Shown: piece after piece, positions 1-64,000 of the stretch | Numbering within the stretch: the first letter of the stretch is position 1 | How the letters are laid out: the number at the start of each line of letters is the position of its first letter | Source of the DNA: Nanobdellota archaeon | GTDB taxonomy: Archaea; Nanobdellota; Nanobdellia; Woesearchaeales; GW2011-AR4 | Length of the DNA stretch: 64,000 nt | Reading direction: 5' to 3' | NCBI GenBank assembly: GCA_038046385.1 | Contig: JBBSWH010000009.1 | Span: 32,001 to 96,000, forward strand | Made by a program: the position numbers and the translations under genes | Notes under the pieces: generated by a model | Database searches by the model: none | What the model was told of the DNA's origin: nothing | The model's input: the letters and a program-made list of their open reading frames with translations, nothing else

Positions 1-1
1 T

Positions 2-424
2 TCAAAGAAATATATATTTGTGATAATAACCAATCAATCAGGAATAGGCAGAGGAGTTTTCAAGGAAGAAGATTTTCAGAATTTTAACAATCATCTTATA
101 ACCACGCTAAAAAAAGAAGGCATTGAAATCAAAAAAACATACCACTGCCCGCACACTTCGGAGCAGGTATGTGAATGCAGGAAACCAAGCGCAAAATACA
201 TAAATGATGCTGCTGAAGAGTTTGGAATAGACATAAAAAAATCCTGGGTAATCGGAGACCACCTTCATGACTTGGAAATGGGGATAAACGCAGGATGCAG
301 AAGCGTGTATATGCTGACGGGGCACGGAAAAATGCACATAAATGACATAGAAAAAAGCAAAACAAAGCCTGATTTCACAGCAAATAATTTTTTGGAAGCT
401 GCAAATTTCATAATGGGGCAATAA
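2..424 (+). CDS. gmhB: D,D-heptose 1,7-bisphosphate phosphatase (HAD-IIIA), 5' end truncated by the window edge
   Basis: Frame open from base 2 (SKKYIFVIITNQSGIGRG). Zn-binding CPH...CECRKP and GD motifs of GmhB/HisB-N. Adjacent to a heptose adenylyltransferase. Confidence 0.85.
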   Translation, partial: SKKYIFVIITNQSGIGRGVFKEEDFQNFNNHLITTLKKEGIEIKKTYHCPHTSEQVCECRKPSAKYINDAAEEFGIDIKKSWVIGDHLHDLEMGINAGCRSVYMLTGHGKMHINDIEKSKTKPDFTANNFLEAANFIMGQ

Positions 425-425
425 A

Positions 426-917
426 ATGGCAATAAAAAACAAAATAGTAAAAATCAATGAACTTAAAAAGATAGCTGAAAGGCTGAAAAAACAGAAAAAG
501 AAAATAGTGACAACCAACGGCGTTTTTGACATACTGCATTACGGCCACGTGAGCTATCTTGAAGAGGCGAAGGCGCTTGGAGATGTTCTTATAGTTGGCG
601 TGAATTCAGACGCTTCTGTAAAAACAAATAAAGGAGACAAAAGGCCGATAAACGATGAAAAATCAAGATTAAGCATAATTGCTGCACTGCAGAGCGTTGA
701 TTATGCTGTTCTTTTTAATGATAAAGACCCCAGGAAACTTCTTTCCCTCATCAAGCCCGATTTTCATGTCAAGGCAGGAGACTACAAGCCAAGCCAGATA
801 ATAGAAAAAGGAATCGTTGAGAAGAACGGAGGAAAAATAGTAATAGCAAAGGCGCACAGGCCGTATTCAACAACTTCAATAATAGCCAAAATTCTTAATG
901 CATATAAAAAACAATAA
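426..917 (+). CDS. rfaE2: D-glycero-beta-D-manno-heptose 1-phosphate adenylyltransferase (RfaE domain II, cytidylyltransferase-like)
   Basis: [12 protein letters not shown] (HxGH), [19 protein letters not shown] and YSTT motifs. Confidence 0.85.
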
Positions 918-948
918 TTTTTTAAAGAATTTTCCAAAATCATCCTTA

Positions 949-1644
949 ATGAAGCTTTCAATCATAATTCCGGCTTATAATGAGGAAAAAACTATATCAA
1001 AAATAATATCAAAAGTCAAAAAATCAAATTCTTTAGGGCTTTCAAAAGAGATAATAGTTGTTGATGATTATTCTACAGACAATACAGGAAGAATACTAAG
1101 AAAATTGAATGACAGGTCAATAATAACCGTTTACCATGCCAAAAATATGGGGAAAGGGGCAGCAATAAGAACCGGCTTATTGCGAGCAACAGGCGACGTT
1201 ATTCTTATACAAGATGCCGACATGGAGTATGACCCGAAAGAATACCCAAAACTGCTTAAGCCGATATTAAGCGGAGAGGCAAAAGTCGTTTACGGCTCAA
1301 GGTTTGAGAAAATAAGCAAAAATCTCAAAAATATGTACAAGCTGCACTACTTTGGAAACATATTCCTGACAATCGCAACAAATGTCCTGTATGGAGTTAG
1401 AATAAAGGATATGGAAACCGGGTACAAGGTTTTCAGAAAAGAAGCAATAAAAAACATAAATCTGCGCGCAAGAAGATTTGACTTTGAGCCGGAGATAACG
1501 GCAAAACTTATTAAGAATGGATACAAGATCAGGGAAGTTCCGATAGATTTCAGGGCAAGGAAATTTGAGGAAGGCAAAAAAATAACATGGAAAGACGGCA
1601 TTAAGGCCATGTTTTATCTTGTAAGGTACAGATTTTCGGATTGA
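949..1644 (+). CDS. GT2 glycosyltransferase, polyprenol-phosphate sugar synthase (DPM1-like)
   Basis: [38 protein letters not shown] and GKKI.WKDG motifs. Start moved to ATG 949, which follows a TATA-like TTTTTTAAAG at about 918-927. Confidence 0.9.
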
Positions 1645-1708
1645 AATTGTTTTATAGAATACACAACACCGAAGCATTTTTAAACGCTTTTTATTTATTC
1701 ACCCACAA

Positions 1709-4261
1709 ATGAAAATCAAGATTATTCATATTATTCTTGCAATTTATCTTACAGCCATCTCAATAGTTACAAAAAACGCAAAACTTGCCCCGTGGGTATT
1801 TTTAATAATAACCTTTGTAATTTTCTATTTTCTGGGAAAAAATAAGGTATTCACTTCAATTGAAAATCTGCTGTACATCTTAATTGCGCTGACCCCTTTT
1901 TTGCATCTGCTGCTGTTATTTATTATATATCTTCCATTCGCTGTATTCGGGCTCCTGACACACAAAAAAAGTTTCCTGAAGAACTATATTTTTGGATTTG
2001 GAATATCCTACATTCCGTCTATATTTATCTATCTCATATCTACCTACCTTTCAATCCCGTTAAATCTTATCTCCATACTGGCTATTTTTTACATATTGCC
2101 GATAATGGGGATTTTTGCATTAAAGAAAATCCCGATAGAGGCTTTTGAGATAGACAATAAAGAAAGCATTTTCATTTTAATTATACTGTTTTTTACAATA
2201 TTCATAGCCATCGGAATAGTGGATAATGAAAGACTGTTCATCTCCAACAGTGTTAGGGAGTTTTCAAGGCTCCAGCCTGCTGTTGAGGGACTGGAATCCG
2301 ACGGTCTGATTCCAATCTATAATCCAGGCACGGGGCAGGGGGATGCAACTTACTTATGGCTCCCTCCAGGGCATATTTCACATTTCTTCACATCAAATTT
2401 CCTGCTCAAAGATTTTTTCCCTAGCATCTTATTCTTTAATGCCTATTCTGTATTCATCTTGCTGCTCTCAACACTATCATTAGGCCTGCTTTTTGAGCCC
2501 ATCCTTAACAGGGATAAGTCAACTTTAAGCTGGCTGGCTATAACTTCCATATCCCTTATTGTAGGGCTTAATTTTTATTTCATCCAGAAATTAGAGTCCA
2601 TCAAGGAGTTCTCCGCATTTCCGCTTGCTTATTTAACATTAAGCATGATTCTTTACAATCCTAAAAAATTCAATGATTTTTTCTTTTTGATGTTTTTTTC
2701 CCTAATTTTAATTACAATACATTCTGCATACGGAACTGAGATTATTGTGCTTTCCTTTTGGCTGTTTTTATTCACAAAAATTTATTATGTAAGGGACAGA
2801 AGCGAACCAAAACTTTTTTTTAAATGGGCCATCTCCAATAAAATCAGGATTTTGGCTACCCTAGCAATAATATCGCTATTGCCTCTTTTTTACATCTTAA
2901 ACGGGGTTATCTACAAGGATTTTATCGTAGCCTCTCAGGAAGACAGCTTTAGCATTCTCGGCATAAAAGAAAATTTTATCGGATACACTAAGAATTACTA
3001 TGAGGATCATCTGCATTTCCTTTCCTTGAGTTACCCGGATGTCACCAGAAATGATGACCATAAAAGCGGTTTTTTCCCTTTAGTTTTAGGCACGATGTCT
3101 CTTTTTTTCTTAATTATCATGTATAAGCGAAGCGACACAAAAAATTTCAGAATATTTGCATTTGCAGCTTTATTTCAGGTATTAACTTTTGCATTGTTTT
3201 TAAATAAATACAGCTACCGTTTCGGAGGGCTTTTCAGGACAGCCAAGCCGCTTTTGATTATCCTGTTAGGGGCATCTATTCTTGTTTTCATGTACTCGTT
3301 TAAAAATAAATATTTAAAGGCAGTTTTCATAGCGATTACGTTTGCTGCATTCCTGCATACGGTCCCTTACGCTAAAGATAACCTCAGCAACATCCACCGG
3401 GAATTTTTTATGAGCGGAACTGTATATCAAGACGAAATGAATTTTATCAGCCTGCTGCCTAAAGACGGGAGGATAATAACTTATGGCGTCTTTGGCAATG
3501 CAATAGATTATGGCGGAAACCAGCTCACCGGCAGATACTTCTCCAGAGAAGACTGGGAAGTATTTGAATACCATAACAGAAATATATACAACACAAAAAT
3601 ACACAGTGCAAATTCATTTGGCCAGGCTGATATTGTCTTCAATAAATCCGCTGTAGAACTTCATAATTATCTAAGGCTCGGGGGCTATGGATATATTTTT
3701 GCAAATGTGTGCCATCCGGCCGGCAATTTTATAGCCAGCAGACTTTATCCTGATTTTTCCCGGGTTATTTACCAAAACCAGCAGAATAAGTGCATGGTAA
3801 TATTTACCGTTAACGGCGTTAATTATATCGAAAAAGTAAACATCTTAAAAGATGTGAACGACGATGTATACAAGAGCAGAGACGGGTATAAATATTTCAC
3901 GCTAAACAAGCACTATGATTTTGGAGATGATATTCCTTATTCCACAAAAGCTGCAGAACCAGCCGGACTCAATTTCACAAGGGACAAACCTGCAGAAGTC
4001 AAAATTTATGGGAATTTCAACGACAATGAATGGGTATCCTTTAAGGAAACTTATTGGCCAAGATGGAAAGCGTACATGAATAACAATGAAGTGCCGATTT
4101 ATGCCGACAATAACGAGCAAATCCTGATTAGGACAGTTAAAGGAAACAGCCTGCTTCTCAAATATTCCATTCTTCCGATTGAAAAAAATTTTGGTATTTT
4201 ATCGGCTATTGGATTTTTAGGCTTGAGCGTCTTTTTGCTGCTCCTGCTGAAAAAACAATAA
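1709..4261 (+). CDS. Large polytopic membrane protein, GT-C-like, with a YfhO-like C-terminal domain
   Basis: 850 aa with many TM helices, a luminal loop containing YLWLPPG, and C-terminal ETYWPRWKAY followed by a final TM helix, as in YfhO-type proteins. Confidence 0.6.
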   Translation: MKIKIIHIILAIYLTAISIVTKNAKLAPWVFLIITFVIFYFLGKNKVFTSIENLLYILIALTPFLHLLLLFIIYLPFAVFGLLTHKKSFLKNYIFGFGISYIPSIFIYLISTYLSIPLNLISILAIFYILPIMGIFALKKIPIEAFEIDNKESIFILIILFFTIFIAIGIVDNERLFISNSVREFSRLQPAVEGLESDGLIPIYNPGTGQGDATYLWLPPGHISHFFTSNFLLKDFFPSILFFNAYSVFILLLSTLSLGLLFEPILNRDKSTLSWLAITSISLIVGLNFYFIQKLESIKEFSAFPLAYLTLSMILYNPKKFNDFFFLMFFSLILITIHSAYGTEIIVLSFWLFLFTKIYYVRDRSEPKLFFKWAISNKIRILATLAIISLLPLFYILNGVIYKDFIVASQEDSFSILGIKENFIGYTKNYYEDHLHFLSLSYPDVTRNDDHKSGFFPLVLGTMSLFFLIIMYKRSDTKNFRIFAFAALFQVLTFALFLNKYSYRFGGLFRTAKPLLIILLGASILVFMYSFKNKYLKAVFIAITFAAFLHTVPYAKDNLSNIHREFFMSGTVYQDEMNFISLLPKDGRIITYGVFGNAIDYGGNQLTGRYFSREDWEVFEYHNRNIYNTKIHSANSFGQADIVFNKSAVELHNYLRLGGYGYIFANVCHPAGNFIASRLYPDFSRVIYQNQQNKCMVIFTVNGVNYIEKVNILKDVNDDVYKSRDGYKYFTLNKHYDFGDDIPYSTKAAEPAGLNFTRDKPAEVKIYGNFNDNEWVSFKETYWPRWKAYMNNNEVPIYADNNEQILIRTVKGNSLLLKYSILPIEKNFGILSAIGFLGLSVFLLLLLKKQ

Positions 4262-4292
4262 TCTTTTAAAGATTTTAGTTTTTTTGATTCTT

Positions 4293-4985
4293 ATGGTTAA
4301 ACTCTCAATACTGATTCCGGCTTATAATGAAGAGAAAACAATAGGCATGATTCTGGATAAAGTCAAGGGAGTCAAGCTTAATGGAATAACCAAAGAGATA
4401 ATTGTAGTTGACAATGCATCTACCGACAAAACATTTGACATTCTAAAAAAATATTCACGAAAAGGCGTAAAGGTCATAAGGCACAGTAAGAACATGGGCA
4501 AAGGGACGTCCATAAGAACCGCTTTAAGCCACGCAACCGGCGACATAATCCTGGTGCAGGATGCGGACCTTGAGTATGATCCAAAAGACTATCCAAAGCT
4601 TATAAAACCAATAATAGAACACAAAGCAAAGGTTGTTTACGGCTCAAGGCTGCTTGGCAGGGACAATAAGTATACGAGATTTGCCTATTATGTCGGAGGA
4701 GTTTCTCTAACGAAATTTTTTAGCCTGCTGTACCAAAAAAATGTAAGCGACGTGTGCTGCGGCTATAAGGTATTCAGCTCCGATGTCATCAAAAACATCA
4801 GGCTCGAGTGCAAAGAATTTGAATTCGACTGCGAGGTTACTGCAAAAATTTCCAAAAAGGGAATCAGGGTATGCAATATCCCAATTTCTTACATTCCAAG
4901 ATCCAGGGAAGAAGGGAAAAAAATAAATTTTAATGATTGGATGAAGTCAGTTTATGTAATGCTGAAATACAGGTTTAAAAATTGA
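4293..4985 (+). CDS. GT2 glycosyltransferase (DPM1-like)
   Basis: LIPAYNEE, DNASTD, QDADLEYDP and REEGKKI motifs. Paralog of 949..1644 and 57639..58334. ATG 4293 follows TTTTAAA at 4264-4270. Confidence 0.9.
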   Translation: MVKLSILIPAYNEEKTIGMILDKVKGVKLNGITKEIIVVDNASTDKTFDILKKYSRKGVKVIRHSKNMGKGTSIRTALSHATGDIILVQDADLEYDPKDYPKLIKPIIEHKAKVVYGSRLLGRDNKYTRFAYYVGGVSLTKFFSLLYQKNVSDVCCGYKVFSSDVIKNIRLECKEFEFDCEVTAKISKKGIRVCNIPISYIPRSREEGKKINFNDWMKSVYVMLKYRFKN

Positions 4986-7330
4986 CTCATTTTAACGAAA
5001 TGTTTTCAAAAATAAAAGCCAGAACAATTGAAAATAAAAATGACATTTTTGCCCTTTTGGCAATATTCATAATTTCCATTTTCTTTTTTCACAATTTTCT
5101 TGGAGCAGAAACCCTGATGCTTAACGGGCATTACCTTCATGAGCAGACATTTTTCAGCTATAATTACCTAGCCGCACACGAAAAAGGAGCATTGCCTTTC
5201 TGGACACCGTATTGGTACAGCGGACAGCCGTTTTTTGCGGACAGCCAGGTTTTTTTCCTTAACTTAACCCACATTTTCATAATTTTGTTCGGAAACATTT
5301 TCCTGTCGATAAACCTGTCGTCGCTGATTTATTTTTTTATCAGCGGCGCCGGAATGTATTTCCTTGTAAGGCATTTGACAAATTACAGGAGCGCAGCATT
5401 TGTATCGGCAATAATATACATGTTCAACGGGCTTATAAACGGATTTATTGTTTCCGGAAACCCAAGCATACTGGAGCCATATTCACTTATCCCTTTTATC
5501 TTTCTTTCAATAATCAAGGCAAAGAAAGCGCAGAACCCTATAAATTACTCCATAATTGCAGGAACACTGCTGGCATTTCAGGTGTTTTCAGGCGGAGCGC
5601 TGATGCTCGTTTATACTTTCCTGATTATATTCCCTTATCTTGCATTTGATGCGATAAGCCAAGGCATTAAATCCAAAATAGCAAAATCTGCGATTATAGC
5701 ATGCACCATGGTTCTGATATTATTCGGATTATCTGCTGTAAAACTTCTTCCAAATATGGATTTTATAAAAGAGACTAACAGGTCAAATGGATTGTCTTAT
5801 CAGGAATACCTTGGAGAAGATGTTTTTGTTTTCAAGGACTTTTTCAAAATTTTTGTGCTCACAGGCTACACATCAAGCCTTAAAATACATCTGGGTTTTG
5901 CTGCCTTTATACTTGTCATATCCTCATTTTTTTTCATAAGAAAAAGGATAGTGCTTTATTTTTTATCCCTGTCAGTTTTCCTTGCCATTCTTGCCAGCGG
6001 CGGCTTTCTGGCAGAGATATTCTTCAAGTATGTGCCTGAATTTTCAAAGACAAGGCATATTGCAAGGGTTCTTTTTGCCGTGGCATTTTCAGCTTCAATT
6101 CTTGCAGGATATGGGTTTCTTTTTATTTCAAACTTTATCAAAGGCAAATTCAAATTTAATGGCTTTACAAAGAAAACCCTCTTTTTTATCTTATGTATCA
6201 TAATTCTTGTTGAATTGATTATTCCCAACGGAATTCCAAATGGATTCAACATAAACAACGAGCTTGAGCAGAATGAGCTTGCAAAATATCTGCAGCAGGA
6301 GCGGGAAAAAACACCTTTTAGGATAACAACTTTTGATATAGATGACATAATATCCTTCTACGGCAGCAGCTATTACGCCCAATACGGGCTTGAGACTCTT
6401 TCTGGAGGGGGGGGCTTATGGATTGACGATTTCGTAAGGTACCTTTCCATAGCAAAAAACACAAACAAATCCAAACTACTCGGAATACTGAATTTAAAAT
6501 ATGCAACATCAACAAAAGAAGCTGATTTTTTAGGATTTAGCGAAGCAAAAAAATTCAATGAATGCGCGCCATGCAAGGAAAATGACTGGACAAGCTGGAT
6601 AGGCGGCCCATATCTCTATGAAAACAAAAATTTTCTGCCAAGATATTATTTTGTCAACAATTCAATATTAATAGTGGGGGACATGAATCAAGCCCGAGAT
6701 ATAACCTACAATTTGCTCCTCAGCAGAAAATTTGACCCCAAAAAAGCGATAATAGTGCAAGGAAACGGAAAAATAAGCGATTATAATGTAGAACTGCTAA
6801 AAAAATTCAATGCAATAGTGCTGCTTCAGGGGTCTGTAGATTCAAACTCCCTCCCTATCCTGGATCAGTACAAAAAATCAGGAGGAAAAATATTTCCAGA
6901 TATACTTGAAAATAAAAATTCAGTTGAAACTTCAGAAATTGAAAACCTTATGGAATCATTCAAGGGAGAAGTCAAAGAAGTGGAATTCAATTCAATATCG
7001 CCAAACGAGATAGAACTGCATCCAAAAAACAAGGGATTCCTAGTAATGAGCGAAAAATATTCACTTTTTGATGAATGGCGCGCAACTAAAGACGGCCAAA
7101 ATGTAGAAATTCTGAGGGCAGACAATGTTATAAGCGCAGTTTATGCGGATGGGCCAGGGGCAATTAATTTTAAATTCACACCTAAATCATTTTGGAAAGG
7201 CGCAATAATCTCCATGGCAACTGCAATTCTGATTGCCGCATATTTTATATCTCATTTCATAATAACCAACAGGAGAAAAAATAAATCCAGAGTCAACGCT
7301 CTGCAACAAGCACGCCCTGATAATCCTTGA
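4982..7330 (+). CDS. YfhO-family / GT-C membrane glycosyltransferase
   Basis: LPFWTPYWYSGQPFFAD N-terminal loop, many TM helices, LPRYYFV, and C-terminal SPNEIEL...LVMSEKY...WRA...LRAD plus TM. The true start may be ATG 5000. Confidence 0.75.
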   Translation: MTHFNEMFSKIKARTIENKNDIFALLAIFIISIFFFHNFLGAETLMLNGHYLHEQTFFSYNYLAAHEKGALPFWTPYWYSGQPFFADSQVFFLNLTHIFIILFGNIFLSINLSSLIYFFISGAGMYFLVRHLTNYRSAAFVSAIIYMFNGLINGFIVSGNPSILEPYSLIPFIFLSIIKAKKAQNPINYSIIAGTLLAFQVFSGGALMLVYTFLIIFPYLAFDAISQGIKSKIAKSAIIACTMVLILFGLSAVKLLPNMDFIKETNRSNGLSYQEYLGEDVFVFKDFFKIFVLTGYTSSLKIHLGFAAFILVISSFFFIRKRIVLYFLSLSVFLAILASGGFLAEIFFKYVPEFSKTRHIARVLFAVAFSASILAGYGFLFISNFIKGKFKFNGFTKKTLFFILCIIILVELIIPNGIPNGFNINNELEQNELAKYLQQEREKTPFRITTFDIDDIISFYGSSYYAQYGLETLSGGGGLWIDDFVRYLSIAKNTNKSKLLGILNLKYATSTKEADFLGFSEAKKFNECAPCKENDWTSWIGGPYLYENKNFLPRYYFVNNSILIVGDMNQARDITYNLLLSRKFDPKKAIIVQGNGKISDYNVELLKKFNAIVLLQGSVDSNSLPILDQYKKSGGKIFPDILENKNSVETSEIENLMESFKGEVKEVEFNSISPNEIELHPKNKGFLVMSEKYSLFDEWRATKDGQNVEILRADNVISAVYADGPGAINFKFTPKSFWKGAIISMATAILIAAYFISHFIITNRRKNKSRVNALQQARPDNP

Positions 7331-8105
7331 CTTTTTTTATAGTGCAGGAAAATCCTGCTTTCTTCAGATACTTTAAAAGATTATCAAGATTAAGTTTCTT
7401 GTTTTTGATTCCAAAATAGTCTGGATTATGGTACTCAATAACCATCTTTTTTATTTTTTTGAGGATTTTCAGAGGAGTATTGAGCAGTATGTTATATTCA
7501 GCACCTTCACAGTCCATCTTAAGAAAATCGCAGTTTTTTATGCTGTTTTCAGTGAAAATTTTCTGAAGAGACACTGATGATATCTCAACTGAGCGCCCTT
7601 TGTTGTCATAAATCGTATTAAGGGCAGAATTAATCGGATTAATGTATATCCTGACCGGCTTACTGCCAGAAGTAACTGCTTTGTTGAATATTATTATATT
7701 TCCGGATTGGTTTAATTCTATATTTTTCTTCAGGACAGCGTAAGTTGAAGGAGACGGCTCAAACGAATAGATTTTGCATTTTGGGCATTTTTTGGAAGCA
7801 AAAAGAGAAAACGAGCCCAAATGCGCGCCGACATCAATTATGGATCCATTTTTATTGCTAAGGCTGTTTATCTTGTAGTCATCACGGACAATGCACTCAT
7901 AAATCATTGATATATCGGTGGCCTTTGAAAATATATTTCCGGTCCTTACAACGAGCTTTATCTCTTTGACATTTATTATAGTCTCTTTATCGAAGGTTGT
8001 CCAGAAATGCAGCCATTCTTGAAACGTCCAGACGGATGCAAGATAAGCAGAGACTTTTATGACTTCATAAGCCCTTACAATGTTACGGTAAAATTTTGCA
8101 AGCAT
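7293..8105 (-). CDS. FkbM-family methyltransferase
   Basis: IIDVGAHLGSFS, YSFEPSP and LKMDCEGAEY motifs. Confidence 0.9.
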   Translation of the reverse strand: MLAKFYRNIVRAYEVIKVSAYLASVWTFQEWLHFWTTFDKETIINVKEIKLVVRTGNIFSKATDISMIYECIVRDDYKINSLSNKNGSIIDVGAHLGSFSLFASKKCPKCKIYSFEPSPSTYAVLKKNIELNQSGNIIIFNKAVTSGSKPVRIYINPINSALNTIYDNKGRSVEISSVSLQKIFTENSIKNCDFLKMDCEGAEYNILLNTPLKILKKIKKMVIEYHNPDYFGIKNKKLNLDNLLKYLKKAGFSCTIKKVKDYQGVLVAER

Positions 8106-8204
8106 TTAATCATGTTAAACAGTCCAATTTATTAAATTTTTTATTGTTATGCGGCAAAACAGCGTTTGGAAAATTTAATAAACAGGCAAATGCCACATTG
8201 GAAA

Positions 8205-9839
8205 ATGAACATAGAAAAGCCGTACCTGCTGCTGTTTTTTGGCTTAATGCTTTTTCTTGGAGTCTCAAATCTTATGGACCATAGGGTTCAGCATGATTTT
8301 CCATATGCCTATCTGGCTTCAGATACATTCCAGCAGCAGACAAGGGCAGATGGGATAGCAGACGCAGGCAACTACAGGAATGAACCATTTTATATTGTCA
8401 AGGGTTTCAAGGATGTAGTGGGGTATTACCCTCCTTTGGTGCACCATCTTGGCGTCCTCTTGCATTTTACAACCGGCATTCCAGCATACGATACAGTCTA
8501 TTTTATGGTTTTTTTCAGTGCCATATTAGCGGCTTTTGTGATGTATATTATAATAAGGAGCTACAACAAGAATATTGCAATACTTTCTTTGCCGCTGTCA
8601 ATACTCATATTCTCCGATAAGTCTTATATAGGCTTCGTATGGGGCCACTGGGCATCAATAACCGGCCAGCTGTTCCTGCTTTGCATATTCTGGTCAATAA
8701 CAAGATTTGACATTGCAAAATCAGAAGCCCTTCTCGGGATATTCATGGGATCCCTTGCACTTGCTCACACTTCCGAATTAATTTACGGCATTGCTTTTGT
8801 CGGGCTTTATGGTGTTTGGCTTTTATCAAACAAAAAACTCAATACTAAATTTTTCAAAAAGACAATAATTGCTGCAGTAATTGCAATTGTTATATCGGCA
8901 TACAGCCTTTACATATTCTACAACAGTTTTATGGTTGTGAATCCCTATACATTCGAAGTATCAAAGTACTGGGGAGGGACGCCAATATTTGAAATAACAG
9001 ACTTCAGCTTGCTTTTGATTTTTATGGTTATAGGGCTGATAGCCGGCATTTTAATGATAAAAAAAATAGATGTTCCTGTGCTGGCAGGAATATTCATGCT
9101 GCTTGTAGGATACACAAATTATATCGGCTTTGGGATAAGGGCATTCCAGCCAAGGCTTTTCTGGCCGATTTATTTTTCAATTTTCCTTGGGATAGGGCTG
9201 CATACGCTGGTAAAATACATGCCATTCAATTCAAAGGCAATCCTTGCATTTTGCTTAAGCGCATTTTTTGTATTGGCAATTTCCAACACTATTTCAATAC
9301 CAAATATCCCGACATATTCAAAATTGTCAAACCCCGGGATTATGGACACTTGGCACTGGCAGATGTTTCAGTGGATAAGCAAAAATACAGATACAGATTC
9401 AAAAATATACTTTTTTTATGGAGACATTTACGGCCAGGATGCAATTCTCAGAAACTCCAAGAGGCTGCACGTTCAGGTCATACCTGATGACTTTATTGCG
9501 GCTCTTCAAAACAGGACAGTAAAAAGAGTGTACTGGACAGAAGCGCCAGCAGACCATGGTGCAGGATTCCCGCACTTCAGCCCGTTTCCAAAGATAAAAC
9601 TATATTTAAAAGAAGACACAGACTACTGGCTTTTGAAATCCCCAAATATAGACATATGCAAGTTTGACTATCTTGTATTTGACAGGGCGACAAGGCAGGA
9701 AGTGCTTGCGCAATACAACCTAGTCATAGCAAACCAGATGATGAAAAAAGATGCACAAGTGGTATTTCAGAACGAAGTTTCAATAATATTAAAAAATAAT
9801 AAGGTCAACGGCGACTGCATTGAAGAGGGGACTTTTTAG
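8205..9839 (+). CDS. GT-C-like polytopic membrane protein (paralog of 13831..15447 and 55753..57564)
   Basis: PYAYLASDTFQQ...YYPPLVHH luminal loop, VWGHW and many TM helices. Start chosen at ATG 8205, about 25 nt after TTTAATAA. Confidence 0.6.
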   Translation: MNIEKPYLLLFFGLMLFLGVSNLMDHRVQHDFPYAYLASDTFQQQTRADGIADAGNYRNEPFYIVKGFKDVVGYYPPLVHHLGVLLHFTTGIPAYDTVYFMVFFSAILAAFVMYIIIRSYNKNIAILSLPLSILIFSDKSYIGFVWGHWASITGQLFLLCIFWSITRFDIAKSEALLGIFMGSLALAHTSELIYGIAFVGLYGVWLLSNKKLNTKFFKKTIIAAVIAIVISAYSLYIFYNSFMVVNPYTFEVSKYWGGTPIFEITDFSLLLIFMVIGLIAGILMIKKIDVPVLAGIFMLLVGYTNYIGFGIRAFQPRLFWPIYFSIFLGIGLHTLVKYMPFNSKAILAFCLSAFFVLAISNTISIPNIPTYSKLSNPGIMDTWHWQMFQWISKNTDTDSKIYFFYGDIYGQDAILRNSKRLHVQVIPDDFIAALQNRTVKRVYWTEAPADHGAGFPHFSPFPKIKLYLKEDTDYWLLKSPNIDICKFDYLVFDRATRQEVLAQYNLVIANQMMKKDAQVVFQNEVSIILKNNKVNGDCIEEGTF

Positions 9840-9840
9840 A

Positions 9841-10221
9841 ATGAACGAAGAAACAATGAACAAACTGAAGAAAGAATCAGCTTACCTTGCAATCACATTT
9901 GCAGCATTCCTGATGATCTTTAAGATTGCTTTCTACAATGAAAGCGCTTTCAATGCCGTTAAAATAACTGCATCCATATTCTGGATGTTTGTGCTGCCTG
10001 GGTTCTTGATTATGTTTTACTGGCATGAAAACCTTGAATTCATCGAAAGGCTTGTGATAGGGACTGCACTCGGGCTTGGCATAATGGGGTCTGCAAGCTA
10101 TTACCTTGGGTTGATTGGCCTTAATATAAACCACCAAACCATACTGCTGCCGCTTAGCTTTATAGTGATAGGATTATTGACAAGCATCAGAAGTAAAAAT
10201 TTTAACAATCAGCAAAAATGA
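9841..10221 (+). CDS. Small multi-TM membrane protein (DUF1616-like), partner of the upstream GT-C-like gene
   Basis: FVLPGFLI...LEFIERLVIGTALGLG motif. 1-nt gap after the upstream stop; overlaps the downstream start. Confidence 0.6.
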   Translation: MNEETMNKLKKESAYLAITFAAFLMIFKIAFYNESAFNAVKITASIFWMFVLPGFLIMFYWHENLEFIERLVIGTALGLGIMGSASYYLGLIGLNINHQTILLPLSFIVIGLLTSIRSKNFNNQQK

Positions 10222-11825
10222 CAAAAAAATCCAAAAAAATCCTCCGAAGCACTGAATTTAAGATATTTTTGACAGCATGGATTGTTTATGCATTTTACTT
10301 ACAGATGTATGGCAGCAGCTGCATGGCAAACTCCCAGTCTGCCCTCACTGCAGCAATTGTAAACGAGGGAAGATTGCAGATAGACACATACCAAAAAGTC
10401 AGCTGCGATATATCTTTTTATAATGGCCATTATTACTCAGGCCAGCCACCAGGGATATCTTTTATTTCAGCGCCGCTCTACATTGCGGCCAAGCCGGCTT
10501 TTAGCCTAATACCGGACAGCACCATCGACTCACTTTATCAAAAACTCGAGAATTATGGAGATAAGCTGCCTCCTGATTATTGGGGAAATAAAAAAACCAT
10601 ATCCAGCTATTTTTCCAGCCTAAGCAAAAGGCAAATACTGGAATATCTTTTTATTTCCGGATTTATTCTGCCTCTGTTCACAACTGCATTAATCAGCGCG
10701 CTGTCTGTTGCTGTATTCTACATGTTCATAAAAAACTTCACAAAAAAAGAATATTTAAGGCTGCTTTCCACAGCACTTTATGCTTTCGGCACAATAGGCT
10801 TTCACCTGTCAACATTATTTTTTGAAAGGCCAATTGCCATAGCAGTATTCTTTATGGCTTTTTTTATCATATTCAGAATAAGGCACGGCCAGCTAAATCC
10901 AAATTTAACTATGCTATTTTTGACAGGGCTGCTTGCAGGCTCATCTGCGGCATTTGACTATTTTCATGCGCTTGCATTGCCGCTGCTGGCTGTTTATTTG
11001 GCGTTATTCTTCACAGAATACAAAAAATCCAAAGACGGCGGCATAAAAAAACTTTTCAGCATCAGAATTTCCAAGCCAAACATATCCCTAATTCTGGCTT
11101 TTGCCATAGGGATGTCAATACCCCTATTGATGCTCGGGTGGTACCATTACGCAACATTCGACAGCCCATTTGCAATTTCTTATTCGCACAGGATTGTTGA
11201 AACAAGCGACGCAAAAATTTCCGACATAGCCAATGCAAAACTTCCAGCCATGTCTACAATATATTATGTACTTGAATTTTTTCTGAATTCTCCAATAATG
11301 ATTCTTGCAATTCTTGCCCCATATGCAGCTCTGAGGAGAAAAGACATGTTTTTTTATGATTTTGCCTTTATTGGAATACTAATAGCCGCTTCTTTTGTTT
11401 TTGCTTTGGCGCTGGCTCTGGTTTACCCGACTGTCGCCCCTCAATTTAACAGGCACATGACTCCAATAATACCTTACTGCTTTTTGGCTCTGCCTTATCT
11501 TATTCCCCAAAAAAAGAACAATAAAAGCAGAAGAATGCTGAGGATTATTGTAGCTATAGGGATTTTATCAATATTCTTCAACTGGATAAACACAATGTAC
11601 GAAGATGCGGATAATTTTGACTTAAGAAACAAAAGAGCCGATTTTCTACCTTATTTTTTCAGCCATGGCCCATCATCCCCTTTTACTTCAGCGCTATCAG
11701 GCATATTCAGAATAAACAACCTAATCTTAAACTTAGCAGGGCTTGCCGCACTTGTATGTATCCTTCTCTTCATATGGAAACGCCACTGGAATTTGAAATA
11801 TTTTATGAATACAAAAAAGCAATAA
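10218..11825 (+). CDS. GT-C-like polytopic membrane protein
   Basis: DISFYNGHYYSGQPPG luminal motif, many TM helices and RHMTP. Confidence 0.6.
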   Translation: MTKKSKKILRSTEFKIFLTAWIVYAFYLQMYGSSCMANSQSALTAAIVNEGRLQIDTYQKVSCDISFYNGHYYSGQPPGISFISAPLYIAAKPAFSLIPDSTIDSLYQKLENYGDKLPPDYWGNKKTISSYFSSLSKRQILEYLFISGFILPLFTTALISALSVAVFYMFIKNFTKKEYLRLLSTALYAFGTIGFHLSTLFFERPIAIAVFFMAFFIIFRIRHGQLNPNLTMLFLTGLLAGSSAAFDYFHALALPLLAVYLALFFTEYKKSKDGGIKKLFSIRISKPNISLILAFAIGMSIPLLMLGWYHYATFDSPFAISYSHRIVETSDAKISDIANAKLPAMSTIYYVLEFFLNSPIMILAILAPYAALRRKDMFFYDFAFIGILIAASFVFALALALVYPTVAPQFNRHMTPIIPYCFLALPYLIPQKKNNKSRRMLRIIVAIGILSIFFNWINTMYEDADNFDLRNKRADFLPYFFSHGPSSPFTSALSGIFRINNLILNLAGLAALVCILLFIWKRHWNLKYFMNTKKQ

Positions 11826-11858
11826 CTATTTAAAATAAGGGGGATTTTTTGAGCTATA

Positions 11859-12545
11859 ATGGGCAGCAATAAAAATAAGGTTACTGCAGTCATCCCGGCA
11901 TATAACGAGGAGGAAACAATAAGGGACGTTATAAAATCCGTGAGGCCGCATGTTGATAAAATTCTTGTAGTCCTCTCAAAAAATTCAAGCGACGGAACAG
12001 AAAGAATCCTAAAATCAATGAAAATTGACTATGTCATTGATCACGGCAAGGGCAAAGGAGATGCATTAAGGCAAGGCGCAATGGAAGTTACAACTGGAAT
12101 AACTCTTTTTATAGATGCTGACGGCTCCCACGAAACAAACGACATACCAAAACTGCTTAACCCAATTAAGAACGGCTCTGCTGATATGGTTGTCGGCTCA
12201 AGGGCAACCGGAGGAAGCGACGAACTGCACGGAACGCTTTATATGTTCCTGAAGCACATTGCAACAGGGCTCATTATGCTAATAATAAATTACCGCTGGG
12301 GCGTCAGGCTTACAGAATGCGAGAATGGCTTCAGGGCAATAAGAACAAGCGTTTTGAGAAGCCTTGGCCTAAAGGCAAACCATTTTGACATCGAGCAGGA
12401 GATGGTTATGAAGGCACTAAAGAAAAAAATACACATAAAAGAAGTTTCATCACATGAATACGAGCGCAAAGGCGGCCAGTCGAAGCTCTTTATATTAAGA
12501 AGCGGATGGAGGTTTTTTTGGCGCCTCCTGATTGATATCTGGTAA
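11859..12545 (+). CDS. GT2 glycosyltransferase (DPM1-like)
   Basis: VIPAYNEE, GKGDA, IDADGSH, VGSR and ERKGGQSKL motifs. Confidence 0.9.
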   Translation: MGSNKNKVTAVIPAYNEEETIRDVIKSVRPHVDKILVVLSKNSSDGTERILKSMKIDYVIDHGKGKGDALRQGAMEVTTGITLFIDADGSHETNDIPKLLNPIKNGSADMVVGSRATGGSDELHGTLYMFLKHIATGLIMLIINYRWGVRLTECENGFRAIRTSVLRSLGLKANHFDIEQEMVMKALKKKIHIKEVSSHEYERKGGQSKLFILRSGWRFFWRLLIDIW

Positions 12546-12548
12546 AAA

Positions 12549-13472
12549 ATGAAAGTTTTTATTTCAGGAGTCAACGGTTTTGTCGGCGAACACCTTTCCA
12601 GCTTTTTTTTATCAAAAGGATTTCAAGTTTATGGGAATGGGCGCTCAAATTTCAAGAAAGACGGGGTTAAATATTATAAGCTCGACGTTCTAGACAGTAA
12701 AAAGCTAAAATCAATTATTGCAGAAATAAATCCTGATATTATAGTGCATCTTGCAGCATTCAGCTCTGTAAAGGGATGCAATGAAAATCCCGGCGTATGC
12801 GAAGAAATAAACGTCACCGGCACTAAAAATATCCTTGATTCAGCAGCCGCGCTTAAAAAGAAACCGAAGATCCTTGTTGTGAGCTCCGGAGAGGTTTACG
12901 GAAACCAGAAGCCACCGTTCAGGGAAACGCTGGAGCTTTGCCCGATAAGCCCATATGGACAGATTAAAAAGAAACAGGAAGAAGCGTGCATGTATTATTT
13001 CAAAAAACACAGGCTTAGGATAATAATCGCAAGAAGCTTTCAACATGCCGGCCCTGGCCAGCAGCCAATATATGCAATCTCTGATTTTGCAAAGCAGATA
13101 GCCGAGATAGAAAAAAAAATCAGGGAACCGGTAATAAAAGCCGGAAATCTTGATGTCAAAAGAGATTTTACTGACATAAGGGATGTAGTCAGGGCATATT
13201 TGCTTGCGATAGAGAAATGCACAGACGGAGAAACATATAATATCTGCTCAGGCAAACCGCACTCAATAAGGGAAATACTTCAAAAGATAGTATCATACAC
13301 AGATACAAAAATAAAAATTATCCAGGACCCTGCAAAAATCAGGCCAAACAACATACCGATACTGCAGGGAGACTGCACAAAATTTACTGAGTGCACTGGA
13401 TGGCGCCCTGAAATACCTATTGAAGATACATTAAAAGATACTTTGAATTACTGGAGAAACAAGATAAAATAA
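12549..13472 (+). CDS. Extended SDR, GDP-4-keto-6-deoxymannose reductase (Rmd)-like / Gmd-like
   Basis: SGVNGFVG, HLAAFSSV, SSGEVYG, catalytic YGQIK, GNLDVKRDFTDIRDVVRAY and TGWRPEIP motifs. Confidence 0.75.
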   Translation: MKVFISGVNGFVGEHLSSFFLSKGFQVYGNGRSNFKKDGVKYYKLDVLDSKKLKSIIAEINPDIIVHLAAFSSVKGCNENPGVCEEINVTGTKNILDSAAALKKKPKILVVSSGEVYGNQKPPFRETLELCPISPYGQIKKKQEEACMYYFKKHRLRIIIARSFQHAGPGQQPIYAISDFAKQIAEIEKKIREPVIKAGNLDVKRDFTDIRDVVRAYLLAIEKCTDGETYNICSGKPHSIREILQKIVSYTDTKIKIIQDPAKIRPNNIPILQGDCTKFTECTGWRPEIPIEDTLKDTLNYWRNKIK

Positions 13473-13514
13473 CAGCATAACTACATTAAGTTCTAAAAAT
13501 ACAAACGGCTACAA

Positions 13515-13844
13515 TCACCTGCGCCTGAAGTGCTTTGCCGCAAATCCAGACGCTGTCATAATAATAAAAGCCAGAAAGATTGACAGTTTAAATGATATAA
13601 ACATTCCGAGCCAGTACACTATTGAAGGGAATATTCCAACTCCAATAAAAAATGCAAAGACAAGCATTTCTTCATGGTTCAAATCAAAATTCCCTAAAAT
13701 AATGTAACTCGGTACAATGAAAAAAAGAATGATTCCCAATACCGACATTGCTCCAGATATTCCCAGTATGAAATAAAAAAATACCAGTATCAAAGCTATA
13801 ATAATTCCAATAAATCCGAAATTTTCATTCTTAGGAAGGCTCAT
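13515..13844 (-). CDS. Small multi-TM membrane protein, paralog of 9841..10221
   Basis: FFIVPSYII...LNHEEMLVFAFFIGVG aligns with the 9841 protein. Overlaps the upstream GT-C-like gene. Confidence 0.6.
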   Translation of the reverse strand: MSLPKNENFGFIGIIIALILVFFYFILGISGAMSVLGIILFFIVPSYIILGNFDLNHEEMLVFAFFIGVGIFPSIVYWLGMFISFKLSIFLAFIIMTASGFAAKHFRRR

Positions 13845-15447
13845 ATTTGTACACCCTTATGTTGTTTTTATTGTATAACAGCGTGTGGTTTCCCATATAC
13901 TGCTGCTCAAATGCGAGCCATTGATCCACAAATCTTCTTTCTTGAAGCATCCCAATTTGAGAATAATCAAACATGATATAATCATTCAAAAGGTGGTATC
14001 TTGCGATTTCCGGATTATCTTTGTACTTTTTCCAAGTCAGGAATCCTTCAAAAGGAAGGCTTATCCTAAGCGAGTAAGAAGATATCCAATACACCATCTG
14101 GCCCATCCCATCCCAAGGGGGGCCCATCACAGACACATTCATATCTTCAGGGACGTTTTGCTTTATCCACTCGCTGGCTTCCATTTGAGGCGGAATAAGC
14201 CTTATTATTGGCGAGTTATAGGCTCCTGCAAGGGTAGACTGCGCCATGGGAAAATTATAGCTTAAAGCCAGAAACACAAACACAGCAGCCCCTATATATT
14301 TCAAAATATTCTGGTATTTTTTCAAAAAAACAAGAAACGACGGAATGGACAGAATACCTATTGCAGTTATAGGCACGAAAATATGAGCAGAAGCCGACAA
14401 AGACCTGTGGAGGAAGAAATATTTCCCAATGAAATCCCTGTGCAATATCAAATAAAGGCTTATGAGCCATGCCAAAAGGAACAAATCCCTGTTTTCCCTC
14501 CTTATAACAAGTACCAGGATTCCAATGAGCAGGAAAGGAAGCGTCCAATTGCCATGCATTTCGCTGAATGAAAAATAAGATGCAGGAACAGAGCCGATAA
14601 AATCTTTTGGGTCAGGGGCCCATTGAAAGAGCCTGGAGACAGAAGGATAATCATGCTTCTTCTTGGATTTCTCCATGAATGATTTTATTACATTTCCAGT
14701 CTGGTAAGGGAATATTGACAGCAGGAAAATAAAAAGCACAAGCGCAATGCCAATATGCTTGAAATTCAACGGGAGTTTTTTGTTTTTGATTAAGAGGAAT
14801 ATTCCAAGAACAAGCAACCCGACCATAGAATGAAAGAAAGAAAGCGGATGCACCATCATCTGGACAGCAAGAAGAATACCCATAATGTAAAGATAATGCG
14901 GCTTGCTTGACTCTTTAGTGTACGATAAATAATACTCATAAAAACAATAAAGAATCAGAGGAATGAATGCATATCCAAACCTTTCAGGCCACTGCCCCCA
15001 TAAATACGGCATTATATCTCTCATGGAAAAAGAAAGCAGGAAAGAAGAAAGTATTGCAGGCAAAAATCCATACAGGCTTCTTATAACAAAAAACAAGGAT
15101 ACCAATATCGCTGTTGCAAATATTGCATTGGTAAGGTAAACAGGAACAACCCTTTCAGGAGCAAATGATGATATTATTGCAAGGTCTGTGTGAAAAGGAG
15201 GAGGGTACCATAATGTATGCGGCCTGAATGAATTCTGGCCGCCATAAGAATAATCTATAAAAGGGGGAAGATCTATAAATGTTTTATCTGTCTCGGCAAT
15301 ATAATCTGACAGTTCCCAGTGGGAGATTGCATCAAACTCTCCGTAAGGGGTCCTGTTTTTCTGGAAAGGCAATGTCCACATGTATAATGCAAAAAGATAA
15401 ACTGCAAGAAAGATTATAGACTCTACATGGCTTTTTTTTATCTTCAT
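13831..15447 (-). CDS. GT-C-like polytopic membrane protein (paralog of 8205..9839)
   Basis: PYGEFDAISHW...WYPPPFH and LWGQWPE motifs with the same TM layout as the 8205 protein. Confidence 0.6.
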   Translation of the reverse strand: MKIKKSHVESIIFLAVYLFALYMWTLPFQKNRTPYGEFDAISHWELSDYIAETDKTFIDLPPFIDYSYGGQNSFRPHTLWYPPPFHTDLAIISSFAPERVVPVYLTNAIFATAILVSLFFVIRSLYGFLPAILSSFLLSFSMRDIMPYLWGQWPERFGYAFIPLILYCFYEYYLSYTKESSKPHYLYIMGILLAVQMMVHPLSFFHSMVGLLVLGIFLLIKNKKLPLNFKHIGIALVLFIFLLSIFPYQTGNVIKSFMEKSKKKHDYPSVSRLFQWAPDPKDFIGSVPASYFSFSEMHGNWTLPFLLIGILVLVIRRENRDLFLLAWLISLYLILHRDFIGKYFFLHRSLSASAHIFVPITAIGILSIPSFLVFLKKYQNILKYIGAAVFVFLALSYNFPMAQSTLAGAYNSPIIRLIPPQMEASEWIKQNVPEDMNVSVMGPPWDGMGQMVYWISSYSLRISLPFEGFLTWKKYKDNPEIARYHLLNDYIMFDYSQIGMLQERRFVDQWLAFEQQYMGNHTLLYNKNNIRVYKYEPS

Positions 15448-15448
15448 T

Positions 15449-16669
15449 TTAAATAATCTTTTTTACTGTTTTATATACTTTTTCAACTTCAATGCTTTTG
15501 AGGCACAGATTGTCATTGCACGGGCTTAATCTCTGGTTGAATGCAGAAACGCAAGGGCTGCATGCATAATTTGAGTACATGACGGTGCAATTATCAGTCA
15601 AAGGCCTGTAAAGCTCCGGTGTTTCAGGCCCAAAAAACACAATTATGTGTATATTTGTCAATGACGCAAAATGAGCAGGCCCGCTGTCGTTTGTTATCAA
15701 TACGCTTCCTATATTGAACAGGTCAACAAGCTGCCTTAAAGTCGTTTTTCCGGTCAAATCAATGACCCTTTTGCTTTTTACATAGCCGGTTATGTACTCT
15801 GCATCTGATTTTTCATTTGCCACTCCGGTTATTACAGCATAGACATCTTTGTCCTCAACTAATTTTTTCACAAGCTTTGCGTAATTTTCCAGTGGCCATT
15901 TTCTTATGCTTATCAGCTTGCTGGCATTTGGGTTCACAAGAACAATTTTTTTATTTTCGCTTATTTCCGGATTTATTTCTTTAAGCATTTTCCATATATT
16001 CTGCTTTGATTTGCTGTCAGAAACTATTTTTGGCACTTCAAGTTTTTCATTTGATATGGAAAATTTTGCCATTGGAATTTCGTTTACCGGAGACTGCAAA
16101 GAGCTGACCAAAGCAATAAATGAGTGCGCAGTGTGTATGTGCGGGTTGTATATCACTTTATGAGTTACAAAATTTCCTATGTAAAGCCCCTCCTGACTGT
16201 ACCTGTAGAAGCTTACTCTTTTTCCTGCCCCGCTCAAGTAACCCAGTATTGCGCTGTACCTTGCAAACATTTCTAAATTTATTGCAGTATCAATATTTTT
16301 TTGCCTGCATATAATCATAAACTTAATAGTGTCTCTTACCAGAGTAAATACTGACTTAACTTCTATAGTTATGACATTTTCTTTCGGCACAACATCAAGC
16401 AAATCCATGCTTGCTTCTATATGCTTGAAAAGCAGAAAGTAAACATTGGAGTTTGGATAATTTTTCTTCAGCTTTTTGATTGCAGGATAAGCCAGAACAG
16501 TGCTTCCCATCTCTGCTAACTCTATCAGCAGTATGTTTTTTGGCTTCTCGCTGTATTTTGGGCTTTTTAATCCAATAAGCCTTTGTACTTTATACATAAC
16601 TGACAAAATAAAGCATATTGGCATGCCTATCCAATAATCAAATCTCCTCATAGTGTTTGGCTCAATCAC
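15449..16669 (-). CDS. GT9 glycosyltransferase (ADP-heptose heptosyltransferase family)
   Basis: ILLIELAEMGS, RKWPLENY, DLTGKTTL, ITNDSGPAH, FFGPETP and CSPC...C motifs. GTG start. Confidence 0.9.
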   Translation of the reverse strand: MIEPNTMRRFDYWIGMPICFILSVMYKVQRLIGLKSPKYSEKPKNILLIELAEMGSTVLAYPAIKKLKKNYPNSNVYFLLFKHIEASMDLLDVVPKENVITIEVKSVFTLVRDTIKFMIICRQKNIDTAINLEMFARYSAILGYLSGAGKRVSFYRYSQEGLYIGNFVTHKVIYNPHIHTAHSFIALVSSLQSPVNEIPMAKFSISNEKLEVPKIVSDSKSKQNIWKMLKEINPEISENKKIVLVNPNASKLISIRKWPLENYAKLVKKLVEDKDVYAVITGVANEKSDAEYITGYVKSKRVIDLTGKTTLRQLVDLFNIGSVLITNDSGPAHFASLTNIHIIVFFGPETPELYRPLTDNCTVMYSNYACSPCVSAFNQRLSPCNDNLCLKSIEVEKVYKTVKKII

Positions 16670-16775
16670 TTCAGCTTAAAATCCGAAATTTGTTTTTAAA
16701 GGTTTGCTTTGGAAAAGGGGTAATTTGAGCACACTCTAAAAACATTTTTAAAGCACTGTTCATAAGTTTTAGACT

Positions 16776-17780
16776 ATGAAAATAGCTATTTTGACACCGA
16801 CTTTTAGCTATCACAGCGGAATAGACAGAGTTGTGCAGCAGCAGGCAGAAGACTATGCGAGAAAAGGCAGCAAAGTGACTGTTATAGCGCTTGAGGCAGA
16901 TATAAAGCCGAAAAACTACAGTGTAGAGATTCTCGGCACACCAAAAAACCAATTATTGCAGCGCCTTCATAGGCTGCTTTTTTTCCTTGACTTCGGCAAA
17001 ATGCAATATTACAAGAAACTTGCAGATTATGATCTTGTGATAAGCCATTTCTATCCAATGAACTGGCTAGCTTACAAAGCAAAAAAACATTTTAAAGTCA
17101 AATATTTTTATTTTAATCACGGCATAAACACAGAAGAGCTTGGAAGCCCTCTGCAGAAAGTTTACATGAAATTATTTTCTTTTTTCAATAACATCACACT
17201 GAAAAACGTAGATGAAGCGTTTTCCGTGAGCAAATATGTTCAACAATCTTTGAAAAAAGAATCAGGGATGGACAGCAAAGTTGTTTACAACAAAATTGAC
17301 ACTCAAAAATTCAATCCAAAAGTAAGCGGAGACAAGATAAGAAAAAAATACAATATTCAATCTAAAAAAGTGCTGCTGTATGTCGGCAGGATTGCTCCGC
17401 ATAAGGGCATTCACCTCCTTATCGAAGCGTTCAAAGTCATTAAATCAAAGATTCCAGATGCTGTACTTCTTATTGTTGGCAAGCCGACATTTAGCAATTA
17501 TTTCAACAAACTAAAAAAAACTGCAGGAGATGGAGTTGTATTTGCAGGATTTGTTGCTGATAAGGATTTGCCAAATTACTATGCAGCATGCGATGTTTAT
17601 GCGACAGCATCATTATGGGAGGGATTTGATTTGCCGGCAGCAGAGGCACAGGCCTGCGGGAAAAGAGTTGTTGCATTCAATATAGGATCACATCCGGAGA
17701 TAGTAAAGAATGGAATTCTCGTTGAAAAAGCCAACGCGGAGAATTTTTCAAATGCCGTAATTAAACTGCTTTCACTATAG
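16776..17780 (+). CDS. GT4 glycosyltransferase
   Basis: YVGRIAPHKG and SLWEGFDLPAAEAQACG (EX7E). Confidence 0.9.
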   Translation: MKIAILTPTFSYHSGIDRVVQQQAEDYARKGSKVTVIALEADIKPKNYSVEILGTPKNQLLQRLHRLLFFLDFGKMQYYKKLADYDLVISHFYPMNWLAYKAKKHFKVKYFYFNHGINTEELGSPLQKVYMKLFSFFNNITLKNVDEAFSVSKYVQQSLKKESGMDSKVVYNKIDTQKFNPKVSGDKIRKKYNIQSKKVLLYVGRIAPHKGIHLLIEAFKVIKSKIPDAVLLIVGKPTFSNYFNKLKKTAGDGVVFAGFVADKDLPNYYAACDVYATASLWEGFDLPAAEAQACGKRVVAFNIGSHPEIVKNGILVEKANAENFSNAVIKLLSL

Positions 17781-17835
17781 AGAATTTTGAATCTAATATA
17801 TAATCCAGATAGGTTATTCAAAGTTCTCTATAATT

Positions 17836-18549
17836 TTATATTTTTTTTATATTTTCCATCCATAGGATTATTCTTAGCATTATTAAGTCAGAAAATGCCT
17901 TGAAAGTCCTCAATACTATGCTTTTTTTCCTTTTTCTTTCTTCATGCACTATTATATCTCTTTCTATTATCCTAAGATTGCGGTACTGGGCTCTGATTAT
18001 GACCTCGCTTGAAAATACCGATCTTCCCATAACTGCGAGTTTTATTATATTGGCTACCTTTTTCCTATTATAGACTATTAAACTATGGGTGTCAGTCACT
18101 TTCAGCCCGAAAAGCGTTTTAAGCGCAAAATTATATCCGTGAGATATCACTCTTCTGAATATCGGCCTTTGGTCGCAGCCCGGCCTTGACTTGGTTCCGA
18201 CTACAATATCATTTTTCTTGAGCAGGGGCATTGAGGATTTTATGAATTCTACATCATACCAGTCCACAGAGGCGTTCGCAAGATATTTTCCGGTTGCACT
18301 CAGATAACCCTGCCTGAGCGCTTTTCCAATGTTAGCTTCTGCAATGCTGCTTACTTTTATTTCCGGCCGCTTGATTTCAATCCTGCGGAGAATCTCAAGC
18401 GTTCTGTCGCTGCTCCCGTTTTCAGAGCATATTATTTCAAACGAGTTTCCAAAAACACCCTTCATTTTTTTGTCTATATCCAGTATTATCTTTTCAACGA
18501 TTTTTTCCTCGTTGTGAATTGGTATAACCAAAGAAATTTTAGGTTTCAT
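17836..18549 (-). CDS. GT2 glycosyltransferase
   Basis: VIPIHNEE, ENGSSDRT, DIVVGTK and VTDTH. The DxD region is atypical (SVDW). Confidence 0.85.
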   Translation of the reverse strand: MKPKISLVIPIHNEEKIVEKIILDIDKKMKGVFGNSFEIICSENGSSDRTLEILRRIEIKRPEIKVSSIAEANIGKALRQGYLSATGKYLANASVDWYDVEFIKSSMPLLKKNDIVVGTKSRPGCDQRPIFRRVISHGYNFALKTLFGLKVTDTHSLIVYNRKKVANIIKLAVMGRSVFSSEVIIRAQYRNLRIIERDIIVHEERKRKKSIVLRTFKAFSDLIMLRIILWMENIKKI

Positions 18550-18576
18550 TTTTTATCCGCTCATAGCATGAATTTC

Positions 18577-19590
18577 CTAAACGGCTTTTAAACTTTGCTG
18601 TTGTTTTTTTTCTGCAAGAAGAAGGAAAAGAGGCAGAATCCCTGTAATTGCGAACAGCATTAAGGACAAGGTATGGACAGCAACCGCATAGGCAACCGCG
18701 CTGCTCTGGCCTATTCCGAATGAGATAAGCGGAAGGGCTATTCCGGTCTCATAAGTCCCGAAATTCGCAATTCCCTGCAATGGAATCACAACCGCAAAGC
18801 CCAGCACAACAAGTACAATTATAGATTGTATTATGCCAAGGGAGCCCAGGTTGACGCTCCTGAAAAGCGCCAGGAGCAGCAAAGCCTGCAGTGCCCATAT
18901 CAGAATGCTAATGACTGCAACTCTGAATAGCACAATAGCCCCGAGCTTTGAGAAAGACTCTACAGATATTCTTAGCCTTTTAAGCACATAATCGGCTGCT
19001 TTTATTTTGTAGAAGGGAGTTTTCCTTATTACTGCCTTTAGCATCCCCAATGCCCATTTTCCCCTCGTAATCAGCAAAAAGAGCAGTGTTATCATCGCTA
19101 AAACAACTATTGCAAGCGGCACTTTGACAGAATTAATTAAAAGATTATTCGAAGGAAAAGCCAAAACTGCCATCAAAAAAAGAATGCCAAGAGATATGAA
19201 ATCAAAAATTCTTGACGCTGCCCAGCTGACTATTCTTTCTCCTGTTTTGAGCCCGCCTCTTTTTCTGGTCAACAGCAAGTATGAAATTTCTCCAGACTTA
19301 AGCGGCATTACATTTGAAAGGAAATTGTAGGAAGCAGTTATCTTGAACAGCTCTGCAAAAGGAATATCTTTGGTGAGAAGCATTCGGAATCGAAATGTCT
19401 TAAGGATTAAAATGCCAGTGTACATAACAAGGCACAGGGCAAAAAATGGAAAAGATAATTGGGAAAGAATATTCGCTATTGTATGAATATCTGTTTTTGA
19501 AAAAAGGTAAATAAATAATATAATGCTCCCAATCATGCTGGCCAATATTTTTATTTTATGCGTCAATTCAGTTTGCACCTTATTTTTCAT
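18577..19590 (-). CDS. UPF0104 / lysylphosphatidylglycerol-synthase-TM-like membrane protein (putative flippase)
   Basis: RFRMLL...NFLSNVMPLKSGE...RIFD...P.QG..GTYE pattern of the UPF0104 family. Confidence 0.8.
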   Translation of the reverse strand: MKNKVQTELTHKIKILASMIGSIILFIYLFSKTDIHTIANILSQLSFPFFALCLVMYTGILILKTFRFRMLLTKDIPFAELFKITASYNFLSNVMPLKSGEISYLLLTRKRGGLKTGERIVSWAASRIFDFISLGILFLMAVLAFPSNNLLINSVKVPLAIVVLAMITLLFLLITRGKWALGMLKAVIRKTPFYKIKAADYVLKRLRISVESFSKLGAIVLFRVAVISILIWALQALLLLALFRSVNLGSLGIIQSIIVLVVLGFAVVIPLQGIANFGTYETGIALPLISFGIGQSSAVAYAVAVHTLSLMLFAITGILPLFLLLAEKKQQQSLKAV

Positions 19591-19736
19591 GACAAAGACA
19601 TATTAGGATAATAATCTATGTTAAGACTGGCAATTGAATGCCTGCTAAAAAATAACTTAATTATAAAAATAATAAAACTTAACTTTGTTAATGCAATACT
19701 TTTATTCTTATGATTTGATAGGAAAACCATAGACTC

Positions 19737-21398
19737 TTAGTTTCTGATTACTTTATAGATATAAACCTCATCTTTGCGTTTTGGATCTTCCTCATCGTAA
19801 AATTGGCTATAATCTTCTTGGATAGTCGCAATAAGCTTGAATTTGTCAGGGTTGTTTTTAACATATTCTACAGTTTCAAGCTTATAACGGCTTTTTTGGC
19901 CGTAAGTGTAGTAGTATCCGAATATGTAATAGCTTACATTATAATATTCAATCATGTAATCTAATTTAGCCGGATCCGGATAAGATCCTACAAGTTTATT
20001 GTCTGTCAGGTAGATTAATTTTACTTCATACCCCTGAAAGCCCATCAACACCGCTTTACTGTCGATATTTTTGTTTATATAATCTATAGTATTCTTGGAT
20101 GTCGGATAGACATCATTAAAAAAAACAAAGTGCGGATTATTTAAAATCCAGAATGGCACCAGCATTAACAGCAAAACAGCTATTACTGCAATAATCTTAT
20201 CTATCTTTTTGCTTAATCCTAATTTATTTAATAGCAAAAATAATCCAAGGGCAAGCAGATAATAAAAAGTTATATAGGAGATATACAAATATCTTGGAGA
20301 GATATAGGAAGCCTGGAACAGCGGGATAATAAATATGCTAAAGATTCCAAGCACATATAAATTGCCGTTATTATGGATTTTTCTTTTTCGGATAAAACTA
20401 AAAACTAGGTGAAAGATTCCGTAAGATACTATTAATGCAAGCGGCAGGTAAACCAAAAACATATAGGCAATATGGAACGGGTGCAAGAGATACTTCATTG
20501 AACTGAAATTAAGCCCGAGAGGTATGGGGACCGGCTGCAAATTAAAGAGGTATCCAAAATTAAATGCCAATCTTTTAACTGTCGGAACAGTCCCCTCAGG
20601 GAAATCAAAAGAAGAGCTAAAGTCCTTAAAAAATCCAGGGTAGGTTGCAGATAGCAAGCTTAGGTCATCGGTTTTTATCGGAGTTCCGCCTGGGCCGTTT
20701 GGATAGTATTCATATTGGGAATACTGATAGTATTTTACAAGAATCCATGAGCCAAAAAATAATGATGTCACTATTAATGGAAGGATTGCATAAGCTATGC
20801 TCGTCTTTTTATTTCTAAAGAACAGGTAGGACAATACAAATGCCGGAAAAAGGAAAAGGGTGTGGTCTGTGGTTATTCCCACCAAGCCGCCAAACAACGA
20901 AGAGGCGACAATTGATTTGTGATTGTTGAATTTAAGCCCCTTAACATAATAATATAGGGCCGACATTATCAGCATAATGGCAAAAGACTCCATTAATACC
21001 TGGGTAGAAGCGATTATCAACGGCACAGATAATGTATAGAATACCAATACCATAAAAGTCAGGTTAAAATTATCAGTCAGCATCATAAAAAATTTATACA
21101 AAACAAAGAACAGGATTACTGAAGAAAGAAAACTGACCAGCATAGCTGCTGTATAGTCCTGCGGAACAAAAAAATCAAATATATGTATGGCATACGGATA
21201 TAAAGGCGAATGAAGCAGGTACATCTGATCGTTGTATAATTTATGATAAGGAAACTGCTTTGCAGTTTCCAGCCATTTATAATTATCAGACCCAAACAAA
21301 AAAGTAGGGAAATCCACAAACAATCTCAGAAGAACAAATACCAGAAATAATGCAATAAGAAGGTTTCTTTTACTATAAAATGCAGATAATCTTTTCAT
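19737..21398 (-). CDS. GT-C (PMT/ArnT-like) membrane glycosyltransferase
   Basis: LR..D...GSDNY...HSPLY N-terminal loop, QVLMES and PRYL, with multiple TM helices. Confidence 0.65.
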   Translation of the reverse strand: MKRLSAFYSKRNLLIALFLVFVLLRLFVDFPTFLFGSDNYKWLETAKQFPYHKLYNDQMYLLHSPLYPYAIHIFDFFVPQDYTAAMLVSFLSSVILFFVLYKFFMMLTDNFNLTFMVLVFYTLSVPLIIASTQVLMESFAIMLIMSALYYYVKGLKFNNHKSIVASSLFGGLVGITTDHTLFLFPAFVLSYLFFRNKKTSIAYAILPLIVTSLFFGSWILVKYYQYSQYEYYPNGPGGTPIKTDDLSLLSATYPGFFKDFSSSFDFPEGTVPTVKRLAFNFGYLFNLQPVPIPLGLNFSSMKYLLHPFHIAYMFLVYLPLALIVSYGIFHLVFSFIRKRKIHNNGNLYVLGIFSIFIIPLFQASYISPRYLYISYITFYYLLALGLFLLLNKLGLSKKIDKIIAVIAVLLLMLVPFWILNNPHFVFFNDVYPTSKNTIDYINKNIDSKAVLMGFQGYEVKLIYLTDNKLVGSYPDPAKLDYMIEYYNVSYYIFGYYYTYGQKSRYKLETVEYVKNNPDKFKLIATIQEDYSQFYDEEDPKRKDEVYIYKVIRN

Positions 21399-21477
21399 GT
21401 AAAAATAAGGATTAACCCAATATAAAAATCTTTTCCTTTTTTCGGTTTTTCTGAAAATTTTTAGATTTTTGGTAAAT

Positions 21478-22734
21478 CTAATTTATAATTCTTGGCTCAG
21501 GCAACGGCACAATGAATTTTCCCTTAAATCCTTTTGCTTTTAGTTTTGGAATAAGCTCGTCTGCAATATGCCAAGAAAGCAAAAGCGCGTAATCCGGCTG
21601 GTCATCAAATAACCTTGATTCCTCTACAACCGGTATTAATGTCCCCGGCATGTATTTTCCAGTCTTGTGCGAGCCCTTGACTTCCAGGACACAGTCAATA
21701 ATCCCGTCATCCAGCCCAACATAATTGATAAGGGTGCTTGCCCTTGACGGGGCTCCAATTGCATAAATCTTCTGCCCTTTGCCTTTTATCCCGAGCAAAA
21801 GCGAATAAAGCTGCATTTTCGACAAAACAACCCTGTTTTTGAATTCCATCAATTTTTCTTTTTTAAGAACTACATTTTTTTCCTTATCGAGAATTTTTTT
21901 AACAGAATCCCTGGCAGGATATATCCCCTTTCTTGATGCATAAACCATTATTGAGCCGCCGTGAGTAGGAATCTCTTTTGCATGAATCACTTCAAGCCCA
22001 TGTTTTTCAAGAAGGAACTTCAGGCTGTGCAGAGAATAATACCTTAAGTGCTCATGATAAATTGTATCATACTGAAGAGTCTCTATAAGCGGCAGCAGAT
22101 AATGGGATTCTGAGATGAAAATTCCATCTTTTTCAAGAATTTCCAGCACCAGTTCGGTTATTTCATTTATGTTCTCGATATGCGCAAAAACATTTGTAGC
22201 TGTTATTGCCTTAGCCTTTCCGTGCTCATTTTTTGCTTTATCAACAACTTCTTTTCTGAAATAATCAATTATTGTCGGTATTCCTTTTTCAATTGCAATC
22301 TTCCCAATCTCTTCAGGGGTTATTCCAAGAACTCTGTGATTGCCTTTAAAATTACTCAGGAGGTTTCCGTCATTTGAGCCGATGTCTATGACTAGGTCAT
22401 TTTTTTGGAGATTTACTATTATTTTGCATTCCTGATAAAGCTCTGCAAAATTCTCTCTCAATATTTTTGTCGTGCTGCTTGTATAAGGGTAGCTTGCTGG
22501 AAACAATATCTTTGGGTCCACTATCAATCCGAGCTGGACAAGATGGCAGTTTGTGCAGTATAAGACTTCAGCAGGATAGCTTGGCTGCTCATCCGGCCTT
22601 TCGCCTATTGTTCGCATCTGGTTTACAGGCGGCATGTAGCCAAGGAACATAATAGATTCTAATTGCGTGCTTTCACACACTTGGCACTTTACCACTACAA
22701 TGCTAGATCCTGAGCCGAAAGCTTTTTTTCCCAT
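21478..22734 (-). CDS. NDP-sugar C-methyltransferase (zinc-binding, class I SAM)
   Basis: CQVC...CTNCHLVQL, DIGSNDG, YDTIYHEHLRYY, THGGS and GAPSRAST motifs. Confidence 0.88.
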   Translation of the reverse strand: MGKKAFGSGSSIVVVKCQVCESTQLESIMFLGYMPPVNQMRTIGERPDEQPSYPAEVLYCTNCHLVQLGLIVDPKILFPASYPYTSSTTKILRENFAELYQECKIIVNLQKNDLVIDIGSNDGNLLSNFKGNHRVLGITPEEIGKIAIEKGIPTIIDYFRKEVVDKAKNEHGKAKAITATNVFAHIENINEITELVLEILEKDGIFISESHYLLPLIETLQYDTIYHEHLRYYSLHSLKFLLEKHGLEVIHAKEIPTHGGSIMVYASRKGIYPARDSVKKILDKEKNVVLKKEKLMEFKNRVVLSKMQLYSLLLGIKGKGQKIYAIGAPSRASTLINYVGLDDGIIDCVLEVKGSHKTGKYMPGTLIPVVEESRLFDDQPDYALLLSWHIADELIPKLKAKGFKGKFIVPLPEPRIIN

Positions 22735-22745
22735 AAGATTAAGAT

Positions 22746-23285
22746 TTATTTTTTAAAATCCCATACCCCAAGATAATACCTTTTCAATAAATATGTTTTT
22801 TCCTGTGCAGGCTCTCCCAAGTATACTCTCAAGGCAGAAGGGGTTATTGCCCATAAATGCCCCTGTTCCCATATTAAAAACCTGAACAAAGTAAAGAAAG
22901 GCTCATTTGGCACAGTGATTATCAGCCTTTTTTTTGTTACTCTTTTTAATTCCTGCATCGCTTTAATCGGGTTTTCAACATGCTCTAAAACTTCAGAGCA
23001 GATTACATAATCAAAAGAATTGTCTTTGTAAGGGAGCTTATGGATATCCCCATACTCAACTCCCTCAGAAGGATCAATATCTACAGCCCTGTATTCCATT
23101 CCCTTCATCTGCACTTGGTCCTTTAAGTAAGGTGTCCTGCAGCCAATATCCAATACATTTTTTCCCTTTACGACAAACTCCATTAATTTTCTTCTTCTTA
23201 TTGTCGATATAGCATCGGATATCAGTCTAAATAACGGAGTGACTATCTTATATATCAATGGAATTTTTTGTTTACTTTTTACCAT
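22746..23285 (-). CDS. Class I SAM-dependent methyltransferase
   Basis: VLDIGC, LPYKDNSFD, SEVLEHV and ITVPNEP motifs. Confidence 0.85.
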   Translation of the reverse strand: MVKSKQKIPLIYKIVTPLFRLISDAISTIRRRKLMEFVVKGKNVLDIGCRTPYLKDQVQMKGMEYRAVDIDPSEGVEYGDIHKLPYKDNSFDYVICSEVLEHVENPIKAMQELKRVTKKRLIITVPNEPFFTLFRFLIWEQGHLWAITPSALRVYLGEPAQEKTYLLKRYYLGVWDFKK

Positions 23286-23345
23286 AAGCTACCTCATAAA
23301 TATAAATCCTTTTCAGCCCTTCTTGTATAAATCCGGCAGTTATTT

Positions 23346-24347
23346 TTAAATCTTCCCGCTATTCCAATTTATCTTTCTGGCTTTTTCAGCATTGTCATTA
23401 TACCATTTGACTGTTCTGGCCAAGCCGTTATCAAAAGATATTTTTGGCTTATATCCCATCTTTTTTAATTTTACTATGTCGGGGCATCTTCTTGGAGTGC
23501 TTCCCTTCAGAACATCTGAAGGCATAATTTCAACATCTTTTCCAAAGCATTTTCCGATTTTTTTAGCAACATCTGTAATTGAAATCTCTTCCATTGTCCC
23601 TATGTTGTATGTATTAAGATGCATTCCCTTTTTGAGCATAATCATAAGGCCGTCTGTAAAGTCATCAATGTAAACAAAAGCCCTTGTCTCTTTTCCGCTG
23701 CCCTGTATTGTAAATTTTATTTTTTTTGAAGTGTCCTTTTTACACAAATCCTTCATTCTCAATGACATTTGCGGTATTACATGCTCCCATCCCATGTCGG
23801 GCCCATAAACATTGTGCGGCCTGAAAATCAAAACCCTGTTAAAATGTTTTCTTCCATAATTTATTGCCATCATCTCGCTTATTATCTTGCCTGCGCCATA
23901 AGAATATCTTGGATTGGCAGAGTCTGGCACAACCAAAGCCGCATTCTCATCTGTAGGCACTTTTTTTGGTGTCTGGTAAACCTCAGAGCTTGAAGCAAGA
24001 ACAAGCTCCTTAACATTTTCTTTCATACAGCCGTCAATTACGTTAATAATCCCCTTTACTCCGACTTCAAGCACGAGTTCCGGCATCTTATAGAAATATT
24101 CTGTTCCGTTTATGTAAGCAAGATGTATTACGCTGTCCATTCCCCTGCATGCCTTCTGCACTTCATCTGGATTTCTTATGTCTCCTGCAACAAGCTCAAT
24201 TTTATCCTTGATGCCCGCAAGCCTTGAGGATACACCGCGTAAATCATTGTCAAATACCCTTACAAAGTTTTTTTCCTTAACGAGCCTTTTTACAAGAGCG
24301 CTTCCTATAAAGCCCGTGCCGCCAGTCACTAGATATTTTTTAGCCAT
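23346..24347 (-). CDS. NAD-dependent epimerase/dehydratase (extended SDR)
   Basis: TGGTGFIG, ASSSEVY, catalytic YGAGK, RPHNVYGP and RRCPD motifs. Confidence 0.9.
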   Translation of the reverse strand: MAKKYLVTGGTGFIGSALVKRLVKEKNFVRVFDNDLRGVSSRLAGIKDKIELVAGDIRNPDEVQKACRGMDSVIHLAYINGTEYFYKMPELVLEVGVKGIINVIDGCMKENVKELVLASSSEVYQTPKKVPTDENAALVVPDSANPRYSYGAGKIISEMMAINYGRKHFNRVLIFRPHNVYGPDMGWEHVIPQMSLRMKDLCKKDTSKKIKFTIQGSGKETRAFVYIDDFTDGLMIMLKKGMHLNTYNIGTMEEISITDVAKKIGKCFGKDVEIMPSDVLKGSTPRRCPDIVKLKKMGYKPKISFDNGLARTVKWYNDNAEKARKINWNSGKI

Positions 24348-24374
24348 CTTATTTTATGTTTTAACTTCATTATT

Positions 24375-25154
24375 CTATCTTGCTGTGCTTTTTGGAATCC
24401 TGACTATTGTTTTTTTTATTCCGGTTCTTTTCATGTTTTTTATTCCCCAGAAAAACCATTTTAAATATTCCTTGAACCACGGACCTAGGGAAAATGTTGA
24501 GCTTCCTCCGTAGAGCCGGTCTATTGATACTATCGGAACTTCTCCAAGCTTCATGCCGGCAGCCTGCGCTTTTATTGCAAGCTCAAAGACAACTGCCCAG
24601 CCTACAGGGCTGGCTTCCAGCCTGATTGTGTTAAATATGGATTTTCTGAACATTTTGATTCCCGTAGTTGAGTCTGTAAGAACAGAACCCGACATCAGCC
24701 GGAAAATTCTGTTTCCTGCCCTTGACAAAAGCCCCCCGATAAAAGATCCTCCAAGGCGCCTGCCTCCGTAAGCGTATCTGGTGCAGCTTACAAGATCGCA
24801 CCCTTCGTCCATTAATTCAAGCATTTCTTCTATTGCGAGGGCAGGCCCTACTTCATCGACTGCAAAAATAAGGATATATTTTCCTTTTGCCCTGTTTACT
24901 CCGGACCTTATTGCATTTGCAACTCCTCTTCCAAGGCTGTTATAAACGAGATTTACGTTGCTAAACCTTGGCCTTAGCCTGCTGACTGTGGCAATGCAGT
25001 CATCATCTTTTGAATCATAGATAACAAGAATTTCATGGGGAACCTCTATGACAACAGAGAGTATCTTCAGCATTATCTCTACATTTATGCCTTCATTTCT
25101 TACAGGCAATAATATAGACAGCTTAGCTTTTTCCTTCACATACTGCATTAACAT
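24375..25154 (-). CDS. GT2 glycosyltransferase
   Basis: ILLPVRNEG, GVANAI, DLVSCTRY, DSTTG and DRLYGGSS motifs. FAVDE replaces the usual DxD. Confidence 0.85.
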   Translation of the reverse strand: MLMQYVKEKAKLSILLPVRNEGINVEIMLKILSVVIEVPHEILVIYDSKDDDCIATVSRLRPRFSNVNLVYNSLGRGVANAIRSGVNRAKGKYILIFAVDEVGPALAIEEMLELMDEGCDLVSCTRYAYGGRRLGGSFIGGLLSRAGNRIFRLMSGSVLTDSTTGIKMFRKSIFNTIRLEASPVGWAVVFELAIKAQAAGMKLGEVPIVSIDRLYGGSSTFSLGPWFKEYLKWFFWGIKNMKRTGIKKTIVRIPKSTAR

Positions 25155-25158
25155 TCAC

Positions 25159-26253
25159 CTATTTAAGAAATTTCCTAATATGGCTGCAAACTTCATTTAT
25201 ATCTTCATCTGAAAGCGTGAATGCGGACGGAAGCCACAATGCTTTTTTCGAAAGCGATGTGCTGTTTGGAAATTTGTCATCAGGAAGCCTGTATGGCTTT
25301 TGCGTGTGAATCGGGTGCCAGAATCTTCTGCATATAATTTTTTTTGACAGCAAATAAGAGTCAAGATCATCTCTTTTTTCTACAATGGCGTCAGTCCACT
25401 GTGGAACTTCCCCGTTTTTTATGTCAAAATCAAATAACTTAATGCCTTTAACCCCTTCAAGGCCTTTCCTGTAAATCTCATTTATTTTTGCCTGCCTTTT
25501 TACCCTTTTATCAAGATAATGCAGCTGCCCCAAGCCGACAGCAGCCTGCAGATCAGTGAATTTGAAGTTATATCCTATTGAGTTATGCATGTCATCCCCG
25601 CCAGTGCCCCTCACAGGCCTGCCGTGGTCCTTTATCTCGATGAGCCTTTTATGAAGCGCATCGTCATTTGTTACGATAACTCCTCCCTGTCCCATTGTTA
25701 TCGTCTTGTGGGCCGAAAAGGAAAAACATCCTGTTGCGCCGAAAGTTCCGAGATACTTATTATTGTGCTTTGACATTAGGGCCTCTGCAGCATCCTCAAC
25801 AACATGCACATTATTTTTTTTGGCTATTTCTATAATCTCTTCCATGGGTGCGGCCCTTCCTGTCACGTGCACCGGAACGACAGCTTTTGTCTTTTTGCTT
25901 ATTGCATCCCTGAAGGATTTTGCGCTTATGTTAAGATCTTCTTTATTGACATCAACCAGCACCGGCTTTGCGCCTGTCATTTCCACTGCATTTGCAGTTG
26001 CTATGAATGTGATATCAGGCACGATAACCTCGTCGCCATGGCCGACGCCCAACGCCTTCAGCGAAACATAAATTGCAGCAGTGCAGCTTGTCACAACAAC
26101 CGCGTGTTTGCAATTGACAAGCTTACATATTTCTTGCTCAAATCTTGCAGACATCGGGCCTTCGTTCGGGAAGCTGCTGTCAAGAACTTCTTTTATGTAT
26201 TTGTGCTCTTCTTTCCCTATTTCAGGAACCCACCATTTTATAGGATTTGGCAT
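25159..26253 (-). CDS. DegT/DnrJ/EryC1/StrS sugar aminotransferase
   Basis: VEDAAEA, FSFSAHKTITMGQGG (PLP lysine) and GYNFK motifs. Confidence 0.92.
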   Translation of the reverse strand: MPNPIKWWVPEIGKEEHKYIKEVLDSSFPNEGPMSARFEQEICKLVNCKHAVVVTSCTAAIYVSLKALGVGHGDEVIVPDITFIATANAVEMTGAKPVLVDVNKEDLNISAKSFRDAISKKTKAVVPVHVTGRAAPMEEIIEIAKKNNVHVVEDAAEALMSKHNNKYLGTFGATGCFSFSAHKTITMGQGGVIVTNDDALHKRLIEIKDHGRPVRGTGGDDMHNSIGYNFKFTDLQAAVGLGQLHYLDKRVKRQAKINEIYRKGLEGVKGIKLFDFDIKNGEVPQWTDAIVEKRDDLDSYLLSKKIICRRFWHPIHTQKPYRLPDDKFPNSTSLSKKALWLPSAFTLSDEDINEVCSHIRKFLK

Positions 26254-26774
26254 TATAATATTTTCTTCAGCTTATTATGCTGTTTCAGCACATTTGCTTT
26301 ATTTCTTTTTCTGATGAATCTTATCGGAATCCCTGCATATACTGACCAAGGCTTAAACTTAAAATTCGACGGCACAAAACTCAATGCCCCTATAACGGTG
26401 CCGTCCGGTATGGTGTTTTTCGGCATAATAACTGAATTTGACCCAACAGCGCACATATTGCCTATTTTAACATTTCCGGCTATTAAATTTGATTTTATAT
26501 TTTTTGCATTCTTAGGCACAATAATCACCATATCATTAACAAAATCGTCGCTTGTACACCATATTTTTACTCCAGACGACAAGCTGCAGAAATCTCCCAA
26601 GCTGAACTGCATTTCTTTGCCACCGGCAATGCTGCAGCCAGAGGCGATATGGGAACACTTGCCCACTTTAACCTTTGCTGAAAAATAGCAATAATCGTCA
26701 ATTATTGAATAATCTCCAACAAAGAAATTTTCAGGGCACCTTATTCTGATATTTTTTGATATAATCGGTTTCAT
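26253..26774 (-). CDS. Hexapeptide-repeat acyltransferase
   Basis: Left-handed beta-helix repeats and C-terminal VYAGIP. Confidence 0.85.
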   Translation of the reverse strand: MKPIISKNIRIRCPENFFVGDYSIIDDYCYFSAKVKVGKCSHIASGCSIAGGKEMQFSLGDFCSLSSGVKIWCTSDDFVNDMVIIVPKNAKNIKSNLIAGNVKIGNMCAVGSNSVIMPKNTIPDGTVIGALSFVPSNFKFKPWSVYAGIPIRFIRKRNKANVLKQHNKLKKIL

Positions 26775-26778
26775 AAAA

Positions 26779-27963
26779 TCAATTCCTTTTTATGGTGTTC
26801 CACAGGTCGATTACAACTTTGCCTTTAGGAATAAAAGTGGATTTGTATGCCGAGTGAGGGACTCCAATGATTATAATTTCACATTCCTTAATGAGCTTTT
26901 CTTTAGTGATAAAAGTAGCATCTTTCACGAATTCATCAGAATAGTAAACCTTAGCCCCATGAAATCTAAGTATCTTGCCGAGCTTGTAAGACAAAGAGTC
27001 TCTTATGTCGTCTATGTCCGCTTTAAATGCCATTCCAAGTATGCCGACTTTTTTCTTTGAAATGTCATATTTTTTTCTCAAATCGTCAACAATGAAATTT
27101 GGAAGCCCCTCATTTACCATCATTGCAGCGTGCCCAAGAAGAAAATTATTGCTGCTGAAAGCAGAAAGCTGCATTGTGTCTTTGAGAAGGCATGGGCCTG
27201 CTGCAAATCCAGCCCCGGGCAATGAATGCGCCCTTTCATAGCTTTCTCTCATTGCATACCTTACCTTGTCGTAATCAACCCCAAAGTTATTTGAAATAAT
27301 GTAGAACTGGTTGGCAACTGCAAATTGGATATAGCGCCATGCATTTGAGAAAAGCTTTACAAGCTCGGCTTCTCCCATTGAAGCCGGTATTATTTTTGGA
27401 GATATTCTTCCGAATAGTTCAGAAGCTTCTTTTACAGCATTGCCGCTCATGCCTGCAACTACCTGCGGCAGCCCGTTTAATTCCTTGACAGCATATCCCT
27501 GCACGATTCTTTCCGGGCAATATGCTATGTTCCAATCTTTTCCCAGAAGATTCTGGATTTGCCTGCATGTGTTTGGATATACAGTGCTCCTTATGACTAT
27601 AATCTGGTCTTTATTCAGATGTTTGCTTATTTTCTGGAAGAATTCAAGAAACTGTCTGGTTTTTGGATTGAGATATTCATCAACAGGAGTGCCAATCGCA
27701 ACAATAACACATTTTGCCTTTGAGATGGATTTTTCGTCAAGAGAAATGCTTAATTTTTTGTTTTGCAGGACTTTTTTCAATATAGAATCTGCACCATATT
27801 CTATGAAAGGCATAATCCCATTTTTTACAGATTCTGCCTTTTTCGGGTCAATGTCATAGAGGCATACACTTATTCCTTTGTCTGCAAAAACTATTCCAAG
27901 CGGCAGACCTACGTGGCCAAGACCGCCAACAATGACGACATCATATTCATAATTTTTAACCAT
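26779..27963 (-). CDS. Nucleotide-sugar dehydrogenase (UDP-Glc/GDP-Man/UDP-ManNAc family)
   Basis: GGLGHVGLP, RSTVYP, CPERI, GPCLLKD and AFKADIDDIRDS motifs. Confidence 0.92.
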   Translation of the reverse strand: MVKNYEYDVVIVGGLGHVGLPLGIVFADKGISVCLYDIDPKKAESVKNGIMPFIEYGADSILKKVLQNKKLSISLDEKSISKAKCVIVAIGTPVDEYLNPKTRQFLEFFQKISKHLNKDQIIVIRSTVYPNTCRQIQNLLGKDWNIAYCPERIVQGYAVKELNGLPQVVAGMSGNAVKEASELFGRISPKIIPASMGEAELVKLFSNAWRYIQFAVANQFYIISNNFGVDYDKVRYAMRESYERAHSLPGAGFAAGPCLLKDTMQLSAFSSNNFLLGHAAMMVNEGLPNFIVDDLRKKYDISKKKVGILGMAFKADIDDIRDSLSYKLGKILRFHGAKVYYSDEFVKDATFITKEKLIKECEIIIIGVPHSAYKSTFIPKGKVVIDLWNTIKRN

Positions 27964-28087
27964 AAACCAACCAAATTAGCACTATATCAACTCATTTTTG
28001 AATATAAGTATTCCTTTAAAAAACTTATGATTGACGCTTTCAGCTTAAAGCGAAAGTCTTTTAATAAACAAATTTTTTACATTATCA

Positions 28088-29383
28088 ATGGCAAAAACAA
28101 TTACTGTAGTGGGGCTGGGATACGTTGGATTGCCGGTTGCATGCCTTTGCGCAGAAAAAGGGCTTAAGGTCTACGGATTTGAAATAAGCAGCGAAAAAGT
28201 TTCTTCTATAAACAAATGGGAAAGCCCGATAAAAGATGACTACATCTCTGGCAAGCTTCTCCAGCTAAAAAGCCACGGCATAAAAATACACGCTACAACA
28301 AACCCGGCAGAGTGCATTCCATTTTCAGATGCAGTAATAATCTGCGTTCCAACGCCAATTGACAGGCACAACTCTCCAGATTTAACCGCATTGATGGAAT
28401 CAACAGCATCTGTTTCGAAACATATTAAGAAGGGAACTCTTCTTGTGATAGAGTCAACAATATATCCGGGAACAATTGAGGAGATTGTTTTGCCTATACT
28501 GGAAAAGCAAAAATTCGATTCCCATAATGATGATGTTTTTGTAGCTCACTGCCCTGAAAGGATAGACCCAGGCAACAGAAAATGGACAATAGAAATGCTA
28601 CCAAGAGTTGTTGGCGGAGTTACAAAAGAATCCACAAAAAAAGCAGCTGAATTTTACAGAAGCATAATCGAAGCTGATGTGATTGAGCTCAGCAGCGTAA
28701 AGGCAGCTGAAGCAACTAAGATAATGGAAAATACATTCAGGGATATAAACATAGCATTTGTCAACGAGATGGCGCAGAGCTTTGACAAAGCCGGAATCGA
28801 TATAATGGAAGTAATCAAAGGAGCATCAACAAAACCGTTTGCATTCATGCCGCATTATCCTGGTGCCGGAGTTGGCGGGCACTGCATACCTGTAGACCCT
28901 TATTATCTAATCGAAAAAGCCAAGCAAATAGGATTCAACCATAAATTCCTAAGCCTGGCAAGAGAGATAAATAACAGCATGCCGCATTATACGATACAGC
29001 TGCTCGAAAACGAGCTGCATAAGCTGAAAAAATCAATAAAAGGCGCAAAAGTCGGCGTTCTTGGGCTTGCGTACAAATCCAATGTGGACGACATAAGGGA
29101 AAGCCCGTCAGTTGAAGTAATAAATATTTTGAAGACAAAAGGCGCAGAAGTTTTAGTATATGATCCATACATTGCCAAGGAGAGCACAGCCTCAAGCCTG
29201 GATGAACTTTTGAGCCACAGCGACTATATTGTTCTGGTTACAGACCACGAAGAATTCAAAAGCATTGATCCAAAAAAATTAAAGGACAAGAAGATACATA
29301 TAGTAATAGACGGAAGAAACTGCCTTGACAAGGAAAAAATCAAGTCCATGGGAATATCTTATCACGGAATCGGAAGATACTAG
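28088..29383 (+). CDS. Nucleotide-sugar dehydrogenase (WecC/WbpA-like)
   Basis: GLGYVGLP, CVPTP, ESTIYPG, CPERIDPG, GVGGHCIPVDP and DDIRESP motifs. Confidence 0.93.
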   Translation: MAKTITVVGLGYVGLPVACLCAEKGLKVYGFEISSEKVSSINKWESPIKDDYISGKLLQLKSHGIKIHATTNPAECIPFSDAVIICVPTPIDRHNSPDLTALMESTASVSKHIKKGTLLVIESTIYPGTIEEIVLPILEKQKFDSHNDDVFVAHCPERIDPGNRKWTIEMLPRVVGGVTKESTKKAAEFYRSIIEADVIELSSVKAAEATKIMENTFRDINIAFVNEMAQSFDKAGIDIMEVIKGASTKPFAFMPHYPGAGVGGHCIPVDPYYLIEKAKQIGFNHKFLSLAREINNSMPHYTIQLLENELHKLKKSIKGAKVGVLGLAYKSNVDDIRESPSVEVINILKTKGAEVLVYDPYIAKESTASSLDELLSHSDYIVLVTDHEEFKSIDPKKLKDKKIHIVIDGRNCLDKEKIKSMGISYHGIGRY

Positions 29384-29388
29384 ATAAA

Positions 29389-30243
29389 ATGGCAAAAATA
29401 TGCATAGCCTGCAACAGCAAAAACAGCATAAAATTATTCAAAAAAACATCATTTCTAAAATATCCTCTTTATATCTGCGCATCATGCGGACTTTCTTTTT
29501 ACTATGCAGATGACAAAGACGTAGAAAAAAAATGCGATGAGTACTACAATTCCGCATACTGGGGCAGCGTAAGAAAAGATTGGGATGACCAGAGAAAGCT
29601 GATACTACCGATAATAAAAATAATGAGGATAATGAAGACAAAGCCGCTGCAGCAGATGTGGCATCACAGGCTTATGCAGAAGCACTCGGCATCGAAAGGC
29701 AAGCTTTTGGACATAGGCTGCGGCAAGGGAGAATTCATGATGTTCTTTCATCAAATGGGATATGATGTTGCAGGCATAGAGCCGGACAGAAACAATGCAG
29801 AACTTATCAACAAAAAGTTCAAAAGAGATGTGTGCATAAACAGCATTGCAGAAAAAGCAAAGCTAAAGGGCAAATACGACATTGTTTACCTGTGTCACGT
29901 ATTTGAGCACCTTATAAGGCCGGATAATTTCCTGAAGAACATGAAGAAAAACATATCAAAGAATGGAATGGTATTCATTGAGGTGCCAAACTGCGAAAAT
30001 CCAAGAATACTGGATAATTCAATAAAGCACCACCCGCATGTGTACAACTTCACTGCAAAATCACTGAAGAATCTTTTTGAAAACTGCGGCTATGAAATAC
30101 TCGAGATAGGGCCATATTCAGAAAAAAGAGGCAATTATGCATTGAAATTTTTTTTAATGGCGATGCAGCTTAATAATTATAGAAAAGCAAGCAACAAAGA
30201 CGGAGAAATGCTCATAGTGCTGGCAAAGCCAAAAAGACAATGA
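29389..30243 (+). CDS. Class I SAM-dependent methyltransferase with an N-terminal Zn ribbon
   Basis: CIAC...CASC, LLDIGCGKG, HVFEH and IEVPN motifs. Confidence 0.88.
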   Translation: MAKICIACNSKNSIKLFKKTSFLKYPLYICASCGLSFYYADDKDVEKKCDEYYNSAYWGSVRKDWDDQRKLILPIIKIMRIMKTKPLQQMWHHRLMQKHSASKGKLLDIGCGKGEFMMFFHQMGYDVAGIEPDRNNAELINKKFKRDVCINSIAEKAKLKGKYDIVYLCHVFEHLIRPDNFLKNMKKNISKNGMVFIEVPNCENPRILDNSIKHHPHVYNFTAKSLKNLFENCGYEILEIGPYSEKRGNYALKFFLMAMQLNNYRKASNKDGEMLIVLAKPKRQ

Positions 30244-30244
30244 A

Positions 30245-31429
30245 ATGACAATTTTAAAATATCTAAATTATTCATATTCGCTTATTGCAAAAGGCTCGCC
30301 TTTTTTTCTTGCAAACGAAATATCGAAGGATTTTCTCGGAATCAGAAACAAAACAGAAAAAAATTCTATCCATATAAAATCAGCTGTTGAATGGATTTTG
30401 AATGCGCAAAAAGCAAACAGCGACGGCGGGGTTTCTGAAATGTATTCTCTGTACAGGGGATGGCACGGATCTTATTCAGAGACAACCGGATACATAATCC
30501 CGACAATGTACAACTATTACAATAAAACAAAAAACCCAATAATAAAAGAGTCTGCAATCAGAATGGCAGAATGGGAACTGACAAAACAGCTTGATTGCGG
30601 CGCATTTCCAGGCGGAGCAACTGCGGACGGAAAAGAATTTCCCATTATATTCAACACAGGCCAGGTTCTTTTTGGAATGTCAAGGGCGTTTCAGGAGACT
30701 AAAGAAGAAAAGTACAGAAAATCTGCTGCAATGGCTGCAGACTGGCTTGTAAAAATACAGAACGCAAAAGGGCATTGGCAAAAATCAGAGTATCTTGAGA
30801 CAATACACACTTACAACACAAGAACAGCATGGGCGCTGCTGAAAGCATATGAAATAACCGGCAATAAAAATTATGCAAAATCATCAGCAAAAAACATAGA
30901 CTGGGCGCTGAATCAGCAGAATGAAAACGGATGGTTTGAAAACAATGCATTTCATAAAAATCAGGAGCCTTTGCTGCATACAATAGCATACACAATACAG
31001 GGAATTCTCGAATGCGGAATTTCTCTGCAAAACGACAAATACATTAATTCTGCAAAGCTATCATCAGACAAGATTATTGGCATGATGAAAGAAGACGGCT
31101 CAATTGCAGGAAGCTTTGACAGCAAATGGAAAAGCAGCGTTTCATGGTCATGCCTGACAGGAAACTGCCAGATGTCAATTGTATGGCTCAGGCTTTATTA
31201 TATTACAAAAGACAGGAAATACCTTGAAGCTGCAAAAAAATCCAACAATTTTGTAAAATCAACACAAAACATAAATTCAGGCCATGGCGGAATAAGGGGA
31301 GGTATAAAGGGCGCTTACCCGATTTACGGCTGGTATGCGCCGTTCTGCTACATAAACTGGGGCGCGAAATTTTTTGTTGATGCTTTAATGCTGGAAGAAT
31401 ACAAAAAAATCGGAAACTTTTTGTCATAG
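30245..31429 (+). CDS. (alpha/alpha)-barrel protein of unknown function with prenyltransferase/squalene-oxidase-type QW-like repeats
   Basis: SYSETTGYIIPT, IFNTGQV, repeated WL...Q..xG.W, LHTIAY, CLTG and YINWGAKFF.D motifs. Confidence 0.6.
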   Translation: MTILKYLNYSYSLIAKGSPFFLANEISKDFLGIRNKTEKNSIHIKSAVEWILNAQKANSDGGVSEMYSLYRGWHGSYSETTGYIIPTMYNYYNKTKNPIIKESAIRMAEWELTKQLDCGAFPGGATADGKEFPIIFNTGQVLFGMSRAFQETKEEKYRKSAAMAADWLVKIQNAKGHWQKSEYLETIHTYNTRTAWALLKAYEITGNKNYAKSSAKNIDWALNQQNENGWFENNAFHKNQEPLLHTIAYTIQGILECGISLQNDKYINSAKLSSDKIIGMMKEDGSIAGSFDSKWKSSVSWSCLTGNCQMSIVWLRLYYITKDRKYLEAAKKSNNFVKSTQNINSGHGGIRGGIKGAYPIYGWYAPFCYINWGAKFFVDALMLEEYKKIGNFLS

Positions 31430-32317
31430 CTGCCTGTTAAGGACAATTCTAGAAAATATCTTGTCCATAATCTTTGCAAAAGGCTTAAAGTATTTTATGA
31501 AAGGGTAAATTGCTATATTGAAAATCTTGAAGGCACCGTCATTTCTCAGGAAAAAATAAGGGTCCTTGCCGAGGAGATTAGTTCCTTCCTCAAACAGTTT
31601 GGAAGATTCAACTGCAATAATCTTTCCATTGCCAAGCTGCACTTCTTTCATAGTCTTATTTTTAATTAAGCAATTTTCAAACTTTGCCAATGAAGTGAAG
31701 AAATAGCTGTATTTCTCGTAGTATTTTATACTGCAGTCTTTTGGTTTTTTATTTTCAATCATTTTTCCCTTTATTTTTACAATATTCCTGTAAGGAACCC
31801 CGTGCATCTGCTCGATATAATGCGCAAATGTAAGCGACTGAAAAGGAGCGCCTAGAAACACAACCTTGCCGTTGCTCATGTGCAATTTTGCAAACACAGA
31901 ATCAGGCCCAAACGTATCTTCGCCTTTTTCAGAAAAATAATCTTTTAGGTTTCCCCAAACAGCAACAGAATGTGTTGGATGCAATGTTCTTTTTACTCCT
32001 TTCTGCTTCCTGAAGAATTCAGTCAATGTGCCTACTGAAGATTTTGTTGAATCAGGGTCAAAGACTTCTTTTTTTTCTATGCTATAGGAAAATGTCGGAA
32101 GTATTATTGTTCCTGATTTGCCTACTGATTCCTTAAGCGATTCGATAAGCGAGCCAAGAAGCAGTTCTCTGCCAGAAGCAAGTAGTTTTCCAAAAGACCC
32201 TATGTCGGAATGCACAAAAATAATATCTCCTTTTTCTATTCCTGCCTTTTTCAGGCTTTTCTGGAAGTCTATCTTCCTTAATATTGCACCGTTTGCCTCA
32301 TACAGCGGCTCATTCAT
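31424..32317 (-). CDS. AAC(3)-family N-acyltransferase
   Basis: GDIIFVHSD, GTIILPTFSYS, VGTLTEFFR, RTLHPTHSVAVWG and TFAHYIE...VPYR motifs. Start placed at ATG 32317, overlapping the maoC stop. Confidence 0.88.
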   Translation of the reverse strand: MNEPLYEANGAILRKIDFQKSLKKAGIEKGDIIFVHSDIGSFGKLLASGRELLLGSLIESLKESVGKSGTIILPTFSYSIEKKEVFDPDSTKSSVGTLTEFFRKQKGVKRTLHPTHSVAVWGNLKDYFSEKGEDTFGPDSVFAKLHMSNGKVVFLGAPFQSLTFAHYIEQMHGVPYRNIVKIKGKMIENKKPKDCSIKYYEKYSYFFTSLAKFENCLIKNKTMKEVQLGNGKIIAVESSKLFEEGTNLLGKDPYFFLRNDGAFKIFNIAIYPFIKYFKPFAKIMDKIFSRIVLNRQL

Positions 32318-32735
32318 TTTTGAATATGACCTGGACGATTCCATTGCCCCTGAATATAAGCTCGTTTTTGTTTCTGTATATCTCTGTTTTTATCTCTACA
32401 AATTTTGTAGACTCAATTTTTCTTGTAACCTTTCCAACCACTTTTAATTCATCGCCTATAAAATAGGGCTTTACAAACTCAGCATCCTGCTTTATGCAGA
32501 CTGAAGTGCCTCCGGGAAGGTATTCCCCATAGAGCCGTGATACAAAACTCGTGAGGAGAAAAGCATACCCTATTCTTTTTCCGAATTTTGTCTTTGATGA
32601 AAATTTTTCATTACAGTGTATTGGGCTTTTGTCCCCTGAGAGGTTAGAGAAGGCATTGTGGAGCTTCTCATCACACTTTACAGTAAAGCTTGCCTCGTCC
32701 CCAATGCCTATTTCTGAAAATATTTTTCCTTTCAT
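32310..32735 (-). CDS. MaoC-family hot-dog dehydratase
   Basis: FSNLSGDKSPIH hydratase-2 motif with catalytic Asp and His, plus LPG and F.KP...GD. Confidence 0.88.
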   Translation of the reverse strand: MKGKIFSEIGIGDEASFTVKCDEKLHNAFSNLSGDKSPIHCNEKFSSKTKFGKRIGYAFLLTSFVSRLYGEYLPGGTSVCIKQDAEFVKPYFIGDELKVVGKVTRKIESTKFVEIKTEIYRNKNELIFRGNGIVQVIFKNE

Positions 32736-32962
32736 TTTGCCTTGGCCTTTTTTTCAAACGAGTTTTTTAAGTCACCAAATGATTTTATGCTTTCTATTTC
32801 TTTTATAGTGAATTTTATCCCTGTTTTCTTTTCTATCTCGCTCATCAGCATCAGGTGATTGAATGAATCCCATTCTTCTGAATTGTCCCTGCTGAAACTG
32901 TCGTTCAGCTTTTCCTGCTTTATTCTAAGCACAGAAGCCATTATTGACTTTAAATTTTCCAT
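32732..32962 (-). CDS. Acyl carrier protein
   Basis: 76-aa protein with EWDSFNHL..L..EIE phosphopantetheine-Ser motif. Confidence 0.88.
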   Translation of the reverse strand: MENLKSIMASVLRIKQEKLNDSFSRDNSEEWDSFNHLMLMSEIEKKTGIKFTIKEIESIKSFGDLKNSFEKKAKAK

Positions 32963-32963
32963 T

Positions 32964-34772
32964 TTATTTTTCCATCACTTTTATAAAATCAGGGGCATTG
33001 TATTTTTTTGAAATGTCATATTGCCACAGCTCCGTTCCATTTTTCTTTTCCTTTAGCTTAAACCCATTATTCTTATAAAAATCCTTTGCAACTTCATTCT
33101 TATTTGTAGGAATAAAAAATGCCTTTAGCTGTTTTGCTTTTTTGGCTTTTGCTTCTTTTATTATAAACCAGAGCATAGACTCTTCAATCTTTCTTCCAAT
33201 AACCCTGCAGCTCAGAAGGAATGTGTCAATTTCCCATTCATCAGCAGATTTTTTGATGATTGCTGCTCCTACAATCCCATTGTCCCCAAATTTATCCCTG
33301 CTCCTGACAGAAACTACAATCTCATTTTTGTTATTTGACATTTTTTGAATATCCTCTTCAAGATACCTTTTTGTTGTCATATTGAACTGGTTTGTTTTTT
33401 GAGTCAGCTGTGATATCCTCGGAATGCTGAAGCTGCTGGCTTTTTCTATTGCAACAACGCTTCCAAGGCTTTTGAGATAAGAGTCTATATCTTTTGATGA
33501 GCTTTGAAGCTCTGCCCTTTTCCTTTGCTCTGCATACATTTTTCCTTTTTTAAAATCCTCTTCAGTTATGCTGAATAAATTGAAGTCATTTGTTTCCATC
33601 AGGGTTTTTAGGTAAAGCGACGGGTCTTCCGGCATGTCAACAACAGTTACCTCGGGAAGCATTTTCCTGACAAAATCCCTGTTTAATTTATCATCGTCAA
33701 TGAAGACCAGGCTATCTAAGCCTATGTTAAGCTCTTTTGCAATTTCTGCAATGTTTGATGCTTTGTCATCCCAGTTTATTTTCATGGATGCGAAATTGTT
33801 TTCCCTTAAGACCATGTCGGGATGTTTTTTAAAAACTTCAATTGCATCATTAAAATTGTTTTTGCTGCTTATTGCAAGTATCACACCTCTTTCGAACATC
33901 GCCAGCAGCGCTTTCTGGAACTCCGTAAACGGCCTTCCTTCAGGAGTGTTTCCTATTTTTATGCCTTCAATTCCGTCTTCTCCTATTATTCCGCCCCAAA
34001 GCGTGTTGTCAAGATCAAGCACGATGCATTTTTTTGTCAGGATCATCAACGGCTTTATGTAACCCATGTAATCTTTGCACAAATAAGGAACGCTCTGAAT
34101 GCTTAGCCTGATATCTCCCATGTAATACATCTTGAAATCTGTTGTATTTTCTTTGCCGATTTTTGAGCAGAACGATTCATAATCAAACAGGAACACTTTT
34201 GGATTATTTTTGCAATAATCCCTTAAATCAGAGTTTAATTTTTCAACAGACTCTTTTAACCCAAAATCCTGCCGGTTTTCAAGAATTCCTATAGGGGAGT
34301 AAACAGGAACTTCAAAGTTATGCACAACTATTTTTGCAGTTGTTTTTTTCTCCAGTTTTTCAATAAGAATTTTTATGTCATTAAATTTTGAATTTATGTA
34401 TGTTTTTCTCTTGCCGGATGATATGGAATACGGATTTAGGAAATAATCCTGCAGAATTGATTTTGTGTCAATGAAAAGAATCACAAGGCTTGGATTGAAT
34501 TTGTACAAATCACTCGAATCATCAAGGATTTCCTGGGAATACTGATTATATCCCCCGATGTAAATATCTGGGGTTATGCCTGCTTCGCAGCATTTCACAA
34601 AGATAGATTCTTTAAATCCGTTTGAAGTAAAGCTCGAGAGAAAGGCAACTTTCAGCTTCTTGCCGCTTATCTTATTTTTTTTAATTTCAGAATTCAGATG
34701 TTTGTAGAGGTTGATGTAGTCCGGCATGTTTTTTGGATTTTTTTTCTTTATTATCTGGATTATTCTTTTCAT
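32964..34772 (-). CDS. FkbH-like HAD-IIIC phosphatase / glyceryl-ACP transferase
   Basis: KCIVLDLDNTLWGG, SKNN, INWDDKA, FIDD, QLTQKTNQFN, DKFGDNG and FLLSCRVIGR (catalytic Cys). Confidence 0.93.
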   Translation of the reverse strand: MKRIIQIIKKKNPKNMPDYINLYKHLNSEIKKNKISGKKLKVAFLSSFTSNGFKESIFVKCCEAGITPDIYIGGYNQYSQEILDDSSDLYKFNPSLVILFIDTKSILQDYFLNPYSISSGKRKTYINSKFNDIKILIEKLEKKTTAKIVVHNFEVPVYSPIGILENRQDFGLKESVEKLNSDLRDYCKNNPKVFLFDYESFCSKIGKENTTDFKMYYMGDIRLSIQSVPYLCKDYMGYIKPLMILTKKCIVLDLDNTLWGGIIGEDGIEGIKIGNTPEGRPFTEFQKALLAMFERGVILAISSKNNFNDAIEVFKKHPDMVLRENNFASMKINWDDKASNIAEIAKELNIGLDSLVFIDDDKLNRDFVRKMLPEVTVVDMPEDPSLYLKTLMETNDFNLFSITEEDFKKGKMYAEQRKRAELQSSSKDIDSYLKSLGSVVAIEKASSFSIPRISQLTQKTNQFNMTTKRYLEEDIQKMSNNKNEIVVSVRSRDKFGDNGIVGAAIIKKSADEWEIDTFLLSCRVIGRKIEESMLWFIIKEAKAKKAKQLKAFFIPTNKNEVAKDFYKNNGFKLKEKKNGTELWQYDISKKYNAPDFIKVMEK

Positions 34773-35128
34773 TTTTTCATGACAATTGCGAATGCCAATG
34801 CCTTGTCTTTGCAGTGGGATAGGCTTATTTTAATCTTCACATTTTTGAATTTGTTTAGACTTGCTTTTGGAGCGTCATCAGTACTCGTTATCTCAATGTC
34901 ATTGTACGAGACTTTTGATTTAATACTTATGGAAGACAAAGCCTTAACTATAGACTCTTTTCCGGCAAACCTTGCTGCAAGATGCTGTCCCGGAGATTTT
35001 TTTGAGTAGCAGTAATCAAGCTCTTTGCCGGTATATATCTTTTTCAAAAATATTTTATCTTTTATCCTGCTTAATTTCTTAAACCTTTTTATATCCTCTA
35101 TATCAGTTCCTATACCAATTTCTTTCAT
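34769..35128 (-). CDS. acpS: Holo-ACP synthase (4'-phosphopantetheinyl transferase)
   Basis: GIGTDIEDIKR, LAARFAGKESIVKAL and ISLSH motifs. Confidence 0.93.
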   Translation of the reverse strand: MKEIGIGTDIEDIKRFKKLSRIKDKIFLKKIYTGKELDYCYSKKSPGQHLAARFAGKESIVKALSSISIKSKVSYNDIEITSTDDAPKASLNKFKNVKIKISLSHCKDKALAFAIVMKK

Positions 35129-35134
35129 AGCGCC

Positions 35135-36226
35135 TTAGCAAACATTTTCTATAATACTTACAATCCTCTCAGTAGCCTTTCCGTCCCACAATTTAGGGAT
35201 TTTATTCTTTACTTTTATTTTTCCGCTTATTATTTCAAGAGATTTGCTTATTACTTTTTTGCTGTCTGTGCTAACAAGCAAATTTGTGCCCTGGCTTACA
35301 GTCACTGGCCTTTCTGTGCTGTTCCTCATGGTTATGCACGGTATTCTAAGAACCGTTGTTTCCTCCTGTATACCGCCGGAATCTGTCAAAACAAACCTGC
35401 TGTTTGACATCAGGCAAAGAAAGTCAAGGTATCCTAATGGATCCGTGACAATCAAATTTTTCATTGATGATATCTTATTATTTAGGCCAAAAGACTCAAT
35501 ATTTTTTCTTGTTCTTGGATGAACCGGAAAAACAATCTTGATTTTATTTTGGACTTTTTCAAGTATTGATATTATTTTTTTAAGGCCGTTTTTAGTGTCT
35601 ACGTTGCTGGGCCTGTGCAGCGTTAATACGCAGTATTCTTTTTTCTTTAATTTAAGATCTTTAAGAATTTTTGATTTGGAAGCTTTTTCTTTGTGCTGAA
35701 GAAGCGTGTCTATCATCACATTACCGACAAAGAAAATCCTTTCATTTGGTATTTTTTCATTAAGCAGGTTTTTCCTTGCGCTTTCTTCTGTTGTGAAAAG
35801 AAAATTGCTTATTCCGTCTGTAAGGATTCTGTTTATCTCTTCAGGCATTTCCATGTCGAAGCTCCTTAATCCGGCTTCAACGTGCGCAACCTTTATTCCA
35901 AGGTGCTTTGCAGCAAGCGCCCCTGCAAATGTAGAGTTTACGTCACCAACAACAACAACCAAATCAGGATTTTCATTCTTCAGCACTTTTTCAATCTCAG
36001 ATGTCATTTTTTCTATCTGCTCCATTCTGTTTCCTGAGCTGATTCCAAGATTAACATTCGGCTTTGGCAAATTTAATTCATCGAAGAAAAGCCTGCTCAT
36101 CTTTTTATCGTAATGCTGGCCCGTATGGACAAGAATGTGGTTTATTTTTCTTTTTTTGAATTCTTTTATCAGCGGGGCAATCTTCATGAAATTCGGCCTT
36201 GTTCCAACTATGCTGACAATTTTCAT
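35135..36226 (-). CDS. wecB: UDP-N-acetylglucosamine 2-epimerase, non-hydrolysing (WecB/WbpI family)
   Basis: GTRPNFMK, HTGQHYD, HVEAGLRS, PEEINR, TDSGGIQEE and ERP motifs. Start ATG 36226. Confidence 0.93.
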   Translation of the reverse strand: MKIVSIVGTRPNFMKIAPLIKEFKKRKINHILVHTGQHYDKKMSRLFFDELNLPKPNVNLGISSGNRMEQIEKMTSEIEKVLKNENPDLVVVVGDVNSTFAGALAAKHLGIKVAHVEAGLRSFDMEMPEEINRILTDGISNFLFTTEESARKNLLNEKIPNERIFFVGNVMIDTLLQHKEKASKSKILKDLKLKKKEYCVLTLHRPSNVDTKNGLKKIISILEKVQNKIKIVFPVHPRTRKNIESFGLNNKISSMKNLIVTDPLGYLDFLCLMSNSRFVLTDSGGIQEETTVLRIPCITMRNSTERPVTVSQGTNLLVSTDSKKVISKSLEIISGKIKVKNKIPKLWDGKATERIVSIIENVC

Positions 36227-36246
36227 GATACTCCGCAACCCAAATC

Positions 36247-36256
36247 TATTTAAATA
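36247..36256. promoter_or_regulatory. Palindromic archaeal-type TATA box (TATTTAAATA), probably bidirectional
   Basis: Perfect 10-bp palindrome placed symmetrically between divergent start codons at 36226 (-) and 36277 (+), with 20 nt between the box and each ATG. Confidence 0.65.
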
Positions 36257-36276
36257 ATTTCCTATTAGCTGAAAGC

Positions 36277-37404
36277 ATGGGAAAACTGACAGTTGCTATT
36301 GTAATGCCGACGCATTTTGATGTTCATTCCTCACTTCTTAACTTTCTCAAGACATATGAATACCTTATCAAAAACAGGAATATTGATGTAACACTTTTTA
36401 CGGACAGCAGGAATAAAGTAGATTACAAAAAACTGAAAATAGAGAAGATTGAAGGGTTTGATTACGGAACCGGAATCGACAAAATTCTTTTCCTGCTCGG
36501 AATCCCGAGGTTTTATTATAAAAAACTTGACGAAAAATTAAAGAAGTTTGATGTCATAACATCAAATAATCCTGAATTTTATGCTTTTGCATACCAGTCA
36601 TACAAAGCAGCAAAAAGGCACAACAAGAGATTTGTATTAAGGACTTCACAGAGCGTTGAAGGATTCTTTTTCTTTAAGCTGACAAAATTCTTTTTATGCC
36701 CTTTTGTCAAAAAGGCATACGATTATTCCAAGTTTGTGGTATTTTCAAATCCTCAGGCAGAGGAAAGGTGCTTAAAATTAGGGCTTATTGACGACAGGAG
36801 AAAGAGCATAATCACTGGCCATGCGACTGATGTTGAATGTTTTAAACCTATTAAAACGAAAAAAGGAAAAAATACAATCCTGCTTTCTGTCGGAGGATTA
36901 TTGGAGCTTAAAGGACATCATTTAATAATAAAGTCACTTAAGAAGATTATTGACAACGGCCATAAAAACACAGAATTATGGATTGTTGGCGAGGGTTATT
37001 ACAAACAAAAACTGCAGGATCTTGCAAAAGAGCTCGGAGTGGAAGATAATGTAAGGTTCCTCGGCAAGAAAGGCCACAATGAGCTTGCAACGATTTACAA
37101 CATGTCAGACATTTTTGTCCTTGCCAATTATCAGGAGATAACCCCTGCTGTGAACGAGGCGCTTGCTTGCGGAAAGCCTGTTGTTGCCATGGAATGCGGC
37201 GGCTGCGAATTTGTAATTCCCAACAAAAATTATGGATTGGTTTCAAGAAGATTTGATGTTGATGATATGGCAAGCAAGATAATCCTGCTGATGAAAGACA
37301 AGAAGCTTGCCTCCAAAATTGCAGCAAACGGAAGAAAAAGGATTCTTGAGAATTTCTCCATAGAAAAAGTGGCAGACAAGGTATACAGGGCATATACAGA
37401 ATGA
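36277..37404 (+). CDS. GT4 glycosyltransferase
   Basis: SVGGLLELKG, DIFVL and EITPAVNEALACGKPVV motifs. Confidence 0.9.
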   Translation: MGKLTVAIVMPTHFDVHSSLLNFLKTYEYLIKNRNIDVTLFTDSRNKVDYKKLKIEKIEGFDYGTGIDKILFLLGIPRFYYKKLDEKLKKFDVITSNNPEFYAFAYQSYKAAKRHNKRFVLRTSQSVEGFFFFKLTKFFLCPFVKKAYDYSKFVVFSNPQAEERCLKLGLIDDRRKSIITGHATDVECFKPIKTKKGKNTILLSVGGLLELKGHHLIIKSLKKIIDNGHKNTELWIVGEGYYKQKLQDLAKELGVEDNVRFLGKKGHNELATIYNMSDIFVLANYQEITPAVNEALACGKPVVAMECGGCEFVIPNKNYGLVSRRFDVDDMASKIILLMKDKKLASKIAANGRKRILENFSIEKVADKVYRAYTE

Positions 37405-37467
37405 TTTTGCATACTAATAGTATTTGATATCATAAGCTTTATAAAGCCATTTTAGCGCTTATCGATT

Positions 37468-38052
37468 ATGCCAAAATTTCTCATACATCCGACAGCAGAT
37501 GTTGCAAAAAATGCAAAAATAGGAAATGGAACTAAGATATGGCACCATTGCCACGTAAGGGAAAATGTTTCTATAGGGAAAAACTGCATTCTTGGCAAGA
37601 ATGTTTACATTGACCATAATATCAAAATAGGCAACAATGTAAAGATACAGAACAACTGCTCCATTTATTTTGATTCTAAAATTGAAGACGGAGTTTTTAT
37701 AGGGCCCCATGTGGTTTTTACAAACGACACAAATCCAAGGGCGATCACAAGAGACGGGAAAATTAAATCAGCAAATGAATGGAATGCCGGAAAGATTCTG
37801 ATAAAAAAAGGAGCTTCAATAGGCGCACGCTCTGTTTTACTGCCGAATTTGACTATTGGAACCTTTGCAATGGTTGGCGCAGGATCTGTTGTAACAAAAA
37901 ATGTTGGTGATTACCGCTTGGTGTATGGGAATCCTGCAAGAGTCATGGGCTTCGTATGCGCGTGTGGGCATAAAATAAAAAATCCAGAGATGGAAAAATC
38001 CAAGATAGTATTGAAATGCGATAAGTGCAAGCATACCACAATAACAAAATGA
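37468..38052 (+). CDS. WbpD/WlbB-like hexapeptide N-acetyltransferase with a C-terminal Zn-ribbon-like tail
   Basis: IHPTA.V, IWH, VKIQNN, VFTND.NPR, GNPAR and CACG...CDKC motifs. Confidence 0.88.
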   Translation: MPKFLIHPTADVAKNAKIGNGTKIWHHCHVRENVSIGKNCILGKNVYIDHNIKIGNNVKIQNNCSIYFDSKIEDGVFIGPHVVFTNDTNPRAITRDGKIKSANEWNAGKILIKKGASIGARSVLLPNLTIGTFAMVGAGSVVTKNVGDYRLVYGNPARVMGFVCACGHKIKNPEMEKSKIVLKCDKCKHTTITK

Positions 38053-39146
38053 TAAATATTTCCAAGCCTTCTATCGGAAAAGAGGAGATTGATGCTGTTG
38101 TTAATGTCCTTAAATCAGGAATGATAGCGCAGGGGCCGAAAACAAAGGAATTTGAGCAGGAATTTGCAAAATTTGCTGGGGTAAAATATGCTGTAGCAAT
38201 GAATTCCGGAACAGCAGCCCTGCACGCTGCGCTTTATGCAGCAGGCGTGAAAGAAAATGATGAAGTCATAACAACTCCATTTACATTCATTGCAACTGCA
38301 AATTCCATTCTTATGCAGAATGCAAAGCCAGTCTTTGCTGATATAGAAGAAGATAATTTCAACATTGATGCTTCCCAGATTGAAAATAAAATAACAAAAA
38401 AGACAAAGGCAATACTTGCTGTTGACCTTTATGGGCACCCTTATGCTTATGATGATGTAAAGGAGATTGCTGACAAGCACGGGCTTAAGATAATAGAGGA
38501 TGCATGCCAGGCTGTTGGCGCTGATTTTAACGGAAAGAAATGCGGCTCTTTAGGGGATATTGGAACGTTTTCATTCTATGCGACAAAAAACATGACAACA
38601 GCAGAGGGCGGAATGCTCACGACAGACAATGAAGAATACGCTGAGCTTGCAAAACAGCTTCGTCATCATGGGCAGAGCGAAAAAGTAAGATACGAATATT
38701 TCGGCCTTGGATACAATTACAGGATGACAGACATAAATGCTGCAATCGGGCTTGAGCAGATGAAGAAGATAAATGAATGGAACAAAAAAAGGATAGACAA
38801 TGCAGCTTTTTTGAGCAAACGCCTTGGGAAAATAAAAGGAATAAAAGTTCCTGCTGTTCAGAAGAACTGTACGCACGTTTTCCACCAATATACCATTATT
38901 GTAAAAGATGATTTCAAAATGAAAAGAGACGGGCTTATGGAACATCTTAAGCAGAAAGGCGTTGGAAGCGGAGTTTATTATCCAAAGCCGCTGCACTTAT
39001 TTAAGCACATTTCAAAATTCGGATACAAGCAAGGGGATTTTCCGGTTGCAGAAAAACTTTCTCAGCAGGTTTTGTCTTTGCCAATCCATCCGCAGCTTAC
39101 AAAAGAAGAGCTTGAAACAATAGCAAAAGCATTCGAGGAAATATGA
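38049..39146 (+). CDS. DegT-family aminotransferase (WbpE-like)
   Basis: EDACQA, FSFYATKNMTTAEGG and GYNYRM motifs. ATG 38049 overlaps the upstream stop. Confidence 0.92.
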   Translation: MINISKPSIGKEEIDAVVNVLKSGMIAQGPKTKEFEQEFAKFAGVKYAVAMNSGTAALHAALYAAGVKENDEVITTPFTFIATANSILMQNAKPVFADIEEDNFNIDASQIENKITKKTKAILAVDLYGHPYAYDDVKEIADKHGLKIIEDACQAVGADFNGKKCGSLGDIGTFSFYATKNMTTAEGGMLTTDNEEYAELAKQLRHHGQSEKVRYEYFGLGYNYRMTDINAAIGLEQMKKINEWNKKRIDNAAFLSKRLGKIKGIKVPAVQKNCTHVFHQYTIIVKDDFKMKRDGLMEHLKQKGVGSGVYYPKPLHLFKHISKFGYKQGDFPVAEKLSQQVLSLPIHPQLTKEELETIAKAFEEI

Positions 39147-40138
39147 AACTTAAAGTTGCAGTTATCGGAGCAGGTGCAATGGGCAAGAACCATGCAAGAG
39201 TTTATTCTGAGATGAAGAATGTTGAGCTTGTTGCAGTATGCGATTCCAGCAAAGAAGTTGGCGGGCAGATTGCAGCGCTTTACGGCGCAAAATACTATTC
39301 TGATTACAAAGATATGCTTGCAAAAGAGAAGCTTGACGCGGTTTCAATCTGCGTTCCGACAAAATTTCACCGTGAAGTTTCTATTGCAGTTATCAAAAAG
39401 AAAATAAATGTGCTTGTTGAAAAGCCGATTGCGACTACTGTTTCGGAAGCAGAAGAAATAATTTCAGAAGCGCAGAAAAATAAAGTAAAACTAATGATTG
39501 GCCACATTGAGTGCTTTAATCCGGTTGTTGTTGAACTGAAAAGAAGAATTGCCGGGGGAGAGCTTGGCAAGATATACAAAGTCCATTGCAACAGGATGGG
39601 GCCTTCTGTTCAGAGAATTTATGATGTTGGCGTTATCATAGACATTGCAATCCATGAGATTTACATTCTGAAGTACCTTATTGACTCTGATGTCAAGAGA
39701 GTTTATGCAGAGACAGAAAGGAAGATACACTCAACACACGAAGATTTGCTTATAGGGACAATACGATTCAGCAACGATGTGCTTGGTGTTATCAATGCAA
39801 ACTGGATTACGCCTAGGAAGTTCAGGGAGATAACGGTTACAGGCGAGAAAGGAATGTTTGTTGCCAATTATCTGACCCAGGATCTTGATTTTTATGAGAA
39901 CGATTTTGTCAAGAAAAATATTGACTACAAAAGCCACACAATGCTTGTGATGGAAGGAAAGAAAATTCCTATTGATGTGAAGAAAAGCGAGCCACTTCGC
40001 AATGAGCTTGATGCTTTTGTTGACTGTGTTTTAAACGACAAAAAAGTGCCTGTAACTGGCAATGAAGGGCTTGAAGCTTTGCGTGTTGCGCAGAAGTTCC
40101 TTGAGTCATCTAAACAGAATAAAGTGATGGAATTATGA
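39143..40138 (+). CDS. Gfo/Idh/MocA oxidoreductase (WbpB-like UDP-sugar 3-dehydrogenase)
   Basis: VIGAGAMGKNH, VEKP and DIAIHE motifs. Lies in an operon with the WbpD- and WbpE-like genes. Confidence 0.85.
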   Translation: MKLKVAVIGAGAMGKNHARVYSEMKNVELVAVCDSSKEVGGQIAALYGAKYYSDYKDMLAKEKLDAVSICVPTKFHREVSIAVIKKKINVLVEKPIATTVSEAEEIISEAQKNKVKLMIGHIECFNPVVVELKRRIAGGELGKIYKVHCNRMGPSVQRIYDVGVIIDIAIHEIYILKYLIDSDVKRVYAETERKIHSTHEDLLIGTIRFSNDVLGVINANWITPRKFREITVTGEKGMFVANYLTQDLDFYENDFVKKNIDYKSHTMLVMEGKKIPIDVKKSEPLRNELDAFVDCVLNDKKVPVTGNEGLEALRVAQKFLESSKQNKVMEL

Positions 40139-41313
40139 AAATAAGCGTTTCCGGCTTGGGAAAGGCAGGATTGCCATTGGCTGCGGTTATTGCAGATGCA
40201 GGAATTGATGTTATCGGAATAGATGTTGATGTTAAAAGGGTTGCCGACATTAACAATGGAGTTAATCCAATACCGGAAGAAACCGGATTATCTTCTTTAA
40301 TTAAGAAATACGGCGGGAAGAGATTAAAGGCAACTACAAATGCTGCCGATGCTGTAAAGGAAACTTCTGCCCATATTGTGATTGTTCCTTTGTTTATTGA
40401 TTCCGCGAAGAAATGCGATTTTTCTTTGTTACAGAAGGCTTTTACTGATATTGGAAACTCTCTTAAGAAGAATGATGTTGTTGTGCTTGAAACAACTGTT
40501 CCGGTTGGGACAACAGAGACTTTTGTGAAAGGGATACTTGAGAAAGAGTCTGGACTTAAATGTGGTTCTGATTTTTACCTTGCATATTCTCCTGAGAGGA
40601 TAATGACGGGATATTCTATTTCACGCTTTAAGGAATTTCCAAAATTGGTTGGAGGGGTTGATGCTAAAAGTTCGCAAAAGGCATTTGAAGTTTATTCAAA
40701 GTTTGCAAACCCTGTCAAGGTTAGTAATTCAAGAACAGCAGAGCTTGCGAAAGTATCTGAAGGCGTTTATCGCGATGTCAATATTGCTTTAGCCAATGAA
40801 TTGCTTAAAGTTGCTGAACATTATTCAATAGACTTCTGGGAGATGAAAGAGGCTGCAAATCACCAGTTTTGCAACATACACGAGCCAGGGAATGTCGGAG
40901 GGCATTGTATTCCAGTCTATCCGTGGTTTTTAATTAATTCACTTGATGTTCCACTGATTAAAGTTGCACGCAAACTGAATGATGATATGATTGAATTCTA
41001 TGCTGGCAAGGTTGCTGCAATTGGTGGGAAGAAAGTCGGAGTGATTGGACTAAGCTACAGGGAAGGCGTCAAGGAAAAGGCATATTCACGCTCTGTTGAC
41101 ATGATTAAACTGCTTCAGAAGAAAGGATATGATGTTTATGGGTATGATCTGCTTTATTCTGCAGAAGAAACTTTGAAAGAGTTCGGCTGCAAGTATCTTG
41201 ATGACTTTGGAAAGATGGATGTTTTGATACTGATGAACAAGGAAGTTTCTTTGAAAAGCAAATTACTTAAGATGAAGGATAAGGTTGTTGATGTGAAGAA
41301 TGTTTTAAGATGA
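40135..41313 (+). CDS. Nucleotide-sugar dehydrogenase (WbpA-like)
   Basis: GLGKAGLP, LETTVPVG, YSPER and VGGHCIPVYP motifs. Confidence 0.9.
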   Translation: MKISVSGLGKAGLPLAAVIADAGIDVIGIDVDVKRVADINNGVNPIPEETGLSSLIKKYGGKRLKATTNAADAVKETSAHIVIVPLFIDSAKKCDFSLLQKAFTDIGNSLKKNDVVVLETTVPVGTTETFVKGILEKESGLKCGSDFYLAYSPERIMTGYSISRFKEFPKLVGGVDAKSSQKAFEVYSKFANPVKVSNSRTAELAKVSEGVYRDVNIALANELLKVAEHYSIDFWEMKEAANHQFCNIHEPGNVGGHCIPVYPWFLINSLDVPLIKVARKLNDDMIEFYAGKVAAIGGKKVGVIGLSYREGVKEKAYSRSVDMIKLLQKKGYDVYGYDLLYSAEETLKEFGCKYLDDFGKMDVLILMNKEVSLKSKLLKMKDKVVDVKNVLR

Positions 41314-41317
41314 AACA

Positions 41318-43072
41318 TTAATCAATAAGTTTACGATAAGCTTCATTTATTTTTCTAAATCTACTATCTGCCAAAATTTGAAATTGTTTATCTAAGTGGT
41401 TTACTTTATCTGGGTGATTTAAGCTAGCCAATTTTTTATAAGCAGATGTAATCTCTTCTTTGCTAGAATTTTTTAGAATTCCTAAAATTTCGAAAGGGTC
41501 GGTTATGGAATTACCTCCTAGTTCTTCTATATGCGGTTGATGAATACCTAATATTTTTAATTCTTCAATTCCCGATTTCCAATTCATATGTTGACTTTTT
41601 TTGTGCAATTTTTCGTGTTGTTTATGAGTTATAATTGCTAAATTAGATAAATCATAATTTGAAATATCTTTATCTACGTGGTGCACAACCAAGTCCTCAA
41701 AACTTTTTCCAGGATAATGCTTGTTAAACCACCTGGAGTAAAAGTCAAATATTTCTTTTTTTGCTAGATATTTATGAATTTCAGTATCTGTTTTTACTGT
41801 ATATATCCCATTTTCATCTTTGTTAACAAAACAGGGATAATATGCATTCTTTATATTTGGATTTCTCCATTCCCAAAAACCTCTAGTAGGACTAGGCCTT
41901 GGTACAGTCAAATCTTTAATTTTTTCTTTAGATTCCAACAATTCTTTTTCCCGTTCAGCAATATCTTTTCTTTCAGATTCTATTTTTTCTTTCATTTCTT
42001 GTGTCTTATCTAAATTACTCCTTGCTTCGGTTAACATACTTTTTGAATCAGATAGTTGTCTTTTTTTATCTTCTAAAGCCTCCTCCTGAAATTTAATATT
42101 TTGAACCAATATGTTTTGTTTTTTTACTAATTCGTTATGGGATTTCTCGTGACGTTTTTTTGCATCTTCATATTCTTTTTTTGCAGCTTCTCTAGCTTTC
42201 TTTCTTTGTATTGCTTCTCTTTCCATCCATCTTTTTTTATTTTTATAGTTGTACAACCATATTAAGGATATTATGAGAATAATAAGAAGTACCACAAAAG
42301 CAATACCTAATATTGTTTTAGTTCTTTCTCGTTTTATTTTTTCTGCCTCAATCTGTGTTGGAGACTTAGCACACCTACCACTATCATCGGTAAAATTAGT
42401 TTTACATTCAATAGGGCCACAAAATGGGATATCTCCTTCAGGCAGATTATTGTATACACATCTATTATTTTTACATTGAATCATATCCCATCTTTCACAT
42501 CTACAATTATCTAAATAACATTCTGGTTTATTGTTGCAGATTTTCTCAACACAAAACCCCCCACCACACTCCTCTTTTGTGGAACATTCAGCACCATCAT
42601 CTAGACAAGATACACCATTGCATACTTTACATACATCCCTTTTTTTTGTTACATTTATTTCTTTAGGAACCAAAAATTTTGGTTCGGATAGATAATAAGT
42701 GATATTATCTTTTTTTATGCTACATTCTCCATAAACATTATCTTTAAAACATATTTCATTTATTTTATCATAATCTTTAGCTTTAATTCTTGATGAAGAA
42801 GTTGATACATCAGAAATAAAACCTTCTATACTATAAGTAATAAATGCTTTTATTTCGTATGGATTAGGGTTAAACACCGTAAAAATGCTTTTATTATTCA
42901 CACTTATAAAATCTGAAAATACCAATGCGTCTGCAATCTTTACTGAAGAATCTTGATACGTTAGTGCTATCTCTAGTTGTTGATATTCTTCTTGTAGATT
43001 ATATTGACAAGCAAAAGAACCAGTTGATAAAAGTAACAGTATCAACAAACCAATAATTATCAGTTTACTCAT
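41318..43072 (-). CDS. Membrane-anchored multidomain protein: signal peptide, Cys-rich ectodomain, TM helix, coiled coil, HNH nuclease and C-terminal J-domain
   Basis: MSKLIIIGLLILLLLSTGSFA signal; Cys cluster; ILGIAFVVLLIILIISLIWLY TM; VHHVDKDISNYDLSNL...HEKLH HNH motif; DPFEILG...AYKKLA..NHPDKV...F..INEAY J-domain. Confidence 0.8.
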   Translation of the reverse strand: MSKLIIIGLLILLLLSTGSFACQYNLQEEYQQLEIALTYQDSSVKIADALVFSDFISVNNKSIFTVFNPNPYEIKAFITYSIEGFISDVSTSSSRIKAKDYDKINEICFKDNVYGECSIKKDNITYYLSEPKFLVPKEINVTKKRDVCKVCNGVSCLDDGAECSTKEECGGGFCVEKICNNKPECYLDNCRCERWDMIQCKNNRCVYNNLPEGDIPFCGPIECKTNFTDDSGRCAKSPTQIEAEKIKRERTKTILGIAFVVLLIILIISLIWLYNYKNKKRWMEREAIQRKKAREAAKKEYEDAKKRHEKSHNELVKKQNILVQNIKFQEEALEDKKRQLSDSKSMLTEARSNLDKTQEMKEKIESERKDIAEREKELLESKEKIKDLTVPRPSPTRGFWEWRNPNIKNAYYPCFVNKDENGIYTVKTDTEIHKYLAKKEIFDFYSRWFNKHYPGKSFEDLVVHHVDKDISNYDLSNLAIITHKQHEKLHKKSQHMNWKSGIEELKILGIHQPHIEELGGNSITDPFEILGILKNSSKEEITSAYKKLASLNHPDKVNHLDKQFQILADSRFRKINEAYRKLID

Positions 43073-43178
43073 TATTATTCATAACCCCCAACACCAAATC
43101 TCGATAAACACTATTTAAACTTTGCCAATAGAACCTCCTTCCATAAGCTTTTTAAAGCATTAAATAGAGCGTTATTAT

Positions 43179-44132
43179 ATGAAAATAAAGGGAAAGAAGC
43201 TGTTCATCACAGGCGGAGCTGGATTCATTGCAAGCCATTTAATCGAACGCTTGATAGATGACAATGAAATCATCGTTTACGACACGATGCACAGGAATGC
43301 GCTGCAATACACTGACCTTCAAAAGCACAAGAATCTCAAGATAATAAAAGGCGATGTTCTGGATCAAGAGCAATTAGAAAAGTCATTAGGAAATTCTGAT
43401 ACTGTTATCCACATGGCGTCAATTGCAGGAGTTTCAACTGTTGTCGAGCATCCAGCCTTGACATTAAAGATAAACTTGATTGGAACTTATAATCTTCTCG
43501 AGGCGTGCAGGAAAAAAGGAATAAAAAGGTTCATTTCATTCTCCACAAGCGAAGTTTACGGCCCAAATATATACCAGGCTGATGAAAACGGATTTACAAC
43601 AATAGGCGCAGTAGGCCAGCCAAGATGGACATATGCCATGTCAAAATTGGCAGGCGAGTTTATGGCTTACAGCTACTTCAAGGAGCACGGGATAAGGTTT
43701 ACAAGCTTAAGGCCGTTTAATGTCTATGGCCCAAGGCAGGTTGGGGAAGGCGCAATCCACAATTTCATTGTTAAAGCCGTAAATGGTGAGCCATTGACAG
43801 TCCACGAGCCTGGCTCGCAAGTAAGGTCATGGTGCTACATAACGGATATGGTAGATGCAATAGAATCAGTTTTGACAACAAAAGAATCTGAAGGGGAAGT
43901 TTTCAACATAGGAACGCCGCAGGCGACTTCAACAACGCTGCAGACAGCTGAAACTGTTATAAGGCTTGCAAATTCAAAATCAAAGATAGAATTCAAGGAG
44001 ATAAAATACCCTGATGTTGAGATAAGGGTTCCAAGCATAAAGAAGGCAGAAAGAATTCTCAATTTTAAGCCAAAAGTGGGCTTTGAAGAAGGCATAAAGA
44101 ATACAATCGAGTGGTATAAAAAGCAAAAATGA
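43179..44132 (+). CDS. NAD-dependent epimerase/dehydratase (UDP-glucuronate decarboxylase-like SDR)
   Basis: TGGAGFIAS, FSTSEVYG, RWTYAMSK and RPFNVYGP motifs. Confidence 0.88.
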   Translation: MKIKGKKLFITGGAGFIASHLIERLIDDNEIIVYDTMHRNALQYTDLQKHKNLKIIKGDVLDQEQLEKSLGNSDTVIHMASIAGVSTVVEHPALTLKINLIGTYNLLEACRKKGIKRFISFSTSEVYGPNIYQADENGFTTIGAVGQPRWTYAMSKLAGEFMAYSYFKEHGIRFTSLRPFNVYGPRQVGEGAIHNFIVKAVNGEPLTVHEPGSQVRSWCYITDMVDAIESVLTTKESEGEVFNIGTPQATSTTLQTAETVIRLANSKSKIEFKEIKYPDVEIRVPSIKKAERILNFKPKVGFEEGIKNTIEWYKKQK

Positions 44133-45034
44133 AAATATTGCTTACCGGCGCATCAGGCTTCATCGGAAAAAATTTCCTTGAGCTTGCGCCAAAAGATCTA
44201 GAAATTGTTGCAGTTTACAATAATTCTAAAGATGTTGAAAATTTTGTAAAAGAAAAGAAGCTAAGCAACGTAACGCTGCACAAATGCGACTTAAACAATG
44301 AAGATGAAGTAAAACATCTTTTCAAGAAGCACGGGCATTTTGACAACTGCATTTATTTAGCTGGAAATGTCAACATACCTTTGTCGATAAAAGAGCCGAT
44401 GAAAGATTTGAATGCGAATGTATTTGCCTTAATTAATTTCCTCAAAAATTCTGATATTGACAGGATAATCTATATGTCATCTGCAGCTGTTTACGAGGGC
44501 AATAGCGGAAAAGTAACGGTTTCAACACCGTTGAATCCGCATGTGCCTTATAGCATCTCGAAGCTGCTTGGGGAGCAGTGTGTCATTGCATTCTGCAACA
44601 CAAAAAAAATAAAGAATTATGCTATAATAAGATTTGGGGGAGCATTCGGAAAGTATTCGGAGCATAAGTTCATGACACAATTAGCAAGGCAATTACTGCA
44701 AGGCAGCAAAACAATAGAAGTTTACGGCGATGGCACAAACATAATCAATGTGATGTATGCCAAAGACACAATAAATGCCCTGATAAAATGCCTGAAGAGC
44801 AGAAAAATAAATAATATATCCAACCTCGGGCAGGATAACATGACAATAGCCCAAACAGTAAAAAGGACAGCAAAGGCTTTGAACAAAAAAATAAAAATAA
44901 CTTATACAGAAAAAAGAAAAGACCAGAAATACATATCATTCAGCACAGACAACAGCTTCAACAAAATCTTTAATTTTAAGCCAAAGTATTCTTTTGAAGA
45001 GGGAATAAAAGAATTTGCATCGACACTAAAATGA
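44129..45034 (+). CDS. NAD-dependent epimerase/reductase (extended SDR)
   Basis: TGASGFIG, SSAAVY and catalytic YSISK motifs. Confidence 0.85.
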   Translation: MKILLTGASGFIGKNFLELAPKDLEIVAVYNNSKDVENFVKEKKLSNVTLHKCDLNNEDEVKHLFKKHGHFDNCIYLAGNVNIPLSIKEPMKDLNANVFALINFLKNSDIDRIIYMSSAAVYEGNSGKVTVSTPLNPHVPYSISKLLGEQCVIAFCNTKKIKNYAIIRFGGAFGKYSEHKFMTQLARQLLQGSKTIEVYGDGTNIINVMYAKDTINALIKCLKSRKINNISNLGQDNMTIAQTVKRTAKALNKKIKITYTEKRKDQKYISFSTDNSFNKIFNFKPKYSFEEGIKEFASTLK

Positions 45035-45990
45035 AAATTAAAATATCTTTTGTGATTCTGTCATACAATGACTCAGACATGGCAATAAATGCCATACAAT
45101 CAATAAAAAAGCTGAAAACAAAATACAAATATGACATTTTTGTCGTTGACAACGGCTCAATAGGCGGCGCAAAATCAATAAAAAACAAATTCAAGGACGT
45201 AAAAGTAATTGAGCTAAAGGAAAATGCCGGGACAGCTGCATATGACTATGCCATAAAAAAATCAGATGCAAAGTACATATATTTTACCGGCTGCGACATT
45301 GAAGCAAAAGAAGACATGCTGGACAAACTTGTACATTTCCTAGAAAAAAACAATGACGCAGTGCAGGCGGCGCCAAAATATATAAGCATATACGATAAAA
45401 AGACAATCGATTTAGCAGGAACGTGGCTTTCAAGATCTTTTTATTCAGGAACTTTCAAGGACAATACTCTTGGAAGCAAGCCGGCTGAGATACCCTACAT
45501 TGGAACGGGACTGATAAGGAAGGATTTTATTGACAGATGGGGATATTTATTTGATAATGATTATTTTTTCTATGGGGAAGATGTTGATTTAGGATTAAGA
45601 ATAAGACTGATGGGCTACAAAGTCTATTACATACCAGATTCAATTGTTTACCATGCAGGATCAATGTCAAGAAGAGTGCATAAACCATCATACCTTACCT
45701 TTTTGATGGAAAGAAACCTTATGAGGACATTTTACCAGACAATGTCAGTCAAAAGCATAATGAAATTTAAGATATACGGCCTGCTGATGCGGATTATTGC
45801 AATAATAAAAGACATTTTGACATTAAATATAGGAAATGCATTTGCAAGGTTAAAGGCAATTCTTTGGATGATATTTAACATCGTTAAAGTATTCAGAAAA
45901 AGAAATGAAGTGCAGAAGATGAGAAAAGTTAAAGACGAAGAACTGCTGAAGCATTTCAGCGAAAAGCACTTATGGAGCAGAATTATATAA
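45031..45990 (+). CDS. GT2 glycosyltransferase
   Basis: VILSYN, VVDNGS and FD.DYFFYGEDVDLGLR motifs. Confidence 0.88.
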   Translation: MKIKISFVILSYNDSDMAINAIQSIKKLKTKYKYDIFVVDNGSIGGAKSIKNKFKDVKVIELKENAGTAAYDYAIKKSDAKYIYFTGCDIEAKEDMLDKLVHFLEKNNDAVQAAPKYISIYDKKTIDLAGTWLSRSFYSGTFKDNTLGSKPAEIPYIGTGLIRKDFIDRWGYLFDNDYFFYGEDVDLGLRIRLMGYKVYYIPDSIVYHAGSMSRRVHKPSYLTFLMERNLMRTFYQTMSVKSIMKFKIYGLLMRIIAIIKDILTLNIGNAFARLKAILWMIFNIVKVFRKRNEVQKMRKVKDEELLKHFSEKHLWSRII

Positions 45991-46000
45991 AAAAATCAAA

Positions 46001-47440
46001 ATGAAAAAAACTCCAATTTACAAAAACAAAAAACTATTGCTGGCGTTAATAGTTTTATTTGGGATTATCTTGAGGCTTGCATTCTTTACAGGCATGGCAA
46101 TATCAGATTCGCTGGCATACAGCAAGGCTGCAAACGACATAAATCTCGGAAAAGGGATTGACCAGGGAAGCACTTTAACTTTGTCTACGAGAATTGGAAT
46201 AGTCTATGCAACAGCTTTATCTTACAGGATTTTCGGAATCAGTGATTTTTCATCTGTATTTTTTGTATTGCTCAGCTCGATAGGGGGAATCATACTGATT
46301 TATTATTTTGGAAAGCTATTGTTTAATGAGAATATAGGATTAATAGCAGCTTTCCTGCTGTCTTTTTTCCCGCTGGATGCTGTTTATTCTACACAGGTTG
46401 TTTCAGACATTCCATCAGCATTTTTTATGTCTCTTGGAGTTTATGTTTTCCTGTACAATGAGATAAAAAACAAATCCGGATGCCTGAATTACCTGCTATC
46501 CGGATTATTCATAGGGATTGGATATTTAATAAGGGAAAGCGCACTGCTTATTGCACTGTTCTTCATTGCTTATATCATCTACAGCAGAAAAATAAAGCTC
46601 CAGTATCTCATGGTTCCGCTCGGAGTCTTGATTGTGCTGGCATTTGAAATGCTTGTTTTCTTTAATCTTACCGGAGATCCTTTCTTCAGGTTTACAGCAT
46701 CGCAAAATTACCTTAAGGAAGCTTCTGCATTGCACAATTACTTCGGAAGGCTAGATTTTCCTGCAGGATTATTCCATTATCCGTGGATGTTCCTCACAAA
46801 CGGGCTTTTGTCAGGATTTTATACCCTGGCTTTTATTGCTGCATTATATTTTCTGATTAAGAGGAAAAAGAAAACATATTTTCTTTTGCTTTGGTTTATT
46901 TCTTTGCTTACCTACTTAAGCTTCGGCTCCGGCAGCCTGACATCATACATACCATTCCGCGCTGTTGACAGGTACACAATGATAGCAACAGTTCCTGCAT
47001 TGCTTTTGGTTGCAGTGTTCCTAAAAGAAAACAGATTTATTGAAAATAAAAAATTAATGCTTTTTGTTATTGGACTTTTGTTGCTATTATCAGTCTTTGC
47101 AATACACCTGCACGACAACAGAAACCAGCTCGGAAGATTAAGGGAGCTTAGTTTAGAAATCTCAGGATTTCAAAAGCCAATTTACATTGATGAAAGGTCT
47201 GTGCTTGCGCTGGGCTACATATCCAGCTTTAAAAGCAGCCTTGATTTAAGGCAATATCCGGATGACATGTCAAAAATAAGCAGTTCTTATGCAATAATAA
47301 ATGCGGAAATGATAAGAAACATCAGGGAGGCAAACCCAACAATAATTTTTCCAAAAGAAACGGAAAGCATACCTCTGAACTGGCAATTGGCAAAAGAAAT
47401 TGGAACAAAGGAAAAAATATCCATTTATGAGATAAAATGA
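46001..47440 (+). CDS. GT39/ArnT-like GT-C membrane glycosyltransferase
   Basis: LRL......SDSLAY, P...YST.V.SD.P, LIRES and RY motifs. Confidence 0.8.
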   Translation: MKKTPIYKNKKLLLALIVLFGIILRLAFFTGMAISDSLAYSKAANDINLGKGIDQGSTLTLSTRIGIVYATALSYRIFGISDFSSVFFVLLSSIGGIILIYYFGKLLFNENIGLIAAFLLSFFPLDAVYSTQVVSDIPSAFFMSLGVYVFLYNEIKNKSGCLNYLLSGLFIGIGYLIRESALLIALFFIAYIIYSRKIKLQYLMVPLGVLIVLAFEMLVFFNLTGDPFFRFTASQNYLKEASALHNYFGRLDFPAGLFHYPWMFLTNGLLSGFYTLAFIAALYFLIKRKKKTYFLLLWFISLLTYLSFGSGSLTSYIPFRAVDRYTMIATVPALLLVAVFLKENRFIENKKLMLFVIGLLLLLSVFAIHLHDNRNQLGRLRELSLEISGFQKPIYIDERSVLALGYISSFKSSLDLRQYPDDMSKISSSYAIINAEMIRNIREANPTIIFPKETESIPLNWQLAKEIGTKEKISIYEIK

Positions 47441-48930
47441 ACTACACCAAACTGGCAGTAAGGGGGGCGGCAATAGTATTTGCAACTTCAATAGTGGCTG
47501 CATTTTTAGGATATCTCGTAAGGCTTGTGATGGTAAGGAACTTAAGCCTTGAGGATGTCGGTCTATTTTATTCTATTTTCTCGTTTTTAAGCGTTCTTAA
47601 CGTCTTCAAGGCTCTTGGAGTCGATACCGCTCTTGTAAAGTTCATTCCGGAATTTTTAAGCAAGAAGAAGAATGATTATGCCAAATCATCTATTGTGTAT
47701 GCGACTGTAATCCAGCTGATAAACAATACGATAATACTCGGAAGCGTTTATTTTTTTTCCAGCTACCTTAGCGTGCATTATTTTCACAGCGAGAAAGCCG
47801 TAATTCTTCTAAGGTTGATGCTGGTTGCCTTCTATATAGACAGCCTTACACTGATATTGAAATACTCGTTCCAGGGATTCAAGGACATGATTAATTTCTC
47901 CGTGATAGATTTGGTAAGGATGATGCTGATAATCGCAGTGCTTTTGATAGGGTTTAAGCTCAATGCAGGAATATTAAGCCCGGCAATAGCATACATACTG
48001 GTTCCAATAATTCTTCTCATGATTTTTGGAAACATACTTTTCAGAAAAACATTCCCGCAGTTTTCAAAATCCAACCTAGTCAAAGATGCAAAGTTCTTCA
48101 GGGAGATGGTAAGGTACGGGATACATGTCATGGCAGTCAGCGTCGGAAACGTAATACTGGGAAACATCGATATCATGGTGCTCACATATTTTTCAGGATT
48201 GGCAAGCGTCGGTCTTTACAGTGTTGCCCTTCCAACAGGAAAGCTGCTGCTTTATCTTCCAAGAGCCATAGGGGGAATAATGCTTCCTTTGAGCGCAGAG
48301 CTGTGGGCAGAAAACAAGAAGCATATTCTTAAGGCAGGGATAGAGAAGCTTTACAAGTATTCCATTATAGCAATAGTGCCGCTGGTATTTGCAATTTTCT
48401 CATTTTCAGATTTTATTCTTAATATGTTCTTTGGCAGCGCATATGCTGCTGCAGGCATGGCATTGAAAATACTCGTAATAGGAATGATATTTGCAGCTAT
48501 TTACGGCATTAATATAAACTTCTTTGCTGCCATAGGCAAGCCGGAAATCAACAGCAAAATAATTTACAGCGCAGCTGTGTTTAACCTGATAGGAAACCTG
48601 ATTATGGTTCCTTTAATAGGGATAAAAGGGGCTGCAATTTCAACTTCCGTAAGCTACCTGATAATGATGGTAATCGGGCTTTTTTACATAAAAAAATACA
48701 TAAAAATAAAGCTTCCGTTTAGAAACTGGGCTATGTCCATTTTATCCGGAATGGCATTCATATTTGTAATATTCACATTAAAAAAATTGATGATGTTTAA
48801 TGTGTGGGTTGAGGCCGCATTGTCGCTGACAGCAGCATCGTTGGCTTATATTGCACTGCTTCTTCTTATTAAAGTCATAAGCATTGAAGAATTAAAGTCA
48901 GTATACGAAAGAATATTCAGGCAGTCATAG
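47437..48930 (+). CDS. Oligosaccharide flippase (Wzx/MOP family)
   Basis: About 14 TM helices, R.L..E..G.F, ID..VL......VGLYSVA and L.VP..G..GAAI motifs. Confidence 0.9.
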   Translation: MNYTKLAVRGAAIVFATSIVAAFLGYLVRLVMVRNLSLEDVGLFYSIFSFLSVLNVFKALGVDTALVKFIPEFLSKKKNDYAKSSIVYATVIQLINNTIILGSVYFFSSYLSVHYFHSEKAVILLRLMLVAFYIDSLTLILKYSFQGFKDMINFSVIDLVRMMLIIAVLLIGFKLNAGILSPAIAYILVPIILLMIFGNILFRKTFPQFSKSNLVKDAKFFREMVRYGIHVMAVSVGNVILGNIDIMVLTYFSGLASVGLYSVALPTGKLLLYLPRAIGGIMLPLSAELWAENKKHILKAGIEKLYKYSIIAIVPLVFAIFSFSDFILNMFFGSAYAAAGMALKILVIGMIFAAIYGININFFAAIGKPEINSKIIYSAAVFNLIGNLIMVPLIGIKGAAISTSVSYLIMMVIGLFYIKKYIKIKLPFRNWAMSILSGMAFIFVIFTLKKLMMFNVWVEAALSLTAASLAYIALLLLIKVISIEELKSVYERIFRQS

Positions 48931-49587
48931 CTTCTCAATAATGAAATAAGCATGGCTGCATTCTATTATGCCGTTCTTTAATTTGAAAAATTTTCTGAAA
49001 CTCTCGCTTGCGTTTTCATGCTCTTTCAGAAGGCCCCAGACATTAAGGTTGATATTGAATTTTATTTTTCCTTCTTTTATTATTTTTACATCATTTTTTT
49101 TGAGGAGCAGGCTGCGCCACTCACTTTGCGTAAGGTACGACCTTTTTCCCTTGCTGCTCATCATTTTTTTATACTCTTCCGCAACTTCTTCAGGGAGATG
49201 GCTCACGCTTGCGACAATTTTTCCACGTGGCTTAAGCACCCTGATGAGCTCGCTATAAGCTTTTTCAGGATTTTCAAGCCTGTGCAAAACAGACCTGCAG
49301 AAAATTGCGTCAAAAACACTGTCCTTTATCATCCACAGGTCAAGTATGCTTGTCCTTAAGGTAGAGGCGTGATGCACCATTGCGTTTTTGCTTAGCATGG
49401 CCCAGTCATAGTCAATCTGCAGAACATCCTTCACTTTTGGCCTTACTTCTTCGGCTACATAGCCGCTGCCGCATCCTGCGTCAAGAACATAATTGTTTTT
49501 GTCAAGCTTAACAAGATTTACAAATTGCCGTATGTAATCTCTGTCTTTCATCCAGTCGTCGCTTTTTGAATAGTCTATTTTATCCAT
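48925..49587 (-). CDS. Class I SAM-dependent methyltransferase
   Basis: VLDAGCGSG, FD....SVLH and RVLKP.G motifs. ATG 49587 preferred over GTG 49608. Confidence 0.85.
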   Translation of the reverse strand: MDKIDYSKSDDWMKDRDYIRQFVNLVKLDKNNYVLDAGCGSGYVAEEVRPKVKDVLQIDYDWAMLSKNAMVHHASTLRTSILDLWMIKDSVFDAIFCRSVLHRLENPEKAYSELIRVLKPRGKIVASVSHLPEEVAEEYKKMMSSKGKRSYLTQSEWRSLLLKKNDVKIIKEGKIKFNINLNVWGLLKEHENASESFRKFFKLKNGIIECSHAYFIIEKL

Positions 49588-49613
49588 AGGTATCAGCCTG
49601 AAAAACACACAAT

Positions 49614-50735
49614 CTACTGCTCAGAATCCAGCAATCCCATTAAATAGTTTTCTATTTCAGGAAATTTTCCGATTAAGCTGATGTTTTCTTCCGGGTCATC
49701 TTCAAGATTGTAAAGCTCGTTTTTTCCGCTGGTTTCGTTGATTATAAGCTTCCATTTGCTGTTTCTTACGCACTTGACATTATGTTTTTCAGGAGACGGA
49801 GTTGGGCCCCCCAAGCCTCCTGTTTCGGAATACGATGTTCTTTCGTCTTTTTTGCCTTTTATCAGCGGAAGGAAAGTTTTTCCCTGCATTTTCATATAAT
49901 CTGATTTTTCTTTGATTCCAAGAGCATCAAGCAGCGTCGGCATTATGTCTATGCTTCTTACAAGGCCGTTTACTTCAAGCCCTTTTGTGAAGCCATTGCC
50001 GATGGCATATAAAAAGCACTTTATAGTATAATCATAAAGATATGAGCCGTAAGCCTTTTCCCCAACTTTGTCCCCTATGCTTGCCCCATGATCATTAAAA
50101 ACAATTATTATGGAATTTTCCCACAGCCCCAATTCTTTTATCTTATTGATTATCGATTTCAAATAAACCGCGCTTGCCTCAAGATATTTTATGTAGCTTT
50201 CCAGATTCTTATCCTTATTTTTGAAGTATTCCTCATCGAAATCGGTGTATTTTTTTATCACATTGCTGACAAGGCTTGTGTGCAGCTTGCTGTAGTCAAG
50301 GAAAAGATAAAAAGGAAGCTTGCCTTTTATTCTGGTTAGGATTTCCGAATGTCTTTCTACTAAGTCATCATTGAACTCGTCATGAACAGTCAGCTTGTCA
50401 AACCCCTGAGAAGGAACAGTGTCGCCGCGTATCAAATCACCTTCAGTATAGTATCCCTGTTCCTTTAAGTATTGAGGAAGCGTAAAGCATTCTTTCTTTT
50501 TGAAGCTGAATGCTTTGTAGTATCCGTCAACTCCGTTTTTATTTCCATATACTCCTGAGAATGTGGCGTGCAATGAGGCTATCGTGTAAGGCGCATAAGT
50601 TATCATCTGCGAGAAAAAAACACCTTCTTTTTTCAGCTCATTGTAGTAAGGCACTTTTTCTAAAGTGTTGTGCCTTGCCCCGTCCATCAGTATCATTATT
50701 ACATTGGGCCTTTTTCTTTTCAAAAAACTGAGCAT
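49614..50735 (-). CDS. Sulfatase-like hydrolase/transferase (alkaline phosphatase superfamily)
   Basis: PNVIMILMDG.R, APYTIAS (Thr nucleophile position), NDHG, DIMPTLLD and ELYNL..DPEE motifs. Confidence 0.85.
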   Translation of the reverse strand: MLSFLKRKRPNVIMILMDGARHNTLEKVPYYNELKKEGVFFSQMITYAPYTIASLHATFSGVYGNKNGVDGYYKAFSFKKKECFTLPQYLKEQGYYTEGDLIRGDTVPSQGFDKLTVHDEFNDDLVERHSEILTRIKGKLPFYLFLDYSKLHTSLVSNVIKKYTDFDEEYFKNKDKNLESYIKYLEASAVYLKSIINKIKELGLWENSIIIVFNDHGASIGDKVGEKAYGSYLYDYTIKCFLYAIGNGFTKGLEVNGLVRSIDIMPTLLDALGIKEKSDYMKMQGKTFLPLIKGKKDERTSYSETGGLGGPTPSPEKHNVKCVRNSKWKLIINETSGKNELYNLEDDPEENISLIGKFPEIENYLMGLLDSEQ

Positions 50736-50772
50736 AAGAAAGATTAATATCTGTAATTTATAAATTTATCAG

Positions 50773-52104
50773 TCAGTCCATATATCCGAGGCTGCGCAGC
50801 AGCTTTTTTGACTTTTCTGTCAAGTCAGGCTCGTTCCCATCTGATTTTTCATTACGCATCCATGCCTGAAGGCCTGCTTTGAGCGCATCTGCCTTTTCCT
50901 TTTCCGCATCTATCATATTTTTTGTTTCATCAGGATCTTCTTTTATGTTGTAAAGCTCGAAAATGCTGTTTTCGGGATGCGGTATGCAAATCAGCTTCCA
51001 CTCATTGGACCTTATCATGCGCCATTTGCCCTTTATGCCGTCTATGTAATGCCTGCTATTATCCTTAAAGTAGCTTATCCCCCCTTCTGCATACGAGAGC
51101 TTTCTCCATTCTGACTTCTCGGCGCATTTTACCAGACTTTTGCCGTCAATCTTGTCTATGAGCGGCATCTTCAGAATATCCAATATTGTTGGCATTATGT
51201 CGGTGGACTGCACCTGGAAATCATACCTCGAATCGGGAAGAATCTTTTTGCTGAATATCAGCGGGACTTTCAGCTCTGCGTCATATGCATAGTCTCCATG
51301 GCTGAAGTAAATATTATGCTCCCCTAGAGACTCGCCGTGGTCTGAAGTGACAATTATCAGGGTCTCATCAATCAGCTTCTTTTTTTCAAGGTGGCTGATT
51401 ATCCGGCCTATCTGGAAATCAATATACCTTAAGGCGCCGTCGTAATGGGATATTGCATGCGTTATCTCCTTTTGTGAAAGATTGTTCCTGAAAATCAAGT
51501 CGCTTCTCCTGATTTTTTTAAGGTTCATGAAGATATGCTCTCCAGTATACTCCTTATCAAACATTTTACTGTAAGGGTGTTCTACATCATAGGGCCAATG
51601 CGCGTCTACATAATGCAGATAAAGAAAAAAATTCTTGCCTTTTGCTTCATTTATCTTTTTCACTGCAAAATTCGTCAGGGCTTTTCCAGTGCCTTCTTTA
51701 TGCTTCCACTTCACTGCCTTTATCATTGACCTTCTTATCTTGTTGATTATTTTCCATGACAGCGGATTAAAAGAATCAAATCCTTTTTCTAATCCGGAAT
51801 TCCTTATATCTATTGAATGGCCAGAAGTCTTATATCCATGGGATTTCAGTATTTCCTGCAATGTTGATACAGAAGGCTTCAGCCTGTCAGTGTACAGCTC
51901 TCTTATTCCATGGGAATGCGGATAAAGTCCCGTGAGAATCGAGGCCACTGAAGGGGTTGTTCTTGGTATTGTTGCCATGCAATTCGGAAAAATGACGCCA
52001 TTTTTTGCAAGCCCGTCTATGTTTGGAGTCGTATCTCTTTTGTACCCGTTTATGCCAAGATGATCCGACCTAAGGCAATCGACAACTATTAAAATTACAT
52101 TCAT
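50773..52104 (-). CDS. Sulfatase-like hydrolase/transferase (alkaline phosphatase superfamily)
   Basis: VILIVVDCLR.DHL, PRTTPSVASILTG, SDHGE, DIMPTILD and L.SLGY motifs. Confidence 0.88.
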   Translation of the reverse strand: MNVILIVVDCLRSDHLGINGYKRDTTPNIDGLAKNGVIFPNCMATIPRTTPSVASILTGLYPHSHGIRELYTDRLKPSVSTLQEILKSHGYKTSGHSIDIRNSGLEKGFDSFNPLSWKIINKIRRSMIKAVKWKHKEGTGKALTNFAVKKINEAKGKNFFLYLHYVDAHWPYDVEHPYSKMFDKEYTGEHIFMNLKKIRRSDLIFRNNLSQKEITHAISHYDGALRYIDFQIGRIISHLEKKKLIDETLIIVTSDHGESLGEHNIYFSHGDYAYDAELKVPLIFSKKILPDSRYDFQVQSTDIMPTILDILKMPLIDKIDGKSLVKCAEKSEWRKLSYAEGGISYFKDNSRHYIDGIKGKWRMIRSNEWKLICIPHPENSIFELYNIKEDPDETKNMIDAEKEKADALKAGLQAWMRNEKSDGNEPDLTEKSKKLLRSLGYMD

Positions 52105-52208
52105 TCTGCCTGTATACTCCTGATAGATATAAATATCTTGTGAAACATCATCTCACAAAACTTTATAAACGCCTATCATTACTCTTTAATATTTAGTATA
52201 AGAATAAA

Positions 52209-54215
52209 ATGGAAAGAAACGTAAATAAGGCTGTGCCAAAGATTCTTCTTGTGGGGGTAGGGGCATTTGGGAAAAATCATCTTAAAGTATTGCAAAAATT
52301 TGAAAATAACGGAGAAGTTATTATTTTTGGAGCAGTTACGTTAACAGAAGAATCCAAAAAGAATATTGAAAAAGAATACGGAATTCCCGTCTACACTCAA
52401 GTTTCACCTGAAATTCTTAGGCAAGTTGATGCAGTCGATATAGTTACGCCATATCCTACTCATTTTGAAATTGCAAAAAAATGCCTAAATTATGCTGATG
52501 TGATTATAGAAAAGCCACTAGCTTCCAATTCAGTTGATGCTGAAAATCTGGCCCAAATTGCGGAAAAAAATAATAGAATACTAATGGTTGCCCATATCTA
52601 CAGATTTCATCCAGTTGTCAAAAAAATCAAGTCCATCATTTCAGATTCAAATGATAAGCCTTATATGATAAAAGGGTCATTCATCAATCCTGTTAGCAAT
52701 GACAGGGGGAGGGAAATTTTATTAGAGCTTTCTCATTACTTTGATGTTATTGATTATTTCTTCGAAGATGCTCCCGATATTGTTTGGACTCAGGCTAAAA
52801 AAAGGGTAAACATAGTGAGTCTCAGATATCCTAACAAAACTGATTGTATATTCAATTTAGGCTGGGAAGATAATAAAAAAATCAGGACGTTAGATTTATA
52901 TTTTTCAGATAGGACCATTAAATGCAATCTTCATGACAATAAGATCCTAGTCATAGGTTCGGATTCTATAAAAGAGATTCCAGTAGAAATGACTAAAGAA
53001 CCATTGGAGGAAGAATTATCTACTTTTTTAAGGGCGATAAGGGAAAGGAATATTGATTATCCTGACGGTAAAATTGGGTCAAGAATAGTAAAAATAGCAG
53101 AAAAAGCTAAATTGCTTGTCAATCATAACCGGCCTAAGGTCGCAATTATAGGGGCAGGATTGTTCGGTACTAATTGTGCTATTGAAATGGATAAATACTG
53201 TGATGTGACTATTTTTGAAAGAAATAAAGATATCATGATGGAAGCATCTTATGTAAACCAGTATCGTCACCATTGGGGTTATCACTATCCAAGGAGCGTT
53301 GAGACAGTAAAAGACATCAGAAAGGCAATTCCAAGTTTCGAATCTCTTTATAATGACGCAATTGTTAGAAATTTTCCAACTTATTATAGTGTTGCTAAAG
53401 AAGGATCCAAAACCTCTTCTAAGGATTATTTGGAATTTTGCAGAAAAAATGAATTGCCGTTTACTGAGGAATTTCCCGATTCAAAATACCTTAACAGGGA
53501 CAAAATAGATGCCTGCATAAAGACTTTTGAGCCTATTTATGATTTCGATAAGTTGAAGGATATGGTACAGGGGTATTTATCTTCAAGTAAAAATGTGAAA
53601 ATCAGAGTCAATAGTAATGTAATCGGCGCAAGCATAGAAAAAAATGGTAAAAAAAAGATAGTCATCAGTTGCAATGACGGTGCCAAAGAAGAATATTTCG
53701 ATTATATCATTAATACAACATATGGCAATCATAACCAACTTTGCTATTGGTTGAATTTTCATATGAAGCCAATCCGCATAGATCTCGTCGAGGCATTGGT
53801 TGTTAAATTACCAATACCCAAGATTTCTCTAGCAGTTATGGATGGACCATTTACTAATCTTGTTCCCATAAAACACTCAAACACATTTACTTTAGTCCAC
53901 ATCAAAGAATCCATCCATCAGAGATATGTTCCAAAGAACGGATTGCCAGACGAAGTTATTAATCCACAGAGCAGGAAAAAGGAAATTATGGAAAAAAGCG
54001 AGGAATGGTTCCCCATTCTTAAAGATGCAGAGATTATAGAGTCTCGCTATGTATTTAGGGCAGTCAATGCTTACAGGGAATTTGATGATGCCAGACCGTC
54101 AGACATAACCAATCATGGATTTGGATGCTGGTCCATATTAGGTGGAAAGATTGTTAATTGCGTATATATAGCTAAGGAACTCGCTGAAGAGATTTTTTCA
54201 AATACTAATGTTTAA
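52209..54215 (+). CDS. Fusion of a Gfo/Idh/MocA oxidoreductase and an FAD-dependent oxidoreductase
   Basis: N-half has VGVGAFG.NH, EKP and H..RF.P. C-half has IIGAGLFG, ASYVNQYRHHWGYHYPRS, VMDGPF, D.RP and GGKI. Confidence 0.8.
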   Translation: MERNVNKAVPKILLVGVGAFGKNHLKVLQKFENNGEVIIFGAVTLTEESKKNIEKEYGIPVYTQVSPEILRQVDAVDIVTPYPTHFEIAKKCLNYADVIIEKPLASNSVDAENLAQIAEKNNRILMVAHIYRFHPVVKKIKSIISDSNDKPYMIKGSFINPVSNDRGREILLELSHYFDVIDYFFEDAPDIVWTQAKKRVNIVSLRYPNKTDCIFNLGWEDNKKIRTLDLYFSDRTIKCNLHDNKILVIGSDSIKEIPVEMTKEPLEEELSTFLRAIRERNIDYPDGKIGSRIVKIAEKAKLLVNHNRPKVAIIGAGLFGTNCAIEMDKYCDVTIFERNKDIMMEASYVNQYRHHWGYHYPRSVETVKDIRKAIPSFESLYNDAIVRNFPTYYSVAKEGSKTSSKDYLEFCRKNELPFTEEFPDSKYLNRDKIDACIKTFEPIYDFDKLKDMVQGYLSSSKNVKIRVNSNVIGASIEKNGKKKIVISCNDGAKEEYFDYIINTTYGNHNQLCYWLNFHMKPIRIDLVEALVVKLPIPKISLAVMDGPFTNLVPIKHSNTFTLVHIKESIHQRYVPKNGLPDEVINPQSRKKEIMEKSEEWFPILKDAEIIESRYVFRAVNAYREFDDARPSDITNHGFGCWSILGGKIVNCVYIAKELAEEIFSNTNV

Positions 54216-54262
54216 GAATAATGTTAATTTATCACGTCTCCAATAAAAATTAGCGGTTCATA

Positions 54263-55528
54263 ATGGTCAAAAAAAAAATCAAGCTCCTAATCGTCTCGTC
54301 TGCCTTTCCTACTAAATTCAATCCTTTGGCAGCACCATGGATTATCAATCAGTTAAGAGAACTAAAAAAATATTGTGAGGTGAAAGTGCTGTTTCCCTAT
54401 CCTTATGCACCAAAAATAAAATTCTTGAACCCGTATTATAAATATTCTACAATAAAGCATAAGGATTATGTGGATGGCATAGAAGTTTACTATCCAAAAT
54501 GTTTTATGTTCCCAAGAATCCTATTTGTACCTAGTTTTCTAAATTTTTTCTTGAGCCTTGAGGCATTTATTTCATATTTTTCTACCAAAAAAACTGTGGA
54601 TAATCTAATGGAAGATTGGAACCCTGACATAATAAACTTACATGGATTGCTTGGAGACGGACTCATAGGGATTAGAATCAAAAACAAGTACAAAAAGCCT
54701 GTTCTGTTGACAATACATGGCGAGGATATGACAAAATATGCACAAAAAATGTTTTCCAAAATGTTAAGCAAATACACTCTTAGTAATGTTGATGCTATAA
54801 ACAGCCAGAGCAATTTCTTAAAAAATATTGCTAAAAAATTAGATATAGGGGACAAAAAAATCTATCTGATACCTATGGGGGCCGATATAGCAAAATTCAG
54901 GCCAAGGAACACTTCAAAATCAAGAAAAATTTTGGGCCTGCCCCAAAATAAAAAAATAATTCTTTTTATCGGTCACTTAATTATAAGAAAATCACCAGAG
55001 TACCTCATTAAGGCAATGAGCCACGTTATCAAGGATAGGGATGATGTCTTATGCTGCTTGATAGGGGAAGGTACAATGAAAAACGATTTGATAAAATTAG
55101 TATCTCAGTTGAGGATTGAGCCATGGATAAGGTTTTTAGGGCAAATGCCTAACAAGGAAGTTGCTATCTATTTAGATGCATGCGACATTCTGGTTTTACC
55201 TAGCTTAAATGAAGGACTCCCGGTTGTCCTGTGCGAGGCTCTGGCTTGCGGAAAACCTGTTGTTGCTTCTAATGTTGCAGCTATCCCCGAGTTAATCAAT
55301 AAAGATGTGGGATACCTGTCAATGCCCAAGAATGATGTAGACCTAGCAAAAAAGATAAATTTGGCATTGAACAAGAAATGGGATAAAAACAAGATAATAA
55401 AAAGAAGTAAAAGAGTCAGTGTCCCAAATTCTGCAAAAAAATTAGTGAAAGCTTATGAATATATGATCAAAAAAAATAAAATTAAACATTTAGGTATCCC
55501 TGTTGATGCTATAAATAAAAAAGAATAA
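54263..55528 (+). CDS. GT4 glycosyltransferase
   Basis: TIHGED, FIGHL..RK and LPSLNEGLPVVLCEALACG motifs. Confidence 0.9.
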   Translation: MVKKKIKLLIVSSAFPTKFNPLAAPWIINQLRELKKYCEVKVLFPYPYAPKIKFLNPYYKYSTIKHKDYVDGIEVYYPKCFMFPRILFVPSFLNFFLSLEAFISYFSTKKTVDNLMEDWNPDIINLHGLLGDGLIGIRIKNKYKKPVLLTIHGEDMTKYAQKMFSKMLSKYTLSNVDAINSQSNFLKNIAKKLDIGDKKIYLIPMGADIAKFRPRNTSKSRKILGLPQNKKIILFIGHLIIRKSPEYLIKAMSHVIKDRDDVLCCLIGEGTMKNDLIKLVSQLRIEPWIRFLGQMPNKEVAIYLDACDILVLPSLNEGLPVVLCEALACGKPVVASNVAAIPELINKDVGYLSMPKNDVDLAKKINLALNKKWDKNKIIKRSKRVSVPNSAKKLVKAYEYMIKKNKIKHLGIPVDAINKKE

Positions 55529-55752
55529 TCTATATATATCATCCTAACATATTCCATGAGATTTCACGCCCGATACCCGCGAACCAAGAATAGCAAATAC
55601 CAATTCACATCTTTTTTTGAATACGCAATAACCTCAATCTTTCTAATATTTTGAATTATAGCAAATCACACTAATATTCGTATGTTTTATTGTGGTTTGC
55701 TTATTAGGAAATAACGAATATATCCGAAAATTAAAGTCATTTCCTATAAGTA

Positions 55753-57564
55753 TCAAACTTTGAGTATTACTGCCCCATTATTCTGGAACACTGGCCTGTA
55801 CAAGCCTGACTCGCCAAACCCTTTTAGCTTGCTGTTTGTTTCTTCCGCGCCAAAATATTTCATGGTTTGCCCGTCTATTATAATATATTCATAAGAATGC
55901 GATTTCAGCCAATCGTGTGTCTGTTGCGCACTCTGGTTAAATCCGGTTTTCATATAACTCCGTATATCCTGGCACCAATGGCAGTTGTACATGTCCATGC
56001 CTATGATAGGGCCGTCGTTCCAGTATGTAAAAACCTGCGAGTTTTTCGGAAGATTCTGATACATCCATATGTACGCACCTACCTCCTCTCCTGAAGTCCA
56101 GAAAGCGCCAGGAGGCCACTGTGCTGTGTTAACTGCAATCTTCTGCTGGCCCGATGTAAAATACACGCCAACAATAATCAAAATTAATAAAATATATTTT
56201 CCAGCATTTCCAGATATTTTTTTTGCAATGCCCATGATGCCTGAAGCGCCTTCTGCTGCCAGCATGCAGACAGGAATAGCAAGCAGCATCCAGGCCCTGA
56301 AAGGCGAGATTTTTATTGGAAGCTTTGTTGCATTGACAGCATAAAAGGTAAGTATAAACCATGCAAGAACAACAGCAAGCCAGTATTTTTCATCCCCTTT
56401 GGCTGACAGCTTTAAAAACAGGAAAACAAGGCCAATTATCGTTAGAATTGACAAAACAAACCCTATTCCCACAGGGTTATTTATCATATTTTGGCTCTGG
56501 GCAAAAAGAAAATCTCTGACAGTATAAACCCTGTCGCCGGTTCCGCCCACGCTAAATGCCCCGGTCCCTGCGCTCACAAGGATTCCAAGCCCCTTTAAAG
56601 TTCCGAAAAACCCATGCTGCTTTATCATTGGCAGCCACCAAAATGCAAATGAAACAGCAACTCCCATGATTCCGGCCAGCCACTCATAAAGGGCAAGTTT
56701 TCTCTGGGATATCATTTTCGCAGCAATGTAAAACACAAAAAATAATCCAAAGTAAGTGCTGTGGGTGGGAGTTGCAGTGAACGGAGTTGCCATAACCAAT
56801 CCGGCTATTATCCACCATTTTTTGTCGTGCTTGATTCTTTCAAGAGCATAAAAGGCAACAAAATACAGCGGAACTGCAATGGAAATTGCCCATATGAAAT
56901 GCGACATGAATGCGGGTATTGAAACAAGCGCAAATGCAGCAAACAATGCCTTGTCTTTGCTCCCTGAAATTTCTTTTACAAAAAAGTAGAAGAAAATTGT
57001 GCTAAGCGATATAATCAGGGCATTGAAGAATTTGATAGTCCAGTAAACAGAGTCGTTTGTCTGGTGCAGAATGCCAAGCAATATATCATAAGTTGGAGGG
57101 TATGGGTTTATGTAACTGACATAATCGGTTTCTTTGTCAAAGACATTAAGATTCATTGAAACATACTTGACTCCGAATGCGTGGGCCCACGAATCGTCGT
57201 CTTCAAGGTAAGGGTAGCTGAAGGCGCCGGACATATAAACATACAAATTCACTGCAAATAAAAGAAGCATTGCAAAAATGTAAAGGTCACTTTTGGTCAA
57301 TTTAACTGAAAAACTGAAATTTTTATAATTCTTTATAAGATAATAGGCAGGATAGGCTGCGCTCAGCAAAAAAATTATTCTCCAGTCTGCAGGTATTCTT
57401 ATTATATTGAGGATAATCCCAAGAAATGGCATGAAAGAAAGCCCGAAACCGAGCCTCATTAGGTTCCTTTCCAGAAAATTGTCTGAATTTTTTGCAAATG
57501 CTGACAACGTAAAACCTAGCAAAAATGTGCAGGCAAAGAACAATGCTATTGTTAAAAGATACAT
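55753..57564 (-). CDS. GT-C-like polytopic membrane protein with a fused N-terminal small-TM module
   Basis: N-terminal FLLGF...NFLERNLMRLGFGLS resembles the 9841/13515 proteins, followed by YPYLEDDDSWAHA...PYPP as in the 8205/13831 proteins. Confidence 0.62.
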   Translation of the reverse strand: MYLLTIALFFACTFLLGFTLSAFAKNSDNFLERNLMRLGFGLSFMPFLGIILNIIRIPADWRIIFLLSAAYPAYYLIKNYKNFSFSVKLTKSDLYIFAMLLLFAVNLYVYMSGAFSYPYLEDDDSWAHAFGVKYVSMNLNVFDKETDYVSYINPYPPTYDILLGILHQTNDSVYWTIKFFNALIISLSTIFFYFFVKEISGSKDKALFAAFALVSIPAFMSHFIWAISIAVPLYFVAFYALERIKHDKKWWIIAGLVMATPFTATPTHSTYFGLFFVFYIAAKMISQRKLALYEWLAGIMGVAVSFAFWWLPMIKQHGFFGTLKGLGILVSAGTGAFSVGGTGDRVYTVRDFLFAQSQNMINNPVGIGFVLSILTIIGLVFLFLKLSAKGDEKYWLAVVLAWFILTFYAVNATKLPIKISPFRAWMLLAIPVCMLAAEGASGIMGIAKKISGNAGKYILLILIIVGVYFTSGQQKIAVNTAQWPPGAFWTSGEEVGAYIWMYQNLPKNSQVFTYWNDGPIIGMDMYNCHWCQDIRSYMKTGFNQSAQQTHDWLKSHSYEYIIIDGQTMKYFGAEETNSKLKGFGESGLYRPVFQNNGAVILKV

Positions 57565-57638
57565 TGGATTAGGTGTAAATTATCGCTTATTTAAATATTA
57601 CCAATAATTTTTTAAATGTACGTTAAATTAGCAGTAGA

Positions 57639-58334
57639 ATGAAAAAACTCTCTGTTATAATTCCGGCTTATAATGAGGCAGGAACAATAGCCGATGTAAT
57701 CAGGAAGGTAAAGAACGCAAAACTGGAAAATATATCCAAGGAGATAATAATAGTTGATGATGCATCTACAGACGGCACGGAAAAAATACTGGCAAAAATA
57801 AAAGACCCTTCAATAAAAATAATCAGGCATAAGAATAACTTGGGGAAAGGAGCTGCAATAAGGACAGCATTAAAGCATGTCACCGGAGATATGGTTATTG
57901 TGCAGGATGCAGACCTTGAATACAACCCGAATGAATATCAGTCCCTACTGCAGCCGATAATTGAAAAAAAAGCCAAAGTTGTTTACGGCTCAAGGCTGCT
58001 TGGCAAAAAAAAATCAAGATACTCAAAATGGGCTTACTACATTGCAGGACGGTCGCTGACATTCATAACAAACACGCTTTATGGAACAAAAATAACTGAC
58101 GAGCCCTGCGGCTACAAGGTTTTTGACACCAAAACAATAAAAAGCATCAAGCTTGAGTGCAACAGGTTTGAATTTTGCCCTGAAATAACGGCAAAAATAG
58201 CAAAAAATAAGATACCTATTTATGAAGTGCCTGCATCATACAATCCAAGATCAAGGGAAGAAGGAAAGAAAATAAGGTTCAGGGACTGGCTAGAAGCAGT
58301 CTATACACTGATAAAATACAGGTTTTTTGACTGA
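57639..58334 (+). CDS. GT2 glycosyltransferase (DPM1-like)
   Basis: IIPAYNE, QDADLEYNP, FEFCPEITAK and REEGKKI motifs. Shares a 28-nt identical stretch (57978-58005) with 4632-4659. Confidence 0.9.
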   Translation: MKKLSVIIPAYNEAGTIADVIRKVKNAKLENISKEIIIVDDASTDGTEKILAKIKDPSIKIIRHKNNLGKGAAIRTALKHVTGDMVIVQDADLEYNPNEYQSLLQPIIEKKAKVVYGSRLLGKKKSRYSKWAYYIAGRSLTFITNTLYGTKITDEPCGYKVFDTKTIKSIKLECNRFEFCPEITAKIAKNKIPIYEVPASYNPRSREEGKKIRFRDWLEAVYTLIKYRFFD

Positions 58335-58363
58335 GCATACGCTTAACAAAAAAGTTCCTAAAA

Positions 58364-59827
58364 ATGAAATCCGGATTTTACTCAAGAGCGGCAGTTGCTG
58401 TGATAATTTTAGGAATACTTCTGAGGGCAATGCTTTTATTCACCCATACAATTTCCGGAGATGCCTGCTGGCATCATACCGCATCAAAATTCATAGCGGA
58501 AGAAGGAAAATTTCCCTTATATGAGCAGGTCGGAAGAGATGAACCGTTCTGGCCGCCGCCGCTTTTCCATATAATTGCAGCATTTTTCTATTCCTTATTT
58601 GGAGAACCCGGACTCAAGATAGCCCCATTCCTTTTTGGAAGCCTTGCGCTGATTTTCTCGTACAAGCTTTTGCGCAAGATGATGGGGGAGAGGGCATCAT
58701 TTTATGCAATATTGTTCATGGCATTCATACCAATATCAGTTGATTACAGCGTTCTTGGGTATGTTGACTCAATAATCCCATTTTTTACAATCGCAGCAAT
58801 CTATTTTGCCATCGACAAAAGATTTGTGCTGAGCGGAGTGATGGCTGGCCTTGGAATACTGGCAAAATACAACGCGGTCTTCCTTATTCCGGTTTTGATG
58901 TACATAGCCTGGATAAAAAGCAGCAAAGATTCACGCTGGAAGAATATTATATTAGTTACATCAATTCCAATAATCATAAGCCTGCCCTGGTTTATCAGGA
59001 ACTGGATTTTGCTTCATAATCCTATATGGCCTTTCCTTAATTTTGTGTTCCACGGATACGAAGCTTTTCCAAGAGGCGCTTATTCAGGGATAAGCCTTGT
59101 CAACCTCTCTTCCATTTACACATATATCATGATTTATCTTGGCTTTTTTGGCGTGCCTGACGGAGCTTATTGGCTTTTGTTCTTTTACAATACTCCATAC
59201 ATATGGTTTCTGATATCGCTGTTTCTTGCAGGAACTCTTATTTTTGTCGTTCCGCTTTTCTTCGGATTCGGCAAGAACAGGCATAGGAAAATATTTTATG
59301 TGCTTATTGCATCATTTATGGTTTTGTTTTTCCTTTTTGAGCTAAACGTTAGGCCGGCTGTATCAAGAATAATGCTTCCGGCACTTATCGGGGCAGCATT
59401 TATTTACGGAAACGGAATGGAAAGGATACTAAAAAAATACTCAAAATATTCAAAAATAATAAATCTGATTATAATTGTTGCAGTTGCAGGATTCATTTTT
59501 GCGGAGTCTGTGAAATTCACATCAGCCACAAAAAGCTGGAACCTTTACAAAGATGATTTTGAATGGGTAAAATCCAACACCAGCAAGGACGCAGTCTTCC
59601 TGATGGGGAGCCAATGCATTCCTTTGCGCATAGACAGGAAATCGGTTTTTCCCTCTTTAAGCATAGATTCAAATGATTATGATTATGTGTGGGTAAACCA
59701 GGAATTCAAACTGGAGCCGCAGTCCGTATTGCCTGATGCATACATAACAAGGATTGAAAACAAAAATCCCCAGACGGTTTACAGCAACAACAGGACAAAA
59801 ACCAGCATTTTCAAAGTGCAGAAATAA
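58364..59827 (+). CDS. GT39/ArnT-like GT-C membrane glycosyltransferase
   Basis: LRA.......GDA..H, WPPPLFH, LAKY and PWFIRNW....NP motifs. Confidence 0.8.
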   Translation: MKSGFYSRAAVAVIILGILLRAMLLFTHTISGDACWHHTASKFIAEEGKFPLYEQVGRDEPFWPPPLFHIIAAFFYSLFGEPGLKIAPFLFGSLALIFSYKLLRKMMGERASFYAILFMAFIPISVDYSVLGYVDSIIPFFTIAAIYFAIDKRFVLSGVMAGLGILAKYNAVFLIPVLMYIAWIKSSKDSRWKNIILVTSIPIIISLPWFIRNWILLHNPIWPFLNFVFHGYEAFPRGAYSGISLVNLSSIYTYIMIYLGFFGVPDGAYWLLFFYNTPYIWFLISLFLAGTLIFVVPLFFGFGKNRHRKIFYVLIASFMVLFFLFELNVRPAVSRIMLPALIGAAFIYGNGMERILKKYSKYSKIINLIIIVAVAGFIFAESVKFTSATKSWNLYKDDFEWVKSNTSKDAVFLMGSQCIPLRIDRKSVFPSLSIDSNDYDYVWVNQEFKLEPQSVLPDAYITRIENKNPQTVYSNNRTKTSIFKVQK

Positions 59828-59854
59828 CTCGCTGTATATAAAATCAAAAATAAT

Positions 59855-60904
59855 TTATTTTACAGATTCTGACATTAATTTAATGTCATAATCGACCATA
59901 AGATTGACTAGATCGCTGAAAGTGGTCTTTGGTTTCCATCCGAGCTTTTTCTTTGCATAAGATGAATCTCCAAGAAGCTCTTCAACTTCAGTAGGCCTGA
60001 AATAAACCGGATCAATTTTCACTATTGTTTTTTTTGTTTTTTGGTCAATTCCTATCTCATTAATCCCCTTTCCTTCCCATACTATGTTAATGCCAACTCT
60101 TGCAAATGCCTTTTCTACAAATTCCCTTACTGTGTGGTTTTAGCCTGTTGCTATAACAAAATCTTCCGGCTCTTTTTGCTGCAGCATAAGCCACATTGCT
60201 TCTACATATTCCTTTGCATAACCCCAGTCCCTTTTTGCATCAAGGTTTCCGAGGACAAGCTGGTTATCCAGCCCGAGCTTGATTTTAGCAACCTGCTGCG
60301 TCACTTTCTTCGACACAAAATTTTCCCCCCTTCTTTCAGATTCGTGGTTGAAAAGTATGCCGTTGCAGCAGAACATTTTGTAAGCTTCCCTGAAGTTGAT
60401 GGTTATCCAATGAGAATACAGCTTGGCTATTCCGTAAGGGCTTCTTGGATAAAAAGGCGTTTTTTCAGTCTGGGGGACTTCAAGAACCTTGCCATAAAGC
60501 TCGCTTGTGGATGCATTGTAAAACCTTACCTTATCCACCATGTTAAGATTTTTTATTGACTCAAGAATCCTTAAAGTTCCCAGTGCATCTGAATTTGCCG
60601 TATATTCAGGTATCTCAAAAGAAATCTTTACGTGGCTTTGCGCTGCAAGGTGGTAAACTTCAGTTGGCATTACATCCTTAAGAATCTTTATTATGGAGCT
60701 TGAGTCGGTCATGTCCCCGTAATGCAGCGTTAATTTGCCCCTTTCTTCATGGTCATAGTCATAGATGCTCTTCAGCCTTTCCCTGTTGAATGAGCTTGAG
60801 CGCCTTGCTATCCCATGGACTTCGTAGCCTTTCTTAAGCAAGAATTCAGCGAGAAAAGACCCGTCCTGCCCAGTAATTCCGGTAATCAAAGCAACTTTCT
60901 TCAT
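59855..60904 (-). pseudogene. gmd: GDP-mannose 4,6-dehydratase with one in-frame TAA at 60140-60142
   Basis: [24 protein letters not shown] and NHESERRG motifs. After VIATG* the same frame continues NHTVREFVEKAF...DPVYFRPTEVEELLGD...KLGWKPK to a TAA at 59855-59857 (350 codons in total). Confidence 0.88.
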
Positions 60905-60946
60905 AATTTTACAGAAAAGGAACTGTATTTAAATATTTTCTATTTT

Positions 60947-61218
60947 AGGTGTTATTGAAAAGTTCGCAGCTTTGAGCTTTGGGTTGCCATCGCTCAGCTT
61001 GGGATTTATTGTTAAATTGCATTTTTCTCTCTGGAATGTCAAAAATCAATGATTTTTGAGCATACGCAAATCCTAGGGATTTGCTTTACTCCGAAAAATG
61101 CCTAATTCACTATTTTGATAAGCTTCGCATGTCGAGAAATGCTTTGCATTTTCGATCACCCCGAAAATCTTTGATTTTCGTTGTATTGATGGCAACCTTC
61201 AACTTTTCAATAACGCCC
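60947..61218. mobile_element. MITE-like non-autonomous element (272 bp) with terminal inverted repeats and internal hairpins
   Basis: Left end AGGTGTTATTGAAAAGTT versus reverse complement of the right end GGGCGTTATTGAAAAGTT (16/18 match). Flanking direct repeat TATTTT at 60941-60946 and 61219-61224. Inner inverted repeat GGTTGCCATC/GATGGCAACC. Confidence 0.7.
61039..61180. repeat. Cluster of four short hairpins with 3-nt loops (REP-like)
   Basis: TCAAAAATC-AAT-GATTTTTGA, GCAAATCC-TAG-GGATTTGC, AAATGC-TTT-GCATTT and CGAAAATC-TTT-GATTTTCG. Confidence 0.75.
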
Positions 61219-61280
61219 TATTTTGCATATTATGCTTTAAGGAAACTTTATATACTAAGATTTACGCTTGTCAGCATACG

Positions 61281-61691
61281 ATGGGGAAGAATAAAACAGA
61301 GAAGATAAATTCAAAAAACGGGCTTCTGGCTATAATAATAAGAAAAGGGTATGGCACAGAAGGAGTTAACTTTGTTTCTCCTGACAATTTTCCGCTGCAG
61401 CTTGGCATGCATCTAAGGAAGAAAGGCGATTTCATCAAGCCGCACAAGCACGTGCCGTTTGATAAGCTGCTGAATATTCCTGTGCAGGAATTTATATATG
61501 TGGAATCCGGCAGGGTGCAGATAAACATATTTGAAGGAAACAAAAAAATAAAGAAAGTTTCATTGTCAGGCGGGGATATGATACTTCTCAACTGTGCGCA
61601 TGATTTAAAGTGCGTTGAAAAAACCAAGATGATAGAAATAAAGCAGGGCCCCTACAGGGGAAAACAAGAGGAGAAAAGATTTCTAAAATGA
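61281..61691 (+). CDS. Cupin-fold protein (WbuC-like) of sugar-biosynthesis loci
   Basis: PHKH...QE...V.SG and H......EIKQGPY motifs. 4-nt overlap with the aminotransferase gene. Confidence 0.7.
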   Translation: MGKNKTEKINSKNGLLAIIIRKGYGTEGVNFVSPDNFPLQLGMHLRKKGDFIKPHKHVPFDKLLNIPVQEFIYVESGRVQINIFEGNKKIKKVSLSGGDMILLNCAHDLKCVEKTKMIEIKQGPYRGKQEEKRFLK

Positions 61692-62809
61692 AAATACCGG
61701 TCTGCGAGCCAACATTAATGGGCAATGAGCTGAAGTATGTAACAGAGTGCGTTAAAACAGGCTGGGTTTCCTCGTCAGGAAAGTTCATACAAGAATTTGA
61801 GGAAAAGTTCAGCGATTACTGCAATGCAAAACACGGGGCAAGCTGCTCATCCGGAACAGCGGCAATACATCTCGCAATTGAGGCAATGGGAATAGGAAAA
61901 GGGGACGAAGTAATAATCCCGACTTTTACGATGATTGGCGCGTGCAATGCCGTAATATATGCCGGAGCAAAGCCGGTTCTTGTGGATTCTGAAATGTGCA
62001 CATGGAACATGGACCCGGAAAAAATTGAAGAGAAAATAACAAAAAAAACTAAGGCAATAATGGTAATGCATACCTACGGGCACCCGTGCGATATGGACAA
62101 AATAAAGAAAATAGCGCACAAACACAGCATTCCAATAATAGAGGACGCAGCCGAAGCGCACGGAGCAGAGTATAACGGAAAAAAAACAGGCAGCCTCGGA
62201 GACATTGCGTGCTTCAGCTTTTACGCAAATAAGATAATGACAACAGGGGAAGGCGGAATGATAGTCACAGACAACAAGAAATGGGCAGAAAATGCAAAAT
62301 CACTGAGAAACCATTGTTTCGGCGAGCCAAGATTTCTGCACAAGAAAGTGGGCTATAATTACAGGATGACCAACATACAGGCTGCAATAGGAGTTGCTCA
62401 GCTTGAGAAGATAGATGAATATGTGGAAAAAAGAAGATCAAATGCAAAACTATACAACAAGCTACTCAACAATGTGAAAGGAATAAAAACCCCTCCAGAG
62501 GCAAAATGGGCGAAGAATGTTTACTGGATGTACGGGATTCTTGCAAATGAAGATTTTGGTATGAGCATGCCGAAAATCAGGGATGAACTGGCAAAAAATG
62601 GCATTGAAACAAGGACATTTTTCATAGGCATGCACAAGCAGCCGGCTTACACGGCCAAAGATGAAAGGTTTCCGGACTTGAAGGGAAAATATCCTGTATG
62701 CGACGAACTTCAAAAAAAAGGGCTTTACCTGCCGTCATCAACACACCTTACAAAAGAGCAGATAACTTACGTTGCCAACTCCATTAAATCCATAAAAAAA
62801 AGATTATAA
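61688..62809 (+). CDS. DegT-family aminotransferase, GDP-perosamine synthase-like
   Basis: IPVCEP..GNE..YV.ECV.TGWVSS.G, EDAAEAHGA, FSFYANKIMTTGEGG and GYNYRMTN motifs. Divergent from gmd. Confidence 0.85.
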   Translation: MKIPVCEPTLMGNELKYVTECVKTGWVSSSGKFIQEFEEKFSDYCNAKHGASCSSGTAAIHLAIEAMGIGKGDEVIIPTFTMIGACNAVIYAGAKPVLVDSEMCTWNMDPEKIEEKITKKTKAIMVMHTYGHPCDMDKIKKIAHKHSIPIIEDAAEAHGAEYNGKKTGSLGDIACFSFYANKIMTTGEGGMIVTDNKKWAENAKSLRNHCFGEPRFLHKKVGYNYRMTNIQAAIGVAQLEKIDEYVEKRRSNAKLYNKLLNNVKGIKTPPEAKWAKNVYWMYGILANEDFGMSMPKIRDELAKNGIETRTFFIGMHKQPAYTAKDERFPDLKGKYPVCDELQKKGLYLPSSTHLTKEQITYVANSIKSIKKRL

Positions 62810-62836
62810 TAAAATTATAAACTCCCGGTTAATTTT

Positions 62837-64000
62837 ATGAAACAAATTATAAAAAACAAAACTACGCTGCTGGCTCTAATATTGCTATTGGGCTTCTTTT
62901 TGAGATTTTACAGCCTTGGCGCAGAAAGCTTTTGGCTCGATGAAGGCGCAACAGGCCTTGCAATAAAAAAATATTCCCCATTAGAAATCATACAAAACGT
63001 AAGAGAAAAAGGGCAGATACTGCCGGATTATTATGCACATAATGATGACTTGCCGGCATATTATGTTCTGCTCAGCTTTTGGTCAAAATTTTTCGGAACA
63101 GATGAATTTGCACTGCGAGCATTCTCCGCAGCTTTTGGATTCCTTTCAATATTACTGGTATTTTACATCGGGATGGAATTATTTGATCCAAAAACCGCGC
63201 TTTTGTCGTCTTTTTTGGCGTCAATAAACCTTACCCTCCTGTGGTACTCACAGGAAGCAAGACAATATATATTCCTGCTATTCCTCAGCTTATTTTCGGT
63301 TTTGATGCTGTTCAAATACCTTAAAGCCCAGAAATCCAGATTTCTTGCAGGACTCTTCATATCAAATGCCCTGATTGTGTATTCTCAGTTTTCATGGATA
63401 ATCTTCCTTTGCTTTGAAGGAATTTACATCCTGTACGTATCATACAGCAATTTTGTAAAGCATAAAAAAATATATTGGCAGCTTCTGGCTCTTTTTTTGG
63501 TTCTGGCGCTTCTTTACATTCCGATAATAGGGAAGGCAATTTTCAGCAAAACCGATACTGTAAGGCTTTATGGCAGGCCAGACATAAGGCAGTTTGCAGA
63601 GTTTGGAATAAGGCTTGTGACGTGGATGTACCCAAGCGAACCAATGCGGCAGAAGATTTATGAATTTTCATTTGCCAAATTCAGTTTATTTGAATGGCTT
63701 TTGCTATTGTCTACAGCAGCTTTACTATTGCTTATGATGGCCTTCTTTTTGATTGGGTTTGCCAAGCTATTTCAAAACAGGAACATATTTTTATTTATTT
63801 TATTGATGATGGTTTTTCCAATACTTTTTGCCTTAACAGTCTCCTTTTTGCACCCAATAATCAACCTTTTCAGCATCAAACAGGTTATTTACGTGATACC
63901 TGCGTTTATTTTCGCCGTTTCATTTGGAATCCTCAGCACAAAAAAAGCCAAAACAATAGTGGCGGCAGTCATCCTGCTGTCAGCTCTTCCGGTTTTTTCT
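62837..64000 (+). CDS. GT39/PMT-like GT-C membrane glycosyltransferase, 3' end truncated by the window edge
   Basis: Not in the ORF track. ATG 62837 gives MKQIIKNK...FFLRFYSLGAESFWLDE...DLPAYY...YSQEARQY, and the same frame reads as a hydrophobic helix at the window end. Confidence 0.82.
   Translation, partial: MKQIIKNKTTLLALILLLGFFLRFYSLGAESFWLDEGATGLAIKKYSPLEIIQNVREKGQILPDYYAHNDDLPAYYVLLSFWSKFFGTDEFALRAFSAAFGFLSILLVFYIGMELFDPKTALLSSFLASINLTLLWYSQEARQYIFLLFLSLFSVLMLFKYLKAQKSRFLAGLFISNALIVYSQFSWIIFLCFEGIYILYVSYSNFVKHKKIYWQLLALFLVLALLYIPIIGKAIFSKTDTVRLYGRPDIRQFAEFGIRLVTWMYPSEPMRQKIYEFSFAKFSLFEWLLLLSTAALLLLMMAFFLIGFAKLFQNRNIFLFILLMMVFPILFALTVSFLHPIINLFSIKQVIYVIPAFIFAVSFGILSTKKAKTIVAAVILLSALPVFS

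Follow-up and report, generated by a model that had tools for sequence, protein, structure and literature searches.

A probable carrier-dependent sugar N-acylation cassette in the protein-glycosylation island of an apparently DPANN archaeon

Introduction

Acyl-ACP-dependent N-acylation of amino sugars is performed by LpxD, by NodA/NodF and, in butirosin biosynthesis, by BtrH/BtrI. Formation of glyceryl-ACP by FkbH/OzmB-type enzymes belongs to polyketide, tetronate and methoxymalonyl-ACP pathways, and FkbH combined with a dehydratase (DH) and a ketoreductase (KR) is a route to lactyl starter units. Equally, the AAC(3) fold is otherwise familiar from aminoglycoside resistance, and the synthesis of nucleotide sugars includes the WbpA/B/E/D/I pathway and the archaeal UDP-ManNAc3NAcA pathway of methanogens.

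The delivery of a glycerate-derived acyl group to a glycan sugar is not without precedent, as the cj1295-cj1302 region of C. jejuni NCTC 11168 is a published genetic analogue. The 'N-acetyltransferase' Cj1296/7 of this region is putatively AAC(3)-like. Strains of C. jejuni without an intact fkbH-domain gene cj1302 or cj1301 do not produce pseudaminic acid carrying dimethylglyceric acid, and the same sugar is lost when cj1295 is mutated, the evidence presented there being genetic and mass-spectrometric only, with no enzyme assays (PMC7099621, PMC3068675). In strain 11168, however, Cj1296/7 is listed as out of frame in both variants while the dimethylglyceroyl sugar is made (PMC3068675, Table 1), so that an AAC(3)-like enzyme may be dispensable there, which counts against the role proposed below. 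A literature search for the archaeal cassette considered here returned no biochemical description of it or of any step in homologous glycan cassettes.

The locus and its six-gene operon

The window, the whole stretch of 64,000 nucleotides that was analysed, contains six open reading frames (ORFs) which an ORF check places on the minus strand at the coordinates of the preliminary description, and whose family assignments hold by profile matches:

35135..36238, minus strand: wecB, first gene of the operon, WecB-type non-hydrolysing UDP-HexNAc 2-epimerase (PF02350, Epimerase_2, 374 bits; TIGR00236 wecB 360.7, cut-off 210.15)
34769..35128, minus strand: acpS, AcpS-type 4'-phosphopantetheinyl transferase (PF01648, ACPS, 51.3 bits; TIGR00556 71.8, cut-off 45.35; TIGR00516 acpS 65.3, cut-off 59.8)
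32964..34772, minus strand: fkbH, FkbH-like loader with N-terminal, HAD-IIIC and C-terminal Cys domains (FkbH_N 68.5 bits; TIGR01686 FkbH domain 322.5, cut-off 146.65)
32732..32962, minus strand: dedicated ACP of 76 aa, Ser33 in WDSF being the predicted phosphopantetheine site (PP-binding 19.4 bits)
32310..32735, minus strand: maoC, MaoC-type hotdog dehydratase (PF01575, MaoC_dehydratas, 49 bits, cut-off 27)
31424..32344, minus strand: aac3-like, Antibiotic_NAT (AAC(3)-fold) protein, predicted acyl-ACP:amino-sugar N-acyltransferase (PF02522 143.5 bits, cut-off 25)

The wecB frame opens with TTG at 36238, and the ATG at 36226 considered previously lies 12 nt inside. Junctions of at most 6 nt, initially ascribed to the entire operon, are found at the first four positions (wecB/acpS, 6-nt gap; acpS/fkbH, 4-nt overlap; fkbH/ACP, 1-nt gap; ACP/maoC, 4-nt overlap) and not at maoC/aac3-like, where the frames overlap by 35 nt, or by 8 nt with the inner ATG at 32317. 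Gene order and flanking genes, the position of wecB included, are the same in four related loci (L027, L029, L033, L035) and the visible parts of L030, L036 and L037 match as well, with AAC(3)-like identities of 51-86% throughout this set. As gene order and flanks recur in related loci, the operon arrangement is not due to chance.

The catalytic motifs described as intact are all present and conserved in homologues from related loci, comprising DLDNTLWGG and SCR of FkbH (33 homologues), WDS of the ACP (49 sequences; W31 and S33 invariant in 25 homologues), gD..P.H of MaoC and the H175/E178 pair (HxxE) of the AAC(3)-like protein, invariant in 28 sequences. The N-terminal half of FkbH matches PDB 3slr (E 4.7e-60). 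Counting against the assignment, the PP-binding score of the ACP is just below the Pfam cut-off of 20.8. The genome holds no other PP-binding match at E <= 0.001, and fkbH is its only FkbH match. Presence of PGK and GAPDH indicates that 1,3-bisphosphoglycerate can be made, while CoaBC (DFP) was not found in the 85%-complete genome, so that CoA for AcpS may need to be scavenged.

The host is archaeal and apparently a member of the DPANN, in agreement with the initial suspicion of an archaeal locus. The genome contains L19e, a marker which otherwise matched only in the four archaeal controls, STT3/AglB is encoded on the same contig, and among the top 120 FkbH matches 9 of the 11 with an organism name are Woesearchaeota, Nanoarchaeia or Nanoarchaeota. 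In favour of an archaeal host, searches of the genome found neither L20 nor tmRNA; counting against it, the archaeal markers S28e and PcrB were equally not found, and neither was rRNA.

Neighbouring genes and the acceptor sugar

The operon is flanked on both sides by genes of predicted sugar metabolism and modification:

28088..29383, plus strand: nucleotide-sugar 6-dehydrogenase, UDP-ManNAc dehydrogenase-like (TIGR03026 444.6, cut-off 189.8; archaeal UDP-ManNAc dehydrogenase model 329.6, under 750)
29389..30243, plus strand: SAM-dependent methyltransferase, conserved neighbour of the SDR-less variant (Methyltransf_23 86 bits)
30245..31429, plus strand: (alpha/alpha)6-toroid protein, possibly uronate C5-epimerase-like or lyase-like (weak matches to C5-epim_C, Pec_lyase, SQHop_cyclase_C and GH127)
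36277..37404, plus strand: GT4 glycosyltransferase, divergent from wecB (Glycos_transf_1 122 bits; same position in L027, L029, L033, L035)
37468..38052, plus strand: left-handed beta-helix (LbH) sugar N-acetyltransferase, WbpD-like (Hexapep 108 bits; NeuD/PglB/VioB subfamily 109, under 160.8)
38025..39146, plus strand: DegT-family sugar aminotransferase, WbpE-like, from which the acceptor amine is predicted to come (PF01041 442 bits)
39143..40138, plus strand: GFO/IDH/MocA oxidoreductase, UDP-GlcNAc 3-dehydrogenase-like, WbpB-like (NF040723 archaeal UDP-GlcNAc 3-dehydrogenase 349.8, under 450)
40135..41313, plus strand: second nucleotide-sugar 6-dehydrogenase, WbpA-like (TIGR03026 322.8, cut-off 189.8)

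The (alpha/alpha)6 gene is convergent on aac3-like and adjoins its counterparts in 14 of the 80 loci surveyed (best 80 of 331), and the Atlas neighbours of its product are likewise of mixed kind. Since GFO, DegT and LbH genes and two NDP-sugar dehydrogenases are adjacent, the acceptor is likely a 2-acetamido-3-amino sugar produced by the WbpA/B/E/D-like enzymes, and wecB might encode a candidate WbpI-like epimerase of a 2,3-diamino sugar. All three DegT genes counted previously are present (25159-26253, 38025-39146 and 61688-62809), and the amino-sugar acceptor then proposed is plausible; more specifically, the acceptor would be the product of the adjacent WbpB/WbpE-like pair rather than that of any one of three DegT enzymes or GDP-perosamine. 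Counting against a cassette for N-acylation, the WbpD-like acetyltransferase is encoded next to the DegT enzyme, and two acyltransferases would then contend for a single amine.

Proposed pathway

On the basis of sequence comparison and structural modelling, the locus probably encodes a carrier-dependent sugar N-acylation cassette within the protein-glycosylation island of this archaeon, for which we infer the following chemistry, acceptor sugar and acyl product. AcpS would convert the dedicated ACP into the holo form, the FkbH-like enzyme would load the glyceryl unit of 1,3-bisphosphoglycerate to give glyceryl-S-ACP, and MaoC would dehydrate this to enolpyruvoyl/pyruvoyl-S-ACP. Docking of the ACP to the AAC(3)-fold protein would allow the latter to pass the C3 acyl unit on to a nucleotide sugar with a free amine. 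This amine is most likely at C3 of a UDP-2-acetamido-3-amino-2,3-dideoxy-hexose or -hexuronate derived from the 3-dehydrogenase and DegT pair, and the WecB-type epimerase, the two 6-dehydrogenases and the GT4 enzyme would serve sugar processing and installation. In the SDR-less variant, the acyl group might stay 2-oxo, become lactyl through an unlinked SDR or be altered by the neighbouring methyltransferase.

Carrier linkage among relatives

Linkage was surveyed within 6 kb in the best 80 of 331 metagenome relatives of the AAC(3)-like protein. ACP, AcpS, FkbH, MaoC or SDR genes occur in 62 of these 80 loci, in 34 of the 35 where one side shows 5 kb or more and in all 19 where both sides do (ACP in 16, AcpS in 14, FkbH in 11), and in loci without FkbH the transferase stands alongside an ACP and an AMP-binding ligase or LuxE/LuxC. 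Eleven related archaeal loci likewise contain the AcpS-FkbH-ACP-MaoC unit, the enzyme at its end being exchangeable (Antibiotic_NAT in three, MBOAT in three, LbH in three). Direct fusions among the 28 long representatives scanned include PP-binding::NAT and MaoC::NAT (four each, with a further seven MaoC::NAT fusions counted besides), NAT::methyltransferase (five) and NAT::DUF4910 (four, DUF4910 being M28-like), one of the latter carrying also an ACPS domain; a search with the single AAC(3)-like protein returned no fused forms above 537 aa. Elsewhere, fusion partners of the MaoC domain are Antibiotic_NAT, SDR and methyltransferase domains.

By this comparison the gene set is conserved elsewhere; the cassette is portable and the route, with its predicted functions, widespread. 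The preliminary description had explained the operon's own PPTase by the host being archaeal. AcpS is indeed the only ACPS/PPTase match of the genome; yet its interpretation as an archaeal adaptation is rejected. As it accompanies the cassette in 14 of the 19 well-flanked related loci mentioned, which are of unassigned taxonomy, AcpS is a component of the portable cassette.

The dehydration of glyceryl-ACP to enol/pyruvoyl-ACP proposed at the outset fits the MaoC-SDR-NAT gene order, present in 11 of the 80 loci, and the fusion of MaoC with SDR in L021, an arrangement which mirrors FkbH+DH+KR; the final acyl group may be pyruvoyl, lactyl or methylated. Counting against the proposed pathway, neither the operon nor any of the seven loci closest to it in synteny has a ketoreductase, so that the product would be an alpha-keto thioester or amide, and we know of no example of an alpha-keto acyl sugar decoration in any known glycan. 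It is conceivable, if rather less probable, that the same pathway delivers a lactyl (2-hydroxypropanoyl) or O-methylated group, an unlinked SDR of the genome or the neighbouring methyltransferase finishing the ACP- or sugar-bound unit. The SDR-containing loci, to which a further 6 of the 80 with an SDR directly before the transferase are added, are consistent with this possibility, as are two classical SDRs elsewhere in the genome which are about 30% identical to the cassette SDRs, themselves equally far from each other (median 28% identity), and the NAT::methyltransferase fusions together with methyltransferase homologues directly 3' of MaoC::NAT fusions (L041, L043, L047, L048, L056). However, neither genomic SDR shares a contig with the cassette or shows a link to it, and the SDR-less MaoC-NAT order is kept in 18 of the 80 loci, all close syntenic relatives included, which argues that a dedicated reductase is unneeded.

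It appears unlikely that MaoC is non-dehydrating and the unit remains glyceroyl, with the hotdog protein acting as thioesterase, editor or acyl-ACP chaperone. N-glyceroyl and di-O-methylglyceroyl amides do occur as documented decorations of glycans (PMC5378307, PMC3068675), and 11 of the 80 loci with ACP-NAT order but no MaoC suggest that transfer without dehydration is possible for the enzyme clade; against this, the hydratase-2 type Asp/His motif of MaoC is conserved in 37 homologues and a ketoreductase-type SDR regularly follows, or is fused to, MaoC, which is sensible only after dehydration.

Structure of the AAC(3)-fold protein

With the AAC_3 equivalog, the AAC(3)-like protein reaches 89.3, far below the cut-off of 270. 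Its structure model (pLDDT 92.8) has an additional C-terminal helical hairpin (residues 271-305) and is matched in Foldseek by BA2930, YokD, AAC(3)-IVa and FrbF (E about 1e-20, target TM 0.74-0.80), and no solved AAC(3)-ACP complex is among the sequence or fold matches. A model of the AAC(3)-ACP interface, a check suggested beforehand, passes its controls with a score of 0.67 versus 0.00 for the best of three, a score which is the model's own confidence on alignments built by the author. Of 80 solved complexes 58 attain this mark, as do 2 of 110 mismatched pairs. The runs agree in at least 97% of their contacts, the ACP partner has a pLDDT of at least 85, and the serine loop of the ACP (D32-S33-F34) with helix II contacts enzyme residues 47-54 and 101-109, adjoining the invariant H45, S46, G52, V104 and G105.

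Neighbourhood, domain fusion and complex model tie this AAC(3)-fold clade to carrier proteins, a predicted association new here, and lend comparative support to the original suggestion of an ACP-dependent N-acyltransferase. That the protein is an ordinary acetyl-CoA sugar N-acetyltransferase, with FkbH-ACP-MaoC serving another acceptor, for example in lipid or O-acylation, is improbable: its solved relatives (BA2930, YokD, FrbF, AAC(3) enzymes) are all acetyl-CoA users, the catalytic H..E pair is kept and MBOAT or LbH enzymes replace it beside the same carrier unit in related archaeal loci, but the near-total carrier-gene linkage where flanks are visible (19/19), the fusions to PP-binding, MaoC and PPTase domains, the complex model and an operon without another acyltransferase argue otherwise.

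Comparison with known systems

The predicted cassette resembles C. jejuni cj1295-cj1302, where an amino sugar bearing a glycerate-derived acyl amide, N5-(2,3-di-O-methylglyceroyl) pseudaminic acid, is correlated with the fkbH-domain gene cj1302 and an 'N-acetyltransferase' gene, cj1296/7, lies beside it (PMC7099621, PMC3068675). The aminopeptidase-like Cj1295 can, by size and annotation alone as given there, be likened to the DUF4910/M28-like proteins that adjoin members of the AAC(3)-like clade or are fused with them, and no DUF4910 gene was found in the window. In contrast, the C. jejuni sugar is described as a nonulosonic acid from which the acetyl group is first removed, while the window has MaoC, an adjacent 2,3-diamino-sugar pathway and an archaeal host.

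As in the Wbp and UDP-ManNAc3NAcA pathways, 3-dehydrogenase, DegT, LbH, 6-dehydrogenase and WecB-type 2-epimerase genes stand side by side; the window differs in its predicted second, carrier-dependent acyltransferase and in specific equivalog scores which are all under the cut-offs. With FkbH/OzmB systems it shares an FkbH domain in which the HAD motif and the Cys are kept, along with a dedicated ACP followed by a dehydratase, whereas the operon is without ketosynthase, PKS or NRPS, its MaoC hotdog is free-standing and the product would go to a sugar. The transferase has the fold and the invariant H..E pair of AAC(3) enzymes, FrbF and YokD, from which it is set apart by identities of 17-25%, the C-terminal helical extension and carrier linkage or fusion. 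Finally, as with LpxD, NodA/NodF and BtrH/BtrI, an ACP-borne acyl group would be transferred to a sugar amine, yet, unlike the folds of LpxD (LbH), NodA and BtrH, the predicted transferase is of Antibiotic_NAT fold and the acyl group would derive from glycolysis.

A compact operon for predicted carrier-bound acyl chemistry

The six co-oriented genes of the preliminary description were confirmed, in position and strand, from the ORF coordinates, and each family assignment was borne out by Pfam and NCBIfam models with the acyl carrier protein (ACP) as the sole shortfall. The operon comprises the following genes:

36238..35135, minus strand, wecB
35128..34769, minus strand, acpS (PF01648 51.3, cut-off 25; TIGR00556 71.8, cut-off 45.35; TIGR00516 65.3, cut-off 59.8; all exceeded)
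34772..32964, minus strand, fkbH-like gene (FkbH domain TIGR01686, HAD-IIIC, 322.5 bits, above the curated cut-off of 146.65)
32962..32732, minus strand, ACP (Pfam PP-binding 19.4 bits, below the gathering score of 20.8)
32735..32310, minus strand, maoC (Pfam 49 bits against a cut-off of 27)
32344..31424, minus strand, AAC(3)-like gene, encoding the transferase (Pfam Antibiotic_NAT, 143.5 bits)

Spacing of at most 6 nt, as originally described, holds for the first four junctions (in order a 6-nt gap, a 4-nt overlap, a 1-nt gap and a 4-nt overlap) and fails for the last, where maoC and the AAC(3)-like gene overlap by 35 nt, or by 8 nt if an inner ATG is the start; the start at 32344 was kept because the longer N-terminus is common to homologues. 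Against the NCBIfam ACP models the carrier scored 18.7 bits, below 71. Among its 25 homologues W31 and S33 are invariant and D32 is found in at least 90%, and the protein carries a DS(L/F) serine where helix II begins, has a length in the range of about 75-90 residues and adjoins a loading enzyme and a phosphopantetheinyl transferase. The remaining catalytic motifs named at the outset are conserved in relatives as well. In the FkbH-like protein, HAD motif I (DxDxT) in the form DLDNTLWGG and the C-terminal cysteine motif SCR, the cysteine of which is the acyl acceptor in FkbH proteins, occur in at least 90% of 33 homologues; the Asp/His motif gD..P.H of MaoC is conserved among 37 homologues and the H175/E178 pair (H..E) of the transferase is invariant.

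Association of the transferase with carrier proteins

Gene neighbourhoods and protein fusions link the AAC(3)-fold transferase to carrier proteins. A word-index search retrieved 71 transferase relatives, 7 of which combine MaoC and Antibiotic_NAT in one protein. For fourteen of the 71 relatives the longest contig is as long as that listed for an FkbH homologue, an indirect hint of a common contig. An alignment-based metagenome scan gave 331 relatives, and for the best 80 of these the ORFs of each locus were searched with the window proteins, a carrier-cassette gene being defined as one for ACP, AcpS, FkbH, MaoC or SDR that lies no more than 6 kb from the transferase. Such a gene was found in 62 of the best 80 loci, in 34 of the 35 whose flank reaches 5 kb or more on one side and in all 19 for which both flanks do (ACP 16, AcpS 14, FkbH 11, MaoC 9, SDR 7). 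The 18 loci without one are mostly short, with about 3 kb or more of flank in L038, L054, L075 and L076. Upstream of the transferase (NAT) the order among the best 80 loci is MaoC-NAT in 18, MaoC-SDR-NAT in 11, SDR-NAT, where MaoC is missing or lies beyond the contig, in 6 and ACP-NAT without MaoC in 11; fusion-sized ORFs of 1150-1300 nt account for 7 and other or uninformative arrangements for 27. Two of the fusion-sized ORFs were domain-scanned, and the one from locus L081 contains MaoC and NAT, that from L041 NAT alone at the threshold used.

A search for longer, fused transferases from a single protein retrieved none; a profile search among 1.84 billion representative proteins, with 8304 matches at E <= 0.001 and 1632 at E <= 1e-30, did find them. 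Among the best 150 profile matches 29 exceed 330 aa, and the 28 of these scanned with Pfam include PP-binding::NAT (4; P0193, P0240, P0328, P0338), MaoC::NAT (4), NAT::methyltransferase (5), NAT::DUF4910/M28-like (4) and single cases of HAD::NAT, GH57::NAT and NAT::class-II tRNA-synthetase-like, together with two double NAT proteins and six with no second family. One of the four NAT::DUF4910/M28-like proteins, P0238 with 812 aa, joins Antibiotic_NAT and the DUF4910/M28-like domain to HTH_47 and a C-terminal ACPS phosphopantetheinyl-transferase domain.

In the FkbH-less loci L051, L059, L067, L074, L097 and L104 an AMP-binding ligase serves the ACP. Where an FkbH-less transferase is served by ACP and ligase (L051, L067, L097, L104) or by LuxE/LuxC in place of carrier-cassette genes (L054), DUF4910 proteins adjoin, and L051 has in addition a PseB/LegB-like dehydratase gene; this arrangement suggests a family of N-acyl swap modules that act on nonulosonic acids.

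Foldseek matched the structure model of the transferase (pLDDT 92.8) to BA2930, YokD, AAC(3)-IVa, AAC(3)-IIIb and FrbF at E about 1e-20 and 17-25% identity, and Pfam score, fold and H..E pair place the protein in the Antibiotic_NAT fold superfamily. It departs from the solved AAC(3) enzymes and from more distant members of its clade in having two additional helices, amphipathic and basic, at the C-terminus (residues 271-305, window 31424-31534), which are confined to the closest relatives and may be a membrane or partner anchor. Identity as an antibiotic-resistance gene was rejected on the fixed glycan synteny and on the scores, since the NCBIfam AAC_3 equivalog gave 89.3 bits, below 270, and every AAC(3) subtype model stayed far below its own cut-off.

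Modelling of the transferase-ACP interface, already envisaged in the preliminary description, supports predicted binding of the ACP by the transferase. The complex scored 0.67 (three runs: 0.50, 0.67, 0.68) against 0.00 for the best of three controls; that level was attained by 58 of 80 solved complexes, as against 2 of 110 mismatched pairs, counts that are rough because own alignments were used. The runs share at least 97% of contacts with a partner pLDDT of at least 85. On the carrier the modelled contacts comprise residues 29, 32-34, 36-38, 40-41, 53 and 56-57, that is, the serine loop and helix II, and on the enzyme residues 47-54, 58-63, 101-109 and 239, adjoining the invariant H45, S46, G52, V104 and G105.

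The cassette in archaea and its host genome

To our knowledge, the host lineage has been thought to have no acyl carrier proteins at all. Within the host phylum, an FkbH-like protein was found in 10 of the 401 genomes searched, the host genome (G000) included, and the transferase clade in 5, of which 4 also possess FkbH; one genome of the same genus has neither. Predicted ACP/AcpS chemistry occurs in DPANN archaea with a rare and patchy cassette. The genes fkbH, ACP, maoC and aac(3) recur together in archaeal and metagenome loci. In 11 archaeal loci (L002, L003, L014-L022) selected by the presence of FkbH, hence in 11 of 11, AcpS and MaoC each occur in 10 and ACP in 9, of which eight were detected with phmmer and that of L018 with Pfam. 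The last enzyme varies: it is Antibiotic_NAT in L014, L021 and L022, MBOAT in L015, L018 and L020 and a left-handed beta-helix acyltransferase in L002, L003 and L016. MaoC is followed by SDR in L016, L017 and L019, and fused to SDR in L021 and to a methyltransferase in L018. The six-gene order and flanks of the window are reproduced in L014, with L015 among the MBOAT variants; these two loci derive from unpublished genomes (G360 and G243), and because public metagenome loci show the same features, nothing concluded here rests on the two. A scan of genome contigs with the FkbH protein alone yielded just 2 loci. Plasmids contributed 203 FkbH records, all below 60% identity, among which an MBOAT-ACP-FkbH group in Sinorhizobium and a fatty-acid/PKS-like cluster in a Bacillaceae plasmid were traced; neither was informative about the SDR-less variant.

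The window covers C9:32001-96000 of the host assembly, which has 1.28 Mb on 19 contigs and is 85% complete. A bacterial contig or mis-binning was considered as the origin of the operon. On its side, S28e, PcrB and SSU rRNA were not found in G000, which counts against the archaeal reading. Against it stand an STT3/AglB oligosaccharyltransferase of 1085 aa on the contig itself (G000:C9:22366-25623, lying upstream of the window by about 6 kb) and the DPANN origin of those homologues that are nearest among the named ones: the nearest FkbH belongs to a Candidatus Nanoarchaeia with 85% identity, and 9 of the 11 proteins carrying an organism name among the top 120 FkbH matches are from DPANN archaea, 2 from bacteria. 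Ribosomal protein L19e, a family matched only in the four archaeal controls, is present in G000, and L20 was not found; Aragorn without intron mode detected 8 intron-less tRNAs only, and a tmRNA was not found. Since STT3/AglB lies on the same contig, the island probably serves N-glycosylation.

The operon appears largely self-contained. Its AcpS is the only phosphopantetheinyl transferase match in G000 (the family was matched in 10 bacterial and none of four archaeal controls), its FkbH is the only one, and with PP-binding nothing in G000 reached E 0.001. PGK and GAPDH are present for the supply of 1,3-bisphosphoglycerate; CoaBC (DFP family) was not found in the 85% complete genome, though AcpS needs CoA as donor.

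The proposed acyl group and acceptor

In polyketide pathways the product of FkbH chemistry is glyceryl-ACP. Here, the FkbH-like protein would form glyceryl-S-ACP from 1,3-bisphosphoglycerate and the hotdog dehydratase MaoC would convert it to pyruvoyl-ACP in its enol form. Elsewhere MaoC is often followed by an SDR, in keeping with reduction to lactyl; such an SDR never occurs in the window's sub-type, the 18 loci with direct MaoC-NAT order, which keeps a methyltransferase nearby, homologues of which directly follow fusion-sized transferase ORFs. The two classical SDRs of G000, possible trans-acting ketoreductases, lie on other contigs and share about 30% identity with cassette SDRs, whose own median pairwise identity is just 28%. 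As the predicted delivered unit, we commit to a dehydrated C3 group, which may be pyruvoyl, lactyl or methylated.

The window forms one glycan island with four nucleotide-sugar dehydrogenases, many glycosyltransferases, PMT_2 proteins, methyltransferases, sulfatases and, consistent with the first description, three DegT genes (Pfam survey). Divergent from wecB run five genes, for a GT4 glycosyltransferase, a WbpD-like LbH acetyltransferase, a DegT aminotransferase, a GFO oxidoreductase (best model the archaeal UDP-GlcNAc 3-dehydrogenase NF040723, 349.8 bits, under the cut-off of 450) and a nucleotide-sugar dehydrogenase, whereas the genes that run towards the transferase in convergent orientation encode a second dehydrogenase, a methyltransferase and an (alpha/alpha)6 protein. 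The complete flanking block recurs in L027, L029, L033 and L035, its visible parts in L030, L036 and L037. On the simplest reading of this gene set, the acceptor would be a 2-acetamido-3-amino sugar, and its 3-amine would be acetylated by the LbH enzyme or, alternatively, given the C3 unit by the AAC(3)-fold enzyme.

Three further genes of the island were noted. The (alpha/alpha)6 toroid protein (30245-31429) is the convergent neighbour of the transferase in 14 of the best 80 loci, and in one Atlas cluster the same fold occurs in proteins mostly with a formyltransferase domain (Formyl_trans_N, 91% of members), which suggests a general link of the toroid to N-acylated sugars. The GDP-mannose 4,6-dehydratase gene (59855-60928, minus strand) has one in-frame TAA at 60142..60140 (...FVIATG*NHTVREF...), past which the frame runs on for 94 codons; the gene may be a pseudogene, or the stop an error of sequencing or assembly, and the interruption bears on the GDP-perosamine previously considered as acceptor. 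In the middle of the island, a 584-aa ORF (41318-43072, minus strand) combines an HNH_3 endonuclease motif with a C-terminal DnaJ domain.

The mechanism first proposed, in which FkbH loads the ACP, MaoC dehydrates and the AAC(3) homologue transfers a C3 acyl group to an amino sugar, finds support in outline and has been corrected in detail. Carrier-protein-dependent C3 acylation of an amino sugar is probable as the general scheme; the specific acceptor and acyl group are proposed with lower confidence. We regard as unlikely the joint reading that AAC(3)-fold proteins are a large unrecognised class of carrier-protein-dependent sugar N-acyltransferases with the resistance enzymes as a CoA-using side branch, and that the DPANN host decorates a diamino-uronic acid in an AglB-linked glycan with a C3 amide of 2-oxo (pyruvoyl) or enol-ether type; if true, this C3 amide decoration would be new to description. 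The cassette offers a concrete, testable enzyme set for N-glyceroyl, lactyl-type and methylglyceroyl amides of bacterial surface sugars, and the Antibiotic_NAT fold would gain a second, carrier-dependent job in a large clade (the 1632 representatives).

Comparison with published systems

The closest published case is the cj1295-cj1302 region of Campylobacter jejuni. Cj1296/7 is a putative AAC(3)-fold protein and Cj1295 a putative DUF4910/DUF2172 protein, identities consistent with the sizes and M28 matches in the fusion scan. The flagellin of strain NCTC 11168 carries 5-N-(2,3-di-O-methylglyceroyl) pseudaminic acid, which is lost in a cj1295 mutant, and the aminopeptidase-like Cj1295 is proposed to take off the 5-N-acetyl group (PMC3068675). 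A second report finds no dimethylglyceric-acid ions in strains whose 'fkbH domain-containing gene cj1302' is disrupted or that lack cj1301 (PMC7099621). The neighbouring 'N-acetyltransferase' Cj1296/7 is described as out of frame in both variants (PMC3068675), and a strict need for Cj1296/7 is therefore disfavoured. A 2017 paper on Tannerella forsythia still described the genetics behind the N-glyceroyl group as 'a major challenge' (PMC5378307). In a literature search of article texts, no biochemical description of the cassette was found; within that search PMC7099621 was the only work linking FkbH with a glycan, and nothing relevant appeared for FkbH together with O-antigen, capsule or lactyl.

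The window differs from the Campylobacter module in the absence of the DUF4910/M28-like partner that would free the amine: neither DUF4910 nor DUF2172 was found among the 52 window ORFs, whereas in other loci such domains lie beside the transferase or are fused to it. Like that module, the window combines an fkbH-domain gene (cj1302 in Campylobacter; PMC7099621), a carrier and a predicted N-acyltransferase in a glycan locus. The scheme is a variant of known FkbH loading and ACP-dependent sugar N-acylation that is widespread and easy to test.

Follow-up and report, generated by a model that had tools for sequence, protein, structure and literature searches.

The gene at positions 41318 to 43072 of the window, by which we mean the whole 64-kb stretch of DNA analyzed here, belongs to an undescribed protein family that occurs, among the genomes searched, only in a single class of DPANN archaea (Woesearchaeota-like MAGs). 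Its members behave as accessory genes linked to conflict would, and the explanation we favor, with a probability of about 45%, is that of a membrane-tethered conflict nuclease that resembles the SNIPE and Zorya type II systems, though a member of neither, and that has recruited DnaK as a regulator. A role in conflict or defense is favored, indirectly, by a horizontal insertion with empty sites in the same genus, by the patchy distribution and partial pseudogenization of the family, by the conflict and mobile genetic element (MGE) genes found near relatives when compared to controls, by the RHH partners of four relatives, by the conservation of the HNH residues and by the fast evolution of the distal ectodomain. 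No description of this architecture, nor of any fusion between a J-domain and a nuclease, was found in the published literature, in agreement with the preliminary description of this DNA, which had not recognized the architecture as a known one.

Architecture of the window protein

The source of the window is a groundwater archaeon of a Woesearchaeota-like DPANN lineage, whose genome is small (1.28 Mb, 85% complete) and yielded no 16S rRNA gene when searched. From its N- to its C-terminus, the window protein comprises a signal peptide, a beta-sandwich, a Cys-rich stalk, a TM helix, a long helix of about 115 aa, an HNH_3-type module and a J-domain (Table 1). This single-protein layout had been proposed beforehand and is upheld by Pfam matches, hydropathy and AF2 models. 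The concern that a chimeric assembly might have joined the domains is answered by contigs of other studies, which bridge both gene junctions with zero differences and thus exclude such a chimera.

Table 1. Features of the window gene, its product and its insertion site (positions in the window).
Feature	Position	Strand	Details
Whole ORF, 584 aa plus stop codon	41318..43072	-	ATG start, no internal stop
Signal peptide, residues 1-21	43010..43072	-	hydrophobic 4-22, then A/CQY
N-terminal beta-sandwich ectodomain, residues 22-147	42632..43009	-	AF2 pLDDT 85-93
Cys-rich stalk, residues 148-235	42368..42631	-	family-invariant cysteines; AF2 confidence low
TM helix, about residues 250-272	42257..42325	-	hydropathy peak 253-271; K/R-rich stretch after
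Charged long helix/coiled coil, residues 273-389	41906..42256	-	AF2 helix 238-329 and 337-389
Predicted cytoplasmic HNH module, residues 390-522	41507..41905	-	AF2 pLDDT about 90-97
HNH core, residues 459-490	41603..41698	-	H464 H465 D467 N472 N477 L478 H486 H490
J-domain, residues 523-584	41321..41506	-	Pfam DnaJ (PF00226) 525-584
TATA-like box TTTAAATA	43112..43119	-	40-47 nt upstream of ATG; sequence match only
Inserted segment vs same-genus genomes	41314..43148		between UDP-sugar dehydrogenase gene and epimerase gene

Hydrophobic segments of the protein are located at residues 4-22 and 253-271, in line with the signal peptide and single TM helix initially described, and the C22-Q-Y sequence is kept throughout the family alignment. 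The dense extracellular Cys cluster of the same description is likewise apparent, given that 18 of the 19 cysteines precede the TM helix, and seven of them (C148, C169, C179, C192, C205, C223 and C234) are invariant in 35 alignment rows. Ahead of this stalk, AF2 predicts with confidence a beta-sandwich at residues 25-148, for which a fold search with the full-length model returned generic Ig-like and beta-sandwich folds only. The beta-sandwich is the fastest-evolving part of the protein, relatives being 19-64% identical in it but 52-68% identical in the HNH module. Sequence searches with residues 22-245, together with an ectodomain profile run on longer proteins, recovered close relatives only; other effector fusions may exist. 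A search of the ESM Atlas gave no usable match. On the other side of the membrane, the charged coiled coil is present as described, although some 115 aa long instead of 100; AF2 models it within one long helix (residues 238-389, with a break at 330-336), the length of which varies across the family. The nuclease is predicted to be cytoplasmic on account of the signal peptide and Cys-rich region at the N-terminal end, the K/R-rich residues that follow the TM helix, and the J-domain.

The features of the ectodomain could also fit a cell-cell interaction factor, in which the variable part would serve a symbiont as an adhesin, or for recognition of its host cell, while the cytoplasmic domains serve unrelated housekeeping. 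The distal domain is Ig-like and fast-evolving, Cys-rich stalks are typical among surface proteins and the gene lies within a surface-glycan island. This explanation nonetheless seems very improbable, for it accounts neither for the ectodomain being strictly linked with DNA enzymes (HNH or UvrD) nor for the RHH partner and the conflict-gene neighborhoods reported below.

The HNH module is made up of a WEWRNP..YYPCFVN beta-hairpin, helices, the HNH core and an SGIEELK..PHIEEL tail. The complete HNH motif claimed in the preliminary description is borne out: VVHHVDKDISNYDLSNLAIITHKQHEKLH, which begins at H464, conforms to HH..N..NL..H...H, Pfam HNH_3 (PF13392) matches residues 459-487 barely above its cut-off (E 1.6e-5, 24.9 bits vs 24.8) and PHROGs yields a match to an HNH endonuclease (phrog_15471, E 5.8e-7). 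HNH_3 is also matched at E<=0.01 by seven of nine close relatives, and subtype B relatives give strong matches (HNH_3 E down to 3.7e-14, PHROG HNH E 8e-13). The window subtype is set apart by its own N-terminal hairpin (WEWRNP..YYPCFVN) and C-terminal tail (SGI.ELK..PHI.EL). Across alignments of 35 and 46 rows, H464, H465, N477 and L478 are invariant and D467, N472 and H486 are at least 90% conserved; the last motif His, H490, varies across the family and is lost in some members. The window protein itself retains the catalytic His pair, the structural Asn residues and the helix His for metal. The AF2 model of residues 390-584 (mean pLDDT 92) places at the motif a strand (73-76 in model numbering), a second strand (89-92) and a helix (94-98), that is, a beta-beta-alpha arrangement with pLDDT above 90. 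Fold searches of solved structures with this model gave no significant HNH match, their lists being filled by J-domains, and a viral structure library gave weak HNH matches only (E 0.02-0.07). The HH..NL..H...H pattern aligns weakly with the pyocin AP41 DNase (E 0.25 and 0.12), which at E 0.12 was also the only match besides TM and coiled-coil noise in a profile search against PDB sequences. The module would be an active-looking HNH_3 nuclease.

The C-terminal domain is clearly a J-domain, with a Pfam DnaJ match of E 2e-12 (47.4 bits vs a cut-off of 27.8), an HPD at residues 553-555 (nt 41408-41416) that is found in all J-bearing relatives tabulated, matches to solved J-domains at Z 8.0-8.9 (rmsd 1.2-1.7 over 57-63 residues) and a Foldseek probability of 1.0 to J-domains that include a DnaK-bound one (5nro_B). 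Of the DjlA-like J-domain with intact HPD originally reported, the J-domain and HPD therefore stand, but membership in the DjlA family (NCBIfam NF006948) does not, since the score of 33.7 bits, for the J-domain alone, falls short of the 162-bit cut-off. A partner Hsp70 is available in the genome, which encodes DnaK in one 648-aa frame on C1 (HSP70 match E 1.6e-207) as well as DnaJ, and the topology predicts a J-domain on the cytoplasmic side. Most family members have no J-domain, which is an add-on of one subgroup; in a quick and poorly resolved tree, the J-bearing rows form two groups inside one major clade, and a single origin of the J-domain may be envisaged.

Insertion, distribution and genomic context

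The AT-richness noted by eye in the preliminary description is confirmed by computation. The gene has a GC content of 29.5% and a GC3 of 18.7%, the latter uniformly low in all four gene parts, whereas the genomic ORFs of at least 200 aa (n=757) average 39.0 +/- 3.2% GC and 38.4 +/- 5.5% GC3, and only 1.3% (GC) and 0.26% (GC3) of them are as low. In one same-genus genome (G634), the genes that flank the window gene lie 18 nt apart in the alignment, with about 41 nt from stop to ATG, and the site is similarly empty in G001; a third genome (G632) harbors different cargo at the same junction, and the gene is found in none of the 36 other same-genus genomes. The low GC3 and the empty sites show that the window gene is a recent, horizontally acquired single-gene insertion. 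Upstream of it lie 106 nt of divergent intergenic DNA with no ORF, where the TATA-like box described earlier can be recognized as a sequence match, and a G-rich stretch is located 8-14 nt upstream of the ATG. All Pfam-assigned flanking ORFs in the window code for glycan-pathway enzymes, so that the gene is indeed the only non-glycan one among annotated ORFs, a claim that is limited by seven larger ORFs to which no Pfam family is assigned. No defense or MGE genes were found among its neighbors.

The distribution of the family is patchy. Matches were found in 33 of 401 genomes of the order (E<=1e-8) and in 19 of 401 genomes of the phylum (E<=1e-15), the latter all from the same order or class, and in-frame stops in six matches from the order genome search reveal a partly pseudogenized family. 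A locus search of genome contigs with P0001 alone found no relative. The combination of a signal peptide, an ectodomain with 14-32 cysteines, a TM helix and a C-terminal HNH module is common to 38 of the 80 tabulated proteins. In one relative (L087), the same ectodomain, TM segment and helix are followed by a UvrD helicase that replaces the HNH module, with a small HNH gene downstream and RecQ nearby. In two others, a Myb-like tail takes the place of the J-domain; the tail of P0008 has a Pfam Myb_DNA-binding match, and that of P0023 aligns with it while giving no Myb match at E<=0.001. On viral contigs in IMG/VR, at least 23 loci match, all of them within residues 417-545 or the J-domain, and neither the ectodomain nor the full architecture was found among the matches listed, a result that is neutral for the explanation we favor.

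These data bear on whether the protein might serve DNA uptake or nucleotide scavenging, its ectodomain contacting a host cell or free DNA and its nuclease processing the import for a symbiont with reduced biosynthesis. Consistent with this idea are the small genome of the Woesearchaeota-like source, the HerA/FtsK-like ATPase that adjoins the relative at L020 and the fusion to UvrD, with RecQ nearby, in L087. A nutritional core function, however, would be expected to be widespread and not recently inserted, yet the gene is absent from the 36 other same-genus genomes and from about 92-95% of those of the order and phylum, and no channel or competence genes adjoin the annotated loci. We hence regard scavenging as rather improbable.

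The neighborhoods of several relatives point instead towards genetic conflict. L084 is accompanied by PD-(D/E)XK, AAA_21+RloB, GmrSD-HNH and EcoRI methylase genes, L091 by type I R-M and HEPN, L085 by Schlafen/AlbA_2, L024 and L082 by integrases, and L020 and L024 by DUF2779, while L089 and L093 lie inside glycan clusters and L019, the closest relative of the window copy, has no defense or MGE neighbors. Using a list fixed before counting, conflict or MGE genes (restriction, toxin-antitoxin, integrase and so on) were present at 8 of 15 relatives' loci vs 1 of 15 control loci, the latter represented by their 10 longest ORFs only (Fisher p 0.014). When three positives based on small ORFs are dropped, the counts become 5/15 vs 1/15 (p 0.17), and both p-values derive from related genomes and thus from non-independent loci. 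A neighborhood bias of the kind that the preliminary description proposed to look for is observed, weaker in the strict count, and the contrast is fragile. A link to chromosome segregation was also considered and dropped, because SMC, ScpA, ScpB or GyrA genes occur at 3 of 15 test loci but also at 2 of 15 control loci.

In another explanation, the HNH-like module would bind DNA without cutting it, and the protein would work as a membrane anchor or as a DnaK-controlled regulator, in the manner of DjlA acting on the capsule. In E. coli, DjlA is a membrane-bound J-protein with an effect on capsule synthesis, and the window protein shares with DjlA and other type III membrane J-proteins a membrane anchor and a C-terminal J-domain with HPD on the cytoplasmic side (here predicted). 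The Myb-like tails of P0008 and P0023, the loss of the last motif His in some members and the location of the gene inside glycan clusters, both here and in L089 and L093, may be viewed in the same light. Against it, the HH pair, the N and the first helix His, which pure binding does not demand, are kept in nearly all members; the SMC/Scp neighbors are matched in the controls; the gene entered the glycan cluster by insertion and was not inherited along with it; and the protein fails to qualify as a DjlA family member. A non-catalytic role thus appears improbable. The protein also differs from DjlA in having an ectodomain, such a coiled coil and a nuclease module.

In four relatives, a gene of about 100 aa with an RHH_1 match in all four cases and an N-terminal RHH plus C-terminal extension layout lies upstream of the HNH gene and overlaps its start, an arrangement reminiscent of type II (RHH/CopG) toxin-antitoxin systems. 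Together with the presumed origin of HNH_3 in homing endonucleases, it raises the question of whether the family is a selfish or addictive element that spreads in a toxin-antitoxin-like or homing-type fashion with no defense benefit to the host. The HH-D-x4-N-x4-NL-x7-H core and the insertion between conserved genes are both shared with phage HNH_3 (PF13392) homing-type endonucleases, and the matches to HNH_3 and to phage HNH endonuclease PHROGs agree with such an origin, those in the viral structure library being weak. The window gene, inserted singly, sits precisely between two conserved genes, the site being empty in kin, and a similar case is found at L083, where an RHH+HNH pair is located between GyrA and ScpB genes that are close together in control locus L109; copies of the family are, moreover, often pseudogenized. 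On the other hand, the ectodomain, TM helix and long stalk are kept in 38 proteins, and a secreted, disulfide-rich ectodomain with a TM helix and a stalk is hard to explain for a homing enzyme, since the latter needs access to chromosomal DNA. Phage homing enzymes are soluble, whereas here the HNH module forms the end of a secreted protein anchored in the membrane and, in the window subtype, carries its own N-terminal hairpin and C-terminal tail. The putative toxin would be a membrane protein of 450-750 aa, and no RHH homolog of the partner was found at E<=1 in the window genome (85% complete). A purely selfish element is, in our opinion, unlikely.

Comparison with known systems and proposed role

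The concept of a membrane-bound defense nuclease has already been published, for both SNIPE and Zorya type II. SNIPE is a bacterial membrane-bound defense nuclease that combines DUF4041 and GIY-YIG, and the proposed benefit of its tethering is that the chromosome is kept out of the nuclease's reach (bioRxiv 10.1101/2025.11.03.685801). SNIPE and the window protein have in common a single-pass membrane topology and an extended cytoplasmic part with a nuclease at its end (here predicted), as well as an outward N-terminal part that is the most variable, termed adapter in SNIPE and corresponding here to the distal ectodomain (bioRxiv 10.1101/2025.11.03.685801). They differ in that SNIPE has a short periplasmic end and a GIY-YIG nuclease and comes from bacteria, whereas the window protein has a 230-aa beta-sandwich and Cys-rich ectodomain with a signal peptide, an HNH_3 module and a J-domain, and a DPANN archaeal host; DUF4041 and GIY-YIG were both absent from a Pfam scan of the window protein at E<=10. 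Zorya type II is a ZorAB membrane complex with a long cytoplasmic tail plus the HNH nickase ZorE (PMC11890865). The likeness lies in a part embedded in the membrane, a long helical stalk in the cytoplasm and an HNH nuclease (here predicted) at the membrane, and the difference in the multi-gene nature of Zorya, with its MotAB-like ion-driven motor and soluble, recruited nuclease, as opposed to one polypeptide with one TM helix (PMC11890865). A PADLOC scan gave no Zor match for the window protein and no credible defense family, its other matches being LeoBC on the coiled coil (3e-4) and a homing endonuclease (0.018), and there are no MotAB-like genes among its neighbors, which code for sugar enzymes.

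For the membrane-tethered conflict nuclease that we favor, we infer a type I single-pass protein in which the fast-evolving beta-sandwich would stand outside the cell on the disulfide-rich stalk, while the long helical stalk would hold the HNH_3 nuclease near the membrane on the inside. Its likeliest job would be to cut nucleic acid, be it from a virus or from other mobile DNA, as it enters at the membrane, or to kill the cell when such a signal is received; being tethered, the nuclease would stay clear of the chromosome. In the subgroup that has added it, the J-domain would bring cellular DnaK to the nuclease module, which DnaK would then restrain or remodel into an active state. The sensor-effector scheme of the preliminary description thus retains its anatomy and proposed topology, and DnaK is encoded in the genome, but gating by DnaK cannot be the core mechanism of the family because the J-domain is limited to one subgroup. 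There is also a small chance that the protein constitutes a single-chain, DPANN-specific archaeal immune receptor, in which the variable ectodomain would detect a virus or foreign cell, the coiled coil would transmit the signal and Hsp70 would switch the HNH nuclease; if true, this would amount to a chaperone-gated immune nuclease.

DPANN archaea are mostly uncultured, and their defenses and surface biology are poorly known. The family described here links, within a single polypeptide, an ectodomain that resembles a receptor directly with DNA enzymes, and it does so within one archaeal class and in a horizontally mobile form. The fusion of a J-domain to a nuclease would offer a direct handle on the Hsp70 regulation of an immune or toxic effector, and the cytoplasmic fragment, with its confident in silico fold, is small enough for direct biochemistry. 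Should the family operate like SNIPE or Zorya type II, spatial discrimination between self and non-self, by cutting at the point of DNA entry, would have arisen independently in the archaea, with another type of nuclease and with a large sensor that faces outward.

Domain organization of the membrane HNH protein

The preliminary description, which had proposed a receptor-like membrane nuclease gated by DnaK, identified a real feature and its domain order correctly, as supported by Pfam, PHROGs, hydropathy and AF2 models (see the table). PHROGs independently assigns the window protein to 'HNH endonuclease' (E 5.8e-7), and 18 of its 19 cysteines lie between the signal-like segment and the TM helix. 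When the whole protein was modeled with AF2 on 8 rows, the beta-sandwich was the sole confident region, and a long helix spanned residues 238-389, interrupted at 330-336. The model of residues 390-584, built on 46 rows, is confident along its entire length (mean pLDDT 92, pTM 0.79) and contains a beta-hairpin region with helices, followed by an HNH-like core and the J-domain. In this model the core consists of strand 73-76 (VVHH), strand 89-92 (LAII) and helix 94-98, a predicted arrangement that would correspond to the beta-beta-alpha layout expected of an HNH core. The J-domain model superimposes on solved J-domains with Z of 8.0-8.9 and rmsd of 1.2-1.7 (Foldseek probability 1.0). This part had been called DjlA-like; the J-domain stands, but the DjlA identity is ruled out, as the NCBIfam DjlA model, like that of DnaJ, matches the J-domain part only and far under its cut-off. 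The ectodomain is predicted to lie outside the cell, given the signal peptide and the abundance of cysteines, and the HNH and J parts inside, because a K/R-rich stretch follows the TM helix and a J-domain needs cytosolic DnaK.

The possibility of a chimeric assembly joining these domains is contradicted by independent data. The J-bearing architecture recurs in the independently assembled relatives P0002-P0007 (39-64% identity over 98-100% of length), and also in locus L019 and in P0014. Contigs from other studies span the 3' junction, including the J and HNH parts, and the 5' junction with zero differences, and a single contig covers 41000-43400, although its run is possibly the source of the window DNA. 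The genome under study, that of a DPANN archaeon (G000, with the window at C9:32001-96000; 1.28 Mb, 19 contigs, 85% complete, no 16S gene found), encodes DnaK in one 648-aa frame, a 386-aa DnaJ on contig C1 and, apart from DnaJ, a third J-protein in a 196-aa open frame (locus L007).

Coordinates and contexts of the window gene, its domains and the loci of relatives (identities are of the window protein to relatives)
Feature	Position	Remarks
Window gene	41318-43072 (-)	Single uninterrupted ORF, ATG start, 584 codons
Signal-like N-terminal segment	residues 4-22	Hydropathy
Beta-sandwich	residues 25-148	AF2; 19-64% identity
Cys-rich stalk		45-78% identity
TM helix (one)	residues 253-271	Hydropathy
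HNH_3	residues 459-487	Pfam, 24.9 against curated cut-off of 24.8 bits, marginal pass; HNH module 52-68% identity
J-domain	residues 525-584	Pfam, E 2e-12; 53-85% identity, J-bearing rows only
3' junction, other-study contigs	41113-41788	
5' junction, other-study contigs	42826-43400; 42878-43355	
Variable spot, dehydrogenase/epimerase junction	~41314-43148	
Island ORFs, large, without Pfam family	1709-4258; 4982-7327; 8166-9836; 10218-11822; 19740-21398; 55756-57564	
Third J-protein	G000:C11:83653-83805	L007
RHH/CopG gene, L081	9410-9718 (-)	Homologous to the other three
RHH/CopG gene, L082	9311-9613 (-)	Homologous to the other three
RHH/CopG gene, L083	7198-7503 (+)	Homologous to the other three
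RHH/CopG gene, L089	6739-7044 (+)	Homologous to the other three
GyrA, L083 (G132:C6)	2079-7007 (-)	1643 aa, intein splicing and LAGLIDADG domains
UvrD-bearing protein, L087 (G402:C13)	5583-9167 (-)	1195 aa
L084, conflict/mobile context		PD-(D/E)XK, nucleotidyltransferases, AAA_21+RloB, GmrSD-HNH, EcoRI methylase
L091, conflict/mobile context		Type I R-M, HEPN
L085, conflict/mobile context		Schlafen/AlbA_2
L082, conflict/mobile context		Tyrosine integrase
L024, conflict/mobile context		Tyrosine integrase, DUF2779/Cas4-like
L020, conflict/mobile context		DUF2779/Cas4-like, ORF6N anti-repressor, HerA/FtsK-like ATPase
L086, conflict/mobile context		Bro-N
L081, conflict/mobile context		MazE
L088, conflict/mobile context		PIN

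Family architecture and modular exchange

A search with residues 385-522 against 1.84 billion cluster representatives returned 74 matches at E<=1e-3, of which 38 reach E<=1e-10 and 10 reach E<=1e-30. By our count, 38 of the 80 listed proteins share the full plan, in which a signal peptide is followed by C-Q-Y, 14-32 cysteines precede one TM helix, and the chain continues through a helical part that differs greatly in length to an HNH module that closes the protein or lies close to its C-terminal end. Eight cysteines and Y412, V463, H464, H465, N477, L478 and G501 are invariant in a 35-row alignment, in which D467, N472 and H486 are conserved at 90% or more (a 46-row alignment gives the same for the HNH residues); the catalytic residues are conserved, while H490 lacks family-wide conservation. 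Judging from the domain-wise identities, the most distal part, the beta-sandwich, evolves fastest.

The C-terminal module occurs in two subtypes, that of the window protein and a more canonical GYHIHHIDGDKYNN..NLEEI..EH type lacking the conserved tail SGI.ELKR.GIK.PHI.EL with which most family members end. The J-domain is restricted to P0001 (the window protein) to P0007, P0011, P0014 and P0017; at its position P0008 carries a Myb-like tail (Pfam Myb_DNA-binding, E 2.8e-6), to which the tail of P0023 can be aligned without itself matching Pfam Myb. The DNA enzyme is also exchanged, since in locus L087 a UvrD-type helicase replaces the HNH module of a protein that retains the signal peptide, Cys-rich ectodomain, TM helix and long helix, and downstream of it lie a 153-aa PF01844 HNH gene and RecQ.

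Horizontal gain, patchy distribution and genomic context

The window as a whole (1-64000) is one very large surface-glycan-synthesis island comprising glycosyltransferases, sugar dehydrogenases, epimerases, aminotransferases, two sulfatases and PMT_2 proteins, together with several large ORFs without a Pfam family. The window gene is a recent insertion into this island, acquired by horizontal gain. The suspected AT-richness is evident in its GC of 29.5% and GC3 of 18.7%, against means of 39.0 +/- 3.2% and 38.4 +/- 5.5% for the 757 genomic ORFs of at least 200 aa, only 1.3% (GC) and 0.26% (GC3) of which have values this low. The low values extend evenly over all four parts of the gene, and hence it arrived as a unit. 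When the two flanks were used as DNA queries against 42 other genomes of the genus, the left flank end and the right flank start were found 18 nt apart in G634, where the stop codon is followed by ~41 nt and the ATG of the epimerase gene; G001 resembles this empty junction. In G632 the same junction (L107, G632:C5:12500-16000) holds 2.8 kb with three other ORFs, by eye a group-1 glycosyltransferase-like, a methyltransferase-like and an unassigned 224-aa protein. The site is a variable spot of the island. The TATA-like box noticed earlier corresponds, by sequence match, to a perfect archaeal-type TTTAAATA 40-47 nt 5' of the ATG, a candidate promoter element.

The distribution of the family is patchy. 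More than a J-domain match was found in none of 36 other genomes of the genus, and no match in the 7 genomes of its own taxonomic family in the order search, which yielded matches in 33 of 401 genomes at E<=1e-8 (G000 and some HNH-only fragments included). Matches in a phylum-wide sample (19 of 401 genomes at E<=1e-15, among them G626, which is flagged as unpublished and is used for this count only) all fall within the same order or class. Copies also decay: six order-level matches (G295, G282, G115, G314, G385 and G358; loci L052, L054, L060, L062, L067 and L069) contain in-frame stops. Where the stop is single it is mostly TGA, and these single TGA codons may represent sequencing errors, recoding or real pseudogenes; the G358 copy is heavily decayed, with nine stops. 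At least 23 loci on IMG/VR viral contigs match, and those listed comprise only a short HNH core or J-domain, with no ectodomain among them.

Pfam annotation of 21 loci of relatives revealed conflict or mobile genes beside several of them, a glycan-cluster setting for the window, L089 and L093, and plain housekeeping neighbors for L019, L080, L090 and L094. With a family list fixed in advance and neighbors within 5.5 kb, at least one listed conflict family occurs in 8 of 15 test loci and in 1 of 15 control loci, a type I R subunit at L110 (Fisher p 0.014, the genomes being related). The controls were C1:10001-21000 of the same 15 genomes, one arbitrary choice of position, and were limited at each locus to its 10 longest ORFs (145 in all), thereby under-sampling small toxin-antitoxin genes; removal of the three test-locus positives that depend on small ORFs leaves 5/15 against 1/15 (p 0.17). 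The contrast is weaker in this stricter count, and we regard it as a moderate lean rather than proof.

At four loci (L081, L082, L083 and L089) the membrane-HNH gene shares its first nucleotides with the end of a gene encoding ~100 aa. The products of this small gene are mutually homologous (41-57% identity) and in every case match both RHH_1/CopG (best E 6.2e-5) and the CopG antitoxin family; the one scanned with PHROGs, from L081, is assigned there to Arc-like repressors. This layout points to a putative type II toxin-antitoxin pair or autoregulated operon. In L083 the pair sits between the intein-bearing GyrA gene and ScpB. The genome of the window, 85% complete, gave no RHH match at E<=1, and the window gene is preceded by a divergent region of 106 nt.

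Known systems and a proposed mechanism

By analogy, the window protein probably works most like bacterial SNIPE and Zorya II. SNIPE is described as a GIY-YIG nuclease that crosses the membrane once, cleaves phage DNA as it is being injected and turns toxic when its TM helix is missing (bioRxiv 10.1101/2025.11.03.685801), and in Zorya II the ZorAB membrane complex, with its long cytoplasmic tail, is reported to bring the HNH nickase ZorE to the membrane (PMC11890865). The window protein belongs to neither, as it lacks the DUF4041 and GIY-YIG domains of SNIPE (Pfam), a Zor match (PADLOC) and MotAB-like neighbors. DnaJ has been linked to phage sensing by bacterial bNACHT25, the chaperone of which is described as a separate host protein (PMC12169576).

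We place at slightly under even odds (roughly 0.45) the reading that the window protein is a membrane-tethered nuclease of the conflict repertoire that recruits DnaK as a regulator. The variable distal domain would meet something outside, a possible trigger, or merely position the protein at entry sites, and the stalk would keep the predicted HNH activity below the membrane, where incoming DNA, its presumed substrate, appears and the chromosome rarely does. In the window subgroup, the J-domain would recruit DnaK to the nuclease module; since other family members either have an RHH partner or have none at all, DnaK may be a regulatory add-on (restraint, activation by remodeling, or turnover) and not the core of the mechanism. 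No published description of an HNH and J-domain membrane protein, or of this DPANN family, was found in the main text of openly available papers. In its predicted function, the window protein appears to be a new, lineage-restricted version of the 'membrane-bound nuclease', unusual for its receptor-like ectodomain and, in the window subgroup, its J-domain.
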